Positions 1-64,000 of a stretch of 64,000 bases of DNA are shown piece by piece. The stretch is from an uncultured Planctomycetia bacterium. Lineage in GTDB: Bacteria; Omnitrophota; Gorgyraeia; VGKH01; JBHPFN01. The position numbers and the translations under genes are program-made. Numbering within the stretch: position 1 is the first letter of the stretch; the number at the start of each line of letters is the position of its first letter. The stretch is from NCBI GenBank assembly GCA_964406665.1, contig CAYOSQ010000001.1:135412-199411 (forward strand), in the 5' to 3' direction. Below the pieces are notes generated by a model. The model saw only the letters and a list, made by a program, of their open reading frames with translations, made no database searches and had not been told where the DNA came from.

Positions 1-1
1 G

Positions 2-952
2 GAGAATATCGATCTTCTCTCAGGTCCGGGGTGTCCGGTATGTGTCTCCTCGCAAGATTATATAGATAAAGCAATAGAATATTCAAAGCTAAAGGATGTA
101 ATTTTAACTACATTTGGAGACATGATAAGAGTGCCAGGAACAAATACTTCTTTAGAGAAACAAAGAGCTGAGGGTTCTGATGTTCGCATAGTATATTCTC
201 CTTTGGATTCTTTGGATATAGCTTCAAAAAATAAAGAGAAGAAAGTAATATTTTTAGCAGTAGGTTTTGAGACAACCATTCCTATAGTAGCATTAACTAT
301 ATTGCAGGCGAAAAAGATGGGCTTGAAGAATTTTTCTGTTTTTTGCTCCCATAAACTTATTCCTCCGGCGATGAAGGTTTTATTAGCTGACGAAAGGTTA
401 AATATACAAGGTTTTATATGTCCGGGACATGTAAGTACAATTATAGGTGCTCAAGCTTATAAATTTGTTGCCAGAAAATTCCACATACCTTGTGTTGTCG
501 CCGGGTTTGAGCCGATAGATATGCTTAAGGGAATTTATATGTTGGTTAAGCTAATATTAAAACAGAAGGCACAGGTCGAAATCCAATATAAAAGGGTGGT
601 AAGGCAGAAAGGAAATCCTAAAGCACTTAAAATAATATCCGATGTTTTTAAAGTCGCAGATGTCCAATGGCGGGGTTTAGGGATTCTCCCTAGAAGTGGA
701 TTAGTTGTTAAAGATAAATTTTCTGCTTTTGATGCTGAGAAAGTTATGCCTTTAAAGAAGATAGTTGTTAAGAAGACTAAATCTCAAGAAAGATGTCTCT
801 GCGGAGAGGTTTTAAAAGGTATCATTAAGCCAACTCAATGCCCCAATTTTGGCAAACAATGTAAGCCCTCTTTTCCTCTTGGGCCTTGCATGGTTTCATT
901 TGAAGGAGCATGCTCAGTATATTACAAATTTGGCAACAGGCGTTCATTTTGA
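2..952 (+). CDS. hypD: Hydrogenase maturation factor HypD (5'-partial; continues upstream of window)
   Basis: Frame-2 translation from nt 2 gives ENIDLLSGPGCPVCVSS, matching the HypD GPGCPVC motif. Downstream CPGH and the C-terminal Cys cluster (CLCGEVL, CPNFGKQC) are present. No start codon within the window. Confidence 0.85.
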   Translation, partial: ENIDLLSGPGCPVCVSSQDYIDKAIEYSKLKDVILTTFGDMIRVPGTNTSLEKQRAEGSDVRIVYSPLDSLDIASKNKEKKVIFLAVGFETTIPIVALTILQAKKMGLKNFSVFCSHKLIPPAMKVLLADERLNIQGFICPGHVSTIIGAQAYKFVARKFHIPCVVAGFEPIDMLKGIYMLVKLILKQKAQVEIQYKRVVRQKGNPKALKIISDVFKVADVQWRGLGILPRSGLVVKDKFSAFDAEKVMPLKKIVVKKTKSQERCLCGEVLKGIIKPTQCPNFGKQCKPSFPLGPCMVSFEGACSVYYKFGNRRSF

Positions 953-1006
953 TTGATTTATCTAAGGCAAAGTGCTAGAATTACTTAATAAACAAGGAGG
1001 ATTATT

Positions 1007-1492
1007 ATGGACGAGATATTAGAGATTTTAGAAAATGATGCTCGCATAACAGCAAAAGAAATAGCTACGATGACTGGCAAGTCCGTTGCTACTATAAAAA
1101 AAGCAATAAAAAAGCATGAGAAAGACGGAGTAATACTTAAATATAAAACCGTGATTAATAAAGAGCTTATACAGGAACAGCAGCAAATGGTTAGGGCGTT
1201 AATTGAGGTTAATGTTGCTCCTCAGAAGGATGTTGGCTTTGATTATCTTGCAGAGAGAATTTATCAGTTTCCTGAGGTCAACAGCTGTTATCTAGTTTCA
1301 GGTAGTTATGATCTCTTATTAATCGTTGAAGGTAAAGACATTAATACTGTAGCGAACTTTGTTTCTGCAAAGCTTGCTCCTATGGAAAATGTACGAGGCA
1401 CTACAACGCATTTTCTTTTGCAGAAATATAAAGAGGATAACCAGATTTTAAAAAAGAAGGATAGGCGTAAACGACTAGCAATATCGTATTAA
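1007..1492 (+). CDS. Lrp/AsnC family transcriptional regulator (HTH plus RAM domain)
   Basis: 161 aa with an N-terminal HTH (ARITAKEIATMTGKSVATI) and a C-terminal RAM-like fold. AGGAGG RBS lies 8 nt upstream. It sits directly upstream of an aminotransferase gene, the usual Lrp arrangement. Confidence 0.8.
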   Translation: MDEILEILENDARITAKEIATMTGKSVATIKKAIKKHEKDGVILKYKTVINKELIQEQQQMVRALIEVNVAPQKDVGFDYLAERIYQFPEVNSCYLVSGSYDLLLIVEGKDINTVANFVSAKLAPMENVRGTTTHFLLQKYKEDNQILKKKDRRKRLAISY

Positions 1493-1496
1493 AAAA

Positions 1497-2645
1497 ATGA
1501 AGATATCAAAACGTGTTGAACAAATGAAGCCCTCAGGTATTAGGGCATTTTTTGACCTTGTTTTAGGGATGAAAGATGTTGTGTCTCTAGGAGTAGGAGA
1601 GCCGGACTTTGTCACTCCCTGGAACATACGAGAAACAGCGATTTATTCTTTGGAGCAAGGGCTTACATCGTACACATCCAATAAGGGCATGATTGAGCTG
1701 AGAAAACAAATAGCTCATTTCTTAAAACAAAGATACGGTTTAAACTATGATCCTGAGGAAGAAATTCTGATAACTGTAGGCGTAAGCGAGGCATACGATT
1801 TGGTAATGCGCTCAATAATAAATTCTAACGATAGCATTTTAGTTCCGGAGCCGTCATATGTATCATATTATCCGCTTGTTTCTTTAACAGGGGGAAAACC
1901 GGTTTATGTAAAAACCAATATAGGAGATGGGTTTAAACTTAAACCGAAGCGCATTCATGATCTTTGCTCCAAAAATACCGTAGGACTTGTTATTAATTAT
2001 CCGGCAAACCCGACGGGAACATCTTATACCAAAGATGAGTTACGTGAAATAGCTAAAATCGCAATAAAAAAAGATTTAGTTGTTATTAGCGATGAAGTTT
2101 ATGACGAGTTGACCTACGACTATAGACACACTCCGCTTGCAACACTTAAGGGAATGAAATCCAGAACAGTTTATTTAAACGGATTTTCTAAATCATACGC
2201 TATGACAGGATTCAGAATTGGCTATGCTTGTGGACCTAAAAAAATAATACAAGCTATGACAAAGATTCATCAATATACCATGCTCTGTGCATCTATTACT
2301 GCTCAGATTGCAGCACGGGAAGCTCTAAGAAATAGCATGAAATCTGTCGAACAAATGAAGAAAGAATACCGCAGAAGAAGAGAGTTTGTTGTTGATGGAC
2401 TTAACAAGCTTGGGCTTTCTTGCAGAAAACCAGAGGGCGCTTTCTATGTTTTTCCTTCGATAAAAAACACAGGCTATAATTCTTTGGATTTTGCAGAAGA
2501 GTTGCTTAAGAAAAAAAAGGTTGCTTTGGTGCCAGGTACAGCATTTGGACCTTCGGGGGAAGGACATGTGCGCATTGCATTTGCTTCAAGCTTCGACAAC
2601 CTCAAAGAAGCTTTGCAGCGCACAGCTGAGTTTTTAAAAAGATAG
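1497..2645 (+). CDS. Class I/II PLP-dependent aminotransferase (aspartate/aromatic family)
   Basis: NPTGT motif and the SKSYAMTGFRIGY PLP-lysine region. 382 aa is a typical length. Confidence 0.85.
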   Translation: MKISKRVEQMKPSGIRAFFDLVLGMKDVVSLGVGEPDFVTPWNIRETAIYSLEQGLTSYTSNKGMIELRKQIAHFLKQRYGLNYDPEEEILITVGVSEAYDLVMRSIINSNDSILVPEPSYVSYYPLVSLTGGKPVYVKTNIGDGFKLKPKRIHDLCSKNTVGLVINYPANPTGTSYTKDELREIAKIAIKKDLVVISDEVYDELTYDYRHTPLATLKGMKSRTVYLNGFSKSYAMTGFRIGYACGPKKIIQAMTKIHQYTMLCASITAQIAAREALRNSMKSVEQMKKEYRRRREFVVDGLNKLGLSCRKPEGAFYVFPSIKNTGYNSLDFAEELLKKKKVALVPGTAFGPSGEGHVRIAFASSFDNLKEALQRTAEFLKR

Positions 2646-2689
2646 CACATGAATCTCTTCTTTGTAATATTGGGGATAAAGTTGATTAG

Positions 2690-3079
2690 ATGAGTAAGTC
2701 TAGTAAGCAGAAAAAAGATCTCGATTTCGAAATTTCATTTTACGAAAATATCTTAAAAAGAACGCCTGAGTTTTCCGAGGCACTTATTGCATTGGGCGAT
2801 GCTTATACAAAAAAAGGTTTTTATGTCAAGGGTCTGGAAGTAGATAAGAAGCTGTCTATTCTTAAGCCTGAAGACCCTATCATTTTTTACAATCTTGCCT
2901 GCAGTTTTTCTTTGTTGCGTGATATAGAAAAGTCACTGGATGCCCTTCAAAAAGCAGTTCTGTTGGGCTATGATGATTTTGTTTATATGCAAAAGGATAC
3001 AGATTTAGATAATGTGCGCTCAGATGTTAGATTTAAAGAAAAGATTTTAAAGTTTAAGCCACCGATTGCCAAGAAGTAA
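2690..3079 (+). CDS. TPR-repeat protein
   Basis: Short helical repeats (ALIALGDAYTKKGFY, YNLACSFSLL). No catalytic motifs. Confidence 0.45.
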   Translation: MSKSSKQKKDLDFEISFYENILKRTPEFSEALIALGDAYTKKGFYVKGLEVDKKLSILKPEDPIIFYNLACSFSLLRDIEKSLDALQKAVLLGYDDFVYMQKDTDLDNVRSDVRFKEKILKFKPPIAKK

Positions 3080-3098
3080 CAAAATCCCTTCATAATAT

Positions 3099-4202
3099 AT
3101 GGATATCAATAAGAACCCAAAGAAATATCACAGGATAAAAAATTTACTTTCGTTCCTGGATATCATCTTACAGGGTTCAATTTTATTGATAATTACGTTA
3201 TCCGGATTCTCTCTTTTCTTGAAAAATCAGGTGTCTGGAGTGTTTGAGAACTTTTATTTAGTTGTTGCCGGATATATCTTTTTGCTTGCGACAATTTTTT
3301 ATTTTATTACATTGCCAATAAGCTTTTTTGAAAACTATTATTTAGAACATCAATATAATCTTTCAAATCAAAAAATAACAAGCTGGTTTAAAGATAGTCT
3401 AAAAGAAACTATCATTGGATTATTGATTTTGCTAATCTGTGGAGAGTTTGTCTATTTTATCTTACGTAATTTTTCGGAGATTTGGTGGATTTTTGCCGGA
3501 TTTTTCTGGATATTTATAAGTGTAGTGTTGGCAAAAATTACCCCAACGTTGTTGATACCGTTATTCTATAAGTATATTCCTTTGGAAAAAGAAGAGCTGA
3601 AGGATAAAATTTTAAAATTGTTCAATACGCGTAAAGTTAAGATTAAAGATGTATATGTAATTAAATTTTCGGAGAAAACTAAAAAAGCTAATGCCATGGT
3701 TTGCGGTTTTAGTAAAAACCGTAGGGTAATTTTAACCGACACGCTTATTAATAGTTTTTCCGACGAGGAGATTGAGCAAGTCGTTGCCCATGAACTAGGC
3801 CATTATTGTGGTAGAGACATAACGAAGTTACTTTTTTTAAATTCAGTATGTTGTTTCCTGGCATTTTTTGTTGCTGATAAGGTTATAAGCACAACAGCTT
3901 TAAGATTCGGTTTTAGCGGTTTAGATGATATTGCCTTTTTTCCGATTTTGCTGTTGAGTCTCGTTGGAGTTGCTTTTTTGCTTTTACCTTTTCGTAACTG
4001 CTTTTCCAGATTTTTAGAGAAACGAGCGGATTTGTTTAGTTTGCAACTTACCAAAAACTCCCCAGCATTTATATCAGCCATGAATAAATTAGGTAGTTTG
4101 AACCTTGCAGATTTTAAGCCTTCTATTTTAGTAGAAATTTTTCTCTACAATCATCCTCCGATTGGAAAGAGGATTAAATATGCAAAAGAATTTAAAATAT
4201 GA
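3099..4202 (+). CDS. M48-family (Ste24/HtpX-like) integral-membrane zinc metalloprotease
   Basis: Multi-TM N-terminus, HELGH zinc motif (VVAHELGHY), downstream glutamate (EKRAD) and the C-terminal NHPPIGKRI motif typical of M48. Confidence 0.7.
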   Translation: MDINKNPKKYHRIKNLLSFLDIILQGSILLIITLSGFSLFLKNQVSGVFENFYLVVAGYIFLLATIFYFITLPISFFENYYLEHQYNLSNQKITSWFKDSLKETIIGLLILLICGEFVYFILRNFSEIWWIFAGFFWIFISVVLAKITPTLLIPLFYKYIPLEKEELKDKILKLFNTRKVKIKDVYVIKFSEKTKKANAMVCGFSKNRRVILTDTLINSFSDEEIEQVVAHELGHYCGRDITKLLFLNSVCCFLAFFVADKVISTTALRFGFSGLDDIAFFPILLLSLVGVAFLLLPFRNCFSRFLEKRADLFSLQLTKNSPAFISAMNKLGSLNLADFKPSILVEIFLYNHPPIGKRIKYAKEFKI

Positions 4203-6151
4203 AAAAGAGAAAAAAACATATTAATTCGGATCGGCGCAAATATCTAAGACTTAAGAGTGTTTTTCCTGTTGAGTTTAGGATTATGTCAGATAAGGATGAA
4301 CCATGGCAACAGGGGTTTACTTCTGATATAAGCAAAGGAGGTATTTGTCTAAAAGTTAACAACGTAGATGATAAATGGTTTTCTCAGCTTCAAGAAAAAG
4401 GTGTGGATATATCTTTACAGATAAATATTCCTATGTCTGCCGCAGCTACGCGTGCGGTTGCAAAAATTGTCTGGGTTAAGAAGGTCAAAGTAGGTGCTCT
4501 AAATCAATGTTTAATGGGCTTAGAATTTTCAAAGATAGATTCAGGAAATATTAACGGTATTGTACGCTATGGTCGCTGGATGGTGTATTCTGGTAAGGTT
4601 GCCGTAATAGCAATCTTGTTTTTGGCAACTTTAGCAGGTAGCATATTTCTAAATAATCAAAAGATGAGAAAAGAAAATGAAACATTAGTCGAAAAGTTAG
4701 TTGATAGCGCTAAAGAGGAATCAAAAATAAACAAACAGTTAGAAATTTTAACTGAAAGCAATAACGAAGCAGCAGTTCAGATTGAATCTTATTTAAGTAA
4801 AGTATCTAATTTGGAGATTAGAATTAATGAAGTAAAAACGCAAAAAGATAAAGACATGCTTAAGCAATTAGATAGTTTGAAAAAAGAGCTAGCTATCGCT
4901 GAAGAAAAAAAAGAAACCTTAGAGTTAAAATTAGCAGGTTCTAAACAAAGAAAAGAGTTAATTGATAAGGTTTTATTTTCTATAAAGGAGGAAAAGAAAG
5001 ATTTGCGGAAGGCTATGATTGATAAAATGTATAATTGGCTTGTTGTTCATCAAAACCCTCGTACTGGATTAATAATCAGCTATGAGGGGGATAGGCGTCT
5101 TCGGGACTGGGCATTCATTTATGATCAAGCCTTGGCCTCTCAGGCGTATATTCTATTCGGTGATTATGATCATGCTGAGAAGGCGTTCAATTTTTTCTTA
5201 AGACAATCGCATAAACAAGGACAGTTTTCTGGTTTTGCCAATGCCTACTATGCTTCTACAAGTAACGTAGCAGAACATGCTGTACATTGTGGTCCAAATA
5301 TTTGGCTGGGGATATCTTTGCTTCATTATCAGAGAGCAACCTTAGATGCCACGTATCTTCCTTTGGCTAAGAAAATTGCTGACTGGCTTATCAGGATACA
5401 AGAGCAAGATCCTTCTGGAGGTTTACGCGGAGGTCCTTCAGTTAACTGGTTTGCAACTGAGCATAACCTGGATGGCTATGCATTCTTTAACATGTTATTT
5501 GAGATAACAAATGAGGCCAAATACAAAATAGCTAGAGATAAAATCCTAAGCTGGTTGATTACCCATGCTTATGACCGCAAAGAAATTCCGATTAACCGTG
5601 GTAAAGGAGATTCTACCGTAGCAACTGATACATATGCCTGGTCAATTGCAGCTATAGGACCTAAGAAGCTCAAGAGAATAAAGATGGACCCAGATGAAAT
5701 TATGGCGTTTGCAGAAGATAATTGTGGTGTTTTTGTAGAATATGAAAGACCTAACGGAGAAAAGGTTGATGTTGAGGGTTTTGATTTTGCCAAATATCGT
5801 AATATGCCCCGGGGTGGAGTCATCTCTTCCGAGTGGACCGCACAGATGGTATTATCTTTTAAGATAATGCAAGAATATCATTTGAACCAGAATAATTTTG
5901 ATAAAAGTGTTTATTATTCTAAAAAGTATACCCATTTCTTAAATGAACTTGAAAAGCTACTTATTTCATCGTCTTCTCCGACGGGTCAAGGGGAAGGATG
6001 TCTTCCTTACGCAACCGAGGATAATGTAGATACCGGTCATGGGTGGAGAACGCCTCAGGGTCGTACCACTGGTTCGGTCGCCGGAACAACGTATACAATA
6101 TTTGCTCAGAAAGGTTTTAATCCGTTAAAGTTTTCTAAAGATGAAAAGTAG
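4199..6151 (+). CDS. PilZ-domain c-di-GMP receptor fused to TM helix, long coiled coil and a C-terminal alpha/alpha-toroid (glycoside-hydrolase-like) domain
   Basis: N-terminus carries both PilZ signatures, RRKYLR (RxxxR) and DISKGG (DxSxGG). A hydrophobic helix (VAVIAILFLATLAGSIFL) follows, then about 150 aa of heptad-rich coiled coil and a roughly 370 aa Trp/Tyr-rich domain. Start overlaps the upstream gene's stop (ATGA). Confidence 0.75.
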   Translation: MKKRKKHINSDRRKYLRLKSVFPVEFRIMSDKDEPWQQGFTSDISKGGICLKVNNVDDKWFSQLQEKGVDISLQINIPMSAAATRAVAKIVWVKKVKVGALNQCLMGLEFSKIDSGNINGIVRYGRWMVYSGKVAVIAILFLATLAGSIFLNNQKMRKENETLVEKLVDSAKEESKINKQLEILTESNNEAAVQIESYLSKVSNLEIRINEVKTQKDKDMLKQLDSLKKELAIAEEKKETLELKLAGSKQRKELIDKVLFSIKEEKKDLRKAMIDKMYNWLVVHQNPRTGLIISYEGDRRLRDWAFIYDQALASQAYILFGDYDHAEKAFNFFLRQSHKQGQFSGFANAYYASTSNVAEHAVHCGPNIWLGISLLHYQRATLDATYLPLAKKIADWLIRIQEQDPSGGLRGGPSVNWFATEHNLDGYAFFNMLFEITNEAKYKIARDKILSWLITHAYDRKEIPINRGKGDSTVATDTYAWSIAAIGPKKLKRIKMDPDEIMAFAEDNCGVFVEYERPNGEKVDVEGFDFAKYRNMPRGGVISSEWTAQMVLSFKIMQEYHLNQNNFDKSVYYSKKYTHFLNELEKLLISSSSPTGQGEGCLPYATEDNVDTGHGWRTPQGRTTGSVAGTTYTIFAQKGFNPLKFSKDEK

Positions 6152-8972
6152 AATCAGAATATATTATCATTTTCAATTGTTTGGTTTGATCATAGCCGCT
6201 GTTATGTTTTTTTATTCATATGCATATGCTTATAAACAGCCGCATTATATTATTGACGCCACCTTAGATGTTTCCAAGCATGTTCTTCAGGCCAAGGAAA
6301 GGGTAACATTTACCAATAATATTGACAGAGAAATCAAAGAAGTATTCTTTCATATTTATCCCAATCGGAAATTTACTGATAAAGAAAAAGATTTTATGTT
6401 GCGTTACGGTGGATACTTCAAGGTGAATCTATATCCTGAAGGTTTTCAGAGTTCTAGCATGACAATTGATTCTATTAAAGAAAATGGAAAACACCTAGAT
6501 TTTGAGATTATTTCTGAAGATGAAACTATTTTGCGAATTGGCTTACCCCAGTCATTATCTAAGGGGAAGTCGGTTGACTTAGACATAGAGTTTTCAGTGG
6601 TTTTGCCTCATGCATATGGTAGGTTGGGTTGGAATGATAATGTAATTAGTCTTATGCGTTGGTATCCCATTCTTTCGGTTTTAGACGAGGAAGGATGGCA
6701 CAATTATCCTTTTTATCCTTATCATCAGCCATTTTTCTCTGATTCCGCCCGGTATCAAGTAAACTTAACAATTGCCAAAAATTATGTGGTTGCACATACA
6801 GGAAGCGTGCAGGAAGAATTTATAAATTCCGACGAAACAAAAACTATTAAAATAGATTCACAGCTGCCTGTGCGGGATTTTGCTCTTGCCGCCAGTCCTG
6901 ATTTCCGCATATTTTCACTAGAGCATAATGATGTAGAAATAAGATCATACTATTTGCCTGGAGATGATTTCCTTGGAAAAAAAGCAGCTGAGTTTTCTTT
7001 GGCTTTGATGGAATATTATGCTGACCGCTTTATTGATTATCCTTACAAGACATTTTCTATAGCTTCTACCTATCTAGGTTATGGAGGAAATCAATCTTCA
7101 GGAATTATTTTTATCGACACTCGAGTTAACAAACTTCCTAAATTCCTTCTACGATATTTTGATTTTCTTATTTCTCACGAGACAGGGCATCAATGGTTTT
7201 ATAATTTGGTAGGCTCTGATGAATATAAAGAGATGTGGATAGATGAGGGCATCAACTCTTATTTTATTTCAGAGTATTTAGAAGATAAATACGGTCCTGA
7301 TGCCCAAGTTATGATTTTACCTAAATGGCTTCAGCCCTTCGTTCCAAATTTTTCTTTTAAAAGTGGTAGAATCGTACGTTATTTTTACCTGGCTAAAAGA
7401 GGATTAGACAGGCCTATCTTAGGAAAGCTTTCTAGTTTTAAAGAACCAAGCAGCATTTTTGCTTTGGCTTACGGAAAAGGTTCTATTGTAATTGAGATGT
7501 TGCATTCTTTAGTTGGTGAAGAAGCTTTTGCAAGAATAATGAAACAATATTTTAATAAATATACTTTCAAAAATATTTCTGTTTCTGATTTTATCAGGAT
7601 TTGTGAAAAAGAAAGCGGTAAAGACTTAGATTGGTTTTTCGATCAGTGGCTTAATACAGATAAGACGTGCGACTATGCTGTTAATAAAGTAAATAAAAAC
7701 AAAGTTGTTTTAGAAAATCGCGGTGAGATAATTATGCCGGTTAAAACGGAAATTTATTTTTCTGATGGTTCAGTTTTGAAAGATTCTTGGAACGGAGAAG
7801 GAGAAAGTAAGGAAATAGAAATTTTAGAAACTAGTCGTATAGAAAAGATTGTGGTCGATCCTGATAAGGCGATGTTGGATTTAGATAGGACTAATAATTT
7901 TTGGCCACGCTTGTTTGAAACCAAAGCAGTTCCGCTTTACTACGCTGTATACGAAATCCCTGTAGTTTTACCTGAAGATTCATATAGCTTTATTTATGGT
8001 CCGGAATTTATGAAAAATAGTGTAGGTATGCGCGTGAGCTTGCAAAAGCCTTACGATAATAATTTAAGTCTATTTACCGGATATGATCTTAATTCCAGCG
8101 TAATAAAATCAGTACTGGGATTTGAACAGAGAAACTTATTTAATAAACAACTTGCCGGTGGAATTGAATTTTTCAGAGACGAAGATTTAAGTGGTAAAAA
8201 AGAGGATTTAGATGGCGGCAAAATTTATTTGCGACGAGAACTTTGGCCAGCAGCCTATGGATTAACAGAGGTCAACGATCACATTACTTTTTATCTTTTG
8301 CGTAACCGAAAATTTGAAGGAAGTTTTATTGCATCAGGCAGAGAGGATCAGGAAGATATTTCGTATTCTAGAAAAGATGAAGCCATTACAGGAATTGATT
8401 TTAGCTTAGATAGATCCGGACCGTATTTTGATCCCGATTCCGGATACAGAGCTAAAGTTACCTTAGAACATGCAGGACATTTTTTAGGTGGAAAAGAATC
8501 GTTTTCCAGAGGGACAGTTGATTTCACAGGATATCATGGATTTTTGCCAGAGCAAAAACTTGCACTGCATCTTAAGAGCGGATGGGGTTTTCCTTCGGAC
8601 AAAAATCTGTTTGAATTAGGCGGCGACGAAAGTTTAAGAGGGTATGGCCGCAAGGCAATGCGCGGATCCCGTTTTTTCTTAGGAAGCCTGGAATACCGCT
8701 TTCCTTTAATTAGACAAACAAATTTGCGTTTATTAGATAATATAATTTCCATTTCTGCTTTTCAAGGCGTTGCTTTTTTTGACGCTGGTAGAATATGGCA
8801 TGGAGATGTAGAAAAAAGTAATATTAAAAAAGATGCTGGTTTAGGTTTAAGGGTTCATGTTGATATTGGTTCTTATTTAGAGAAGCTTATTTTGCGAATT
8901 GATGTTGCCCAGGCGATTAATGAACCCAAAGAAGACCCGCATGTGTGGTTTGGAATAAGTCACGCATTTTAA
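6141..8972 (+). CDS. Fusion protein: M1-family (gluzincin) metallopeptidase domain plus C-terminal Omp85/D15-type outer-membrane beta-barrel
   Basis: Signal-peptide-like N-terminus. HETGH-X18-E (HETGHQWFYNLVGSDEYKEMWIDEG) is the exact M1 HEXXH-X18-E signature. The C-terminal 300 aa has alternating beta-strand character (LRGYGRKAMRGSRFFLGSLEYRFPL) and ends in ...GISHAF with a terminal Phe, typical of Omp85/BamA-family barrels. Confidence 0.7.
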   Translation: MKSRIRIYYHFQLFGLIIAAVMFFYSYAYAYKQPHYIIDATLDVSKHVLQAKERVTFTNNIDREIKEVFFHIYPNRKFTDKEKDFMLRYGGYFKVNLYPEGFQSSSMTIDSIKENGKHLDFEIISEDETILRIGLPQSLSKGKSVDLDIEFSVVLPHAYGRLGWNDNVISLMRWYPILSVLDEEGWHNYPFYPYHQPFFSDSARYQVNLTIAKNYVVAHTGSVQEEFINSDETKTIKIDSQLPVRDFALAASPDFRIFSLEHNDVEIRSYYLPGDDFLGKKAAEFSLALMEYYADRFIDYPYKTFSIASTYLGYGGNQSSGIIFIDTRVNKLPKFLLRYFDFLISHETGHQWFYNLVGSDEYKEMWIDEGINSYFISEYLEDKYGPDAQVMILPKWLQPFVPNFSFKSGRIVRYFYLAKRGLDRPILGKLSSFKEPSSIFALAYGKGSIVIEMLHSLVGEEAFARIMKQYFNKYTFKNISVSDFIRICEKESGKDLDWFFDQWLNTDKTCDYAVNKVNKNKVVLENRGEIIMPVKTEIYFSDGSVLKDSWNGEGESKEIEILETSRIEKIVVDPDKAMLDLDRTNNFWPRLFETKAVPLYYAVYEIPVVLPEDSYSFIYGPEFMKNSVGMRVSLQKPYDNNLSLFTGYDLNSSVIKSVLGFEQRNLFNKQLAGGIEFFRDEDLSGKKEDLDGGKIYLRRELWPAAYGLTEVNDHITFYLLRNRKFEGSFIASGREDQEDISYSRKDEAITGIDFSLDRSGPYFDPDSGYRAKVTLEHAGHFLGGKESFSRGTVDFTGYHGFLPEQKLALHLKSGWGFPSDKNLFELGGDESLRGYGRKAMRGSRFFLGSLEYRFPLIRQTNLRLLDNIISISAFQGVAFFDAGRIWHGDVEKSNIKKDAGLGLRVHVDIGSYLEKLILRIDVAQAINEPKEDPHVWFGISHAF

Positions 8973-8991
8973 ATAAGAGGAGGATTGAGCA

Positions 8992-9524
8992 ATATGGATG
9001 TTATGGAGGCAATAAAGAAAAGGAAGAGTGTAAGAAGTTATTTAGATAAACCAGTTGATCAGAAGAAGCTAGATCTTATTTTAGAAGCTGCTCGTCTTGC
9101 ACCTTCTGCTGGCAACAGGCAGGAATGGCGTTTAGTAGTGGTCAAAGATAAAGCATTACGCAAGAAGCTTATGGGTGCGGCAAAGGATCAGCCTTTTGTG
9201 GGACAGGCCCCTGTGGTGATTGCTTGTTGTGCCCAGACCGACGGGCATATTATGACCTGCGGGCAGGCGTGTTATCCTATAGATGTAGCTATTGCAATAG
9301 ATCACATGACTTTAAAAGCCTCGGAAGAAGGTTTGGGTACTTGCTGGGTAGGGGCTTTTCATGAGGATGCTGTAAAAGAAGTTTTAGGAATTCCCCGGGA
9401 GATTAAGGTTGTGGAACTTCTAACATTAGGTTATGCTGTTGATGAAACTACAGCAGAGAAGAATAGGCTGCCAATGGATGAAGTTGTTGCATATGATTCC
9501 TGGAAGAAGAAAGACAAACAATGA
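8992..9524 (+). CDS. Nitroreductase family protein
   Basis: KRKSVRSY ... APSAGNRQEWR matches the nitroreductase FMN-binding N-terminus. AGGAGGA RBS sits 9 nt upstream of the ATG at 8992. The ORF track's 8985 start is a non-ATG alternative. Confidence 0.8.
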
Positions 9525-9778
9525 TTAAAACTATCGGATTGTTTGCTTCAGTAATTTTACCCTTATGGAATATTCCTTTGATCTTAAGGGTAATCAAAAG
9601 ACGTTCGTCTGCTGATATCAGTCTTTGGTGGGCTAACGGAGTATGGATATGCCTTGTTTTATTATTGCCGTCAGGGATCACTTCTGAAGATATCGTGTGG
9701 AAGACATTTACAATCGCTAATTTTATTTTGTTTAGTGCAGTTATTGCAGTAGTTTGGGCTTATCATAAAAAGACATGA
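9521..9778 (+). CDS. SemiSWEET-like PQ-loop sugar transporter (3-TM, 85 aa)
   Basis: 85 aa with three predicted TM helices. IPLILRVIKRRSSADIS resembles the PQ-loop/TM1-loop of bacterial SemiSWEETs of the same length. Translationally coupled to both neighbours. Confidence 0.5.
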   Translation: MIKTIGLFASVILPLWNIPLILRVIKRRSSADISLWWANGVWICLVLLLPSGITSEDIVWKTFTIANFILFSAVIAVVWAYHKKT

Positions 9779-10710
9779 AAGAAAAAGAATCCAAGAAAAA
9801 TAATGATTTTCGCTGTGGCTTTGTTGCCGTTGTGGGTAGGCCTAATTCTGGAAAGTCTACGCTGATTAATAAGATTTTAGGTAAGAAAATTGCCATTGTT
9901 ACCAGAGTGCCTCAAACAACCCGTAATGCTATACGCGCAATATACAATAGTAAAAATGCTCAAATAATATTTGTAGATACTCCGGGCATGCATGCGCCTA
10001 AAGATAGGCTGGGAAAATTAATGAACAGAACCGGCCAACAGACAGCGAATGACGCAGATGTTATATTACATTTGATGGATACATCCAAAGCTCCGGGAAA
10101 AGAAGAAGAGGTAATCGTCAAAGAGCTGGATAAGAAAAACAAACCAATTATCCTAGGCCTTAATAAAGTAGATTTGGAAGGAAAATATATTCAAGAATAT
10201 ATTGAATTATGGCAACGCATAACAGGCAAAGACATTAATAAATTAGGTAGTGAAATAATGCTAATGCCTTTATCTGGATTGACCGGAATACACATAAAAG
10301 AATTAATTGATGCTATAATTGATTTTCTACCAGAATCAGTTGCTTTGTATCCGCAAGATGCTGTTTCAGATTTTCCTGAGAGGCTTTTTATGGCTGAGAT
10401 TGTTCGAGAAAAGCTGTTTAATCTTTTAAGAGAAGAGATTCCTTTTGGCCTTAGCGTTAGCGTGGAAGAAGTGGAGGAGAGAAAGAAAAATATACTTGCT
10501 GTTTACATGGCGATAGTAGTTAGTAGGGAATCTCAGAAAAAGATTGTAATCGGGAAGAGAGGAAGCATATTAAAGAAGGCAGGGACGCAGGCTCGAAAAG
10601 AGCTTGAAAAGACGCTCAAGAGAAAAATATATTTAGAGCTTTATGTAAAGATTCGCAGGGACTGGAGAGAAAATACTCAAATATTACAAGAGTTAGGAGT
10701 TATTGATTGA
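9775..10710 (+). CDS. era: GTPase Era
   Basis: GFVAVVGRPNSGKSTLIN P-loop, DTPG, NKVD and a C-terminal KH domain. 311 aa. Confidence 0.9.
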   Translation: MKEKESKKNNDFRCGFVAVVGRPNSGKSTLINKILGKKIAIVTRVPQTTRNAIRAIYNSKNAQIIFVDTPGMHAPKDRLGKLMNRTGQQTANDADVILHLMDTSKAPGKEEEVIVKELDKKNKPIILGLNKVDLEGKYIQEYIELWQRITGKDINKLGSEIMLMPLSGLTGIHIKELIDAIIDFLPESVALYPQDAVSDFPERLFMAEIVREKLFNLLREEIPFGLSVSVEEVEERKKNILAVYMAIVVSRESQKKIVIGKRGSILKKAGTQARKELEKTLKRKIYLELYVKIRRDWRENTQILQELGVID

Positions 10711-10752
10711 TGTGTTTTAATATAAGATCTTGAGAAGGTTTCCTAAATAATC

Positions 10753-13149
10753 TTATTCTCCAGCTGTATAAAGCCCAGCGGGATGATGTGAAAAATTATA
10801 GTCGTTATCTACCAAACGAATTGTTATGCTAGCAAAATACCCAGGAAGTTCTCCGGGAGGTAATACATCTGGAGTGTAACGTGTTTCGTATTGGAATATA
10901 TTGTTTGATGAACTCGGACCATGAGAAGTCATGTCCCACGGCCAGCCCGCAAGTCCTTCGCTTCTGCAGGGTGATCCGGGAAAAGCAGAAGTAAATTCTG
11001 GGTTAGTACATTTTCTGGATTTGTTCCAATCAAAGATAGGCCAGCTAGAACCCTCGTCAAATTCTTTCCATTCAAAGTTGTTGTTTTCCAGATTAATAAA
11101 AGAACCAACTACTTTCCTGGTATATCCTGATTCTCCCCATCTTTCTAGCACTGCAGGTGGGTATGCTCTATAGCCGACAATAGAAACATAGTATTCAACA
11201 ATACCATTGTCATCTTCTCCGGCAACAGGAGCCATCTCGTCTTCATATAGCATTTCCCAATGGCCTTCATGCCAATCTTCATCTTCTACATAAGGATAAT
11301 CTGGATTATGAATTGTGTAAGGCAGCCCTCCTTCTGTAATTCCTGCGATACGTTCCATTTCATCAAGAAAACTTTCAGATACCGTAAAAGCCCTTTTTGC
11401 AGCGATTATTGCTGAAGGCTGCCAGTCATGACCTGCTTCTCCAACGTTATAATCACCCATGAGATAGATATTTTCTCTGGAAACTGTTGTTAGCGGCGCT
11501 AGTAGTGAGCGAGCCTTTGCTAGTGCTAGGTCGTAATCAGAATAAACAACACCATTTTGTGGCCAGATTCCATCAGTCTTCATTCTGTAAACATCTAGAG
11601 AGATAATATTTTCTTTTAATTGCCAGCTGTTGGTGTCGTGAAAAGAACGGTTGCGAGCTATCGTTTTGCCGCTGACGGGGCTTACATAGTCTCCATCAGG
11701 CTCAGGGCATATTAATAGTGGTTCAGGTTGTCCTTCTATATGAACTTGTATAGCAATTTCTTTGCTACATTCTTCAAAATTATTTATATACATACCCTCT
11801 GACTGAGCTTGGTTGAAATAAGTTGCTGAGTTAATTCGCGGAGGAGTAATGTGTTCAGCACCGGTATTGTGTTCAAGTATAACACCATCTAAAGAAGTGG
11901 GCATCCAGTCTTGCCAAGCACCAAGCTGCTCATAAGTGTTCGTAAAGTTAGCAGGTATATCTACAGGACTAACTGGATTAGGGTAGTAGTAACGAGTACC
12001 GCCCCACCAAAGGCCACCGCTTGTTCTCCAGAAGAGATCCCAGTCATAACTAGAACTAAGCCTTGTCGGGATTCTTTCTTCTGGCTGCCCGTTGGCGTTA
12101 ATCCTTACAGAGCGGTGGTACCGTTCTCCCGGAGCAGCATCTCCATAAATATAGTAATCACTATACATGTAAAGATCTTCGTTAATTAAATTTGGGTCAT
12201 GTCCTGTGGCAAGCTCACAGTTTCCTTCAGGAAGAATACAGTTAGCAAAGTCGCCTTCACAAGTTGCATATAGCTCGTTGCCAGGGCCAGCAGGGAGCTC
12301 ACCATTAAATGCGGGATTATCCATAAATAGTCCACTTCTTTCGCCGTAGACTTTTCCATCATGATGATGATAGTAGTCGTATTCCTCACCATTTAAATTC
12401 TGTGGGTCCCACCAGGGGTCACGCATCCAGTAGAGTATGTCATTCCAAGAAGGAGCATCGCCAATGACGTTACCATATTGATCATATGCTACATCTTCAG
12501 GAGGCATATAGGCATATGTGTTGTAGCTGATATATTGAGCAGCTTCTAATGTATTGATATTTTGAATAACTACACTATCAGCAAATTTTAGATTTCCGTT
12601 TGTGTGAATACTACCGCCTTCAGCTAAAAAAGTTGTCCAACCCATATACATACTGTAAGGACTAAACCAAAAGTATTCATACAGAGTGCTGATTGATACT
12701 TTAGCAGCCATGAGGTATGAGTTATCGGTTGTATCGCTTACGCCTCTGGCTAGAATAGCGAACTGTCCGTCTCCTTCATCTAGGTAGACTTTGGTAAAGA
12801 ATTTATCGTTTAAGGCTTTGTATTCTCCTGTTCCACCATCATGTTCTGCAATTGTGTCTAAAAAAACATGTAGAGGAGTACCGTAATCATATAAGAAAGT
12901 AGGGTCGGTATCCTCGGGGTCGAAGTAATGCGTTTTCCAGCTTGTGCCGTGATTTATTAGTTCGTAGTAGGCACACTCGAATCCTTTTTCAGCATTATAC
13001 TTTGCGCTAAGATCGCCGTAATTTTCACGAGCAATCAAATCTTCATTAATACTTTTTGCAAAGATAGCAGCAGAGAGAATTGTAAGCACTATAATAGTTG
13101 CAAAAGAACCAACGAGTAAGAAACCACATTTATTTCTTAGTCTTATCAT
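10753..13149 (-). CDS. Large secreted PilX-N-like (non-canonical pseudopilin-type N-terminus) putative pilus tip or adhesin protein, copy 2
   Basis: N-terminal MIRLRNKCGFLLVGSFATIIVLTILSAAIF resembles the PilX_N or GspK-type hydrophobic anchor. The roughly 770-aa body is rich in Trp/Tyr/Asp. It is paralogous (about 35% identity, shared blocks such as HTNGNLKF and GDYNVGE) to the ORF at 14815..17115. Confidence 0.55.
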   Translation of the reverse strand: MIRLRNKCGFLLVGSFATIIVLTILSAAIFAKSINEDLIARENYGDLSAKYNAEKGFECAYYELINHGTSWKTHYFDPEDTDPTFLYDYGTPLHVFLDTIAEHDGGTGEYKALNDKFFTKVYLDEGDGQFAILARGVSDTTDNSYLMAAKVSISTLYEYFWFSPYSMYMGWTTFLAEGGSIHTNGNLKFADSVVIQNINTLEAAQYISYNTYAYMPPEDVAYDQYGNVIGDAPSWNDILYWMRDPWWDPQNLNGEEYDYYHHHDGKVYGERSGLFMDNPAFNGELPAGPGNELYATCEGDFANCILPEGNCELATGHDPNLINEDLYMYSDYYIYGDAAPGERYHRSVRINANGQPEERIPTRLSSSYDWDLFWRTSGGLWWGGTRYYYPNPVSPVDIPANFTNTYEQLGAWQDWMPTSLDGVILEHNTGAEHITPPRINSATYFNQAQSEGMYINNFEECSKEIAIQVHIEGQPEPLLICPEPDGDYVSPVSGKTIARNRSFHDTNSWQLKENIISLDVYRMKTDGIWPQNGVVYSDYDLALAKARSLLAPLTTVSRENIYLMGDYNVGEAGHDWQPSAIIAAKRAFTVSESFLDEMERIAGITEGGLPYTIHNPDYPYVEDEDWHEGHWEMLYEDEMAPVAGEDDNGIVEYYVSIVGYRAYPPAVLERWGESGYTRKVVGSFINLENNNFEWKEFDEGSSWPIFDWNKSRKCTNPEFTSAFPGSPCRSEGLAGWPWDMTSHGPSSSNNIFQYETRYTPDVLPPGELPGYFASITIRLVDNDYNFSHHPAGLYTAGE

Positions 13150-13185
13150 GATAATTACCTCTTTAGCTGTCTAGGAAAACACCAG

Positions 13186-14775
13186 CTAGTTTCTTAAAGT
13201 AACAGAGCTTGTAATAGAAAATTCAAAAGGACCTGACATCATAGAATCTTTTGATGCTTCAATGATTATATTGACAGAGTCCGGATTGCTATCTTTAGGA
13301 TTTCCGCTTTCATCAAAACCTTGGAAATCAACCCGTATTATATTATCTGCGACAACCGAGAATGTATAGTTGTCTATGCTTCCCATATCTTCGGCAAAAA
13401 CTAAATTCGAGAAGAATTTTTTTATAGCACAAAATGGAGGACAGCCTCCTGGGTCTCGACCCTGTGCTGGCAGATCTTTATTATGCACCAGATATCCATT
13501 AGCAAAGTAGTTGTGATATGGGTTTACTTCAATGTTGTAAACTATTATCTTTTCATCAACAGCTTCTATGCTGGTAATTGTTTCTTCTTTTCCTTCCTGG
13601 GTAAGAAGAATATCACCTTGTTTTAGCTTACCTGCTCTAACCCATGCACCATTAGCGAAGAAAGGATGTTCTGTTGTTACTTTGATGCCATCATTGATTA
13701 TCAGATACCCTTGGACCTCATGCATGAATACTTCTTTTACTGTGTCTCCTAGCTTAGTTCGAGAATTTTCACTATAAGAGGTTACTTTATCTCCTGTAAC
13801 TATATTTTCAATAAACTTGTTAGTGCCATCAGCCATAAGAATAGAAGTGCCGGGTAAGAGACAGCCTTTATTATGAGCTAATATGTTATCAGCATAATAT
13901 GTATGATAAGGGTTAACCTCAAGGTTGTATACCAACACAGGTTCTTCGATCCTTTCTATGCTGGTGATTGTTTCTTTAGAGCCGTTTACCTTGGTTAACT
14001 CATCACCTATATTAAGCAAGCCGATATCTACCCATCTACCTTTATGAAATACTGGGTGGTTAGGTGTTGCCTTGATGCGACCATTGATTAAAAGATAGTT
14101 ATCTTCTTCATGAATAAATGTTTCCACTACCTTATCAGACTTATTTTTACCAGATTCCTGATCATAGGCTAATACAGTGTCTCCTACTTTAATTGCTTCA
14201 ATATCTTTAGTTGAACCATCAGCTAAAAGAATAGGGGTACCTGCGAGAAAACAAGGATCGCATTCACCGCAGTCTAATTCACAAGTATTACAGTCTTCTC
14301 CAATCTCTGGTTCGCAGCCTTTGATGCCACAATGGTTAGTTGCTATTAAGCGCATAAGTCTTCCAGCGTTCGCGGAAGAAAAATTACTATGGGGTACTAA
14401 ATATACAACTTCTTCATTAAGAATACCATCAGCGCCCCATTTAATTTCTCCATAGGGATCTTCTTTATAATATGTGCCCGTGATAGGATCGTCAGTAATC
14501 TGCGGTGTCTGTAATTTTATAAGATGTCCGATACAGGTATTAACGTGTTCTCCGGTACACTCTTCAATAAAAACATGACCGGAATCTGATTGTTCTAGCT
14601 CTTTGACCATGCGTTCCATTGAGTAGCGGGCCTTCTGTTGTAGGTCAACCATTGAAGAACTTCTAATCCAGGTATTTCTTCCTATTATAATAGTACCGAT
14701 AACAATACCAAGTATAAATATTGCTATAACAACAGTTGCCATAGTTTCAGAAAGGGTAAATGCTTTTCTGTTCAT
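13186..14775 (-). CDS. Prepilin-type N-terminal domain protein with Cys-rich repeats and two tandem Hint (bacterial intein-like, BIL) domains, copy 2
   Basis: N-terminus MNRKAFTLSETMATVVIAIFILGIV is a type IV pilin-like leader plus hydrophobic helix, with Ala at -1 and a conserved Glu+5. A Cys-rich EGF-like segment (CGIKGCEPEIGEDCNTCELDCGECDPC) follows. Two Hint modules each have an N-terminal Cys (CFLAGTPIL, CLLPGTSIL), a TxxH block (TPNHPVF, TEHPFF) and a terminal HN (LAHN, LVHN), then Lys rather than a nucleophile. Confidence 0.7.
   Translation of the reverse strand: MNRKAFTLSETMATVVIAIFILGIVIGTIIIGRNTWIRSSSMVDLQQKARYSMERMVKELEQSDSGHVFIEECTGEHVNTCIGHLIKLQTPQITDDPITGTYYKEDPYGEIKWGADGILNEEVVYLVPHSNFSSANAGRLMRLIATNHCGIKGCEPEIGEDCNTCELDCGECDPCFLAGTPILLADGSTKDIEAIKVGDTVLAYDQESGKNKSDKVVETFIHEEDNYLLINGRIKATPNHPVFHKGRWVDIGLLNIGDELTKVNGSKETITSIERIEEPVLVYNLEVNPYHTYYADNILAHNKGCLLPGTSILMADGTNKFIENIVTGDKVTSYSENSRTKLGDTVKEVFMHEVQGYLIINDGIKVTTEHPFFANGAWVRAGKLKQGDILLTQEGKEETITSIEAVDEKIIVYNIEVNPYHNYFANGYLVHNKDLPAQGRDPGGCPPFCAIKKFFSNLVFAEDMGSIDNYTFSVVADNIIRVDFQGFDESGNPKDSNPDSVNIIIEASKDSMMSGPFEFSITSSVTLRN
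13468..13868. repeat. About 400 bp direct repeat, roughly 95% identical to 17436..17836 (Hint-domain cassette shared by the two pilin-BIL genes)
   Basis: Direct sequence comparison shows long identical runs, e.g. gcagatctttattatgcaccagatatccattagcaaagtag. Antisense ORFs at 13568..13777 and 17536..17730 translate almost identically. Confidence 0.8.
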
Positions 14776-14814
14776 TCCTTGTCCCCCCTTGTTAGTTTAT
14801 ATGATATCACAGTA

Positions 14815-17115
14815 TTAATAATATTTAACATAATAATAATTGAATTCAGAGAGAGGTATTTCCATGTAGATTTGTTCGGTGAAACCAACATAATCTTCTG
14901 GAGGATACTCGCCTGTTTCATTGTATGATTTATCATATTTGAATTCGTTATTTGCAGCATAAGGACCAATGGCACCCATTGAACTTGGCCAGCCAGGGTT
15001 TGTGCGTTCTGGTCTGGCGACAGTGTTATCATATTGGCCTGGATTTCCAAAATCTTCTTCACTGATTCTTATCTTGGAACCAAGGACAGTTCTTTTACGC
15101 TGCGTCCAATTGCTAGGAGTGTTATTTAAATCTCCCACATCTTGATAAAAGCTCCAGTTTTCTAAAACCTTGGGTTCATAAGCACGGTGACCGATAGCAG
15201 AAATATTATAGGTATAGTCTTTATCTACATTATTGGCAACTGTTCCGTCATATATCGGCAGAGTTAACGGAGGAGGTTTTTCCAGCTCTTGGCATACCTC
15301 TTCTTTTGGATCGCAAGGCGGAGGATAGGCCTCTGGGTTATCTTTTAAATTAGCCATCCAGTTGTATCTATCACCAGGGTCTGCTGTTAAATCCCAGTTA
15401 GGTTCATAGGGATATTCAATATGAAATCTGGTTATTGGTAGAGCACTAGGATAGTTAAACACATCAGATAAAGTATATAAATCCATTGCACAGATTGCTG
15501 CAGAAGGTTGTTTATCAGTTGCGAGATCACCAATGTTATAATCTCCTTTTAAATGCAAGTTTTTCTCAGTTATCCAGGTAACCCCACCTTCTGGTAAAAC
15601 TTCGGCATTATCAACAACTATATTAGCTTCGGAATAGATTAATCCGTTTCCAGGAGAATTTCCGGATGCAAGCAGTTCGGAAAAATTAAATTCTGTTACG
15701 ATGTTTTCTTGCATGCTGTGAGTGTTTATAAAAGTTTTAATTTCTGCCACAAGGTGTCCGCCTATCCATACTTCTCCTGAGGCATCAGATGGATATGAAA
15801 CGCGCGCAATCTGTACGCTGATTTCAGTTCCGTCTTCGTTTGACCCGATATATATACCTGCATCTTGAGCTGCATCTGCATAGTTTGAAGCGGCTACTGA
15901 CAAGGGTTCAATGTATTCTGCTCCAGAAGAGTAATCTTTTATAACTCCGGCTAGATTTGGTTCTGAAGCTGTATAATCAGATAGAGCTTGGGCTTGTGAA
16001 GCAAAAGAAGTGTTTAGCCATTTAACTGTTATTTCTGATTCTGGGAATCCCCAGGCTTCAGTAATGCTCCAGTATTTGTTTATGGTGTATGGTGCCTCTA
16101 ACCTGTTGGGAAGTCTGGTTTCGTTAATCCAGGCAATCCTGTCATCGTCAGCATAGTTTTCTGGGGCTTCATCAGGAAGGGGAGGATCTGGGTCAATATC
16201 AGGATCCCAGATTGCCTGAGCGGCATTGCGAATATTATACTTATCTCCATACACATGTCCATAAGATCTATTTTCGTATGAATACTCTGAAAACATTCCT
16301 CCTGAATATGTTTCTAAAGATTCTCCGGAATCTGGCTCGTAATTTGCTGAAGTCCAAGGTGCATGATTATATTTATAGTAGCTTCTCCAGGTTTCATGTG
16401 GGCAGTCTGTACATCCGGGAGTTTCATCCATGAAGTCATCGATGAATTCATAGGGAAGCCATGACTTGGCATAATATTGAATATAATCTTTTGCAGAAAA
16501 TTCACTAACATTAAAAATTTCAACGGAGTTCTGAAATATGAAGCTTCCATTAGTATGCATCCTTCCACCGTCAGCAAGCCATGTTCTACTACTTAAATAA
16601 TATGTTGAAGGAGAAAACAAAAAATAATCATAAAGAGATTGTGAGATAGTTTTAGACATAAATATTCTTTCAGTGCCTTGATTTTCACTTAGTCCTTTGG
16701 AATATATAAAATAGTCATCACTTGAAGGGCTTTTAAAAACTTTTACAGCAAAGTCTAGCCCTAACCCAGATCCTTTAGAAATATAGCATCCGTAGGTAGG
16801 ACTTTCTGGATCTTCATCTATCGCGGTTAATCCAGATAGCGTTACCGTTGGAACAGTGCCTGTGGGAACAAGCAGGCCATCTGCCTTTACCGTATGAGTA
16901 ACCCAATTGAGACTATGTGAAATTTCATATCTTGCCAAATTCAATCCGGCATCTGCAGCACACTTAGATTCTATATTACTTTGTTGCCTGCGTATGTTTA
17001 AGTTGTCGTTTGCTATTCTAAAAAAGAATGCTGTGGCCAATACAGAAAGTGCTGTAACAACAATGTAAGTGCCAATGAGTACAAAACCCTTTTTGTTAAG
17101 TATTTTTACGTTCAT
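14815..17115 (-). CDS. Large secreted PilX-N-like putative pilus tip or adhesin protein, copy 1
   Basis: N-terminal MNVKILNKKGFVLIGTYIVVTALSVLATAFFF (PilX_N-like). 766 aa and paralogous to 10753..13149. Follows the pilin-BIL gene by 27 nt on the same strand. Confidence 0.55.
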   Translation of the reverse strand: MNVKILNKKGFVLIGTYIVVTALSVLATAFFFRIANDNLNIRRQQSNIESKCAADAGLNLARYEISHSLNWVTHTVKADGLLVPTGTVPTVTLSGLTAIDEDPESPTYGCYISKGSGLGLDFAVKVFKSPSSDDYFIYSKGLSENQGTERIFMSKTISQSLYDYFLFSPSTYYLSSRTWLADGGRMHTNGSFIFQNSVEIFNVSEFSAKDYIQYYAKSWLPYEFIDDFMDETPGCTDCPHETWRSYYKYNHAPWTSANYEPDSGESLETYSGGMFSEYSYENRSYGHVYGDKYNIRNAAQAIWDPDIDPDPPLPDEAPENYADDDRIAWINETRLPNRLEAPYTINKYWSITEAWGFPESEITVKWLNTSFASQAQALSDYTASEPNLAGVIKDYSSGAEYIEPLSVAASNYADAAQDAGIYIGSNEDGTEISVQIARVSYPSDASGEVWIGGHLVAEIKTFINTHSMQENIVTEFNFSELLASGNSPGNGLIYSEANIVVDNAEVLPEGGVTWITEKNLHLKGDYNIGDLATDKQPSAAICAMDLYTLSDVFNYPSALPITRFHIEYPYEPNWDLTADPGDRYNWMANLKDNPEAYPPPCDPKEEVCQELEKPPPLTLPIYDGTVANNVDKDYTYNISAIGHRAYEPKVLENWSFYQDVGDLNNTPSNWTQRKRTVLGSKIRISEEDFGNPGQYDNTVARPERTNPGWPSSMGAIGPYAANNEFKYDKSYNETGEYPPEDYVGFTEQIYMEIPLSEFNYYYVKYY

Positions 17116-17141
17116 TTTACCCCTCGCTTTTAGATGGCAAT

Positions 17142-18419
17142 TTATTCATTTACATTTACTGCTGAATGTAATGTTACCTCTAGCTCTCTACCGAGTAGAA
17201 ATATATTCTTTTTAGCCAAAATAGTTATTTTTATTACTTCCGGATTTGCTGCATCCGGTATTGCTGTAAATGTTATCCTATCTATATTTTGAGTGAGAAC
17301 ACGTTCTCCATAAAGCATGTCCGCATATGCGCATGGTGTTAAAAATATTGATCTAAAGAATTTATTAAGCGATGTCCAATCACCACAGTCTGGTGGGCAA
17401 TCGCCACCCCGGAGTTCCATCTGATAGTGCATCGCGGGCAGATCTTTATTATGCACCAGATATCCATTAGCAAAGTAGTTATGATATGGGTTTACTTCAA
17501 TGTTGTAAACTATTATCTTCTCATCAACAGCTTCTATGCTGGTAATTGTTTCTTCTTTTTCTTCCTGGGTAAGAAGAATATCACCTTGTTTTAGCTTACC
17601 TGCTTTAACCCATGCACCATTAGCGAAGAAAGGATGTTCTGCTGTTGTTTTGATATTATCATTGATTATCAGATATCCTTGGACCTCATGCATGAATACT
17701 TCCTTTACTATATCTTCCAGCTTAACTTGAGAGTCTTCATCATAAGAGGTTACTTTATCTCCTGTAACTATATCTTCAATAAATTTGTTAGTGCCATCAG
17801 CCATAAGAATAGAGGTGCCTGGCAAGAGACAGCCGGGATGGCAGGGACCGCAATCTGTTGAACAGGTACTGCAGGTTTCTCCTAGCTCTGGCTCACATAT
17901 TTCATTGCCGCAATGAGCAGGATTACATTCTCCGCAGTCTGGAATGCATTCATCGCAAATTTCGTAAGGGGTTTCGCATACCTCGTTTCCACAAACTGGA
18001 TCGATTGGTTGTTTTCTTACTAAACTGCCTTGATTTTCTCCTTGAGCCGGAACATAGTAGTAACCAAATTCATCAGGCCATCCATCAATACCCCATTTGA
18101 TTTGACCGGATTCATCATAATATGTTCCTGCTACTGGATCGTTGGTTATAATCGGGGCCTGAAATTCAATTACATCTCCTACACATTCAGTTTCTATGCA
18201 TCCAGTAACTGTGATGTGATCTGCATCTAGAGATTTTAATTCGTTTACAATTCTATCCATTGCAAACCGTGTAGATTGTGTCAGATCAGCATATGCAGAA
18301 TTAGTTAAGAATGTATCGCGACCAACTACAAGGGTTGAGGTAATCATTAAACCAATACCAACACAAATCGCCGTTACAACTAATCCTTCAAAAAGTGTGA
18401 AAGCTTTTCTATTCATCAC
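17142..18419 (-). CDS. Prepilin-type N-terminal domain protein with Cys-rich repeats and one Hint (BIL) domain, copy 1
   Basis: N-terminus MMNRKAFTLFEGLVVTAICVGIGLM (prepilin-like). Long Cys-rich stretch (CGNEVCETPYEICDECIPDCGECNPAHCGNEICEPELGETCSTCSTDCGPCHPGC). Hint domain CLLPGTSILMADG...TAEHPFF...LVHNKD. AGGAGG RBS upstream. First gene downstream of the riboswitch. Confidence 0.7.
   Translation of the reverse strand: MMNRKAFTLFEGLVVTAICVGIGLMITSTLVVGRDTFLTNSAYADLTQSTRFAMDRIVNELKSLDADHITVTGCIETECVGDVIEFQAPIITNDPVAGTYYDESGQIKWGIDGWPDEFGYYYVPAQGENQGSLVRKQPIDPVCGNEVCETPYEICDECIPDCGECNPAHCGNEICEPELGETCSTCSTDCGPCHPGCLLPGTSILMADGTNKFIEDIVTGDKVTSYDEDSQVKLEDIVKEVFMHEVQGYLIINDNIKTTAEHPFFANGAWVKAGKLKQGDILLTQEEKEETITSIEAVDEKIIVYNIEVNPYHNYFANGYLVHNKDLPAMHYQMELRGGDCPPDCGDWTSLNKFFRSIFLTPCAYADMLYGERVLTQNIDRITFTAIPDAANPEVIKITILAKKNIFLLGRELEVTLHSAVNVNE
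17436..17836. repeat. About 400 bp direct repeat, roughly 95% identical to 13468..13868
   Basis: See the paired repeat entry. Covers the Hint domain of copy 1. Confidence 0.8.
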
Positions 18420-18439
18420 AACCTCCTTTTAAATATCAT

Positions 18440-18572
18440 CTTAAGATTAAAAAACCCATCCAACTATAATGGATGGGCTCAATGCCACATTTCTTGTTGG
18501 CAACCCGGCTATCCTTTTACAAGGATCCTTGGTTTTGTGCCCCACCCTTACAGATGGTTTACCCTTTTTCAA
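18440..18572 (-). promoter_or_regulatory. c-di-GMP-I (GEMM) riboswitch aptamer plus intrinsic-terminator expression platform in the 5' leader of the pilin-BIL/PilX-like operon
   Basis: Minus-strand RNA reads GGGUAAACCAUCUGUAAGGGUGGGGCACAAAACCAAGGAUCCUUGUAAAAGGAUAGCCGGGUUGCC. The Vc2 GEMM consensus is GGCAAACCAUUCGAAAGAGUGGGACGCAAAGCC...AGCGGGGUUACC; the GNRA tetraloop, the GGGxCxCAAAxCC core and the AGCCGGGUUxCC 3' element are conserved. Immediately 3' is GAGCCCAUCC-AUUAUAGUU-GGAUGGG-UUUUUU (7-bp GC-rich stem plus U6) about 20 nt before the RBS and start codon. Confidence 0.8.
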
Positions 18573-18601
18573 CAAGCTATTTTACTATATCTTGTAGTCA
18601 A

Positions 18602-18629
18602 AGTATAGCATAAAAGCCAGTTTTTTCAA
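18602..18629 (-). promoter_or_regulatory. Sigma70-like promoter (TTGAAA-N16-TATACT) driving the riboswitch-led operon
   Basis: Minus strand reads CTTGAAAAAACTGGCTTTTATGCTATACTTTGAC. The -35 is TTGAAA, the spacer is 16 nt and the -10 is TATACT. The predicted TSS is about 25 nt upstream of the aptamer. Confidence 0.4.
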
Positions 18630-18703
18630 GGGGTTAAAAAAAATCGAAATATACAACTTTTTTTTAAAAAAAAGACATTTTTATCTTTTTTTAGAATTTT
18701 TTT

Positions 18704-18731
18704 GTTGCAAAGATAAAAAATAATGATATAA
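18704..18731 (+). promoter_or_regulatory. Candidate sigma70 promoter (TTGCAA-N16-TATAAT) for the divergent gene at 18788
   Basis: Sequence match only, in an AT-rich divergent intergenic region. Confidence 0.3.
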
Positions 18732-18787
18732 TAAAAAATACAGCAACAATTAGAATAAACAAAATCTGTAACTTTAATAAATAGAAT

Positions 18788-19756
18788 ATGATAAGAATAT
18801 TAAAGAGTCCTAGATTGAAACATGCAATTTTCATCGCCGCATGGCCTGGAATGGGAAGCGTTGCATTGAAATCAGCTATTTGCTTGAAAGATTCTCTGAA
18901 AGCTCAGGAATTTGCTAAGCTTGAGGCGGGAAAATATTTTTCTCCTCAGGCTGCGGTTATTGAAAATGGCTGCATAAGTGTGCCAAAGCCACCAGAGGGT
19001 AAATTTTATTACTGGAAGAATAAAAATGGAAAAAACGACATCATTATTTTTATTAGCGAAGCTCAGCCCTTGCAGGAAAAAAGCCTTGAATATTCAAAGC
19101 TAATTATTGATTTTGTTAGCAAGTTCAAAATAGACATGGTTATGACTTTTGCAGCTATGCCTTTACCCATTGACCATTATCAAGAACCAGGCGCATGGAT
19201 AACTGCAACTCACAAGAAAATATTTGAACGTACAAAAGGACTAAAAGCAAAGACCTTAACCTCTGGGCAGATAAGTGGATTAAACGGTTTATTTTTAGGT
19301 GTTGCCAAGCAATCAGGTTTAAACGGATTGTGTTTGCTGGGAGAGATTCCTCTTTATGCCGTGCACATAGATAACCCAAAGGCTTCTTTGGCAGTGTTAG
19401 AAGTTGCAGTAAAACTTCTTTCAGTAGAAATTAACTTTCAAGAATTAAAAGCAGCAGCTAAAACTATGGAACAGGAAATAGAAAAGCTTATTGAATATTT
19501 AAAGATTCCTCCGGAAGAGCATGCTAAGCCGATATCGGAAGAAGAAGTTGACGGAATAAAAAATATGTTGTCAGCTCAAAGCAATGTGCCTGATTCTGCT
19601 CGTCGAAGAATCGAGTCTCTGTTTAAGCAAGCCCAGCAGGATATTACCAGAGCTAATACGCTTAAAAAAGAGTTGGATGAGTGGAATGCGTATAAGGAGT
19701 ATGAAGATAGATTTTTAGATTTATTTAAGAAAAAGACTACAAGAAAAGATAACTAA
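18788..19756 (+). CDS. PAC2-family (ATP-grasp-superfamily carboligase-like, COG1938/COG2047) protein
   Basis: N-terminal IFIAAWPGMGSVALKSA resembles the PAC2 GxPGxGxVG motif. 322 aa with no other recognisable motif. Confidence 0.4.
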   Translation: MIRILKSPRLKHAIFIAAWPGMGSVALKSAICLKDSLKAQEFAKLEAGKYFSPQAAVIENGCISVPKPPEGKFYYWKNKNGKNDIIIFISEAQPLQEKSLEYSKLIIDFVSKFKIDMVMTFAAMPLPIDHYQEPGAWITATHKKIFERTKGLKAKTLTSGQISGLNGLFLGVAKQSGLNGLCLLGEIPLYAVHIDNPKASLAVLEVAVKLLSVEINFQELKAAAKTMEQEIEKLIEYLKIPPEEHAKPISEEEVDGIKNMLSAQSNVPDSARRRIESLFKQAQQDITRANTLKKELDEWNAYKEYEDRFLDLFKKKTTRKDN

Positions 19757-19801
19757 CAGCCACCTCAAAATAAACAATCATATCCAAACAATACCCTTTC
19801 A

Positions 19802-20488
19802 GTGAAAGCAGTTACTAGCGGTCAAATCCAGCAATTAGATAAGCAGGCTATTGAAGGCCTAGGCATTGATTCTCTGTTTTTAATGGAGAATGCAGGTAGG
19901 GGTGTTTCGCAATTCGTTGAAGAAATACTTAATAAAAAAAATAATGATAAAGTAGTTGTGATTTGCGGTAAAGGCAATAATGGTGGAGATGGCTTTGTTG
20001 TTGCGCGCCATCTCTTAAATAGAGGAAAAAGCGTCTCAGTCTTTTTGCTAGGTAAAAAAACAGATATCAAAAAAGATGCAGAAGCAAATCTTAAAAAGCT
20101 AAAAGCATTAAATTGTGAAGTTGCCGAAATAGCTGATGAAAAATCACAAAAATATTTTTATGATATTTTGCCGAACTCGGATATTTTAGTTGATGCTATC
20201 TTTGGCGTAGGGCTTAAGGGTCAGATAAAAGGCATAGCTAGTGATATTATTTCTGCAATGAATAAATCAAATAAACCGATTGTGTCTATCGATGTTCCTT
20301 CCGGATTAGATTCTACCACAGGGGAGATTTGCGGATTTTGCGTAAAATCAACTCTAACAGTAAGTTTTACACTTGCGAAACGAGGGTTTTTCTTAAAAAA
20401 CGGTCCTGAGTATATAGGCGAATTAAGCGTTATTGACATTGGGATTCCTAAAGAATTAGTAGCTAAAATAAGCCATGAAAGTAGCTGA
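19802..20488 (+). CDS. NAD(P)H-hydrate epimerase (YjeF N-terminal domain, Nnr family)
   Basis: VVVICGKGNNGGDGFVVARHL is the diagnostic YjeF_N motif. The start appears to be GTG. Confidence 0.75.
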   Translation: MKAVTSGQIQQLDKQAIEGLGIDSLFLMENAGRGVSQFVEEILNKKNNDKVVVICGKGNNGGDGFVVARHLLNRGKSVSVFLLGKKTDIKKDAEANLKKLKALNCEVAEIADEKSQKYFYDILPNSDILVDAIFGVGLKGQIKGIASDIISAMNKSNKPIVSIDVPSGLDSTTGEICGFCVKSTLTVSFTLAKRGFFLKNGPEYIGELSVIDIGIPKELVAKISHESS

Positions 20489-21140
20489 GAAGGAAACAAT
20501 TTCTAGCACCATAAGAATTTTAAAAAGAGAAGTTAAAAAGTTTAAAACGCCTTCTGTGACTGAAATAGCACTTGAGTTTAACAGCCCTTTTCATGTTTTG
20601 ATTTCTTGTATATTAAGTTTAAGAACGAAAGATTATGTAACTATAAAGGCATCGAGGCGGTTATTTGGGCTTGCCTCAACACCAAGTGATGTTTCCGGTC
20701 TTTCTGTTGCAAAGATTGAAAAATCAATTTATCCTGTGGGGTTCTATCATACTAAAGCAAAGAATATAAAAAATATCTGCGCGAATTTAATCAAGCGTTT
20801 TAATAGCAAGGTTCCCGATGATTTAGAATTATTGTTGAGTTTACCGGGGGTTGGTAGAAAAACAGCTAATTTAGTTTTAACCGAAGGTTTTAATAAGCTG
20901 GGTGTGTGTGTTGATACACACGTGCATCGAATTTCTAATCGACTCGGCTATGTTAAAACATCTTCACCTGAGCAAACCGAGATGTCTCTAAGAAAAAAGC
21001 TACCCAAGAGATACTGGAAGGTTTATAATTATCTTTTAGTAGCATGGGGACAGAATATATGTAGGCCAATAGGGCCCCGTTGCAGCATCTGCCAGATTAG
21101 TTTATATTGTAAAAAAAGTAATGTTATAAACAATAGATAG
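20475..21140 (+). CDS. nth: Endonuclease III (HhH-GPD base-excision glycosylase with 4Fe-4S cluster)
   Basis: HhH motif LPGVGRKTANLVL and C-terminal CRPIGPRCSICQISLYC, i.e. the C-X6-C-X2-C-X5-C spacing. Confidence 0.8.
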   Translation: MKVAEKETISSTIRILKREVKKFKTPSVTEIALEFNSPFHVLISCILSLRTKDYVTIKASRRLFGLASTPSDVSGLSVAKIEKSIYPVGFYHTKAKNIKNICANLIKRFNSKVPDDLELLLSLPGVGRKTANLVLTEGFNKLGVCVDTHVHRISNRLGYVKTSSPEQTEMSLRKKLPKRYWKVYNYLLVAWGQNICRPIGPRCSICQISLYCKKSNVINNR

Positions 21141-21146
21141 AAGAAA

Positions 21147-22151
21147 ATGGACAAAATACTTTTAGGCCATGGAAGCGGTGGGAAATTAATGCATTCTTTA
21201 ATTAAGGATGTTTTGATTAAACATTTAAGCAATCCTTATTTAGATAGACTTTCGGATTCTTGCATATTGAATATTGGTAAAAATAAGGTTGCTTTTACCA
21301 CGGACTCTTTTGTTGTAAAGCCGATATTCTTTAAAGGTGCTGATATTGGAAAGCTTTCTGTTTGTGGTACTATCAATGATCTTTGTGTAATGGGTGCAAG
21401 CCCACGATACCTTTCTTGTGGGATAATTGTCGAAGAAGGTTTTGAAATTAAAAAACTAGAGATTATTACAAAATCAATACAAGCTACAGCAAGAAAGTCA
21501 AAAGTCAACATTGTCACCGGTGATTTTAAAGTAGTTGAAAAAGGTTCTTGTGATGGAATATTTATAAATACAGCAGGGATTGGAGAAGTTTATCCTGGCG
21601 TAGATTTGAAAATTGAAAATATAAAACCCAAAGATAAAATTATTATTAACGGCTCAATCGCAGAACACGGTATTGCTGTGATGAAAGAGAGGATGGAGTT
21701 AGATTTTGATTTTTCAGTAAAGAGCGATTGTGCGTCATTGGATACGTTGCTGATACCATTACTTAAGATAAAAGGTGCAATAAAATTTATGCGTGATCCC
21801 ACCAGAGGCGGATTAGCTACGACTTTAAATGAAATATCCGCAGAAGCTAAATTAGGCATTATGCTTGATGAGAAAAGAATCCCTATAAAGAGACCAGTAA
21901 GAGCCGCCTGTGAGATTTTAGGTCTGGACCCTTTGTATATAGCCAATGAAGGTAAAGCAGTAATCATAGTTGATAGCAGAAAAGCAAATTCGATATTAAA
22001 GAGCATGAAAAAACATCCTTTGGGTAAAGAGTCAAGAATAATCGGCGAAGTAGTTGGTAAGCCAAAATCAAAGGTATGTCTTAATACTTTTTCCGGAGGA
22101 GTTAGAGTTGCAGATATGCTTACAAGTGATCCCTTGCCAAGAATCTGTTAA
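21147..22151 (+). CDS. hypE: Hydrogenase maturation factor HypE
   Basis: N-terminal ILLGHGSGGKLMHSLI. AIR-synthase-like fold. C-terminal ...LPRIC with the terminal Cys, matching the HypE PRIC tail. Confidence 0.85.
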   Translation: MDKILLGHGSGGKLMHSLIKDVLIKHLSNPYLDRLSDSCILNIGKNKVAFTTDSFVVKPIFFKGADIGKLSVCGTINDLCVMGASPRYLSCGIIVEEGFEIKKLEIITKSIQATARKSKVNIVTGDFKVVEKGSCDGIFINTAGIGEVYPGVDLKIENIKPKDKIIINGSIAEHGIAVMKERMELDFDFSVKSDCASLDTLLIPLLKIKGAIKFMRDPTRGGLATTLNEISAEAKLGIMLDEKRIPIKRPVRAACEILGLDPLYIANEGKAVIIVDSRKANSILKSMKKHPLGKESRIIGEVVGKPKSKVCLNTFSGGVRVADMLTSDPLPRIC

Positions 22152-22161
22152 ATTTTTTCAA

Positions 22162-22902
22162 ATGAAAACTAATCAATTTCAAGAACGGTTTTATCGAAAA
22201 TGGAGCAGTAGCATTAAGCTTAATAAAATTAATGTAGTTGAGCGCGAGTCTGACCTCTTGGTTTTAAGTGATTTTGTTATTGAAAAAAAAATAATTAGTA
22301 AATCAATTTTAAAATATAGAAAACAAATAGAAAGTTATATTAAAAAAAATAAAAATTTCTTAACAAGTTTAAAACCGATTAAAATAAATAAAATTTCTCC
22401 AGAAATTATAAAAAAAATGGCAAATGCTGCAAAAATTTCTGGCGTTGGTCCTATGGCGTCAGTTGCAGGGGCGATTTCTGAATATGTGGGAAAAGATTTT
22501 CAAAGAAAGTGTAAAGATTTAATAATAGAAAATGGAGGAGACATATTTATAAAGACATCAAAGAAAAGATTGGTGGGAATTTATGCAGGAAATTCTGAAT
22601 TATCAGGAAAAATTTCATTAGAAATAGATCCTGAAGATTCACCCTTAGGTATTTGTACCTCGTCGGGAACAGTGGGCCATTCTTTGAGTTTTGGCAGTGC
22701 AGATGCAGTTATTGTTATTTCTAATTCCGCGATTATAGCGGATTGTTTCGCAACTGCAATAGCCAACAAAATTAAAATCGAATCTGATATAGTTGATGCG
22801 TTGAAATTTGTAAAAATACATAAGGAAATTAAAGGTATTGTAATAATTTTCAAAAATATTTTAAGCGCATTTGGAAAAATAAAAATAGTTAAAAACAAAT
22901 AA
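22162..22902 (+). CDS. UPF0280/ApbE-superfamily-like conserved protein
   Basis: Gly-rich conserved blocks (GVGPMASVAGAI, GICTSSGTVGHSLSFGSADAV). The ATG at 22162 follows the hypE stop; the ORF track's longer 22054 start overlaps hypE in another frame and was not used. Confidence 0.4.
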   Translation: MKTNQFQERFYRKWSSSIKLNKINVVERESDLLVLSDFVIEKKIISKSILKYRKQIESYIKKNKNFLTSLKPIKINKISPEIIKKMANAAKISGVGPMASVAGAISEYVGKDFQRKCKDLIIENGGDIFIKTSKKRLVGIYAGNSELSGKISLEIDPEDSPLGICTSSGTVGHSLSFGSADAVIVISNSAIIADCFATAIANKIKIESDIVDALKFVKIHKEIKGIVIIFKNILSAFGKIKIVKNK

Positions 22903-23109
22903 AGATTTTTGCAAAAAAATAATTTTTTTTCAAAATTTTTTAAAAGTATGCAAAAAATTCTTGACAAAGTGTCGTCAATATGTTAAAAAAAAAATAGAAA
23001 TAATTTTTTGTAAAATTATTTTAGGAGGCAAAAATAAAAAATAAAAACAATATTCGGTAAATTGTTATTGGGCTTATTAGGGCCCTTTTTTCATTTTTGA
23101 GGAATAGAA

Positions 23110-24105
23110 ATGGGTAAAAAAGTAGGACTAACATATGACCTTAAGGAAAATTATAGCCTGAAAAAGGGCGATCCGGAAGATTTGTATGCGGAATTCGATC
23201 CAGAAGTTACGGTTAATAATATTGCTGCTGCCTTAGAAAGAAGAAAACACAAAGTAAAAAAGATTGGCGGGGTAAGTAATTTATTACAAAAGATAAATAA
23301 TCTTGATGTTGATATAATTTTTAATATTTCCGAAGGTCTTGTTGGCCGCAACCGCGAATCTCAGGTGCCTATAATCTTGGAAATGAATAATATTCCTTAC
23401 GTAGGTTCTGACGGCTTAACTTTAGCGCTCACTTTAGATAAAATAATGGCAAAAAAAATATTGGTCGCTGAAGGTATCCCCACGCCTAGATTTGTCGAAG
23501 TTCCCAATGCTGTTTCTTTAAACGGGCAGATGAACCACATGGAATATCCGCTTATTGTTAAGCCTAGGCATGAGGGTTCATCCAAAGGATTAAGTGATAA
23601 ATCCCGGGTTGAAAACGAAAAAGATTTGAAAGAGCAGATAGATTTTATAGCAACGACTTATAATCAATCTGTTTTGGTTGAAGAGTTTATTAGCGGTACT
23701 GAGTTTACAGTGGGTATCGTTGGGAATGAAGATCCCTTAGTTTTTCCTCCTGTCCAGGTAAAGATTGATGGAAAGACTGATCTGGGAGACATGTTTTATA
23801 CATTTGCCAGGATTTATTCTGATAGATTGCAATATCTTTGCCCTGCTGAGATTTCAGAAAGATTAGAAAAGAAGTTGAAGAATTTAGCGTTAAAAACTTA
23901 TCAGGCTATGGAATGTAAAGATTTTGGCCGCATTGATTTTAGAGTAGATGAGAAAGGCCATCCTTTTGTCCTGGAAATAAATCCTTTGCCGTGTTTATCT
24001 GTCGACGATGTATTTAATACCGTTACCAAAGAAATCGGCATGTCTTACGATGAGGTGGTAGATAAAGTGCTTCAAGTAGCTTTAGAGCGTTACGGCATAA
24101 ATTAA
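23110..24105 (+). CDS. ATP-grasp ligase of the D-alanine--D-alanine ligase family
   Basis: N-terminal pre-ATP-grasp region and a central ATP-grasp fold (EEFISGTEFTVGIVGN, RIDFRVDEKGHPFVLEINPLP). 331 aa. Confidence 0.65.
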   Translation: MGKKVGLTYDLKENYSLKKGDPEDLYAEFDPEVTVNNIAAALERRKHKVKKIGGVSNLLQKINNLDVDIIFNISEGLVGRNRESQVPIILEMNNIPYVGSDGLTLALTLDKIMAKKILVAEGIPTPRFVEVPNAVSLNGQMNHMEYPLIVKPRHEGSSKGLSDKSRVENEKDLKEQIDFIATTYNQSVLVEEFISGTEFTVGIVGNEDPLVFPPVQVKIDGKTDLGDMFYTFARIYSDRLQYLCPAEISERLEKKLKNLALKTYQAMECKDFGRIDFRVDEKGHPFVLEINPLPCLSVDDVFNTVTKEIGMSYDEVVDKVLQVALERYGIN

Positions 24106-24122
24106 ACACAAGAGGTGTTTAA

Positions 24123-25295
24123 GTGGCACAGACCACAATTCTAGAAAAAGAACAACTTACCCCAAAAGAAGCAAAGATATTCTTTGAGTATCAGAGAATT
24201 GATGCCTGGAATGATATTGAATTAGAAGATTGGGAAGATTGGCAGTGGCAACTTAAAAACCGTCTGCGTAGCAAAGATGATATATCCAAGATTATTACCT
24301 TAACCCAAGAAGAAGAGGATGGAATAAAAAAATGTAATGGTCGCCTACCCATGGCCATTACTCCTTACTGGTCTTCTTTGATGGATGCTCAAGATCCTAA
24401 TTGTCCTATCAAAAGACAGGCAGTTCCTTTAAAAGATGAATTTGTTACTTCCGATTGCGAAATGGCTGATCCTTGCGGTGAAGATAAAGATTCTCCAGCG
24501 CCGGGCTTAGTACATCGTTATCCTGATAGAGTATTGCTTCTTGTAACCGAGCAATGTGCAATGTATTGTCGCCACTGTACCAGAAGAAGAATGGTAGGCG
24601 AGAAGAAGCATCTTACTGCACCTTCTAAACTGGATGCGGCCTATGAATATATTAAATCTAATCGTAAGATCCGCGACGTGCTTATCTCTGGTGGAGACCC
24701 TCTTATGCTTGAAGATGATAAGTTAGAAGATATAATCAAAAATATTCGCTCAATTAATCATGTAGAATTCCTGCGCATCGGAACCAGAGTTCCAGTAACT
24801 CTTCCGCAAAGAATTACTGAAGAATTAGTTAAAATGCTTAAGAAATATGCTCCTATCTGGATAAGTTTACACTTCAACCATCCTAAAGAAATAACCAAGA
24901 GATGCAAACTTGCCTGCAGCATGCTTGCAGATAGCGGGTTTCCCTTAGGTAGTCAGACAGTATTGTTGAAAGGCGTAAACGACAGATCTCATGCTATGAG
25001 AAAGTTAATGCATGAACTCTTGAAAATTCGCGTTAGGCCTTATTATATCTATCAGTGTGATCCTGCCCAAGGTACAGGGCATTTCCGTACGTCAATTGCT
25101 ACAGGGGTTAACATTATGGAGAAACTACGTGGTCATACTTCGGGATATGCTGTTCCTACATATGTTGTAGATGCCCCGGGTGGGGGCGGCAAAATTCCTG
25201 TTAGTCCGGATTATGTTGTTTCGCATGATAAAGGTGTATATAACCTGCGTAATTTCCGCGGAGAAGAATATAGTTACTTGGAACCTCAAGAATAA
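24123..25295 (+). CDS. Lysine 2,3-aminomutase-family radical SAM protein (KamA/EpmB-like)
   Basis: CAMYCRHCTRRR is the KamA-type CxxxCxxC radical-SAM motif with the characteristic trailing RRR. GTG start follows an AGAGGTG RBS. Confidence 0.8.
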   Translation: MAQTTILEKEQLTPKEAKIFFEYQRIDAWNDIELEDWEDWQWQLKNRLRSKDDISKIITLTQEEEDGIKKCNGRLPMAITPYWSSLMDAQDPNCPIKRQAVPLKDEFVTSDCEMADPCGEDKDSPAPGLVHRYPDRVLLLVTEQCAMYCRHCTRRRMVGEKKHLTAPSKLDAAYEYIKSNRKIRDVLISGGDPLMLEDDKLEDIIKNIRSINHVEFLRIGTRVPVTLPQRITEELVKMLKKYAPIWISLHFNHPKEITKRCKLACSMLADSGFPLGSQTVLLKGVNDRSHAMRKLMHELLKIRVRPYYIYQCDPAQGTGHFRTSIATGVNIMEKLRGHTSGYAVPTYVVDAPGGGGKIPVSPDYVVSHDKGVYNLRNFRGEEYSYLEPQE

Positions 25296-25375
25296 CTTGC
25301 CTGTTATTTCTTTCCTATATATAGTTGCTTTCACAAAAAATTAAATTTTTAATTTTTTTAGAAGAAAAACCCTAA

Positions 25376-25399
25376 TAACTGCTTCTATTTAGCAGTTTT
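25376..25399 (+). terminator. Candidate intrinsic terminator after the kamA-like gene
   Basis: AACTGCT-N7-AGCAGTT (7-bp stem) followed by TTTTG. Weak, AT-rich stem. Confidence 0.3.
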
Positions 25400-25437
25400 T
25401 GTCCTGTTTTGCATAGAAAAGTTCTTTTTTAGATTCT

Positions 25438-25466
25438 CTTGACGTCTTTATGCATTTTATTTATAA
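25438..25466 (+). promoter_or_regulatory. Sigma70 consensus-like promoter TTGACG-N17-TATAAT upstream of the EF-G-like gene
   Basis: -35 TTGACG at 25438-25443, a 17-nt spacer and a perfect TATAAT at 25461-25466, about 65 nt upstream of the ATG at 25532. Confidence 0.4.
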
Positions 25467-25531
25467 TAAACCTTGTCTTTTTATAATATATTCTTCAAAC
25501 CTAAACATAAACCAATCAAAAAAAGGAAAAC

Positions 25532-27484
25532 ATGATGGAAGCAAAGATGAAACGAAATTTTATGATTGCTGGTCATGCTCATTGTGGAAAAACTTCTTTA
25601 GCCGAAGGTTTAATATTTGCCTGTGGATCTAGTCCGCGCAAAGGCAACGTAACCGAAGGCAATACTATAAGTGATTATGATGCAGACGAGATAGAGAGAA
25701 AAATTTCCATAGGAGCTTCTTTGCTTAACTGTGTCTACAAAAATCACCAGATACAGATGATCGATACTCCCGGATATGTTGATTTTGTAGGTGAAGTTAT
25801 CTCATCTGCAAGAGCTGTTGATGCGGCCGTAGTTGTGGTAGATGCTGTTTCAGGAATAGGGGTTGGTACTGAAAAGGCATGGGCTATTGCCGATGAATTA
25901 AACATGCCTAGAATAGTATTTATCAACAAAGTTGATAAGGAAGACGCTGATTTTAAAGAATCGTTAGCCGACATAAAAGAACAATTATCGAATAAGGTTG
26001 TTTCTATAGAATCTTTACAGGATTCAGATTTGATTGAGGCGGTTGCAGAGACAGATGATAAGCTTCTGGAGAAATATCTTGAAGCCGGAACTCTTTCAGA
26101 GGAAGAAGTAAAGACGGCTTTAAGAAATGCAGTTGCGCAAGGAAGTGTGTTTCCTGCAATCGGGGGTTCTGCCTTAAATGATACCGGAGTTAAAGAACTG
26201 CTTGAGTTTATCGTTGAGTATTTGCCCTCTCCTTTAGAGCATGGTGAAATTAAATGTATTGATGCGAAAACTAAAGAGGAAAAGCAGCTGGAAATTTCTG
26301 AAGCAGGTCCGCTAAGCGCATTTGTATTTAAAACTATATCCGATCCTTATGTAGGCCAGCTTACCCTTATTAGGATTTTTTCTGGTTCTATTGCATCGAA
26401 TACAGGTTTTTATAATGCGACAAAAGAGACTAAAGAAAGAATTGGCCAGGTTTGTTTTATGCAGGGAAAAGAACAGAAGCCTGTTGATGTTGCAGGTTGT
26501 GGTGATATTGTGGCAATTGCAAAACTCAAAAATACTTCGACCTCCGATGCTATCGCCGATGAAAAAAATCTGGTTTTATTTGATGCGATTAAGTTTCCCG
26601 AATCCGCAATTTCTATGTCTGTAAAACCAAAATCCCGTCAGGATGAAGAAAAAATTTCAGCTAGCCTTTTGAAATTAAGTTTAAGCGATCCGACTTTTAG
26701 GGTAAATCGAGATAAACAAACCAAGGAGTTGATTATTTCTGGTTTGGGAAATCTTCATTTAGATATTATGATTAAGAGACTTAACCAAAGATTTAAGGTT
26801 GAAGTTGAATTGGGAACCCCTAAAGTTCCTTATAAAGAAACAATTACCAAGACAGCCGAAGTTCAGCATAAGTATAAAAAACAATCCGGAGGACGAGGTC
26901 AATACGGCGATGTTACTATTCGGGTTGAGCCATTACCTCCAGGACAGGATTTTGAATTTGTGGATGATATTTTTGGCGGGGCAATCCCGAGAAACTTTAT
27001 TCCATCCGTGGAAAAGGGTGTAAAGCAGGCAATGGCAGAAGGTGCAGTTGCCGGTTGTTCCATAGAAGGAATTAAGGTTACTTTGTTTGATGGGTCTTAC
27101 CATGCAGTAGATTCTTCTGATATGGCATTTCAGATTGCCGGAGCCATGGCTTTGCGTAGAGCTGTCAAGGAAGCTGGGCCAGTGCTTCTGGAGCCGGTTA
27201 TGAACGTAGAGGTGGTTGTGCCGGGTGATTTTACCGGTCAGATATCAGGAGATTTTAGTTCTCGCAGAGGAAGAATAGTAGGGATGGACTCTAAGGGAAA
27301 GAATGAAGTGGTTAAAGCAACTGTGCCATTATCAGAGATGTTCAAGTATTCCTCAGATCTGCGCTCTATGACCGGAGGCAGGGGTTCGTATTCTATGAGC
27401 TTTGCTGGGTTTGAGCAGGTTCCTCAAAAAATTGCACAGGGTATTATAAGTAAATATCAGGCCGATAAGAAAGAAGAAGAGTAG
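25532..27484 (+). CDS. Elongation factor G-like translational GTPase (short EF-G paralog)
   Basis: G1 AGHAHCGKTSL, DTPG and NKVD, followed by EF-G domains II-V. 650 aa is shorter than canonical EF-G (about 700). Confidence 0.8.
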   Translation: MMEAKMKRNFMIAGHAHCGKTSLAEGLIFACGSSPRKGNVTEGNTISDYDADEIERKISIGASLLNCVYKNHQIQMIDTPGYVDFVGEVISSARAVDAAVVVVDAVSGIGVGTEKAWAIADELNMPRIVFINKVDKEDADFKESLADIKEQLSNKVVSIESLQDSDLIEAVAETDDKLLEKYLEAGTLSEEEVKTALRNAVAQGSVFPAIGGSALNDTGVKELLEFIVEYLPSPLEHGEIKCIDAKTKEEKQLEISEAGPLSAFVFKTISDPYVGQLTLIRIFSGSIASNTGFYNATKETKERIGQVCFMQGKEQKPVDVAGCGDIVAIAKLKNTSTSDAIADEKNLVLFDAIKFPESAISMSVKPKSRQDEEKISASLLKLSLSDPTFRVNRDKQTKELIISGLGNLHLDIMIKRLNQRFKVEVELGTPKVPYKETITKTAEVQHKYKKQSGGRGQYGDVTIRVEPLPPGQDFEFVDDIFGGAIPRNFIPSVEKGVKQAMAEGAVAGCSIEGIKVTLFDGSYHAVDSSDMAFQIAGAMALRRAVKEAGPVLLEPVMNVEVVVPGDFTGQISGDFSSRRGRIVGMDSKGKNEVVKATVPLSEMFKYSSDLRSMTGGRGSYSMSFAGFEQVPQKIAQGIISKYQADKKEEE

Positions 27485-28182
27485 TGAAGATAGCAGTTTT
27501 TGGTTTAGAAGATTTTCCGCTGGGCAAAAATAAATTACCGGATTTTCGCATAGACGCGCTAAAAGTTTCAACTAATCCTGCCAAGACAACATATATTCAA
27601 ATAGAATTTATTGATGAGCAGAATTTAAAGGATGCAGACGGTATTGTTGCTTTAGATACAAAGAAAGCTGATGTTGCTCTCTTGGATTTAGAGTTAATCG
27701 AAACCAGGTTATCGCGTAGCGAAAGCGAAACAGAAAAGAATTTTCTTCTGCGCCTACAAAAGGAGCTTGAGCAGGAACATTTTTTAAGAAACCTATCTTT
27801 TAATGAAGAAGAGAAGAGTATGGTTTCCACGCTCAATTTTATAACAATAAAACCAATATTATTTATTTCTCAAGAAGACAGTAGTGATTTAGATTCACTG
27901 ATGCTTAAAATGTTTAAAGCCGCAGGAATGATTTCTTTTATTACTGTTGGTCAAAAAGAGCTCAGGGTCTGGGATTTAAAACATGGTTTAAATGCACATG
28001 ATGCCGCAGGATGTATTCATTCAGATATTCAAAGAGGTTTTATTAAGGCAGAAGTTTTTAATTATAAAGATGTCGAATCATTAGGCGATATAAGGGATGC
28101 ACGCTTAAAGGCAATGCATTTGGAAGAAAAAGAATATATCGTTGAAGATGGAGATATCTTAAATTTTAGATTTAATGTTTAA
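27484..28182 (+). CDS. YchF-homologous protein with degenerate P-loop (DUF933/TGS-like C-terminal domain retained)
   Basis: C-terminus EYIVEDGDILNFRFNV and KPILFISQ align with E. coli YchF (DYIVKDGDVMNFLFNV, KPTMYIANV). The N-terminus MKIAVFGLEDFPLGKNKL stands in place of the GLPNVGKST Walker A. GTG start overlaps the upstream stop (TAGTG). Confidence 0.6.
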   Translation: MKIAVFGLEDFPLGKNKLPDFRIDALKVSTNPAKTTYIQIEFIDEQNLKDADGIVALDTKKADVALLDLELIETRLSRSESETEKNFLLRLQKELEQEHFLRNLSFNEEEKSMVSTLNFITIKPILFISQEDSSDLDSLMLKMFKAAGMISFITVGQKELRVWDLKHGLNAHDAAGCIHSDIQRGFIKAEVFNYKDVESLGDIRDARLKAMHLEEKEYIVEDGDILNFRFNV

Positions 28183-28205
28183 CTTTCTTAAAAAGGGGAT
28201 AAGCA

Positions 28206-29765
28206 ATGATTAAGGTTAAGCGTGCTCTGATAAGTGTCTCAGATAAATCCGGAATAATTGAATTGGCTAAAGGATTAAGTAAATTAGGTGTTGAGATACT
28301 CTCAACCGGTGGAACTGCTAAGCTTATAAGGAATGCGGATATTCCTGTTAAAGACGTAAGTGAGTATACAGGATTTCCTGAAATGCTTGACGGTAGAGTA
28401 AAAACATTACATCCTAAGATTCATGGTGGCTTGCTTGCTCTAAGAGATAACCCGGAGCATGTATCACAGATAAAGCAGCACAACATTGAGCCAATTGATA
28501 TGGTGGTAATTAATCTCTATCCTTTCGAGAAGGTAATACGTAAATCAAAAGTACAGATTGAAGAAGCGATTGAGAATATTGATATCGGAGGTCCATCGAT
28601 GTTACGCTCTGCTGCAAAAAACTACAGGAGTGTTGCAGTTATAAGCGATCCTAGCCGTTATAGAGAAATTTTAAACGAGTTAGATAACAATAATGGAATG
28701 CTTTCCGATGCTTTGCTTAGGGATCTTGCCATAGATACATTTACGCTTACTTCACACTATGATGGCATAATCTACGATTTTCTTAAATCTAGACTAAAGA
28801 AAGCACAGCTGGCAAAAGAAGATAATTCTGAAAGTGCAAATTTGACTTTTAATAAGGTGCAAGATTTGCGCTATGGTGAGAATCCTCATCAAGAGGCAGC
28901 TTTTTATGCAAACGCAAAAAAACTTTCGGGCTTACCTTTAGCAAAGCAGCTTCACGGGAAAGAACTTTCTTTTAATAATATTCTGGATTTAGATGCAGCA
29001 GTTAATATTGTAAGAGATTTTAAAAATCCTACCGCTGTCGTTATAAAACATACTAACCCTTGTGGATTAGCAGAAGCAAAGACGCTTCATCAGGCATTTA
29101 AAGATGCTTGGGATTGTGATAGTTTGTCAGCTTTTGGTAGCATTGTAGGATTGAATCGAAAAGTTGATGTTAAAACCGCAACCGCAATCTCTAAGGCAGG
29201 CTTTGTAGAATGTGTAGTGGCTCCAGCATATGACACGAAGGCGCTTACCGTGCTTAAGAAAAAGAAGAATGTTAGAATTCTAAAGCTGGATTTGAATAAA
29301 TTTAATGTTGAGCCGGATATTAAAAAGGTTGCTGGTGGAATTCTTATTCAGGACAGCGATAAGAAAGAAGTGACTTTAAAAGATTTAAAGATTGCTACTA
29401 AGAAGAAGCCTTCAAAGGCACAATTGAAATCATTGATGTTTGCCTGGAAAGTAGTTAAGCATGTTAAGTCCAATGCTATTGTGCTTGTACAAGGTACAAA
29501 AACAGTAGGTATAGGTCCGGGTCAAACTAGTAGAGTAGATGCAACCATTATTTCGATAAGAAAAGCCGGCAAGAGAACTAAGGGTGCTGTTTTAGCCTCT
29601 GATGCATTTTTTCCTAAGGAAGATGCTGTGCAGCAGATGGCTAAAGCTAAGATAAAAGCGGTTATTCAGCCCGGTGGTTCAATTGGAGATGAGCAGATAA
29701 TTAAGCGAGCGAACAAAGCAAGCATATCCATGGTGTTTACAGGAACGAGGCATTTTAAGCACTAA
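28206..29765 (+). CDS. purH: Bifunctional AICAR transformylase / IMP cyclohydrolase PurH
   Basis: MGS-like N-terminus (ALISVSDKSGIIELAKGL...ILSTGGTAKLI) plus the AICARFT domain. 519 aa. Confidence 0.9.
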   Translation: MIKVKRALISVSDKSGIIELAKGLSKLGVEILSTGGTAKLIRNADIPVKDVSEYTGFPEMLDGRVKTLHPKIHGGLLALRDNPEHVSQIKQHNIEPIDMVVINLYPFEKVIRKSKVQIEEAIENIDIGGPSMLRSAAKNYRSVAVISDPSRYREILNELDNNNGMLSDALLRDLAIDTFTLTSHYDGIIYDFLKSRLKKAQLAKEDNSESANLTFNKVQDLRYGENPHQEAAFYANAKKLSGLPLAKQLHGKELSFNNILDLDAAVNIVRDFKNPTAVVIKHTNPCGLAEAKTLHQAFKDAWDCDSLSAFGSIVGLNRKVDVKTATAISKAGFVECVVAPAYDTKALTVLKKKKNVRILKLDLNKFNVEPDIKKVAGGILIQDSDKKEVTLKDLKIATKKKPSKAQLKSLMFAWKVVKHVKSNAIVLVQGTKTVGIGPGQTSRVDATIISIRKAGKRTKGAVLASDAFFPKEDAVQQMAKAKIKAVIQPGGSIGDEQIIKRANKASISMVFTGTRHFKH

Positions 29766-29788
29766 TTAGTAGGAAATTAGATATGATT

Positions 29789-29821
29789 GGGCGATTCTTA
29801 CAAGAATCGCCCTTTTTTTTC
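29789..29821 (+). terminator. Rho-independent terminator downstream of purH
   Basis: GGGCGATTCTT-ACA-AGAATCGCCC is a perfect 10-11 bp stem, followed by T9. Confidence 0.7.
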
Positions 29822-30006
29822 TAAATTAGTTAGAATTATTGAGAAATCCTCGCTTATGAGCAATCCTATGCTCATTTTTAAATATTTCCTATTTAAATAT
29901 TTATTTCAGGTTAAAAACCATTGCTATACAATATGTTATAAGTTAATGCTTTCAATCATCTGCAGTGTGTATTAAAAAAACTATTCGAGTTTTTTCGAAT
30001 AATCCC

Positions 30007-30035
30007 TTGAAATTCATCCCGAAATAGGCTATACT
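30007..30035 (+). promoter_or_regulatory. Sigma70-like promoter TTGAAA-N17-TATACT upstream of the PAS-GGDEF-HD-GYP gene
   Basis: CCCTTGAAATTCATCCCGAAATAGGCTATACTATT. Same -35 and -10 hexamers as the two riboswitch-led loci. Confidence 0.4.
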
Positions 30036-30099
30036 ATTAAAAAAGCGCTTTCTTGCCTAGCCACGGACATATACATCTAAACTTTCAGAAAGGAAGTAT

Positions 30100-33000
30100 A
30101 TGTCTGAAAAAGACAAAAAAATTAGTCCTTCAAAAAACCGAACTGTGAATCGGTCTGCCCAGAACGATTCAAGCTTACCTAAGAAACTCTCCAATTGTAA
30201 AAAGATAGAACAGGCATACCTAGAAACAGAATTACATTGCTCCAATGCACTTAATTCTTTATTTGATTCAATTCTTATTGTTGATAGAGAGTTAAAAATC
30301 ACTTTAATTAATGACGCCTTTAAAGAATGGAATAAAAAACTTGGTTTGTCAGATAACATGGTGGGTAAATACCTTTTTGAAGTATTCCCGTTTTTGCCGA
30401 ATAAGGTTAAACAGGAATATGATCAAGTCATTCAAAAAAGGGAATCTCTAATAACCGAGGAACACGTAAATGTTTTAGGAAGAAACTTGATAACAGAGGC
30501 TAGAAAGATTCCAGTTTTAAGAAACGGTGAGACAGTTCAAATAATTACCATGATTAGGGATATTACTGAGCGTAAAAAAATAGAAGAGAGAATAACTAAG
30601 ATAAACAAATGCTTTCTTGATTTTAGCTCGAACGCTGATGAGAATATAAATAAATTAGTTGCTCTTTGCGGAAAAATAATGGGAGGAAAATGTTCTGTTT
30701 ATAATAGGCTAGAAGGAGGATTGCTTTGCTCAGTGGGGAAATGGAACACCCCTAAGGATTATAATTCTATTAGTAATCCTGAGGGACATATTTGTTATGA
30801 TGTTATCAAGCGCGGCAGTGGAAAGTTCTGGATAGTACGCAATTTACCTCAGTCACGTTATGGGCAATCAGACCCAAATGTAAAAAGTTTCGGACTGCAG
30901 ACTTATATAGGTATTTCTGTTTCTTTCAACGGAAAGTGCGTAAGCGCACTATGTGTTGTATATCAAGAGGATGTTGTTATAGATAATGACGATAAGAAAT
31001 TTATGCAGCTGATTGCTTCTGCCATTGCTTCAGAAGAGAAGCGTAAAGAATCAGAAAAGGCTTTGTTGACCAGCAAGGAAAAATACAAGACCTTAACTCA
31101 TAATGTTAACATAGGCATATACAGGAATACAGCTGGTTCTCATGGTAAGTTTATTGAGGCGAATCCTGCGGTCATAAAAATGTTTGGATATAAAAACAGG
31201 CGTGATTTTTTGATTCGAAATGTCTGCGATTTGTACCAAAATAAGGCAGATCGAGAAAAGTTTAGCAGGAAGTTATTGGAAAAGGGATTTGTCAAGAATG
31301 AAGAATTACGCCTTAAGAAAAAAGACGGAAAGGCTTTTCTTGCATCTGTATCTGCCGTTGCTATAAAAGATGATAATGGCGAGATCAAATATTATGATGG
31401 AATAGTTGAAGATATAACCGAGAGAAAACAATCTGAAGTTAAATTGCGTAAATCAGAAGAAAAATACAGATTTCTTTTTGAAAAAAGTGCGATTCTTGCC
31501 ATAGTTGTCGGTGAGGATAAAAAGATCAAAGATGTAAATAAGTGGACTTGGGAAACTTTAGGATATGCAAGAAATGAAATAATTGGAAAAACAGCTTTAG
31601 ATTTCGTTGTTCCTGAAGAAAGAGAAAGAGCGCGAGAGGAATTAAAAAAATCATTTAACGATGAAATATCCTCCGGTGTTGGAATTAACGTACTTGCCAA
31701 AGATGGCAGTACGCATACGATTCTTTTTTCTCCCGGACAGGTTTTACTGCAGGAAAAAGGTAAGATTTCCAGCATACTTCTAACAGGTTTAGACATTACT
31801 GATCGTAAAATATCTGAAAAAAATCAGCTTGATATGACATCACATTTGCGCGCCGTGGTAGCTGCAACCGATGAACTTATTAATTGTTCGAATCTTGAAG
31901 TTGTTTACCGCTGGGCAGTAGAATTTGCCAGAAATAAGCTAGGACTAGAGAGATGCGCGATATTTTTGGAAGAAGGAGGTTATGTTCAAGGTATTTATGG
32001 AACTGATAAAAATGGTAATACAACAGACGAACATACGAATCGTTTTTTAAAGAATGAATCCTGGAAACAGCGTTTTAGGATGCTTCATCCTCAAGACCCA
32101 AGTTGGGTGGTAGTTAAGGAGCCGCAGCTAGAATGGGATGGAGATAAAACTGTTCAAATAGGAGAAGGTTGGATTGTAATAACGCCTATTCAATCTACCC
32201 AACGTCCTATAGGCGTGTTGGTTAATGATACAGCCATAAGCGGTTGTGTATTAGATCCTATGAAGCAAGATACCTTGGCTGTGTTTTGTTCTCTCTTGGG
32301 AAACATTATTGAGCGTAAACGTGCAGAAAATAAATTAGAGATAGTTAACAAAAAACTACTTCAGTCAAACAGAAGGTTGAAACAGCTTGCTTTAAGGGAT
32401 TCTCATACTGGATTATATAATCATAGATATTTGGAAGAAGCAATCAATTCTGAATTCGACCGCGCAAAACGCTATGCCTATTCTCTTTCTGTAATTATGC
32501 TCGACATTGATTATTTTAAATCCATAAATGATGTTTATGGCCATCAGTTTGGTGACCTTATATTAAAACAGTTTTCCCGTCAACTTAAGCGTCTGGTACG
32601 TAAATATGATACTGTTATTCGTTTTGGTGGAGAAGAGTTTATTATTCTTTCCCCGGGTATTGATAGATTTACAGCCATGATTTTAGCCCGTCGACTCTTA
32701 AATGTTGTTAATTTATGCAATTTCGGCAATCAGGAAAATAGTATAAAGTTAAAATTAAGTTTGTCTATTTCTTCCTATCCTGAAGATAATGCTTCTAAAG
32801 GAATGGATTTGATTAATCTGGTTGATCAGATTTTAAACAGGGCAAAAGAAGATGGAGGAGATCGGGTTTATTCTTCCCAGGAGATGGGTAAAGAAAAAGA
32901 TCCGGTATTAAACAAGGTGGAAAGAAGTACCGATATTAATTTCCTTCAGGAAAAAATAGATAAGCTTACCAGAAGGGCGAACCAGAGTTTGATAGAAGCA

Positions 33001-33531
33001 ATCTTTGCTTTTGCAAAGACGATAAAATTAAAAGACGATTATACTGGAGAACATGTTGAGGAGACTGTGTTTTTTGCAACTGAAATAGCCAGAAGGTTAA
33101 AGTTGACTAAATTTCAAATTGAGCAGATTCGTCAGGCTTCGAAGTTGCATGATCTAGGTAAAATCGGCGTAAGCGAGAGAATTTTACGTAAAAAATCTAA
33201 ATTAACCAAGAAAGAATTTGATGAGATAAAAAAACATACTTTAATTGGAGCTGATATATTAAGGCCGATTCATTTTCTGCATGATATTATTCCGCTAATA
33301 CTTTATCATCACGAACGCTGGGATGGTACAGGGTATCCTTATGGGTTAAAGAAAGAAGAAATACCTGTTGGGGCCCGTATAGTAGCCGTTGCCGATACTT
33401 TTCAAGCACTCACCTCTGATCGCCCATATCGCAAGGCATTTTCTAAGGCTAAGGCAAAAACAATTGTTAGAGAAAATGCTGGTACGCAGTTTGATCCTAA
33501 AATAGTAAATGCATTTTTAGCTTTAACATAG
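30100..33531 (+). CDS. Multidomain c-di-GMP turnover protein: PAS/PAC sensor domains, GGDEF diguanylate cyclase and HD-GYP phosphodiesterase
   Basis: Several PAS-like blocks. GGDEF domain with DIDYFKSINDVYGHQFGD and an intact RFGGEEFIIL (GGEEF) active site. C-terminal HD-GYP with HDLGKIGV and HHERWDGTGYPYGL. Confidence 0.85.
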   Translation: MSEKDKKISPSKNRTVNRSAQNDSSLPKKLSNCKKIEQAYLETELHCSNALNSLFDSILIVDRELKITLINDAFKEWNKKLGLSDNMVGKYLFEVFPFLPNKVKQEYDQVIQKRESLITEEHVNVLGRNLITEARKIPVLRNGETVQIITMIRDITERKKIEERITKINKCFLDFSSNADENINKLVALCGKIMGGKCSVYNRLEGGLLCSVGKWNTPKDYNSISNPEGHICYDVIKRGSGKFWIVRNLPQSRYGQSDPNVKSFGLQTYIGISVSFNGKCVSALCVVYQEDVVIDNDDKKFMQLIASAIASEEKRKESEKALLTSKEKYKTLTHNVNIGIYRNTAGSHGKFIEANPAVIKMFGYKNRRDFLIRNVCDLYQNKADREKFSRKLLEKGFVKNEELRLKKKDGKAFLASVSAVAIKDDNGEIKYYDGIVEDITERKQSEVKLRKSEEKYRFLFEKSAILAIVVGEDKKIKDVNKWTWETLGYARNEIIGKTALDFVVPEERERAREELKKSFNDEISSGVGINVLAKDGSTHTILFSPGQVLLQEKGKISSILLTGLDITDRKISEKNQLDMTSHLRAVVAATDELINCSNLEVVYRWAVEFARNKLGLERCAIFLEEGGYVQGIYGTDKNGNTTDEHTNRFLKNESWKQRFRMLHPQDPSWVVVKEPQLEWDGDKTVQIGEGWIVITPIQSTQRPIGVLVNDTAISGCVLDPMKQDTLAVFCSLLGNIIERKRAENKLEIVNKKLLQSNRRLKQLALRDSHTGLYNHRYLEEAINSEFDRAKRYAYSLSVIMLDIDYFKSINDVYGHQFGDLILKQFSRQLKRLVRKYDTVIRFGGEEFIILSPGIDRFTAMILARRLLNVVNLCNFGNQENSIKLKLSLSISSYPEDNASKGMDLINLVDQILNRAKEDGGDRVYSSQEMGKEKDPVLNKVERSTDINFLQEKIDKLTRRANQSLIEAIFAFAKTIKLKDDYTGEHVEETVFFATEIARRLKLTKFQIEQIRQASKLHDLGKIGVSERILRKKSKLTKKEFDEIKKHTLIGADILRPIHFLHDIIPLILYHHERWDGTGYPYGLKKEEIPVGARIVAVADTFQALTSDRPYRKAFSKAKAKTIVRENAGTQFDPKIVNAFLALT

Positions 33532-33579
33532 TGCATTTTATTATTTTTTTATTCTCGCCGTAATTCTTTTCTTTTCAAC

Positions 33580-33608
33580 TTGCCAAAAGTAGCAAATAGA
33601 GTTAATAT
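33580..33608 (+). promoter_or_regulatory. Candidate promoter TTGCCA-N17-TAATAT
   Basis: Sequence match only, 28 nt upstream of the start at 33636. Confidence 0.25.
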
Positions 33609-33635
33609 AAAACCATCATAATATAAGGAGAAATA

Positions 33636-34535
33636 ATGGCTTGTAAGAATCATGGCGATAAAGAAGCAGTATATCAGTGTAATAGTTGTAATGGTTGTTT
33701 CTGTAAATCATGTATTGAAGAACGTAAGATCGGAGATTTTTCCGCTCTTATCTGTCGTGATTGTGGAGGCAAGTGTGATGAGCTTTTGGAAGATGGAAGA
33801 GTAAAGAACAAAGTAGAGCGTAAAGCACAGGTAACAGAGGTTGCGTCATTTTGGGTAGAGTTGTTTAGATCATTTCTGTATCCTTTGAAAAGCGGTGCCC
33901 GATCATTTCTCTTTACGGGAGCTATTTTCTTCGGTCTTTTTTTTAGATTCAGCAGGATGGCAGGAATTTTCGGACTGCCTTTAATAATAATTTTATGTAG
34001 CTATCTTCTTATCTATATATTTCAGATTATAGTTACCTCTGCATATGGTGATGATGAACCACCCGGATGGCCCGGAATGTCTCAATGGATTGATATGGTT
34101 TTTGGTCCGCTTTTATTTATTTTAATTGCCACTGTCTTGTGTTATGCTCCTTCTGTGGCATATGTCTATTATACTCACAATTTTGATTTTGTTTTCTGGT
34201 TATTAGTGTTAGGCGGGATGTTTGTTCATCCAATGTTTTTATTGCTTATAGCCATGACCGAAAAAATTGCTGCCTTAAATCCCTTGTTGGTTGTTGTTTC
34301 GATATTTAAGGTCCCGGTTGAGTATTTTGTGGCAGCAGTTATGTTTATACTTTTAGTAGGTATCCGCTATATATCTAGAGGGGCTTTTTCCGGAATTCCT
34401 TTCGTGGGATTTATAGTTCAGGAACTTTTGATGTTTTACTGTTTGATGGTGGAAATGCGCATTCTGGGAGTTTTTTATAGGTCTAACGAAGCACACTTTA
34501 GCGATGAAGATCCAGAAGCAGTAGAATCTGTATAA
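33636..34535 (+). CDS. Membrane protein with N-terminal double Cys4 zinc-ribbon/B-box-like module and about six TM helices
   Basis: N-terminal CKNHGDKEAVYQCNSCNGCFCKSCIEERKIGDFSALICRDCGGKCDEL has 9 Cys in 45 aa, then multiple long hydrophobic segments. Good RBS AAGGAGA. Confidence 0.5.
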   Translation: MACKNHGDKEAVYQCNSCNGCFCKSCIEERKIGDFSALICRDCGGKCDELLEDGRVKNKVERKAQVTEVASFWVELFRSFLYPLKSGARSFLFTGAIFFGLFFRFSRMAGIFGLPLIIILCSYLLIYIFQIIVTSAYGDDEPPGWPGMSQWIDMVFGPLLFILIATVLCYAPSVAYVYYTHNFDFVFWLLVLGGMFVHPMFLLLIAMTEKIAALNPLLVVVSIFKVPVEYFVAAVMFILLVGIRYISRGAFSGIPFVGFIVQELLMFYCLMVEMRILGVFYRSNEAHFSDEDPEAVESV

Positions 34536-34581
34536 ACAACAACTTCTTAAAACAGTTCTTCAATCCGCAATATAATTTTTA

Positions 34582-35922
34582 ATGGTTACATTTGTTGAAG
34601 CCCAAGAATATCTCGATTCTTTCGTTAATTACGAAGAAAAAATAAAATATTCCTATGAACATGGATTTCGTTTAGCTAGAGTAGAAAGCTTCTTAAAATC
34701 GTTAGGGGATCCACAAAAACATCTTCGTGCAATTAATGTTGCCGGTACAAAAGGCAAGGGTTCGACATGCGCATTTTTGGCAAATATTTTAAGTCAGGCC
34801 GGTTTTAAAGTTGGACTATATACCTCTCCTCATCTTGCTACAATTAGAGAAAGGATAAGGATCTTCAAAGGAGAAGAAGGCGGTTGTTTTTCTGGGCTGA
34901 TCTCTGAAGAAGACCTGTGCAAATATGTTGAACGCTTAAAATCTTTTATCGATGATTTTAATTTAATCTCATCTCAGGGAGAATTAACATTTTTTGAAAT
35001 ATGCACCGCATTGGCTTTTTTGTATTTTAAAGAAAATAGTGTAGACTTTACCATTTTAGAAACAGGGATGGGTGGTCGACTGGATGCAACTAATACTACG
35101 GATCCGCTTGTTTCAGTGGTTACCCCGATCAGTTTAGAGCACGCACAGCTTCTTGGTAGTAGCATTGCAGAGATATCTAGAGAAAAAGCCGGAATTATTA
35201 AAAACATAGATCAGATGGTTGTTGTCGCTCCTCAAGTAAAAGAAGCCCTTAATGTTATTCGCTCAAGATGTAAAGAGATTAAGGCCAAGAGTATTTTAGT
35301 TGGCGAAGATATTTTATTTGAGAAGATTAGTGGTAATGTTGAAGAGCAGGTATTCAATTGTTCCTGTGGACAAAAACAGTATTCTAAGCTACAATTACGC
35401 CTTATAGGAAAGCACCAGCTTGTTAATGCTGCTTGTAGTATAGGCGCTATTGAGGCACTTAAATCTTTCGATATTAATATTGCTGAAGAAGCAGTAAGAA
35501 GCGGTTTGCAAAATACCTGTTGGCCGGGTAGGTTCGAGATCGTTAGCAAAAAACCTATAATAGTTTTAGATGGAGCCCAGAATGCAGCATCTGCAGTTGC
35601 TTTAAGTAATACATTAGAAGAGCTGTTCGTTGGGAGAAATTTTATTTTTGTATTAGGTGTGAGTAGCGATAAGGATATAAAAGGAATATCTGAAATAATT
35701 TCTCCAATAGCAAAGAAGGTAATTTTAACTCAGGCACAAAGCTGCCGGGCAATGTCAGTTGATATAATGGAGGAATATTTTAAGCCAGATATTGTGCAGA
35801 AAACAAAAAACATATCGGATGCTTTAGATATAGCAAATACGATGATGGATGATAATAGCGTTATAGTAATTACTGGTTCGTTGTTTGTAGTTGCTCAAGC
35901 AAGAGAAAAATGTTTAAGTTAA
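34582..35922 (+). CDS. folC: Folylpolyglutamate synthase / dihydrofolate synthase (Mur ligase family)
   Basis: VAGTKGKGST P-loop of the Mur ligase family, and FolC-length architecture (446 aa). Confidence 0.8.
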   Translation: MVTFVEAQEYLDSFVNYEEKIKYSYEHGFRLARVESFLKSLGDPQKHLRAINVAGTKGKGSTCAFLANILSQAGFKVGLYTSPHLATIRERIRIFKGEEGGCFSGLISEEDLCKYVERLKSFIDDFNLISSQGELTFFEICTALAFLYFKENSVDFTILETGMGGRLDATNTTDPLVSVVTPISLEHAQLLGSSIAEISREKAGIIKNIDQMVVVAPQVKEALNVIRSRCKEIKAKSILVGEDILFEKISGNVEEQVFNCSCGQKQYSKLQLRLIGKHQLVNAACSIGAIEALKSFDINIAEEAVRSGLQNTCWPGRFEIVSKKPIIVLDGAQNAASAVALSNTLEELFVGRNFIFVLGVSSDKDIKGISEIISPIAKKVILTQAQSCRAMSVDIMEEYFKPDIVQKTKNISDALDIANTMMDDNSVIVITGSLFVVAQAREKCLS

Positions 35923-37331
35923 ATTTTGATGATACTATAACAGCCATATCTACTCCTTTGGGACAAGGCGGGATAGGCATTGTGCGTTTAAGCGGCAAGG
36001 ATGCTTTACCAATTGCCAATAAGATCTTTGTTTCAAAAGACAAAAAGAAGCCATCTAAATTTAAGTCATATACCGTTCATTACGGTTGGATTAAAGATGA
36101 TTACATGAAATCATCTTCCAAGAAAAAACAGAGCAGTGTTATTGATGAGGTTATTTTAACCGTGATGCGTTCTCCTAAGACATATACCAGGGAAGATGTT
36201 GTTGAGATTAACTGTCATTCAGGCATGGTGCCTTTAAGAAGAATTCTAGAAGCAGTGGTTAAGAATGGAGCGCGCTTAGCCGAACCGGGAGAATTTACGC
36301 GCCGGGCGTTTATTAACGGCAGGATTGATTTAATTCAGGCTGAGGCGGTTTTGGATATTATTCAGTCAAAAACAGAGGCGTCTTTTAAGCTCGGGATAAA
36401 TCAACTTAAAGGTGATCTTTCTGACAGAATAGAACATATGCGCAATGAAACCTTGGAGATGTTGACGCATGTAGAAGCTGATATTAATTTTCCTGATGAG
36501 GAAGATGTGAGTAGTTTACCTAAAGCGCGCCTGATAGGGCAACTTAAAAAAGTAAAATCACAGTTAAATGACATACTTTGTTTTTCTCAAGAAGGAAAAA
36601 TATTGCGAGAAGGTATATCTGTTGTTATATGTGGTAAGCCGAACGTAGGAAAATCATCTTTGCTTAATGCTATAATAAGGAAAGAAAAGGCCATTGTTAC
36701 AGCTGTTGCTGGAACAACTAGAGATTCTGTTGAGGACGAGGTAAGCTTATCCGGAATTCCTGTTAGGCTCATTGATACTGCTGGAATAGAAGTACCGGAA
36801 AATATCGTTGAAGAGGCCGCACTTCTTAAAAGCCGGCAGAATATCAATGAGGCAGACGTTGTAATTATGCTGTTTGATGCAAGTATGCCAATAAGTAAAA
36901 AAGACAAAAATTTAATCAGTGAGATTAAGGATAAGAATATTATTTACGCTGTAAACAAAATAGATTTACCTGAGAAAATAAATATTGATAAATTAAAGAA
37001 AATCTGCGGCGTTAAGAAAATTATAAGAATTTCGGCACTTAAAAAACAAGGACTTAATCTTCTTGAGAAGGCAGTAGTTAAAAGTATTATGTCTTCGACA
37101 GCTATTAACAGCGAGCAGATTATAATAAGCAACGTAAGACACATAACATTATTGAAAAGCATTAAAGAACACATTGATTGCGCAATCTCTTCTTTAGATA
37201 AGGCGTTGCCTATAGAATTTGTTGCTGAGGAACTAAAGGTTTCTTTAGATTTTTTTGACAGATTAATAGGTAATAGCGCAAGAGAAGATTTGTTAGATAA
37301 AATATTCTCAGAGTTTTGCATTGGTAAATAA
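35910..37331 (+). CDS. mnmE: tRNA modification GTPase MnmE (TrmE)
   Basis: N-terminal TrmE domain, central G domain (ICGKPNVGKSSLLNA, DTAG, NKID) and the C-terminal ...FCIGK tail. Confidence 0.85.
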   Translation: MFKLNFDDTITAISTPLGQGGIGIVRLSGKDALPIANKIFVSKDKKKPSKFKSYTVHYGWIKDDYMKSSSKKKQSSVIDEVILTVMRSPKTYTREDVVEINCHSGMVPLRRILEAVVKNGARLAEPGEFTRRAFINGRIDLIQAEAVLDIIQSKTEASFKLGINQLKGDLSDRIEHMRNETLEMLTHVEADINFPDEEDVSSLPKARLIGQLKKVKSQLNDILCFSQEGKILREGISVVICGKPNVGKSSLLNAIIRKEKAIVTAVAGTTRDSVEDEVSLSGIPVRLIDTAGIEVPENIVEEAALLKSRQNINEADVVIMLFDASMPISKKDKNLISEIKDKNIIYAVNKIDLPEKINIDKLKKICGVKKIIRISALKKQGLNLLEKAVVKSIMSSTAINSEQIIISNVRHITLLKSIKEHIDCAISSLDKALPIEFVAEELKVSLDFFDRLIGNSAREDLLDKIFSEFCIGK

Positions 37332-37350
37332 TCAAATGAAAGGAAAATAG

Positions 37351-37908
37351 ATGGATAAGAAAAAAATTGAGCAAGCAATAAAGATGATTCTAGAAGGGAT
37401 TGGAGAAGATCCCAAAAAGAAAGATTTGCAGGATACGCCAAAGCGTGTGGCCGAAATGTATGAAGAGATTTTTGCAGGGATATCGGCTAAGCCAGAAGAA
37501 GAGCTAGAAGTTATCTTAGATCAGAAACATGATGAGATTGTTTTATTAAAAGGTATTCCGCTTTATTCTGTATGCGAACATCATCTGCTTCCGTTTATCG
37601 GCAAGGCACATGTGGCTTATATTCCGAAAAATGGTAGAGTAACAGGATTAAGTAAGTTATCACGTGTTGTAGATACTTTGGCTAAGCGTCTTCAGGTTCA
37701 GGAAAGACTGACTACCGAGATCGCAGAAATAATTATGTCTAAGTTGAAACCTCGCGGAGTAATGGTTATAATAGAAGCAGAGCATCTTTGTATGTCAATG
37801 CGCGGAGTTAAAAAATCTGGTACACTAACAGTTACTTCGGCAGTTAGAGGAGTTTTTAAAGAGAACGAAAAGACGCGCGCAGAAACACTAGCTTTAATTA
37901 AATCTTAA
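37351..37908 (+). CDS. folE: GTP cyclohydrolase I
   Basis: [10 protein letters not shown] and downstream conserved blocks. 185 aa. Confidence 0.9.
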
Positions 37909-37909
37909 A

Positions 37910-38290
37910 ATGCAAGAAGAACAATATAGAAAAAGAAATTTCTCCAGAAGTTTTTCCCACGCGCTGCGCGGATTGATAACAATATGGAAAACTCAGCATA
38001 ATGCCCGACTTATTCTTATTATTGCTGTTGGTGTAATTGCTGCGGGAATAATAATGCAGATAAGCAATATCGAAATGATGATAGTACTTTTATCTATTGG
38101 TCTTGTGTTTGTTGCTGAAATATTTAATTCTATGGTTGAAGAAACAATTGATTTAATTCTTCTTTTACACTTAGAGAGAATAAAAGTTATCAAGGATATG
38201 GCAGCTGGTGCTGTCTGGATAGCATGCATAATATCAGTGGTAGTTGGTTATTTTGTTTTTATAAAACGCATAATTACTCTTTTGATGTAA
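37910..38290 (+). CDS. dgkA: Diacylglycerol kinase (DgkA)-family small membrane kinase
   Basis: 126 aa with 3 TM helices. IFNSMVEETIDL corresponds to the DgkA ALNSAIEAVVD motif. Confidence 0.6.
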   Translation: MQEEQYRKRNFSRSFSHALRGLITIWKTQHNARLILIIAVGVIAAGIIMQISNIEMMIVLLSIGLVFVAEIFNSMVEETIDLILLLHLERIKVIKDMAAGAVWIACIISVVVGYFVFIKRIITLLM

Positions 38291-38360
38291 CCCTTGCCTT
38301 AAAAAAACCTTCCGTTTATTTCTTTAAAGAAAGCGCTTTTATTTTTTGCCTTCTAACCTA

Positions 38361-38388
38361 TTGAAATCCAGAAAAAATATAGTATACT
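38361..38388 (+). promoter_or_regulatory. Sigma70-like promoter TTGAAA-N16-TATACT driving the second riboswitch and giant gene
   Basis: CTATTGAAATCCAGAAAAAATATAGTATACTTTCATTGG. The -10 ends about 35 nt upstream of the aptamer. Confidence 0.4.
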
Positions 38389-38424
38389 TTCATTGGAAAA
38401 ATGTCGATAAATCCTTAACGGAAC

Positions 38425-38535
38425 TCCGCAGTTTGCGGAGAGGCAAACCATTTGTAAGAGTGGGACGCAAAGCCACGGGTCTCACAATTAATAATTAATT
38501 GTGTTTATTTGAGGCGGCCGGGTTGCCGAAAGGTA
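38425..38535 (+). promoter_or_regulatory. c-di-GMP-I (GEMM) riboswitch in the 5' leader of the 2900-aa giant protein gene
   Basis: RNA reads ...CUCCGCAGUUUGCGGAGAGGCAAACCAUUUGUAAGAGUGGGACGCAAAGCCACGGGUCUCAC...GAGGCGGCCGGGUUGCCGAAAGG. Its 5' half matches the V. cholerae Vc2 aptamer GGCAAACCAUUCGAAAGAGUGGGACGCAAAGCC at 30 of 33 positions, and the 3' half conserves GGCCGGGUUGCCGA. The putative translation start is about 110 nt downstream. Confidence 0.8.
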
Positions 38536-38646
38536 AAAAATGGATACCTTTATGTAGCCCAGTCGTTTTTTTATTGAAAATTTCAAAAGGAGAGCTAAAT
38601 AAGCTATAAAAATACATAAAACTCTGAAAGGGTCAGGGGGCAAGTA

Positions 38647-41600
38647 GTGGTTTCTATAAAAAAGTGGGGAAAATTGCGGAACAGATGTATGAGTGTGTTT
38701 ATTGCACTCATTTTTTTATTCAATTCACTTACCCCTGCATATGCCTGGAGGCCAGGTAATCGTGGTGAACAAAGTGCGCTTGAATCTTTCGCGGCCGGAA
38801 GTCTTTCCGGAGGAATATCAGCCCTTACCATAGCTATGAATCCTATTGCTGGTGCACTAAGCAGCATAGCTTCAAATGTAGCCAGTACGGTTGTATATTA
38901 CAATGATTATGACAGCCAGAGCAAGCCTTGGTTTGATCTAAAGCTTTTTATTTTCTGGGGTCCTAAGATAAAAACATTTACCAAGGCGGAAGCAATAGGT
39001 ATGATTGCCGGTATTGTAGTTGGTGCTGCAGCAGGGTTTGTTGATGGAGCCATAACTGGAAATTCTGAAGAAATAGCAGCAGATGCTGCAGCTGATACTG
39101 GTTCTACGGCAGTTGTAGGCACAACCATTGGTTCTGTGGCAACAGCTGCCAGTCAAAGCTTTTTTAATAGCATGCTCAACGTTTTAACCAATATCGGTAA
39201 CTGGGTATGGAAGAATATGATTGTTGCTTCTTATAAGAACGCCAAAGAGATTTTATTAAGCCCAATAAAGACTATCATCAAAATTGTAAAGAACTTCAGT
39301 AAGATCATGCGAAGGTCCTGGGATTTATCTTTGTCTCTAGTGAAATCATTGGCTAAAACTCCAGTTGTTATCGCTAAAAATATTAGTAAAATCGCTAGGT
39401 CTATCTATAAAACTGCTTACAAGACAGCAGAGGTATCTTTGCGTTTAGCAAAGGCGTTTGTCTGGAATATACCTACAGGAATGCTCAAAAATGCATATTC
39501 TATGCTTAAGGCAACTTTTAACACTCTTACATCGGGATCATTCTGGAGCAGGACGTTTAATACTGTAGGCAGTAAGGCAGGAGCTTTGTTTAGAACACTC
39601 AGAGGCGCAGCTTCTTCTGTAGCAAAAAACATCGAACAGCTCTTTACTCAACCACTCAGTATTACCTTAAAGAATATAGGAAGGTGGCTTAAAGAGTTAC
39701 CTGTTAATTCAATTAATAGGATAAAAACGCTGGCTAAAAAAATTGGACAGAGAATAAAAAATGTTTCTCAAGCCACCAGATTTACAAATCCTTATTATCA
39801 ATATGGTGCCTTAGGGATAAAAGGGCTTCCGGCGTTTTTTGTCCAGCTTGCAGCAGACATAACTTCTGCAATGTACAGAGCTGCTTTTCAAGATGCAACT
39901 AAGGAAATTCTTGAGAAAAAACTTGGTCTGGATGAAAGCATTGCAGAGATCGCCGCAACAGAACTGATTAATAAATTTGCCGCTAAAACAATCAATCATA
40001 ATATTCTTAAAGCATTCGGCTCTGCTTTTGGCTGGGGCATAACCGCATACGGTGGTTTCATAACCGGCGAGATGCAAGAGCGTCTAAAATCAATCGAAGA
40101 GCATGGAAACAACGGAATAGAAGTGCAGGGTATAGTCGTCTCAGAAGATTCTTCTAGTCCAGATACATCAACCCAAGCCTATAACATAAAACTCAAACAG
40201 CTTGTTGGCGCAGGTGCTTTATTAAAAGATGGCACCTGGGTAAGACTTAGTGATGTTGAAGATGCCTCAGAGATAGTAGGCATAGCTGTAGCAACCGATC
40301 GAGGTGTTATCTTAATTGAACCTAATGTAAATATCATCAGCGCAGTTCAGGGATACAAGCAGGCTTTTATACAGGTAGCCAGATTATATATGAGTACCAT
40401 ATCTATGCCTGCTTCACTGAATCAACCAAGTCAAGATGGTGCTTTATCTATGTTGGTTAAGATAGGTGTACTAAAGCTCTTAAGTTACGGTAGTGGCCAT
40501 AGGGGATCATTGGGTAAGATCTGGAAGAAAAAGATAGCAGAGTTAATAGGTAAGCTTGCATCAGAATCTGCAGACAGTCCTGTGCCATCAGAGGAGCAAC
40601 TTGCAGCTTCAGATGAAAGTGAAAAAACCGAAGAGTCTCGGGAAGAAGCTGTAGAGGTTGCTAGCGCTGAATCCGGGGCATCAGTCCAAGATCAAGAAAG
40701 CTCCTCTGAAGAATCATCATCAGAAGAATCTGCGTCAACTGGCAGGAGAGAGCTTGTGTTAGAAAGCATTTCTGATTCATTTGATTCAAGTGGTAGATAT
40801 AATCCTCAAGCACATCTTTTGCCTTTTGGTGACCATCCTTATGGCGGCGATGGAGGAGGTTCCGATGAGTCTGACGAATCCGGAGAAGAAGATGATTCTG
40901 TGGTTTCAAGCTTTAGCTTCGAAGGAGAAACATTTACATTTGATGATCTAAAAAAAGTAGGAAAAATTTATAGAAGTGGTAGAAAAACAGGGATTTTTAT
41001 TTCTAATGCTATTAGAAATGGTGGAGGCTTACTTTCAGGCGGTGAAGATGAAGAAAGCATTGAGAGCGACGGCGTTATTTATACCAAGGTTGAAAATAGA
41101 GAAGTTATGATTATAGATTTAGAAACAGGAGAGATTAAGCACTTGACTGGTTCTGTAGGAGTCGTTCTTGTTACCCTTAGCGATGGATCTTCCTATTTTG
41201 CATTAGTGGATTTCGTGCAGTTGAAAAAAGATATTCAGGAGAGAAATAATTTTACTGACAGGGGAACTGAAATTTTAGCTTTTCTTCCACAGCCACTAGA
41301 AGAAATAAAGCCCCTACCCCCAAAGGAAGAAGAACAAGAAGAGCAGCCACAACTTCCCGAGCCAGTACATAAGAGAGAAGTTACTGTGGGAGGATCAGCT
41401 GTAACGGCTGCTTCAGAAGAGAGTTTTGATGAATCTGATGAATGGGGAGAGGTTACGCTGAGGCCTGAACCACAAACTCCTGAAGAAGAGCAGGAAGCAG
41501 AAGATAGAAAGGGCGGAGAGCGATTTAGTGTTGATTTAGCAGATGTCCCCGGAGCAGCGCTAGATGTTGGAGAGGCAGTTGTAAAAGTGCCTTTTGGGGT

Positions 41601-44600
41601 AGTAAAAGGAGTTGGCGGTCTTGCTGGATCTTTGCTTGGTCTTAAGAAAAAAACTCCAGCAGAATTAGCACGTGAGGCTGCAGAAGATGAAATTAAAATA
41701 GGGGAGCAGATTTTAGAGGAATTTAATGATTCAGATTCTGAAATTACTATTTCAGTAGATAATGAAGGAACTTCAGGAAGGTGTGGTGGTGCTTGTAGGC
41801 TTGAGGTTGATGATCCTTATGAAAGACCTTATCCGGAATATGAACATACTGGAAGATGTTTAAAAAGAGCCCTAGGAAGAGACCCTCAAAGAGCTAACCA
41901 GCTTAAAGCAATGATTAAACAGGTTGTTGCTTTAGGCAATGAGCTTATCGGTGATCCTAAGTTTCGTATTAAACATGTTAAGTTTACTGATAAATTTCCT
42001 TCCCATGCCAATTATTATACTAATACAATTTACCTTAATGTTGATGATTTTCTTTTGGGTTCACACAAAATAAAATACGATGAAGAAGGTTGTGCATCTG
42101 GGTTATGTTCTGAAGAAAGTGCTGGGGAACTTACACATCATGAAGCTTCCCATTTTATTGTTGATAGCAATGTTGATTTACAGCTTGATGAAGTTTATGG
42201 AAAACTTCTTGTTATGATGCAGGGTATTCCGGGATTTGCCCTTATGCCAGGTTCTCGACACACAGCACATCATTATTCAAAGACTAATCAAGAAGAATTT
42301 GCTGCAACGGGATTGGAACCGATTGTTAATTCTGGCAAAGGCAGTGCTTTTGCTGATTCAGTCCTAGCTTGGAAGCGTCGCGGTGATCCTAAGGCAGATG
42401 TTGCAGGTAATTTATATGTAAAATTTTCCCAGGATATTGCCGGACTTGAAGCTGATGAACGAGTGACTGCTCTTTATCCTCCGGGCAGTTTTGAATATAA
42501 AACTCCTGATAATTTAGATCATTATGTGCGCGAGGTGCTTTTAGATAAAGGTTTAGCTGAGCTTGTTAGAGAAAATATTTATTATGGATTTCATGCGGCG
42601 ATGCTTCATGCCCCGGATGCATTAATGGCTTCTTTGGAAAAAGTTATAAACGATCCGTCTTTAACAGCAAGTGATGTTCATACAATATTGGTTGGTTTAA
42701 ATGCTATAGATAAAAACTATAATAGTGAAAACTCTGTTGGTTTAAATTTATCGCGCATGTATCCTCATATGTTGCGCTTGATTGCTGATATGCAAAATGC
42801 AGTTAATCAGGGATATCCTAAGGAATCAGTTGGCAAAGTTGCTCCTTTAAGAAATGCTTCAGGAGAAGAGTTAGGCAGGATCGAATTTTCTGATATGGAT
42901 ATGATTAAGGGAAGCCATTTCTTCCAGTGGATGATACAGAATATTCCTAATATGGAAAACGGAATAAATCTGGATATCGCATTAAGCTTGTTGAACTCTC
43001 TCGATCCCGAGGGCGGCAATTCACGCGAGCAGTTGCGCAGCGCTTTAGCAGGGATCGAAATACCTGCTTTTGCTACAAGATTCAATTTGTCTCAATTGAG
43101 CTCTAGCGATCTTCAGCAGATGGACCCTGTTGAATTTATTGCAGGTTTAATCCGCGCCCAGCAATCTATGGATGCATTATCAGCTAATGAAGATTTTGCA
43201 GCAGAATTAGGTGGTAAAAGAATAGTTCTTAAAACTGGAGAGGCAAGAGATCTATTGCATTCTTCTAACGATGCATCTGAGCCGATTTCTATCGGAATTG
43301 ATCTGGCCAAAGATCAAAACCAGCTAGTAGCTGAGGCAATAGCAGGTGCAGGTTTAATCCTTGCGCCGAATCTACTTTTTTCCGATGAATTTAAACAGGT
43401 TCTCTCAGAGAATTCATTTACAGATATTTCTATATTGTTTAATCAAGATGGTAGTTTGGTTCAGCGCGGTGATTCTCAGGAGCTATTTCGAGTTTTAATA
43501 CCTGCATATGTATTGCATGGTGAAGATTTTGTTAATTACATTGAAAGTTATAAGGGTAAAAACCCAGATGCTTATAATACATTGTTGAGAGCCTTCGTTT
43601 TAATTCGTGAGCAAGTTTTTAAAGGGCACACATTTTTGGAAAATGGGGTAGACCCTTTTGCAGGAACCAAGTTAGGAGATATACCTGCAGTAACAGAGTT
43701 TAATTTGCAGAATTGGTTAAATGGTATTTTAAGACAAGAAGGCTCGGGATCATCTTCTTCAGATTCAACAAATATTAAAACTGGCTCACTTAATTTAGAG
43801 AGTAGTCATCAGAGTCGAGAACTTGTATTAGCAAGTGCTATGGATTCATTCAGCATGCAGGATAGATACAATCCTCAGGCACATCTGTTGCCCATGGAGC
43901 CACATCCAGTATCAGCCTCGGGAGAAGAATCTCAAGATCCTGTTGGGTCTATTACTGCAGGAGAATTTGCTCAATTTGGTCATATCTTGCGAAATAAGAT
44001 TTTACCAGACCTACAGTTAAGAGAAGAGTTCTTGCAAGAAGTAGTTAGTGCTCTTGAAACCGGAAATATGCGAATGCTTTCACTAGTGTTTAATACGACT
44101 GCTAACTTCTCTGATGTCTCAGAAATAGTTCATAGGCCAATGATTGAACATATTGCTTCGATGTCATCTTCTCAAGTAGAGAGGCTAGAATTTACTGATC
44201 AGATTATTCAAGGCTTACAGCAGAATAATAGGTTCAGCGCAAAACTAAAACAAGTTATCAGGGATCCGCGATTCGCTAAATCTGCAGATAAGCTTTTAGG
44301 TGTATTGTTTAAGTTTGATCCTGAAACATCCGGTATGATCGCCGCGGAGTTAGGAAATCATTATATCTGGAATTTACTGGATACTAAAGAGCGGCAACAG
44401 CAGCGCGATAGTGTTGATCGTTTTCTTAAAGATTATGGCTGGGAGATAGGCATGTGGGGATATGATCAAGATTTTTTATGGGAACCGAGTTTGACAACTG
44501 GTTCTCTTGACGGCCATAGTAGAAGATGGCTTAGAGTACCAATCAAAAGATCTTTTAATTTCAAAGAAGGAGGTTGGAGTGAAGAAAGTAGTCATGGCGT

Positions 44601-47349
44601 TACAGGAACAACTTGGTCAATTGGTTATCGTAAAGAAGGTTTAAGATTACCAAAAGATAGCCATGGCGAGATCCCTGAAGGATACCACTACTACGAGGTA
44701 GATCCAGATCCAGTTATTAACCACGAATTTTTCACACTTAACTATGCAAAAGGGGTAGCAAGCTTTGGTGTTGGACTTGGAAAACTTAGTCATATTTTCC
44801 GCGGCGGTAGGTACGATCCAGAAATAGGAGAAATTCGAGTTAACAAAACAGTAGGTTTGTTAAGTCTTGGTATTGGCTTCGGAGGTCCAGTTACTTATAA
44901 AGGTACCTATTTGGGACATTTTGGGTTTGAAGCTTATGTTGATAAAAAATTTGGATCTACGCATTCTAGTGCAGGAACAGATGTGGGGGTTGCCCTTGAA
45001 TACGGTTTACCATTAAGTCGGATGATCCCGAGCATCCGTTCTTCAAAACCCAAAACACCTCTTTGGGGACCAGGAACAATGCCAACACAGCCATCCAGTT
45101 CTAGCTCTACTGCTGAAGAGAAAAAGCCAAAAGAAACATCTTTGAATATTTCACCAGAGTTACAAAAACCTGCTGAACAACATGCTTCAACAGGAGGTTC
45201 TGGAATACAAATGGCTTCAGCTTCTCGAGAGCTTGTTTTAGAAGGTATCCCTGATTCTTTCGATTTAAGCGGCAGCTACAATCCTCAAACACATCTTTTG
45301 CCTTTAGAGCCGCATGGAAGAGCATCCGGGGGTGGATTAGATAGCAGGGCTAGAGCTGTAATGGAAAAAAGACAGAGAAGCGTGCAAACAAGAAGGGCAT
45401 ATGAAAAAAAGAGGGCTCAAATAGTGGGCGTAGAAGATACGCCGGATCTTTCTTTTGTAGATCGCAGTAATATATTTTTAGCGAAGATTTATGATAAGAC
45501 AGGTTTGGGCAATGGGAAAGCTAGAGAGATTAGAAATGATGCATATAATAAAGCAGTAGAAATTGGAGATGCTGAATCAGCTGCAGGAATCGCAGAAGAG
45601 CTTGGCGACCAGCTTTCTGGAGAAGATCTTTTTTCTAGAGCCGATATAAGATATGCGCAGGCAGATTCAGTTTTAACCAACCAGGCATCAGTGGACAGCA
45701 TATCCCTTGAAAGAGTTCATGTTAAAGCAGTGCAGATGCATGAGGGTGCTGGTGATGAAGCTCTGAAAGTAGGAGAAGCTGCGCTCGAAGCATTTGATTC
45801 AGCAATAGAAAATAAAGAAGGCCTCCCTGGTGGAAATGCATCATATCATATTAAGGCAGAAGAACATTATGTAAACGCACAAGAATGGATAGAATCAAGT
45901 AGCTTTTTTGATCCAACGGTAATTGCGAGGTTTAGAGAAAAGCAGTCTCAATCAGGGGAAGGTGCAGCCCGCATCCATATGGCAAAGACGTTATTCGAGC
46001 ATAATGAACCGATTGAAGCCCTTAACCATCTTTCTAGGATAACAATAAACGAAGAAAATAGAGACTGGGTGCAACAGGAATTGGATGAGGTTGATGTTCA
46101 TTTAGAAAGTGGAGATATGTTAAGAAAAAATTATCTTTGGAGATCTCGCAAGCTATTTGATTTTGTAATCGGAGGATTAAAAAGCAACAGCCCGTATGTT
46201 GATGTATTATCTAGTTCTTCAGCACCTACAATAGATGAAGATAATAGGCTACGTTTTAACTATTCAGAAAATGACAGCAAGGATCAATGGATCGGTAAAA
46301 CAGCTGTGATTTGGGGAGATGATATAATTGATGGTGGGAATAATTTAATTTCGGCATTTAGAAGAGATGGATTTAATAATTTATTTTATTTTTATGAAAC
46401 ACCTAATCGAAATGAATATTTTTATTCACCTAAAAATCGGTTCCAACAATTGAGACGTCAAAAAGGCATCTTGGCAGATGCTGCCTTAATTCCGTCAACA
46501 ATGCAAGATATTGTTGCTAGAATTTATGCAGATAGAAGTCTTGCTGATAGAGTGGCTTTTGGTCAACATGGAGACAGGAAAGTAGATACCTATTTTCCTT
46601 TTCTTAAATATGGATTCTCTCAGCTTAATCCAGGTAATTACGCTAGATATTATGCTCCTATTAGGGCATTGGTTAGAGGAGAAGCGGAAATTTATAATTG
46701 CTTTTTGGCTTCTGACGGCGTTCCAGTCGCTGATACGCATTATTACAATCGTAGAAATAGTAGGCCTTATACTTCTATGGTGTTAGAGGGTAGATTTGAA
46801 AATAAGAGAAATACATGGAGTAGGCAGTTGAGAAATTGGTTTGCAAAACGTACTCTGCCAGGGCATGTTTTGCGTCTTCCCCCTATGCTTACGAGTCTTG
46901 AAGATAGCACATTAAGAGTTATGGATTACAGAAATTTTTTAAATAGTGAGATTGAACAGATTGAAAGAATTCGAGGAAGCACTCCTCATTATAGAGATTT
47001 GACCTGGGTTACTGGAAATCAATATCCAAAGCTGCGAGCAAGAGACACAGAAGCTAATTTTAGGAATTTTTTACGTAAGCAACCACAGAATTTAGAGCTT
47101 TTCTATAGAATCCTTGAGATATCTGATAGCAGATATTTGACTAAAGAGGTTCAAAGAATTCAAACCCAAGTAGATAGAATAGGAGATGAAGATGATTTAA
47201 TGCAGATGATGAATTATCCAACTGGTCAGAAATTTACTGAGCTTATAAAAGGTGTTCAAAAAGCGCTTGGTGTAGAAGCTGATGGAGTTTTTGTCCCTGG
47301 TGGAGAAACTGATGCTGCCCTTAAGAAGGTTGAAGCGCAGATAAGATAG
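38647..47349 (+). CDS. Giant secreted or envelope protein (2900 aa) with signal peptide, Gly/Ala-rich and Lys-rich amphipathic N-terminal region, acidic Ser/Glu linkers, three internal conserved repeats, an HExxH motif and a C-terminal peptidoglycan-binding (PG_binding_1-like) domain
   Basis: One uninterrupted 8.7 kb ORF with a GTG start 8 nt after an AGGGGG RBS. N-terminus MVSIKKWGKLRNRCMSVFIALIFLFNSLTPAYA is a signal peptide. Repeats RELVLxxxxDSFxxxxxYNPQxHLLPxxxHP occur at about aa 700, 1725 and 2195. LTHHEASHF at about aa 1165 fits HExxH. The C-terminal FTELIKGVQKALGVEADGVFVPGGETDAALKKVEAQ matches the PGBD-1 consensus. Confidence 0.8.
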   Translation: MVSIKKWGKLRNRCMSVFIALIFLFNSLTPAYAWRPGNRGEQSALESFAAGSLSGGISALTIAMNPIAGALSSIASNVASTVVYYNDYDSQSKPWFDLKLFIFWGPKIKTFTKAEAIGMIAGIVVGAAAGFVDGAITGNSEEIAADAAADTGSTAVVGTTIGSVATAASQSFFNSMLNVLTNIGNWVWKNMIVASYKNAKEILLSPIKTIIKIVKNFSKIMRRSWDLSLSLVKSLAKTPVVIAKNISKIARSIYKTAYKTAEVSLRLAKAFVWNIPTGMLKNAYSMLKATFNTLTSGSFWSRTFNTVGSKAGALFRTLRGAASSVAKNIEQLFTQPLSITLKNIGRWLKELPVNSINRIKTLAKKIGQRIKNVSQATRFTNPYYQYGALGIKGLPAFFVQLAADITSAMYRAAFQDATKEILEKKLGLDESIAEIAATELINKFAAKTINHNILKAFGSAFGWGITAYGGFITGEMQERLKSIEEHGNNGIEVQGIVVSEDSSSPDTSTQAYNIKLKQLVGAGALLKDGTWVRLSDVEDASEIVGIAVATDRGVILIEPNVNIISAVQGYKQAFIQVARLYMSTISMPASLNQPSQDGALSMLVKIGVLKLLSYGSGHRGSLGKIWKKKIAELIGKLASESADSPVPSEEQLAASDESEKTEESREEAVEVASAESGASVQDQESSSEESSSEESASTGRRELVLESISDSFDSSGRYNPQAHLLPFGDHPYGGDGGGSDESDESGEEDDSVVSSFSFEGETFTFDDLKKVGKIYRSGRKTGIFISNAIRNGGGLLSGGEDEESIESDGVIYTKVENREVMIIDLETGEIKHLTGSVGVVLVTLSDGSSYFALVDFVQLKKDIQERNNFTDRGTEILAFLPQPLEEIKPLPPKEEEQEEQPQLPEPVHKREVTVGGSAVTAASEESFDESDEWGEVTLRPEPQTPEEEQEAEDRKGGERFSVDLADVPGAALDVGEAVVKVPFGVVKGVGGLAGSLLGLKKKTPAELAREAAEDEIKIGEQILEEFNDSDSEITISVDNEGTSGRCGGACRLEVDDPYERPYPEYEHTGRCLKRALGRDPQRANQLKAMIKQVVALGNELIGDPKFRIKHVKFTDKFPSHANYYTNTIYLNVDDFLLGSHKIKYDEEGCASGLCSEESAGELTHHEASHFIVDSNVDLQLDEVYGKLLVMMQGIPGFALMPGSRHTAHHYSKTNQEEFAATGLEPIVNSGKGSAFADSVLAWKRRGDPKADVAGNLYVKFSQDIAGLEADERVTALYPPGSFEYKTPDNLDHYVREVLLDKGLAELVRENIYYGFHAAMLHAPDALMASLEKVINDPSLTASDVHTILVGLNAIDKNYNSENSVGLNLSRMYPHMLRLIADMQNAVNQGYPKESVGKVAPLRNASGEELGRIEFSDMDMIKGSHFFQWMIQNIPNMENGINLDIALSLLNSLDPEGGNSREQLRSALAGIEIPAFATRFNLSQLSSSDLQQMDPVEFIAGLIRAQQSMDALSANEDFAAELGGKRIVLKTGEARDLLHSSNDASEPISIGIDLAKDQNQLVAEAIAGAGLILAPNLLFSDEFKQVLSENSFTDISILFNQDGSLVQRGDSQELFRVLIPAYVLHGEDFVNYIESYKGKNPDAYNTLLRAFVLIREQVFKGHTFLENGVDPFAGTKLGDIPAVTEFNLQNWLNGILRQEGSGSSSSDSTNIKTGSLNLESSHQSRELVLASAMDSFSMQDRYNPQAHLLPMEPHPVSASGEESQDPVGSITAGEFAQFGHILRNKILPDLQLREEFLQEVVSALETGNMRMLSLVFNTTANFSDVSEIVHRPMIEHIASMSSSQVERLEFTDQIIQGLQQNNRFSAKLKQVIRDPRFAKSADKLLGVLFKFDPETSGMIAAELGNHYIWNLLDTKERQQQRDSVDRFLKDYGWEIGMWGYDQDFLWEPSLTTGSLDGHSRRWLRVPIKRSFNFKEGGWSEESSHGVTGTTWSIGYRKEGLRLPKDSHGEIPEGYHYYEVDPDPVINHEFFTLNYAKGVASFGVGLGKLSHIFRGGRYDPEIGEIRVNKTVGLLSLGIGFGGPVTYKGTYLGHFGFEAYVDKKFGSTHSSAGTDVGVALEYGLPLSRMIPSIRSSKPKTPLWGPGTMPTQPSSSSSTAEEKKPKETSLNISPELQKPAEQHASTGGSGIQMASASRELVLEGIPDSFDLSGSYNPQTHLLPLEPHGRASGGGLDSRARAVMEKRQRSVQTRRAYEKKRAQIVGVEDTPDLSFVDRSNIFLAKIYDKTGLGNGKAREIRNDAYNKAVEIGDAESAAGIAEELGDQLSGEDLFSRADIRYAQADSVLTNQASVDSISLERVHVKAVQMHEGAGDEALKVGEAALEAFDSAIENKEGLPGGNASYHIKAEEHYVNAQEWIESSSFFDPTVIARFREKQSQSGEGAARIHMAKTLFEHNEPIEALNHLSRITINEENRDWVQQELDEVDVHLESGDMLRKNYLWRSRKLFDFVIGGLKSNSPYVDVLSSSSAPTIDEDNRLRFNYSENDSKDQWIGKTAVIWGDDIIDGGNNLISAFRRDGFNNLFYFYETPNRNEYFYSPKNRFQQLRRQKGILADAALIPSTMQDIVARIYADRSLADRVAFGQHGDRKVDTYFPFLKYGFSQLNPGNYARYYAPIRALVRGEAEIYNCFLASDGVPVADTHYYNRRNSRPYTSMVLEGRFENKRNTWSRQLRNWFAKRTLPGHVLRLPPMLTSLEDSTLRVMDYRNFLNSEIEQIERIRGSTPHYRDLTWVTGNQYPKLRARDTEANFRNFLRKQPQNLELFYRILEISDSRYLTKEVQRIQTQVDRIGDEDDLMQMMNYPTGQKFTELIKGVQKALGVEADGVFVPGGETDAALKKVEAQIR
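40741..40860 (+). repeat. Intragenic protein repeat 1 (GRRELVLESISDSFDSSGRYNPQAHLLPFGDHPYGG)
   Basis: One of three about 35-aa conserved motifs inside the giant ORF, each flanked by acidic/Ser-rich low-complexity linkers. Confidence 0.6.
43807..43920 (+). repeat. Intragenic protein repeat 2 (SRELVLASAMDSFSMQDRYNPQAHLLPMEPHP)
   Basis: Same motif as repeat 1. Confidence 0.6.
45221..45320 (+). repeat. Intragenic protein repeat 3 (SRELVLEGIPDSFDLSGSYNPQTHLLPLEPHG)
   Basis: Same motif as repeat 1. Confidence 0.6.
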
Positions 47350-47580
47350 AGAAGACCGGAGCTGTTAGTTCAAAATTAAAAAACCAAAGATCAATATCAA
47401 AAAAGCGATCGCTTTTGAGAATTTAATTCTAGCTTTTTGTAAAAAAGCTTTAATGTAGCAACCTTCCCAAAACTCATTTTACCTTGCCAAAACCTACCCA
47501 AATAGAGTAGAATAAGTGGATATAACAAGCTCTAATTTAAGAAGATAAGTACCTTTCTTTCAAGTAACAATATAGCAGAT

Positions 47581-48540
47581 ATGTTCAAAGACAAAAAAGT
47601 ATTAGTTGCTGGTGGCGCTGGTTTCGTAGGAGTGAATCTGATTAAAAGACTTCTAGATTTAGGTGCAGATATAACCGCCACGCTGCATAAAAAACCCGCA
47701 GTTTTGCAAGATGACCGCATTTCATATATTTACTGTGATTTAATAAAACCAGAAGATTGTGTTAGGGTAGTTAAAGATATTCAGTTTGTATTTATGTGCG
47801 CTGCTAATACGTCTGGTGCAGCAGTTATGGCTAAGACACCCTTGGTACATGTTACCCCCAATGTTATTATGAATACACTTTTTTTAGATGCTGCTTATCA
47901 GGCAGGGGTAGAGAAGTTTCTGTTTATTAGCAGCAATACTGTTTATCCTTCAACAGATCATCCTGTAAAAGAAGAAGAGATGTTAAGCGGAGATTTATTT
48001 GAGAAATATTTCTGCGTTGGTTGGATGAAGCGTTTTACTGAAATCCTCTGTCAGATGTATACCCAAAAGATTAAAAACCCAATGAAAACAGTAGTTGTGC
48101 GCCCGGCAAATATATTTGGCCTAGGAGATGATTTTCAATGGGAAACATCTCACGTGATTCCGGCATTAATCCGTAAAGCTATCGAGCGACATGACCCTGT
48201 TGAAGTTTGGGGAGATGGGAGCGATATCAAAGATCTAATCTTTATCGAGGATTTTATTGAGGGAATGTTGCTTGCTATGGAGAAGATTGATACGTTCGAC
48301 CCTGTTAACATAGGCACAGGAAAATCTATCAGTATAAAAGAAGCGCTTCAGATAATATTAAAAGTTGCTGGCTATAAAGATGCAAAAATTAAATTTGATA
48401 CTTCTAAGCCAACAATGATACCGAAAAGATTAATTGATGTTTCTAAAGCAAAAAAACAATTGGGGTTTGAGGCAAAAACCTCGTTTGAAGAAGGAATAAA
48501 GAAAACTATTCAGTGGTATAAGGAAAATCCAGCAAAATAG
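47581..48540 (+). CDS. NAD-dependent epimerase/dehydratase (GDP-L-fucose synthase-like)
   Basis: N-terminal Rossmann VLVAGGAGFVGVNL and the SDR-extended fold. 319 aa. Confidence 0.75.
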   Translation: MFKDKKVLVAGGAGFVGVNLIKRLLDLGADITATLHKKPAVLQDDRISYIYCDLIKPEDCVRVVKDIQFVFMCAANTSGAAVMAKTPLVHVTPNVIMNTLFLDAAYQAGVEKFLFISSNTVYPSTDHPVKEEEMLSGDLFEKYFCVGWMKRFTEILCQMYTQKIKNPMKTVVVRPANIFGLGDDFQWETSHVIPALIRKAIERHDPVEVWGDGSDIKDLIFIEDFIEGMLLAMEKIDTFDPVNIGTGKSISIKEALQIILKVAGYKDAKIKFDTSKPTMIPKRLIDVSKAKKQLGFEAKTSFEEGIKKTIQWYKENPAK

Positions 48541-48567
48541 ATTTAACTTATCAGTAGGAGTAAAAAT

Positions 48568-49578
48568 ATGATTATTAGCAGAACACCATTTCGCATTTCG
48601 TTTTTTGGCGGAGGAACAGATTATCCCGGTTGGTATAAAGATCATCCCGGAGCAGTGCTTGCAGCAAGTATTGATAAATACTGTTATATAAGCTGTCGAA
48701 TGCTGCCGCCATTTTTCAAATACAAATATCGTATTGTTTACACCAACAGAGAAGAAGTTAATAAGATATCTGAAATCGATCATCCTTCTGTTCGAGAAAC
48801 ACTTAAGTTCCTCAATGAAAAGAGAGGATTACATATTCATCATGATGCAGATTTACCTGCACGTACAGGGCTTGGTTCAAGTTCAACCTTTACTGTCGGT
48901 CTTCTGCATACGCTGTATGCTTTGCGAGGTAAAATTGTTTCCAAAAAACAACTGGCTTTAGAAGCAATTAATATAGAACAGAATTTGATTAAAGAACACG
49001 TTGGTTCGCAAGATCAGACAATCGCTGCTTTTGGCGGGTTTAACAAGATTGAGTTTCGACCGGAAAATATTGAAGTTCATCCTATAACAATAAATCCTGA
49101 TAAGATAGATAATTTTTCCCGTCACATTATGATGTATTTTACAGGTTTTTCCAGGATTGCCTCAGAAGTTGCGCGTCATCAGATTGAAGCTATCCCGCGC
49201 AGAAAAAAAGAGTTGCATGAAATGTATCAATTCGTGGGAGAGGCAGTTAAAATACTTAACAACAAAAGACCTTCGTTTATAGATTTTGGTAAGCTTCTAC
49301 ATGAAAATTGGAAGATTAAAAAAAGTTTAACCGGAAGAATATCTACATCATATATTGACAACATATATGAAACTGCGCGCAGAGCCGGTGCCACAGGAGG
49401 AAAGTTATTAGGTGCAGGTGGAGGTGGGTTTATGATTTTCTTTGTAAAGCCTTCTAGGCAGCCGAAAGTAAGAGAGGCATTGAAAAAATTACTCTATGTG
49501 CCGGTTAAGTTTGAATCTTTGGGAAGCCAGATAGTTTACTTCCGCCCCTACTACAATTTTGACCAGAATGGAAAATGA
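48568..49578 (+). CDS. GHMP-family sugar kinase (D-glycero-D-manno-heptose 7-phosphate kinase HddA-like)
   Basis: N-terminus RTPFRISFFGGGTDYPGW matches the HddA-type RxPxRISFxGGGTD. GHMP motif LPARTGLGSSSTF. Confidence 0.7.
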   Translation: MIISRTPFRISFFGGGTDYPGWYKDHPGAVLAASIDKYCYISCRMLPPFFKYKYRIVYTNREEVNKISEIDHPSVRETLKFLNEKRGLHIHHDADLPARTGLGSSSTFTVGLLHTLYALRGKIVSKKQLALEAINIEQNLIKEHVGSQDQTIAAFGGFNKIEFRPENIEVHPITINPDKIDNFSRHIMMYFTGFSRIASEVARHQIEAIPRRKKELHEMYQFVGEAVKILNNKRPSFIDFGKLLHENWKIKKSLTGRISTSYIDNIYETARRAGATGGKLLGAGGGGFMIFFVKPSRQPKVREALKKLLYVPVKFESLGSQIVYFRPYYNFDQNGK

Positions 49579-50288
49579 GTAATAAGCTTGCAGAAATAGA
49601 CAGCATAATTTTATGTGGTGGTTTAGGTAAACGATTAGAAAGTATTGCTGGTAGTAAGCCAAAAGCAATGCTTGAGATAAATCAAAAACCCTTCCTGGAT
49701 ATTCTTATTGAGTTTTTGATTAAATCCGGATGCAAAAGAACAATTTTGTGTATCGGACATCTAGGTGAAACAATTAAATCATATTATGGTCAGAGACAAT
49801 TGTCGATTGAAATTATTTTTTCAGAAGAAAAAGAACCATTGGGTACTGGTGGAGCAATAAAAAATGCAAAAGAGCTTATTAAAAGCGATACATTTCTTGC
49901 AATGAACGGAGATAGTTTTTGTAATGTAGGGCTGGATAAGTTTTTTGATTTTCACATTGAGAAAAATGCTTTATTGTCTTTGGTTTTGGCAAAATCAGAT
50001 AGTGTGAGCGATTATGCTAAAGTTGAGTTAGAAGATAGCGGAAGAATTACAAGTTTTCAGGAGAAGCCAGATATTTCCGGTGTAGCTTTAATTAATGCTG
50101 GAATTTATCTTATGAAAAGAGAAATTTTTTCTCATATGCCTGAAAACAATTCTTTTTCACTTGAGAAAGATGTATTTCCACAAGTACTTAATTTAGAATG
50201 CCATGGTTTCTTAAGTAGTTCACCTTGTATAGATATTGGCACACCCCAGAGATATGAAAATGCAAAGAAGGTTTTAACAAAAAGATAA
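49575..50288 (+). CDS. Sugar-1-phosphate nucleotidyltransferase (heptose-1-phosphate guanylyltransferase HddC-like)
   Basis: ILCGGLGKRL is the nucleotidyltransferase signature. 237 aa. Overlaps the kinase stop (ATGA). Confidence 0.75.
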   Translation: MSNKLAEIDSIILCGGLGKRLESIAGSKPKAMLEINQKPFLDILIEFLIKSGCKRTILCIGHLGETIKSYYGQRQLSIEIIFSEEKEPLGTGGAIKNAKELIKSDTFLAMNGDSFCNVGLDKFFDFHIEKNALLSLVLAKSDSVSDYAKVELEDSGRITSFQEKPDISGVALINAGIYLMKREIFSHMPENNSFSLEKDVFPQVLNLECHGFLSSSPCIDIGTPQRYENAKKVLTKR

Positions 50289-50290
50289 TT

Positions 50291-50992
50291 ATGACAGTTA
50301 CACTTATAATGCTTTGTTTAAATGAGTTGGAGTGCCTAAAGGTAATACTGCCACGCATAAACAAAGAATGGGTAGATGAAATTATTATTGTTGACGGACA
50401 TTCTACCGACGGAAGTATCGAATATGCTAAAGAACTAGGCTTTGATATTTTATTGCAGAAGGATAAAGGGGTTATTGCAGGTTATCAGGAAGGATTAGAG
50501 GCTGCCAAAGGAGATGTGATTATTACATTTACACCTGATGGAAATATGATACCGGAAAAAATTCCTGAACTGGCAGATAAGATGAAGCAAGGTTATGACA
50601 TGGTCACAGTTTCACGCTATGCTCAAGGAGCAAAGAGTTACGATGATACTTTAATATCTGGTTTTGGAAACTGGATGTTTACAAAATTAGTGAATATATT
50701 GTTTCGTGCTAAATATACTGATGTTTTAGGTTTTTACCGTGCGTTTAAAAAGGATATTTTTAAAAGACTGGATCTTGAAGGTGCTATAAGGATTAGCGTT
50801 GACACACAGCTATGTATTAGATGTGCTAAGAGAGGATTAAAGGTTGCAGATATACCAGGAGATGAACCCATAAGAATTAGTGGCGGAAGTTATAGGAGTA
50901 TTATTAAAAATGGCATTTTAGAATTGTTTACAATAATTGAGGAATTTTTTCTTATATTTGTTAGGCCTTTTAAGAAAGAAAAATTGTCATGA
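50291..50992 (+). CDS. Family 2 glycosyltransferase (polyprenyl-phosphate sugar synthase-like)
   Basis: IIVDGHSTDGS and the FTPDGNM DxD region. 233 aa. Confidence 0.7.
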   Translation: MTVTLIMLCLNELECLKVILPRINKEWVDEIIIVDGHSTDGSIEYAKELGFDILLQKDKGVIAGYQEGLEAAKGDVIITFTPDGNMIPEKIPELADKMKQGYDMVTVSRYAQGAKSYDDTLISGFGNWMFTKLVNILFRAKYTDVLGFYRAFKKDIFKRLDLEGAIRISVDTQLCIRCAKRGLKVADIPGDEPIRISGGSYRSIIKNGILELFTIIEEFFLIFVRPFKKEKLS

Positions 50993-51981
50993 AGATATTG
51001 ATTACCGGAATAACTGGTTTTGTAGGAAGTCATTTAGCGGAACATATACTTTCTCTAAAGCAGCGCCATAAGATTTTTGGTTTATGTCGCTGGAGAAGCC
51101 CGCGGAATAATTTATCAGAGGTTTTCGATAAGATCTCTTTGCTTGAAGCGGATCTCGGTGATGTTAGCTCTTTATCCAGACTGCTTAAAGAAAACAAGCC
51201 TGATGTTATTTTTCATCTGGCAGCTCAGAGCTACGTGCTTACAAGTTTTAATTCCCCCATTCAGACTTTGTGGACAAATGTTATTGGAACCGCTAATCTT
51301 CTTGAGGCAATAAGATTGACGGCAATTGATCCGGTTGTACATGTTTGTTCTTCCTCGGAAGTCTACGGACAAGCTCAGAAAGAAGATGTACCCATTAAAG
51401 AAACATGTTCGCTTCGTCCTGCCTCGCCGTATGCAGTAAGCAAGGTTGGCGAAGATATGGTAGCCTATCAATATTGGATTTCTCATAAAATCAAAACTAT
51501 ACGTACAAGAATGTTTACTCATACAGGTCCTAGAAGAGGGGATGTATTTGCTTTATCATTTTTTGCCAAGCAAGTTGCAGCTGCAGAATTAAATTTATGT
51601 AAACCAATTATCCGTGTAGGAAACTTAAAATCAGTACGCACTGTCTGTGATGTTCGCGATGCTGTCAGGGCATACTGGATTATGGTTAATAAATGTAAGC
51701 CCGGAGAAGTTTATAATATTGGCGGAAACCGTACGTTGACCGTGGGAGAGGCGCTAGATATTCTATTGTCTTTTTCACAAAAAAAGTGTGAAGTTAAGGT
51801 GGATCCAGAGTTATTGCGTCCTTCAGATATAACGTTGCAGATTCCCTGCATTGATAAATTCAAAGATGAAACTGGCTGGGAACCAGAAATCCCGTTAGAG
51901 AAAACTTTAGAAGATATGCTTAATTACTGGCGCGAGGAACTTAAGAAAAATCCCTGGCAAAGCAAAACCGTAGTTCGATAA
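50989..51981 (+). CDS. NAD-dependent nucleotide-sugar 4,6-dehydratase/epimerase (GDP-mannose- or GDP-heptose-dehydratase-like)
   Basis: MKILITGITGFVGSHL Rossmann motif and YAVSK (YxxxK) catalytic motif. 330 aa. Confidence 0.75.
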   Translation: MKILITGITGFVGSHLAEHILSLKQRHKIFGLCRWRSPRNNLSEVFDKISLLEADLGDVSSLSRLLKENKPDVIFHLAAQSYVLTSFNSPIQTLWTNVIGTANLLEAIRLTAIDPVVHVCSSSEVYGQAQKEDVPIKETCSLRPASPYAVSKVGEDMVAYQYWISHKIKTIRTRMFTHTGPRRGDVFALSFFAKQVAAAELNLCKPIIRVGNLKSVRTVCDVRDAVRAYWIMVNKCKPGEVYNIGGNRTLTVGEALDILLSFSQKKCEVKVDPELLRPSDITLQIPCIDKFKDETGWEPEIPLEKTLEDMLNYWREELKKNPWQSKTVVR

Positions 51982-51992
51982 ATTATAAATAT

Positions 51993-52946
51993 ATGAACAA
52001 GCTAATTTTAGATCTTTACAAAAAACTATACCTAATAAGAAAAAGTGAAGAAAAGATCATTAAACATTATTGTGAAGATGAGATGAAAACTCCTATGCAT
52101 ATGTCTATGGGAGGTGAGGCTATTGCAACAGGCGTTTGTCATGCGTTAAGAGAAAAAGATCAGGTTTATGGAACTTATAGGTCGCACGGAATATATTTAT
52201 CTAAGACAGAAGATGTAGATAGTTTTTTTGCTGAGATGTACGGGAAAGAGACGTCTTTATTAAAGGGAAGGGGCGGATCGATGCATTTGTTTGCTCCTGA
52301 TTGTGGATTTATGGGAACCTCTGCGATAGTAGGTAGTGCGATTCCTGTTGCTGTGGGAGCTGCTTTTGCAAATAAGGTAGCAGGTAATGATAAGGTTGTT
52401 GTTGTGTTCTTCGGTGATGGCGCTGTTGATGAAGGTGGTTTTTGGGAAAGTTTAAATATCGCCTGTCTTATGAAGTTGCCAATTATATTTATTTGTGAGG
52501 ATAATGGATTGGCAGTTCATACTACTACTTCAACAAGGCAAGGTTTTAAATCCATTACCGAAGTTGTTTCAAAATTTAATTGCAATGTGTTTAAAGATAA
52601 AACTACTGATGCGCAGATTATTCATAAATTAACCCGCGATGCAATTAAGGCACTTAAGTCAACGCAGATGCCTTGTTTTATTCATTTGAAATACTACAGG
52701 TATTTAGAACATGTGGGGGTTAACGAAGATTTTGATGCTGGTTATCGTTCGAAAACTGAATTTAGAAAATGGCAGAAAGATGATCCGGTTAAGTTGCAGA
52801 GGAATAAGTTGATGGAATCTGGTTGCAGTGAAGCTAAAATCAAAAAAGTAGAATTTGATATAAGCGATCGAATCAATAATAGTGTGGTCAAAGCCAAAAA
52901 AGCCAGCTTTGTCCAAAAGTCTGAACTTTACAGGGAAGTTTGTTAA
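51993..52946 (+). CDS. Thiamine-diphosphate-dependent dehydrogenase E1 component, alpha subunit
   Basis: ThDP-binding GDGAVDEGGFWESLN (GDG...N) motif. 317 aa. Confidence 0.75.
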   Translation: MNKLILDLYKKLYLIRKSEEKIIKHYCEDEMKTPMHMSMGGEAIATGVCHALREKDQVYGTYRSHGIYLSKTEDVDSFFAEMYGKETSLLKGRGGSMHLFAPDCGFMGTSAIVGSAIPVAVGAAFANKVAGNDKVVVVFFGDGAVDEGGFWESLNIACLMKLPIIFICEDNGLAVHTTTSTRQGFKSITEVVSKFNCNVFKDKTTDAQIIHKLTRDAIKALKSTQMPCFIHLKYYRYLEHVGVNEDFDAGYRSKTEFRKWQKDDPVKLQRNKLMESGCSEAKIKKVEFDISDRINNSVVKAKKASFVQKSELYREVC

Positions 52947-53986
52947 TGAGAAAAATCAGTTATTGTGAAGCCCTAAGAGAAGCTACTTTTTTAGAGATGG
53001 AAAGGGACCCCAAAATTTTTGTATATGGGATAGGCGTGCCGGATCATAAAGGAGTGTTCGGATCTACTTTTGGTTTACGGGAGAAATTTGGAAAGAGTAG
53101 ATGTTTTGATACTCCGCTTTCTGAAGATTCTATGACAGGTTTTGGTTTGGGTGCTGCAATAAATGGGATGCGGCCGATCCATATTCATATCCGCGTAGAT
53201 TTTTTGCTTTTGGCAATGAATCAAATCGCTAACATGGTGTCATGTTATAGGTATAGTTCAGGTGGCACTTTAAAAGTTCCTATGGTTATAAGAGCTGTAG
53301 TCGGCAGGGGTTGGGGTCAAGGTTGTCAACACAGTAAAAGTATGCACTCAGTCTTCGCTCACATACCAGGATTAAAAGTTATAATGCCCACTACTCCTTA
53401 TGACGCTAAGGGGATGCTTATCTCAGCTATAAGAGACAACAATCCGGTAATCTGCATAGAACATAGATGGCTTTACTGGCAGGAAGATGAAGTTCCTAAG
53501 AAATATTTTACTATACCCATAGGAGAATCAAATGTTTTGCGTAAAGGTAAAGACATAACGGTTGTAGGTACTTCTTGGATGAACGTTGAAGCGCTTCATG
53601 CAGCAAAGATTTTAAAGAAAAGAGGAGTAAGTGTTGAGATAGTTGATGCGAGAACTATTGCACCGCTTAATGACGAAATTATTGTTAGATCAGTGAAAAA
53701 GACCGGCCGTTGCATAGTGGCAGATAATGATTGGCTCAATTGTGGTTTTAGCGCAGAAGTAGCAGCTAGGGTATCGGATAAATGTTTTGGAAAATTGAAA
53801 CATCCTGTTGTAAGAATTGGTTTTGCACAAACACCCTGTCCTACAGCAAGGCATTTAGAGAATGAGTTTTATCCTAATGCAATTAATATTATAAAAGCGA
53901 TTGAAAAGATATTAAAATTAACACCTACTGATTTATCTAAAGAAGAATTCTATAGTCACGAGAAAAAGTTTAAGGGCCCGTTTTAA
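52946..53986 (+). CDS. ThDP-dependent dehydrogenase E1 component, beta subunit (transketolase-like Pyr and C-terminal domains)
   Basis: Transketolase pyrimidine-binding domain blocks (FDTPLSEDSMTGFGLGAAINGMRP). The ATG at 52946 overlaps the alpha-subunit stop (TAATG). Confidence 0.75.
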   Translation: MRKISYCEALREATFLEMERDPKIFVYGIGVPDHKGVFGSTFGLREKFGKSRCFDTPLSEDSMTGFGLGAAINGMRPIHIHIRVDFLLLAMNQIANMVSCYRYSSGGTLKVPMVIRAVVGRGWGQGCQHSKSMHSVFAHIPGLKVIMPTTPYDAKGMLISAIRDNNPVICIEHRWLYWQEDEVPKKYFTIPIGESNVLRKGKDITVVGTSWMNVEALHAAKILKKRGVSVEIVDARTIAPLNDEIIVRSVKKTGRCIVADNDWLNCGFSAEVAARVSDKCFGKLKHPVVRIGFAQTPCPTARHLENEFYPNAINIIKAIEKILKLTPTDLSKEEFYSHEKKFKGPF

Positions 53987-53988
53987 TA

Positions 53989-54708
53989 ATGTGTTGGTTG
54001 GATAAAACATCAATTGAAACAATTTTGCAATTAAGGGATAAATTTCAGATTTCAACTTTTGTTGAAACAGGGGCTTTTAAAGGAGTAAATGCTAAATTTC
54101 ATGCTCAGAATTTTAAAGAAGTGTTAACCTGTGATATTTCAGATGAATATATTGAGGCAGCTGAAAAAAGAACAGAAGATTGCAAAAATGTAAAAATATC
54201 TAAACAATCTAGCCCTGATTTTCTACGTTCATTCATTGAAAGATATAACAAGGAGAATAGAAAAGATATTGTATTTATTTATCTCGACGCTCATTTTTAT
54301 GACCCCGTACTTCCACCTGAAGAGAAATGGGTTGTTGTAAATGAATTAAAAGCTCTTATTGATTTTAAGAATTGTATAATCTGTGTTCATGATTTTGATT
54401 GTGAAGGATTAGGTCATTGTTGTTATAATGGTCAGCCATTAGGATGGCCGTTAATTAAAGAGCATATAATAAAAGTAAATCCCAGCTTTTACTTTTATAC
54501 AAATACAAGAGAGTTTTGTAACATTTATAATGAAAAAACAATCTCAGATGTTCTCGGAATTACGCTAGATGAGGAAACTCTAAGTAATATCCGATATGCA
54601 CATAGTAATGATGAGAAAACTTATCGCGGAATTTTATATTGTACACCGCAGGAGTTAGATTTAGAGAAATTTAAACTAAAAAAACTCGAGGTTAAAAATG
54701 GAACTTAA
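53989..54708 (+). CDS. Hypothetical protein, possibly class I SAM-dependent methyltransferase (TylF/FkbM-like)
   Basis: Weak motif-I-like VETGAFKGVNA only. It lies inside a sugar-modification cluster. Confidence 0.3.
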   Translation: MCWLDKTSIETILQLRDKFQISTFVETGAFKGVNAKFHAQNFKEVLTCDISDEYIEAAEKRTEDCKNVKISKQSSPDFLRSFIERYNKENRKDIVFIYLDAHFYDPVLPPEEKWVVVNELKALIDFKNCIICVHDFDCEGLGHCCYNGQPLGWPLIKEHIIKVNPSFYFYTNTREFCNIYNEKTISDVLGITLDEETLSNIRYAHSNDEKTYRGILYCTPQELDLEKFKLKKLEVKNGT

Positions 54709-55477
54709 TTTAAAGGGAAAGCATGTTTTAGTAACAGGTGCAAGCCATGGGATTGGAAGAAGTATAGCGATTGCCTTAGCTAGAGAAGGTTGCAATTTAG
54801 CAATCTGTGCACGGAAAAAAGAAGGACTAGATGATACAGCTAAAGAGATAAAATCAGAAGGCGTAGATTGTTTAAATCTTTCTGCGGATGTGTTGATAAA
54901 AAAAGATATTGATAAGGTTATTAAGACAGTAATGAGTTCCTGGGGGCAAGTTAATATTTTAGTAAATAATGTTGGTGGCGGAGGCCGCTGGGGAAAAGAA
55001 ATTTCAGAGGATACAGAAGATAAAGTTTGGGAAGATGTCTACAATAAGAATGCCATGGCAGCGGTTCGTTTTACAAAGGCAGTTTTGCCTTGTATGTTGA
55101 AAGAAAAATGGGGCAGGATAATAACCGTAAGTTCCATTTATGGAAAAGAAGCAGGTGGCAGGCCGTGGTTTAATATGGCTAAGGCAGCAGAGATAAGCTT
55201 GATGAAAACTCTTTCTTTGGATAGAAGATATGCGAGCAAGAACATTACTTTTAATAGTGTGGCTCCCGGTGCGGTTATGATTCCTGATACTGGCTGGGAT
55301 AAAATGCTGAAAGAAAAACCTGAAGAATTTAATGATTTTGTTAAGCAACTTCCTTTGGGGCGCATAGGCACACCTGAGGAAATAGCGAACTTGGTAGTAT
55401 TTTTGTGTTCAGAAAAATCAAGCCTAATAAACGGTGCTTGTATTGCGATCGACGGTGGAGAAAGCAAGAGTTTCTAG
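54698..55477 (+). CDS. Short-chain dehydrogenase/reductase (SDR)
   Basis: TGASHGIGRSIA cofactor motif, NNVG, and S...YxxxK (SSIYGKEAGGRPWFNMAKAA). Confidence 0.8.
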   Translation: MELNLKGKHVLVTGASHGIGRSIAIALAREGCNLAICARKKEGLDDTAKEIKSEGVDCLNLSADVLIKKDIDKVIKTVMSSWGQVNILVNNVGGGGRWGKEISEDTEDKVWEDVYNKNAMAAVRFTKAVLPCMLKEKWGRIITVSSIYGKEAGGRPWFNMAKAAEISLMKTLSLDRRYASKNITFNSVAPGAVMIPDTGWDKMLKEKPEEFNDFVKQLPLGRIGTPEEIANLVVFLCSEKSSLINGACIAIDGGESKSF

Positions 55478-55482
55478 AAGAT

Positions 55483-56481
55483 ATGATAAAACAAGAGATT
55501 TTAAAGAAGTTTAAGAAAAAAAATGTATTGGTTACGGGTGGCACTGGTTTAATAGGAAGACAGGTAGTGGATATTTTGTATAATGCCGGTGCTTTTGCAA
55601 AAATAGTTTCTCTAGATGAAATAAAAGTTAATGATAAAGTTGAGCATGTGGTAGGTGATCTATCCAGCTTTGAGTTTTGCAAAGAAATTACAAAAGGCAT
55701 GGATTATGTTTTTCATGTTGCAGGAGTAAAAGGCTCAATCGTAGTTACCAAAGAAAAACCTGCAAGCTTCTTTGTGCCGCTTTTAATGATGAATACAAAT
55801 ATACTCGAGGCCTGTAGGCTTAATAATATTTCTAAAATGGTGTATACCAGTTCTATAGGCGCTTATGCTAGTGCTGAAGTTTTTAAGGAAGATGAAAATC
55901 TAGATGGCCCACCTATGGATATGTTTCCTGGTTGGGCAAAGAGAATGGCAGAGCTACAGATTAAGTCTTATAAAATTCAGCATAGTCTTGATAATTTTGC
56001 TGTGGTAAGGCCCTGTAATGTCTATGGACCGGGAGATAATTTTGACCCTAATAATGCGATGGTTATTCCTTCCCTTATGTATCGAATATATAAAAAAGAA
56101 AATCCTGTGGTTGTCTGGGGAGACGGGTCTGCTATTCGAGACTTTGCTTATAGCAGAGATGTCGCAGAAGGGGTAATATTAGCTTTGTATCATGGGACGC
56201 GTTCTGATTTTGTTAATTTAGGAAGTGGTAGGGGTTATTCTATAAAAGAATTAGTTGAAACATTAAATAGCTTTCTTGATTTTCATTATAAGTTTGATAC
56301 AACAAAATCTTCAGGGTTTCCTAAAAGGGTGATGGATATTTCACTGGCTAAAGAAATTATTGATTACAACCCAAGTATTTCGCTTCTAGATGGGCTTAAG
56401 CAAACCTGGGAGTGGTTTATTAATAACGAAAAAGAATATTTAAAGCGGAAGAATTATTTCAAAGAAAATGATACCTCTTAA
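55483..56481 (+). CDS. NAD-dependent epimerase/dehydratase
   Basis: VLVTGGTGLIGRQVV Rossmann motif. The ATG at 55483 follows the SDR stop; the track's longer 55405 start overlaps the SDR gene. Confidence 0.7.
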   Translation: MIKQEILKKFKKKNVLVTGGTGLIGRQVVDILYNAGAFAKIVSLDEIKVNDKVEHVVGDLSSFEFCKEITKGMDYVFHVAGVKGSIVVTKEKPASFFVPLLMMNTNILEACRLNNISKMVYTSSIGAYASAEVFKEDENLDGPPMDMFPGWAKRMAELQIKSYKIQHSLDNFAVVRPCNVYGPGDNFDPNNAMVIPSLMYRIYKKENPVVVWGDGSAIRDFAYSRDVAEGVILALYHGTRSDFVNLGSGRGYSIKELVETLNSFLDFHYKFDTTKSSGFPKRVMDISLAKEIIDYNPSISLLDGLKQTWEWFINNEKEYLKRKNYFKENDTS

Positions 56482-56499
56482 AATCTCATTTATAAATTC

Positions 56500-57888
56500 A
56501 TGCCTAAACGTTTCATTTTTACATTAATTTTAATTTTTATTATTTGTGTAGTGCTCGAGGGTGCTTCTAGGTTTGTCGCACGAACGCGCCTTGTGCAACG
56601 TGTGCCTTCGTATCATTCAACTATGATGAACGATCCTATCTTGCATCATAAGTGGGTGCCTTCTTTAAAAAGAACAGATAGTAGCCGTTCAACTCCGTAC
56701 ACTTTAATTACCAATAAACAATCTTGGGTAGAAAAACATGATGTTTCAAAAATTAAACCGAGTAATACATTTCGCATTTTTTATGTTGGAGATTCAACAA
56801 CTCAAGGTGTTGTAGATGCTAAATACAAAATGGTTGAGATTGTTGAGCGGGAACTAAATAGAATTTACGAAGATCAAGATATTAATTTCGAAGTAATTAA
56901 TACTGGATCATCAAGTTATTCTTTTCTGCTTTATTATTTGTTGATAAAAACGCAACTACTGAATTATGATCCAGATTTAATTATGGTAAATATTGATATG
57001 ACAGATGTGGCTAATGATGCTGCTTATAGAAGGCTTATGGTCATGGATAGTTCCGGAGAGGTTGTTGCAATTCCTGCAGAGACTTCACAGAGATATATAT
57101 TGACACCGCAAGGGTATTCTAAGGTTGATTTGCATTTTACTCTGCCGCGAGCACTAGTTAGACATTCAGACTTTTTTTATCTTATTGATCTTTGTATCAG
57201 AAAAATATCTCTTAAGAGAACTAAGCTAGTAGAGCACAAGGAAGCGAATTGGCTTGAGACAACATGGTCGTCGACAATTACCGAGAATGTTACTGAGTCC
57301 ATAAAGGTTTTAGCCTCGACGGTTAAGTTGTTACATTCTTACGATGTGACTATGGCTTTTACCGGAGTTCCGCATTTCCCTCAATATATAGGAATGTGGT
57401 CTGTTAAGCCTCATAATGTTTTAGCAGAATTTTCTCAAAATACAAAAGTTGCTTATCTTAATTCTTATCAGGTGTTAAGGGATGAGATATTCGGTTCAAA
57501 ACTCTCTGATTACTACTGGGATTCTGATGGTACGCACTTTAATCGGGATGGCAACAGGATTTGGGCCAAGGCTCAATTAGATTTTTTACTTAATACAAAT
57601 AATCATTTGATTCCTTTTACTGTTTACAAAAAATCTGAAGTCATAGAAAATTTAAAGAGTTCTAGTAAGTTTTGGAAGCAGATTTCAAATCGACAGACAA
57701 AAAAACACGCGATTGTTTATTTTATTAACAAATACAAACAACAGGGCGTAATTATAAAAAAGTCTGCCAGCCGGTATGTTTTTTTGCTTGATAGTTTATC
57801 TTTGCAAAAACCAGAGCTACTATTAACCCCTTTTGATAAGTTATTGAGTGCACTTGCGCGTGCAGAGGACGATTTTAATAAGAACTGA
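56500..57888 (+). CDS. SGNH/GDSL-family hydrolase with N-terminal membrane anchor (putative glycan O-acyl esterase or transferase)
   Basis: N-terminal TM helix, then FYVGDSTTQG (GDS block I) and a distal DGTHFN (DxxH block V). Confidence 0.5.
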   Translation: MPKRFIFTLILIFIICVVLEGASRFVARTRLVQRVPSYHSTMMNDPILHHKWVPSLKRTDSSRSTPYTLITNKQSWVEKHDVSKIKPSNTFRIFYVGDSTTQGVVDAKYKMVEIVERELNRIYEDQDINFEVINTGSSSYSFLLYYLLIKTQLLNYDPDLIMVNIDMTDVANDAAYRRLMVMDSSGEVVAIPAETSQRYILTPQGYSKVDLHFTLPRALVRHSDFFYLIDLCIRKISLKRTKLVEHKEANWLETTWSSTITENVTESIKVLASTVKLLHSYDVTMAFTGVPHFPQYIGMWSVKPHNVLAEFSQNTKVAYLNSYQVLRDEIFGSKLSDYYWDSDGTHFNRDGNRIWAKAQLDFLLNTNNHLIPFTVYKKSEVIENLKSSSKFWKQISNRQTKKHAIVYFINKYKQQGVIIKKSASRYVFLLDSLSLQKPELLLTPFDKLLSALARAEDDFNKN

Positions 57889-57910
57889 AATAACTTATAT
57901 TTTTTTGTTA

Positions 57911-57947
57911 AATAGCTCCTAAGATATTTAGGGGCTATTTCTTTTTG
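57911..57947. terminator. Candidate bidirectional terminator between convergent genes
   Basis: AAATAGCTCC-N10-GGGGCTATTT imperfect hairpin followed by CTTTTTG, with a T-run on the opposite strand too. It overlaps the 3' end of the minus-strand ORF. Confidence 0.3.
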
Positions 57948-59824
57948 AATATTCCTATTATGGGAGGAAGGTTTTCTAGCGGACCAATTGTTTTTATAGG
58001 GTAATAATTTTGTAAGATCCAGGCAAAGACTTTTCTTTTTACAATAGAAGGCTTTTTAATAATAACAACAAAGTAATCTATTTTAGAATCAGCTAAGTGA
58101 GAAATTATGGTATCTTCGCTATAAGCAGCATCGTCGAGAATATAATATCTGGTAGGATTTTTTCTTGATGAGAAAAAGTTTATACTAAGAGCATCAGGAT
58201 ACGTAACAACCGTATCATTTTCTGAGGTATTTTTCTTTAAGTAATCTATGGTAGATAAAAATTTTAACCTGTCGGGGATATCGTTATAAAAAAATGTTCC
58301 ATAATCTGTTTTTATCGGTGCGGTTCTCATTGAGTATGCTTCTTTAGAGAATTGCCAAAGGTAGCCAACCGGCAGGAGAAAAAGGCAGATTAAAATTGAC
58401 GAAAAAAGCAGTTTTGAAATATTTCTTAAATATTTTTTAAAAAACGCAGATACGAATTTAAAAAAGAAAACATAATAAGATATGATAGCCAATACGTAAA
58501 GATAAAAACCTGCTCCGTGAGGATGTGCATGCAGTGGTGTTCTTAGGGTAGGCAAAAATGCTACTAAAAAAAGCGTTAGTAAAACTATGTTATTTTTATC
58601 CTTGGAAATTATTGATTTTACAAAAAGTATTGGAATTGTAACAAGAAATATTAGATTCAGACACATAAATTGAGGATATGTCCTTATTTTCTGGAATGTC
58701 TCTGAAGCAGTTAAGGGAAATCGCGTTTTCAAAAAATAATATAAAGAAACAAACAATGCTGCGATTAAAATACTACCTGCGAAAAGCATAAATATAGAAA
58801 TAAGTCTTTTCTTTTTTCCCGCAAAAAAGCAAGAAATGCCCTGGCAACCAATTGCTGCCAGAGAAATAATAGTTATGTGAGCAAAAAAGGAAAAAAATAT
58901 TATTGAACCTTTTTCTTTAAGAATAGTTACGAGATTTTCAAAAAATAATTTTGTACTTGAACCACTGTTTTGTACCAGTCCGCTATCGGCTGATAGGGCT
59001 GAGCTTCCGCCTAAGATGTAAATGGTGCTCATCAGAAGAGATTCTTTGATTCCAGCAAAAGCATCAAAAAATATCGCAAATAAAGCGTACGTACCTATTC
59101 CTAAGATAAGTGGAGCGGAGAAATAGTACCAACAATTTTTATAGGACTTATTTTTTAATAAGTGTATTATTCCGGCTATCAGGAAACCTAGCCAGACTAA
59201 AAGTGCAAGTGTAGGTCTAGATAGAAAGGCAAACGAGAGAAATAAACTCCAGAGGATTAGGTTTTTCTTTTTATCAGAGAAAATAAATTTCAGAAAAAAG
59301 TAAAGGGCACAAGAAGTAAATAGAACAAAAAAAGTGGAAGAGAAGCTGTAGGGGAGAATAAAATTAAAAATACCGCTAGAGGGCATATAGAAACCAAATG
59401 CAAACAAATAGAGAAATGTTATTGCTACTAGGGCGGCCGAAGGTCGGCCTAAAAACAGTCGAGAAATTTTATAAAGAACAAAAGATAGTGTTGTGGTTAT
59501 GGCGATACCTAGCCACACAAGGGTAAGTATTTTAACGCCGAAAAATTTGTACAACAGTGCAATAAAGTAAGGAGAAAGCAATCCATGAGGATGAAAAAGA
59601 TCTTTGTAGAGAATCCTGCCGTCAAGAATCTGTTGGGGGAATGATAGTTCATGAGGCGTGTCGTTAAAAAGATGCCCCCATTTTAACCAGCTTACAGAGA
59701 GAAGATAGATAAAAGAGCTTAATAAGATAATAATTATGATAATGGAAGATAGGTAGGGTTTTAATTTTTTAAGAAAGCTATGCAAGTTTTTTGTTTGGTT
59801 AAACATTTTTGAATTTATGCCCAC
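57935..59824 (-). CDS. Polytopic membrane protein, putative GT-C-fold glycosyltransferase (ArnT/PMT-like)
   Basis: 629 aa with at least 12 hydrophobic helices in the N-terminal two thirds and a soluble C-terminal domain. Assignment rests on topology and cluster context. Confidence 0.4.
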   Translation of the reverse strand: MGINSKMFNQTKNLHSFLKKLKPYLSSIIIIIILLSSFIYLLSVSWLKWGHLFNDTPHELSFPQQILDGRILYKDLFHPHGLLSPYFIALLYKFFGVKILTLVWLGIAITTTLSFVLYKISRLFLGRPSAALVAITFLYLFAFGFYMPSSGIFNFILPYSFSSTFFVLFTSCALYFFLKFIFSDKKKNLILWSLFLSFAFLSRPTLALLVWLGFLIAGIIHLLKNKSYKNCWYYFSAPLILGIGTYALFAIFFDAFAGIKESLLMSTIYILGGSSALSADSGLVQNSGSSTKLFFENLVTILKEKGSIIFFSFFAHITIISLAAIGCQGISCFFAGKKKRLISIFMLFAGSILIAALFVSLYYFLKTRFPLTASETFQKIRTYPQFMCLNLIFLVTIPILFVKSIISKDKNNIVLLTLFLVAFLPTLRTPLHAHPHGAGFYLYVLAIISYYVFFFKFVSAFFKKYLRNISKLLFSSILICLFLLPVGYLWQFSKEAYSMRTAPIKTDYGTFFYNDIPDRLKFLSTIDYLKKNTSENDTVVTYPDALSINFFSSRKNPTRYYILDDAAYSEDTIISHLADSKIDYFVVIIKKPSIVKRKVFAWILQNYYPIKTIGPLENLPPIIGIFKKK

Positions 59825-61347
59825 AAATTTCTATCTAGGTTTCTGTATTGTATGGCTTCAGAGATATGTTCGGGCAGGATATTTTTTTCACCGGATAAAT
59901 CAGCAATAGTGCGTGAGACTTTTAGAATTTTATCATGTGCTCGAGCGGAAAATCCAAGTTCATCCATTGCCATTTTAAGAAGTTTTTTGGATTCGTCATC
60001 GAGCGAACAATCTTGTTGTATTTGCTTATGGTTCATATGTGCGTTACAAAATATCTTCTTCGTCTTAAACCGTTTTAGTTGAATATCGCGGGCATTTTGG
60101 ATTCTTTGTTTAATATTCTGTGATGATTCAGCAATAGAACCGGAAGTTATATCGCTGTATTCTAAGGAAGGAACTTCGAGGTGGATGTCAATTCTATCTA
60201 AAAGCGGTCCAGAAATCTTAGATAAGTATTTCTGGATTTTTGTAGGTGTACAGCGACAGTTTTTCTTTGGATCTGTATAATATCCGCACGGGCAGGGGTT
60301 CATTGTGCAGACTAACATAAACTTGCTGGGGAATTTAAGCGCCTTGGTTGCTCGAGAAATAGCAACGATACCATCTTCTAAAGGTTGACGCAATGATTCA
60401 AGCACATCGCGATTAAATTCAGGTAGTTCATCCAAGAAAAGAATCCCATTATGTGCTAAGCTTATTTCACCCGGCTTTGGTATTGAGCCGCCACCGACCA
60501 AGGCTATATCAGAACAGGTGTGGTGAGGGTTGCGGAATGGTCGCTGCGTTACTATCCCGCCTTTATTAGGAATATTCCCTATAATAGAATGTATTTTAGT
60601 TGTTTCCAGGGCTTCTTGTAGAGTTAGGTCTGGGAAAATAGTAGGAATGCGCTTTGCTAGCATGGTTTTTCCGCTTCCTGGGGGGCCGATTAAAATTATG
60701 TTATGACCACCTGCAACCGCAACTTCAATGCCGCGTTTGACATGGCTTTGTCCTTTTACATCGGAGAAATCTATATTGTAGTGATTTAGCTGTTTAAGTA
60801 TATCTTTAGATTCTTTCTTATATACAGGTATGGCTTTTGAATCTGACAAAAAATTTACTGCTTGTGCAAGCGTTTTTATTGGATACACATTAATTGAATC
60901 AACAATTGCTGCTTCTTTAGCGTTATCTTGTGGAACAATAATGTTTGAGAATCCTTTTTCTTTTAGGCCGATGGCAATGGGTAGCACTCCTTTAACTGGA
61001 CGAACAGTTCCATCTAAGGCCAATTCTCCCAAAATAATAAAATTCTTCAGTTTTTCTTTATTAGTTTGGTTAGCGGCAGCTAATATGCTCAACGCGATCG
61101 GTAAATCAAATAGAGAACCTTCTTTTTTCAAGTCAGCTGGAGCAAGATTTATGATTATTTTGTCTATGGGGTATTTGAATCCGCTGTTTTTAATCGCAGA
61201 GCGGGTTCTCTCGCGACTTTCTTTGACAGCGTTATCCGGAAGGCCGACAATAGAAACACTAGGTAGGCCCCGGTTTATATCAGTTTCGATTTCTACAAGA
61301 TAGCTATCTAATCCTAGAAGCCCGAAGCTGTACGTTTTTGATAGCAT
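59815..61347 (-). CDS. YifB/ComM-family Mg-chelatase-like AAA+ ATPase
   Basis: N-terminal Lon-like domain, Walker A ILIGPPGSGKTMLAKR, and the Cys motif CPCGYYTDPKKNCRCT typical of ComM/YifB. Confidence 0.85.
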   Translation of the reverse strand: MLSKTYSFGLLGLDSYLVEIETDINRGLPSVSIVGLPDNAVKESRERTRSAIKNSGFKYPIDKIIINLAPADLKKEGSLFDLPIALSILAAANQTNKEKLKNFIILGELALDGTVRPVKGVLPIAIGLKEKGFSNIIVPQDNAKEAAIVDSINVYPIKTLAQAVNFLSDSKAIPVYKKESKDILKQLNHYNIDFSDVKGQSHVKRGIEVAVAGGHNIILIGPPGSGKTMLAKRIPTIFPDLTLQEALETTKIHSIIGNIPNKGGIVTQRPFRNPHHTCSDIALVGGGSIPKPGEISLAHNGILFLDELPEFNRDVLESLRQPLEDGIVAISRATKALKFPSKFMLVCTMNPCPCGYYTDPKKNCRCTPTKIQKYLSKISGPLLDRIDIHLEVPSLEYSDITSGSIAESSQNIKQRIQNARDIQLKRFKTKKIFCNAHMNHKQIQQDCSLDDESKKLLKMAMDELGFSARAHDKILKVSRTIADLSGEKNILPEHISEAIQYRNLDRNLWA

Positions 61348-61521
61348 AATGGCGTATGTTTTTGTTAAATTTAAAGTTTTGCGCCTGAGAAAATAGTTTT
61401 TTCTTTAATCGGAACAATTTTTTATCAATAAAAAAGCACTTGCTTTTTTATTGCGGTATATTATAATGAAACTAACATATTTTGCCGCTGGGGTCAAGTC
61501 TTAACAAACCTATAAAGTAAT

Positions 61522-62151
61522 ATGAAAAAGAAGGTAAAAAGGCTTTTAATAACATTATTTGTGCTTACGATTGTCGTATTGGCAAGCATATCGTTTGTCA
61601 GATACTTCTATCTTTTGAGTCAAAATTATAACTTGAACACTAAATTGCTTGATGTTGAGAAGAGAATCAAAGATTTAAATAAAGTAAAGCAAGAATTGCA
61701 GCTATCTCTTGAAAAAGAGAATAAGGAATATAAAGAAGTTTTAAATGACAAGGAGTCTCTTAAGGGACAGCTTGAAGAGTTGCAAGGAAAGCTTTTAGAA
61801 AGAGAGCTGGATTTAGAAGATACTCGCATTAAACTTTCTAAGGTACGGGGAGAAATAGAAGGTTTGAATAAAGACCAAGTTGTTTTGAGGGATCAAATCG
61901 GAGATTTGGAGATACAAATAGAACAGCTAACTAATGAGAGAGATGTTTTTGAAGCAAAGTTTAACTCACTTCCCGAATTAAAGAAGGCGATTAAGCTTTT
62001 GAGGAGTAAATTTTATGTAAAGCGTATTGAGATGCAGGAAGCTTTAGATGCTAAAGAATTAAAAGATGGCAATCAAGGTTTTCTCATTTGGCAAGGTAAG
62101 TCTACAATTAAAGAGAAAGTAAAAATAGAAGTACTCCCTTTTGAGCCATGA
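61522..62151 (+). CDS. Membrane-anchored coiled-coil protein
   Basis: N-terminal TM helix (LLITLFVLTIVVLASISFV), then about 130 aa of Leu/Glu/Lys heptad repeats. Confidence 0.4.
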   Translation: MKKKVKRLLITLFVLTIVVLASISFVRYFYLLSQNYNLNTKLLDVEKRIKDLNKVKQELQLSLEKENKEYKEVLNDKESLKGQLEELQGKLLERELDLEDTRIKLSKVRGEIEGLNKDQVVLRDQIGDLEIQIEQLTNERDVFEAKFNSLPELKKAIKLLRSKFYVKRIEMQEALDAKELKDGNQGFLIWQGKSTIKEKVKIEVLPFEP

Positions 62152-62603
62152 TACCGTTTTTTTCCCTCCTTCTGGAAAACAGAATTCTCTGGATAACCCT
62201 ATTAGCTTGGACAGTTGCTCAGCTTATAAAGGTTATTATTGGTGTTATTATAGAGAAGAGATTCAATTTCCGCTGGTTTGTTGGTACTGGTGGCATGCCT
62301 TCTAGCCATGCCTCAGGAGCTACTGCCCTGGCGGTAAACTGCGGCTTGTATATTGGGTTTGACTCTCCTATATTTGCGTTCGCTGCAGTGTTTGCCATGG
62401 TTACTATGTTTGATGCTCAGGGAGTGCGGCAGTCTACTGGAATACAGGCAAGGATCTTAAATAGAATTCTTGAGGACATATACTGGAAAGGAAAGATCGA
62501 AGAAAATAGACTTAAAGAATTGGTTGGTCATACTCCTTTTCAGGTAATCGTCGGGTCGATTCTGGGATTTTTCATTGCAGTAACCTTTTATATTTTCTAT
62601 TAA
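62148..62603 (+). CDS. Divergent PAP2-family membrane protein (DUF212 / COG1963, acid phosphatase / vanadium haloperoxidase-related)
   Basis: GGMPSSHASGATALA matches the DUF212 MPSSHSA motif. 4 TM helices, 151 aa. Confidence 0.6.
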   Translation: MIPFFSLLLENRILWITLLAWTVAQLIKVIIGVIIEKRFNFRWFVGTGGMPSSHASGATALAVNCGLYIGFDSPIFAFAAVFAMVTMFDAQGVRQSTGIQARILNRILEDIYWKGKIEENRLKELVGHTPFQVIVGSILGFFIAVTFYIFY

Positions 62604-62613
62604 GGAGTAATTA

Positions 62614-63435
62614 ATGCGTTCTAGAATAATACTTTTAGTCGGGGTTGCAGTAGTTATATTAGGAATTTTTTCTTTGGTTAATTCTTGCAGTAGAAGAAAA
62701 CTTTCAGAATCTTCAGGTGTAGATGTGGCAAAGAGTGCGCAAGAATTGCATGTTTTAGCCAAAGCTTTGTTGGAAGATGGAGATATTGTTGAAGCTAAAA
62801 ATTTATATAAACAGATAGTTTTCGATTTTCCAAATTTCAAACATATAGATGAAGTTAGGCAGAAGTTGGAAATATTAAATATGAAAATAATATTTTCAAT
62901 TGTTTCTGCTGGGGAATTGACGGTTATGCACGAGGTTCAATCAGGCGACACTCTTTCTAAGATTGCAAAGAAATATTCAACTACAGTTGAACTAATTAAA
63001 AGATCCAATGGGCTTAAAACTGATGTGATACAGGCCGGAAGAAAATTAAGAATTTGGACAGGGGTTTTTTCTATGGCGGTAGATAAATCACAAAATAAGC
63101 TTACTTTGAAATCTAACGATGAAATAATTAAAGTATATGATGTGGCAACCGGTGCGGAAAATTGTACGCCGGTGGGAACATTTACAATTAAAAGCAGGAT
63201 ACCCAATCCTGTGTGGTATAAAGACGGTGAAGCTATCCCTCCAGAAAGTCCGGAGAATATTCTGGGCACTCGATGGTTAGGTTTTGATTTGGCAAGTTAT
63301 GGTATTCACGGTACCACGCAGCCCGAGAGCATAGGACAACAAACAACTCAAGGTTGTGTAAGAATGCTCAACAAAGACGTCGAGGAATTGTACTCAATAG
63401 TTCCTTTAGAAACCGAAGTTGTTATTGTTGATTGA
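62614..63435 (+). CDS. LysM-domain L,D-transpeptidase (YkuD family)
   Basis: LysM (HEVQSGDTLSKIAKKYSTTVELIKRSNGL). C-terminal YkuD catalytic motif GIHGT...GCVRM. Signal/TM N-terminus. Confidence 0.8.
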   Translation: MRSRIILLVGVAVVILGIFSLVNSCSRRKLSESSGVDVAKSAQELHVLAKALLEDGDIVEAKNLYKQIVFDFPNFKHIDEVRQKLEILNMKIIFSIVSAGELTVMHEVQSGDTLSKIAKKYSTTVELIKRSNGLKTDVIQAGRKLRIWTGVFSMAVDKSQNKLTLKSNDEIIKVYDVATGAENCTPVGTFTIKSRIPNPVWYKDGEAIPPESPENILGTRWLGFDLASYGIHGTTQPESIGQQTTQGCVRMLNKDVEELYSIVPLETEVVIVD

Positions 63436-63492
63436 GGTTAAACAGGGCTGATAAAACCTGATCATAATTTTCAGAAAAATATAGGAAAATCC

Positions 63493-64000
63493 TTAGAGAA
63501 AAATGAATGGCTTAGAGTTTGAACAACCAATTATCGAGCTTGAGAAGAAAATTGACGAACTTAAATCTTTTGATAGCGATAAAGCTATCGATTTAACTTC
63601 AGAAATAAAAAAACTTGAGGAAAAACTTATCAAGCTTAAAAAAGAAACATATGAAAACTTAACTGCTTGGCAGAGAATTCAAATTGCCCGTCATCCGCAG
63701 AGGCCGTATACGCTTGATTATATAAATATGATTACCGCTGATTTTATAGAGCTTCATGGAGATAGGTTGTTCGGCGACGATTTGGCACTTGTTGCGGGAG
63801 TGGCCAAAATTGAAGATCAGAATATTCTAATTATGGGTCATCAGAAAGGGCGCGATACTAAAGAAAACCTGCAACGCAACTTTGGCTGCGCTCATCCCGA
63901 AGGGTACAGGAAAGCATTACGGTTTATGAAGTTAGCAGAGAAGTTTAATTTACCTATTGTAATCTTTGTGGATACGCCGGGTGCTTATCCAGGAATTGGC
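63493..64000 (+). CDS. accA: Acetyl-CoA carboxylase carboxyltransferase alpha subunit (3'-partial)
   Basis: [20 protein letters not shown]...[20 protein letters not shown]...[17 protein letters not shown] is the canonical AccA N-terminal half. Runs off the window end. Confidence 0.9.

What the first reader, a model, noticed from the sequence alone, without database searches (positions are those of the whole stretch)
40741..45320. Three conserved RELVL..DSF..YNPQxHLLP..HP motifs partition the giant protein, possible processing or sorting sites
The same about 32-aa motif recurs at aa about 700, 1725 and 2195, each time just after a low-complexity acidic or Ser-rich linker and before a new domain block. 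The rest of the protein is non-repetitive. This pattern resembles polyprotein cleavage junctions or repeated recognition sites (autoproteolysis, sortase or rhomboid-like processing, or module docking), not structural tandem repeats.
Basis: seen in the sequence. Interest (0 to 1): 0.6.

Follow-up and report, generated by a model that had tools for sequence, protein, structure and literature searches.

The report
Orphan junction motif in giant exoprotein
A 31-residue sequence found in no other protein searched recurs three times in the flexible linkers of one 2,900-residue exported bacterial protein (probably Omnitrophota) and has been kept by selection; it most likely marks where a partner, perhaps a protease, recognises the boundaries of the protein's variable modules, but this is untested.

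Summary
RELVL-x5-DSF-x5-YNPQxHLLP-x3-H occurs at ORF residues 701, 1724 and 2194. Seventeen of 31 positions are invariant, there are no indels, and nothing else in the protein repeats. The copies are old: dS is 0.9-1.9 and dN/dS 0.17-0.26, so the peptide sequence is under selection.

Each copy lies in a low-complexity linker, 10-25 residues before an unrelated block. A motif profile searched against 1.84 billion representative proteins matched only this protein. DNA pattern scans of three contig collections also found nothing. It is therefore not a general sorting signal, and it matches no known fold or repeat.

Sortase, rhomboid, double-glycine and NPTH signatures were tested and not met.

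The protein has a Sec signal peptide and a conserved N-terminal module of about 620 residues. Only two other giant proteins share that module, one of them in an Omnitrophota genome. All three genes follow a c-di-GMP-I riboswitch.

My best reading is a repeated recognition element at module boundaries, probably read by a processing protease (confidence 0.35). A non-cleaved docking epitope is nearly as likely. Structure prediction failed. A natural variant changes the invariant Asn of copy 3 to Lys.

The parts
38361..38388 (+). Promoter-like site (TTGAAA-16-TATACT) upstream of the riboswitch. This is a weak, consensus-only call.
   Evidence: the number of sites in the region is not above the shuffle expectation
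38432..38530 (+). c-di-GMP-I riboswitch aptamer (RF01051) in the 5' leader of the giant gene
   Evidence: 66.1 bits against a gathering score of 35, E 1e-10, full model. The same family precedes both homologous genes, at L002 1167-1259 and L003 9740-9836. The leader folds with z = -4.4.
38647..47349 (+). Giant ORF, 2900 aa from GTG. A GGGGG Shine-Dalgarno-like run lies just upstream. Database copies start at GTG (P0006) or at M15 (P0001, P0007).
38647..38745 (+). Sec-type signal peptide: a basic n-region (KKWGKLRNR), a hydrophobic core, then AYA|W. The AYAWRPGN stretch is conserved in all three homologues.
   Evidence: read from the sequence; no predictor was run
38746..40557 (+). Conserved N-terminal module with Gly/Ala-rich hydrophobic segments and Lys-rich amphipathic helices. 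This is the only part shared with P0002 and with the Omnitrophota MAG gene.
   Evidence: weak match to phrog_167 tape-measure protein, E 3.9e-5
40558..40746 (+). Linker 1, rich in acidic residues and Ser
40747..40839 (+). Motif copy 1: RELVLESISDSFDSSGRYNPQAHLLPFGDHP
40840..43737 (+). Variable block A: acidic tail, a small domain, a Pro/Glu linker, then a roughly 650-aa region holding the protein's only HExxH. No detectable homologue.
42139..42153 (+). HEASH, the only HExxH in the protein. It is followed by DEVYG (42187-42201) and QEEFAAT (42289-42309). This is a zincin-like lead seen by eye only.
   Evidence: Not confirmed: no Pfam or PDB hit. The AF2 model was poor and the fold search meaningless.
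43738..43815 (+). Linker 2, rich in Ser and Gly
43816..43908 (+). Motif copy 2: RELVLASAMDSFSMQDRYNPQAHLLPMEPHP
43909..45045 (+). Variable block B, no detectable homologue
45046..45225 (+). Linker 3, rich in Pro, Ser and Thr
45226..45318 (+). Motif copy 3: RELVLEGIPDSFDLSGSYNPQTHLLPLEPHG
45280..45282 (+). Codon of the invariant Asn of copy 3 (AAT). It reads AAA (Lys) in a second metagenome's otherwise near-identical contig.
45319..47346 (+). Variable block C, no detectable homologue

Best explanation
The motif is a lineage-specific linear recognition element of about 31 residues. It has three conserved blocks at fixed spacing: RELVL, DSF and YNPQxHLLP..H.

Shown:
- It lies in low-complexity linkers that look disordered, just upstream of each of the three unrelated C-terminal blocks.
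- The host protein has a Sec-type signal peptide and sits behind a c-di-GMP riboswitch. Its N-terminal module is conserved and its C-terminal part is variable.
- The three copies are old and are held by purifying selection on the peptide sequence.
- The motif occurs in no other protein that could be searched.

Inferred:
- One partner reads the motif three times.
- That partner is most plausibly a processing protease, so that one precursor made in response to c-di-GMP is cut into the N-terminal module and three separate modules.
- Candidate proteases are the HExxH region in block A or an enzyme encoded elsewhere.
- In role, the motif would resemble the pre-toxin junction motifs of polymorphic toxins or the inter-effector cleavage sites of MARTX toxins.
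For: - Real and non-random.
- Selection on the peptide: dS 0.94-1.92 and dN/dS 0.17-0.26 between copies. The 17 invariant residues show synonymous divergence pS 0.45-0.72 and no amino-acid change.
- Position: each copy follows 26-63 residues of low-complexity linker and precedes the next block by about 10-25 residues. The three blocks share no similarity.
- Family architecture: the N-terminal ~620 residues are conserved, while the C-terminal regions after the first linker are unrelated to ours. This is the layout of polymorphic secreted proteins.
- No autonomous structure predicted: copies 2 and 3 were modelled as coil with pLDDT 24-30 (single sequence, so weak).
- One HExxH lies inside block A.
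- Literature: proteolytic splitting of giant Omnitrophota proteins has been proposed, but no cleavage points are known (10.1101/2023.11.21.568195). The paralogue P0002 is followed by a C39 peptidase gene.
Against: - There is no evidence of cleavage.
- Thirty-one residues with fixed spacing is far more than a protease site normally needs. That fits a docking peptide at least as well.
- One other long linker, the Pro/Glu-rich stretch at about ORF residues 885-960, has no motif.
- The HExxH region matches no peptidase family. A single HExxH is expected by chance in roughly one protein in ten of this size (my estimate).
- The two homologues lack the motif, so it is not a general feature of the family.
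- A natural variant has Lys at the invariant Asn of copy 3. Strict necessity of that residue is therefore not established.
Confidence: 0.35

Rival explanations
1. The motif is a docking epitope that is not cleaved. It folds on binding, for example through a short beta-strand (ELVLE) that extends a partner's sheet, with the DSF and YNPQxHLLP blocks as anchors. Three copies would make the exported protein trivalent for one partner. That partner could be its own N-terminal module, a cell-surface or pilus component, or a prey or host protein. The closest parallel is the set of linear binding epitopes in the disordered translocation domains of colicins and pyocins.
For: - The conserved footprint is long with invariant spacing.
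- The motif is embedded in low-complexity linkers.
- It was predicted as coil.
- The protein is exported, and its riboswitch points to a c-di-GMP-controlled surface or attachment role.
Against: No partner is identified. No other protein in the searchable databases carries the motif, so no shared docking system is visible. The comparison with colicin epitopes is from memory only.
Confidence: 0.3
2. Self-cleavage at the invariant Asn-Pro bond by Asn cyclisation, with nearby His residues assisting. Known Asn-Pro autocleavages are the NPTH site of FlhB/YscU and Asn42-Pro43 of reovirus mu1.
For: N-P is invariant and followed by an invariant His three residues after the Pro, and a second invariant His lies 7 residues further on. 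Three of the seven NP dipeptides in the protein lie in the motifs.
Against: - The motif is NPQ[AT]H, not NPTH.
- Known self-cleaving sites sit in folded domains of 80 residues or more. Here the flanks are low-complexity, and there is no Pfam hit to FlhB-type or any other autoprocessing domain.
- The resemblance was recalled from memory and not tested.
Confidence: 0.1
3. The three copies are one small structural element. They could pack together into a discontinuous mini-domain that ties the chain into loops, or form a metal site through the conserved His, Asp and Glu residues. Alternatively each copy caps the domain that follows it.
For: Spacing is fixed, and polar residues that could bind metal are conserved (E, D, two H). 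There is a very weak resemblance of DSF..RYNPQ to the Kelch-blade signature (E 1.6, not significant).
Against: The domains that follow are unrelated, so a shared cap is unlikely. Low-complexity sequence separates the motif from both neighbours. No repeat or fold family matches. The model gives coil.
Confidence: 0.1
4. A sorting signal for a sortase (YNPQTH resembles the sortase B signal NPQTN), a rhomboid or a similar envelope-sorting enzyme.
For: Copy 3 reads NPQTH, which shares NPQT with the S. aureus IsdC signal NPQTN (from my own knowledge).
Against: - No NP[QK][TS][NGS] or LPXTG pattern is present.
- The copies are internal.
- No hydrophobic segment follows any copy: the highest 19-residue hydropathy in the next 80 residues is 0.25-0.85.
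- No other protein carries the motif.
- The organism has Omp85, so it is diderm.
Confidence: 0.03
5. A functionless remnant: a scar of past module duplication or shuffling, or a recent DNA repeat.
For: The motif lies exactly at module boundaries, as a recombination scar might.
Against: Synonymous sites are near saturation while 17 residues are invariant (dN/dS 0.17-0.26). The longest shared DNA runs are only about 11-14 nt, so the copies are neither recent nor usable for recombination now.
Confidence: 0.04

Closest known systems
Pre-toxin junction motifs of polymorphic toxins (VENN of CdiA, DPxGL of Rhs, the PT-TG and PT-HINT modules)
   Same: A short conserved element lies directly N-terminal of a variable C-terminal cargo domain in a large exported protein whose N-terminal part is conserved. 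It marks the module boundary and, in those systems, the point of release.
   Different: There is no sequence or profile similarity: no VENN, DPxGL or Pfam PT-* hit. Here the element occurs three times in one chain, no immunity gene follows, and DNA identity between copies is too low for recombination.
MARTX toxins: inter-effector linkers cut by the internal cysteine protease domain
   Same: One giant exported precursor carries a membrane-active region and several unrelated cargo domains separated by unstructured linkers. An internal protease separates the cargo.
   Different: MARTX sites are minimal (a Leu in a linker), not a 31-residue motif. No CPD or RTX repeats are present. The internal protease here is only a single HExxH seen by eye.
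c-di-GMP-controlled proteolysis of surface proteins: LapA/LapG/LapD in Pseudomonas, and PPEP-1 (Zmp1) cutting repeated VNP|PVP sites in C. difficile adhesins whose genes lie behind c-di-GMP riboswitches
   Same: A large surface protein is tied to c-di-GMP signalling and carries a defined, sometimes repeated, linear protease site. The C. difficile case also involves riboswitch control.
   Different: The motifs differ: there is no Pro-Pro bond. An AAAG stretch matching the LapG TAAG-type pattern was seen by eye, but it lies in a hydrophobic segment of the N-terminal module rather than in a retention module of the LapA kind. Our protein uses a Sec signal, not T1SS or sortase anchoring. The comparison rests on my own knowledge, not on a test.
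Sortase B sorting signal NPQTN
   Same: It shares the tetrapeptide NPQT with copy 3.
   Different: It fails the defining tripartite architecture. Copies 1 and 2 read NPQAH.
FlhB/YscU NPTH autocleavage loop
   Same: An invariant Asn-Pro is followed closely by His.
   Different: There is one extra residue and no surrounding folded FlhB-type domain.
Linear binding epitopes in the disordered translocation domains of colicins and pyocins (TolB box, TonB box, OmpF-binding sites)
   Same: Short conserved islands in Gly/Ser-rich disordered regions of an exported toxin-like protein, sometimes repeated, that dock onto partner proteins.
   Different: Those epitopes are 5-16 residues long and belong to recognised families. 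No similarity was found here.

Membership tests
Sortase sorting signal (LPXTG; class B NPQTN) | Pentapeptide LPXTG or NP[QK][TS][NGS] | tested here: not met
   Regex on the whole protein found none. The copies read NPQAH, NPQAH and NPQTH.
Sortase sorting signal (LPXTG; class B NPQTN) | C-terminal position, followed by a hydrophobic segment and a basic tail | tested here: not met
   The copies are internal, at residues 701, 1724 and 2194 of 2900. The highest 19-residue hydropathy in the 80 residues after each copy is 0.50, 0.85 and 0.25.
Rhomboid or other intramembrane-protease substrate | Cleavage site within or next to a transmembrane helix | tested here: not met
   The motif and its flanks are polar, with mean hydropathy -0.4 to -1.5.
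Double-glycine leader / C39 peptidase site | LSxxELxxIxGG-type helix ending in GG, GA or GS | tested here: not met
   No match to L...EL..[ILV].G[GAS]. The Gly runs after copies 1 and 3 are not at conserved positions. No C39 gene was found among the window ORFs scanned, though one follows the paralogue P0002.
FlhB/YscU-type NPTH autocleavage | An NPTH loop inside a Bac_export_2-type folded domain | tested here: not met
   No NPTH and no Pfam hit.
Known repeated fold or tandem structural repeat | Match to a repeat or domain profile, or adjacent copies that build one fold | tested here: not met
   Pfam gave 0 hits on the whole protein, on 10 segments and on the 3 motif peptides. The PDB profile search's best hit was E 1.6. 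The copies are 1023 and 470 residues apart.
Polymorphic-toxin pre-toxin modules (PT-VENN, PT-TG, PT-HINT, Rhs DPxGL) | Profile or signature match to one of these modules | tested here: not met
   No Pfam hit and no VENN or DPxGL. The resemblance is in architecture only.
Polyprotein cleavage junction | Peptide bond cleaved at the site in the mature product | not testable with these tools
   This needs proteomics or in-vitro processing.
General sorting or recognition signal of the organism | Presence in several unrelated proteins | tested here: not met
   The motif HMM matched only this protein in 1.84 billion representatives. The three other listed hits are tandem-repeat artefacts. Nothing else matched in the six-frame window, L002 or L003. 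The DNA pattern gave 0 hits in genome, metagenome and viral contigs.
Zincin metallopeptidase (for block A) | HExxH on an active-site helix plus a third zinc ligand, in a recognisable zincin fold or family profile | tested here: inconclusive
   One HEASH is present, with DEVYG and QEEFAAT downstream. There is no family or PDB match. The AF2 model had pLDDT 44 and the fold search gave no hit at E<=0.001.
c-di-GMP-I riboswitch (RF01051), for the 5' leader | Score above Rfam's gathering threshold over the full aptamer model, upstream of a gene on the same strand | tested here: met
   66.1 bits against 35, model positions 1-87, 117 nt before the start codon. The same family was found upstream of both homologues.

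The most novel reading that the evidence does not exclude
The motif is a self-contained processing cassette. This could be autocatalytic at the invariant Asn-Pro bond, or a dedicated long recognition site for the protein's own HExxH domain. Either way, one riboswitch-induced 2,900-residue precursor would become four separate exported proteins. That would be a true bacterial polyprotein with defined junctions, and the first identified cleavage points in the large proteins of Omnitrophota-type bacteria.
Probability: 0.12. Interest if true: 0.75.

Novelty: new variant of a known kind. Interest (0 to 1): 0.42.

Why it matters
Whether the very large proteins of Omnitrophota and similar uncultivated bacteria act as single chains or are cut into pieces is an open question. 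The main study of them states that no cleavage points are known (10.1101/2023.11.21.568195).

This protein offers a small test case. It has three selection-maintained, identical-format sites exactly at module boundaries, short enough to test with recombinant fragments and with a natural Asn-to-Lys variant as a ready control.

The context result also stands on its own. All three detectable members of this protein family sit behind c-di-GMP-I riboswitches, which links expression of these exported giants to second-messenger signalling.

The limit on importance is scope. The motif is so far confined to one protein of one population, and every functional statement is inference.

Tried and rejected
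- **Whole-protein and domain homology.**
  - The word-indexed search found only the protein itself and one paralogue that shares the N-terminus.
  - The search with block A found nothing and even missed the self-hit, so that tool's negatives are weak.
  - The motif alignment gave no candidates in the same tool.
- **Family libraries.** Pfam, NCBIfam and PHROGs on the whole protein and on 10 segments gave nothing usable.
- **PDB sequence searches.** All segments, the motif profile and the HExxH core gave nothing significant.
- **Phages and plasmids.** tblastn gave no match.
- **DNA pattern for DSF-x5-YNPQxHLLP.**
  - It gave 0 hits in genome, metagenome and viral contigs.
  - Neither the genome nor the metagenome scan returned the source contig, although the protein is on record from NCBI and on a JGI contig. 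These negatives are therefore incomplete.
- **N-terminal module scans.** One Omnitrophota locus in genomes; none in metagenome or viral contigs.
- **Structure prediction.** Both single-sequence AlphaFold2 jobs were poor, with pLDDT 35.7 and 44.4. The one fold search gave only noise. No structural conclusion is drawn.
- **Taxonomy from sample identifiers.** The literature search found no paper.
- **Ideas considered and dropped.** C39 double-glycine site, sortase B signal, rhomboid site, NPTH loop, PilZ-like c-di-GMP binding motif, Kelch or YD repeat, recent DNA repeat or recombination scar.
Full report
**What is there.** The finding lies inside one ORF, 38647..47349 on the + strand, 2900 codons from a GTG start. 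The sequence RELVL-x5-DSF-x5-YNPQxHLLP-x3-H starts at ORF residues 701, 1724 and 2194, which are nt 40747, 43816 and 45226. It occurs nowhere else in any of the six reading frames of the window.

The three copies align without gaps, and 17 of 31 positions are invariant. Several measures show this is not chance:
- Pairwise blastp between the segments gives E about 1e-14.
- Each copy scores 77-80 bits against a profile of the three. The next best stretch in the window scores 5 bits.
- The best 31-residue self-match has 22 identities. In 60 shuffles of the protein the mean was 11 and the maximum 13.
- With the motifs masked, the best remaining self-match is 10, so the rest of the protein is indeed non-repetitive.

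**The copies are old and constrained.**
- At the DNA level the copies differ at most synonymous sites. Nei-Gojobori dS is 0.94-1.92, and dN/dS is 0.17-0.26 over the 31 codons.
- At the 17 invariant residues the synonymous divergence (pS) is 0.45-0.72 with no amino-acid change.
- The repeat is therefore not a recent duplication, a DNA-level element or a product of gene conversion. Selection acts on the peptide.
- The longest shared nucleotide runs are about 11-14 nt, too short to serve as recombination anchors now.

**Where the copies sit.** Each copy follows 26-63 residues of low-complexity linker: acidic and Ser-rich, Ser/Gly-rich, and Pro/Ser/Thr-rich. A further 10-25 polar residues follow before the next block begins. 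The blocks after the three copies show no similarity to each other.

So the motif is an island of conservation in what look like disordered linkers, and it lies closer to the downstream block. In the one model that covered copies 2 and 3, both came out as coil with pLDDT 24-30. That model was single-sequence and poor overall (mean pLDDT 35.7), so this is only weak evidence.

**Is it a known or shared element?** No. The evidence is as follows:
- Pfam gave nothing for the whole protein, for ten segments or for the three motif peptides. NCBIfam gave nothing for the ten segments.
- A profile search of PDB sequences gave only insignificant hits to Kelch blades, E 1.6.
- A full HMMER search of the motif profile against 1.84 billion cluster representatives returned only this protein (224 bits, three stretches). 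Three other listed hits are tandem-repeat artefacts in which weak partial matches add up.
- A degenerate DNA pattern for DSF-x5-YNPQxHLLP had no match in the genome, metagenome or viral collections.

These negatives have limits:
- Only cluster representatives were searched.
- The contig collections evidently lack the source genome.
- The word-indexed protein search missed even self-hits.

Within those limits the motif is private to this protein. A general sorting or secretion signal of the organism is therefore not supported.

**Named mechanisms tested (unless stated).**
- The protein has no LPXTG, no NP[QK][TS][NGS], no NPTH, no VENN, no DPxGL and no double-glycine leader pattern.
- No hydrophobic segment follows any copy. 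The maximum 19-residue hydropathy is 0.25-0.85, so sortase-type and rhomboid-type signals fail their defining features.
- YNPQTH resembles the sortase B signal NPQTN, and NPQxH resembles the NPTH autocleavage loop. I recalled both from memory; they are leads that did not survive these tests.

**The protein and its family.**
- *Export signal.* The N-terminus reads as a Sec signal peptide, with a basic n-region, a hydrophobic core and AYA|W. No predictor was run.
- *N-terminal module.* About 600 residues follow, with Gly/Ala-rich hydrophobic segments and Lys-rich amphipathic helices. This module is the only part with relatives.
- *Relatives found.* One is P0002, a 3073-residue protein from a metagenome that also holds a near-identical copy of this gene; a C39 peptidase gene follows it. 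The other is a gene cut by a contig end in a MAG named Candidatus Omnitrophota bacterium (VGKH01000034.1).
- *Variable region.* After the first low-complexity linker the C-terminal region of our protein matches neither relative, although the two relatives still match each other there. Neither relative carries the motif.
- *Architecture.* A conserved exported N-terminal module with a variable C-terminal part is the layout of polymorphic secreted proteins. Here the variable part is divided into three blocks, each preceded by the motif.
- *Source organism.* It is probably an Omnitrophota-type diderm anaerobe. Omp85 and HypD are in the window. The phylum rests only on that one homologue.

**Regulation (found outside the finding's coordinates).**
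- A c-di-GMP-I riboswitch aptamer lies at 38432-38530, 117 nt upstream of the start codon. It scores 66.1 bits against a gathering score of 35.
- The same family lies directly upstream of both homologous genes, at L002 1167-1259 and L003 9740-9836. The association is conserved across all three detectable family members.
- A second aptamer at 18573-18496 (-) precedes a run of pilin-like ORFs, two of which contain Hint domains.
- The window also encodes a PAS-GGDEF-HD protein and a PilZ protein.
- The giant protein is therefore an exported product whose synthesis is coupled to c-di-GMP.

**A possible internal protease.**
- Block A holds the protein's only HExxH (HEASH, nt 42139-42153), followed by DEVYG and QEEFAAT. 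By eye these recall third-ligand motifs of some zincins.
- No peptidase family or solved structure matches.
- The model of this region was poor (pLDDT 44.4) and its fold search returned noise.
- A single HExxH in a protein this long is not rare by chance. This remains a lead, not a result.

**A natural variant.** A contig from a second metagenome (L001) differs from the window at 3 of 28,661 nt. The only difference inside the giant gene is T45282A, which turns the invariant Asn of YNPQ in copy 3 into Lys.

Other database copies have Asn. This may be an assembly error, a segregating deleterious allele, or a variant that inactivates one site. It cautions against calling the residue indispensable, and it supplies a ready-made mutant for experiments.

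**Mechanism.**
- *Shown.* A private, ancient 31-residue linear motif, kept by selection, lies at the upstream boundary of each variable block. The protein has a Sec-type signal peptide and follows a c-di-GMP riboswitch.
- *Inferred.* One partner recognises the motif three times.
- *Preferred reading (confidence 0.35).* That partner is a processing protease that separates the modules. The motif's position at module boundaries fits this. So do the family's polymorphic architecture, the published proposal that large Omnitrophota proteins are cleaved, and the C39 gene beside the paralogue.
- *Main rival (0.30).* A non-cleaved docking epitope that makes the protein trivalent for a partner. The length and rigid spacing of the motif fit binding at least as well as cleavage.
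- *Minor rivals.* Asn-Pro self-cleavage (0.10) and a small structural or metal-binding element (0.10).
- *Disfavoured by tests.* Sorting signals and a neutral scar.

**Novelty and score.** The motif has no relative, but conserved junction elements in modular exported proteins are a known kind of feature. I therefore rate it a new variant of a known kind.

Interest is moderate (0.42). The case is clean and testable, touches an open question about giant bacterial proteins, and comes with a conserved riboswitch link. Against that, it is confined to one protein, and its function remains inference.

Noticed in passing
window 38432-38530 (+); L002 1167-1259; L003 9740-9836: A c-di-GMP-I riboswitch aptamer (RF01051) lies upstream of the giant gene and of both of its only detectable homologues. 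The riboswitch-gene association is conserved across this small family (66.1, 52.9 and 53 bits).
   Followed up: yes
window 18496-18573 (-) and ORFs 17142-18419, 14815-17115, 13186-14775, 10753-13149 (-): A second c-di-GMP-I aptamer (61.5 bits) precedes four minus-strand ORFs. Two of them start with prepilin-like N-termini (NRKAFTLxE) and contain PT-HINT/intein-type Hint domains, one of them two such domains. The other two are ~770-800-aa proteins with hydrophobic N-termini and no Pfam hit. Pilin-like proteins carrying Hint domains are unusual.
   Followed up: partly
window 45282: The only nucleotide difference inside the 8.7-kb gene between two metagenomes is T->A. It changes the invariant Asn of YNPQ in motif copy 3 to Lys. 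Only 3 differences occur in 28.7 kb overall.
   Followed up: partly
window 42139-42309: The protein's single HExxH (HEASH) is followed by DEVYG and QEEFAAT, which looks zincin-like by eye. No profile, PDB hit or structure model supports it.
   Followed up: partly
L002 10575-11519: The paralogous giant gene P0002 is immediately followed by a 314-aa Peptidase_C39 protein. No C39 gene was seen among the window ORFs scanned.
   Followed up: no
window 38968-39765 (N-terminal module residues 94-359 of P0001): Weak match to phrog_167, a phage tail tape-measure protein (E 3.9e-5, 22.5 bits). It may reflect shared Gly/Ala-rich hydrophobic and amphipathic composition rather than homology. No relative was found in viral contigs.
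   Followed up: partly
window 6141-8972 (+): A 943-aa ORF combines a Peptidase_M1 domain (residues 289-503) with a C-terminal Omp85 beta-barrel domain (628-941). This is an unusual fusion of an aminopeptidase-type domain to an outer-membrane barrel.
   Followed up: no
window 4199-6151 and 30100-33531 (+): Further c-di-GMP signalling genes lie in the same window: a 650-aa PilZ-domain protein and a 1143-aa PAS-GGDEF-HD(-GYP-like) protein.
   Followed up: no
P0002 residues ~590-760: The paralogue has three near-tandem copies of a ~45-residue unit (RDExTGEL...LPVAQA..LS) inside its N-terminal region. It has no dispersed junction motif.
   Followed up: no
window 47581-59824: Downstream of the giant gene lies a long run of sugar-nucleotide and glycosyltransferase genes: a GDP-fucose-synthase-like epimerase, heptose kinase and guanylyltransferase homologues, a GT2 and a PMT_2-type transferase. 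These could glycosylate the envelope, or conceivably the Ser/Thr-rich linkers.
   Followed up: no
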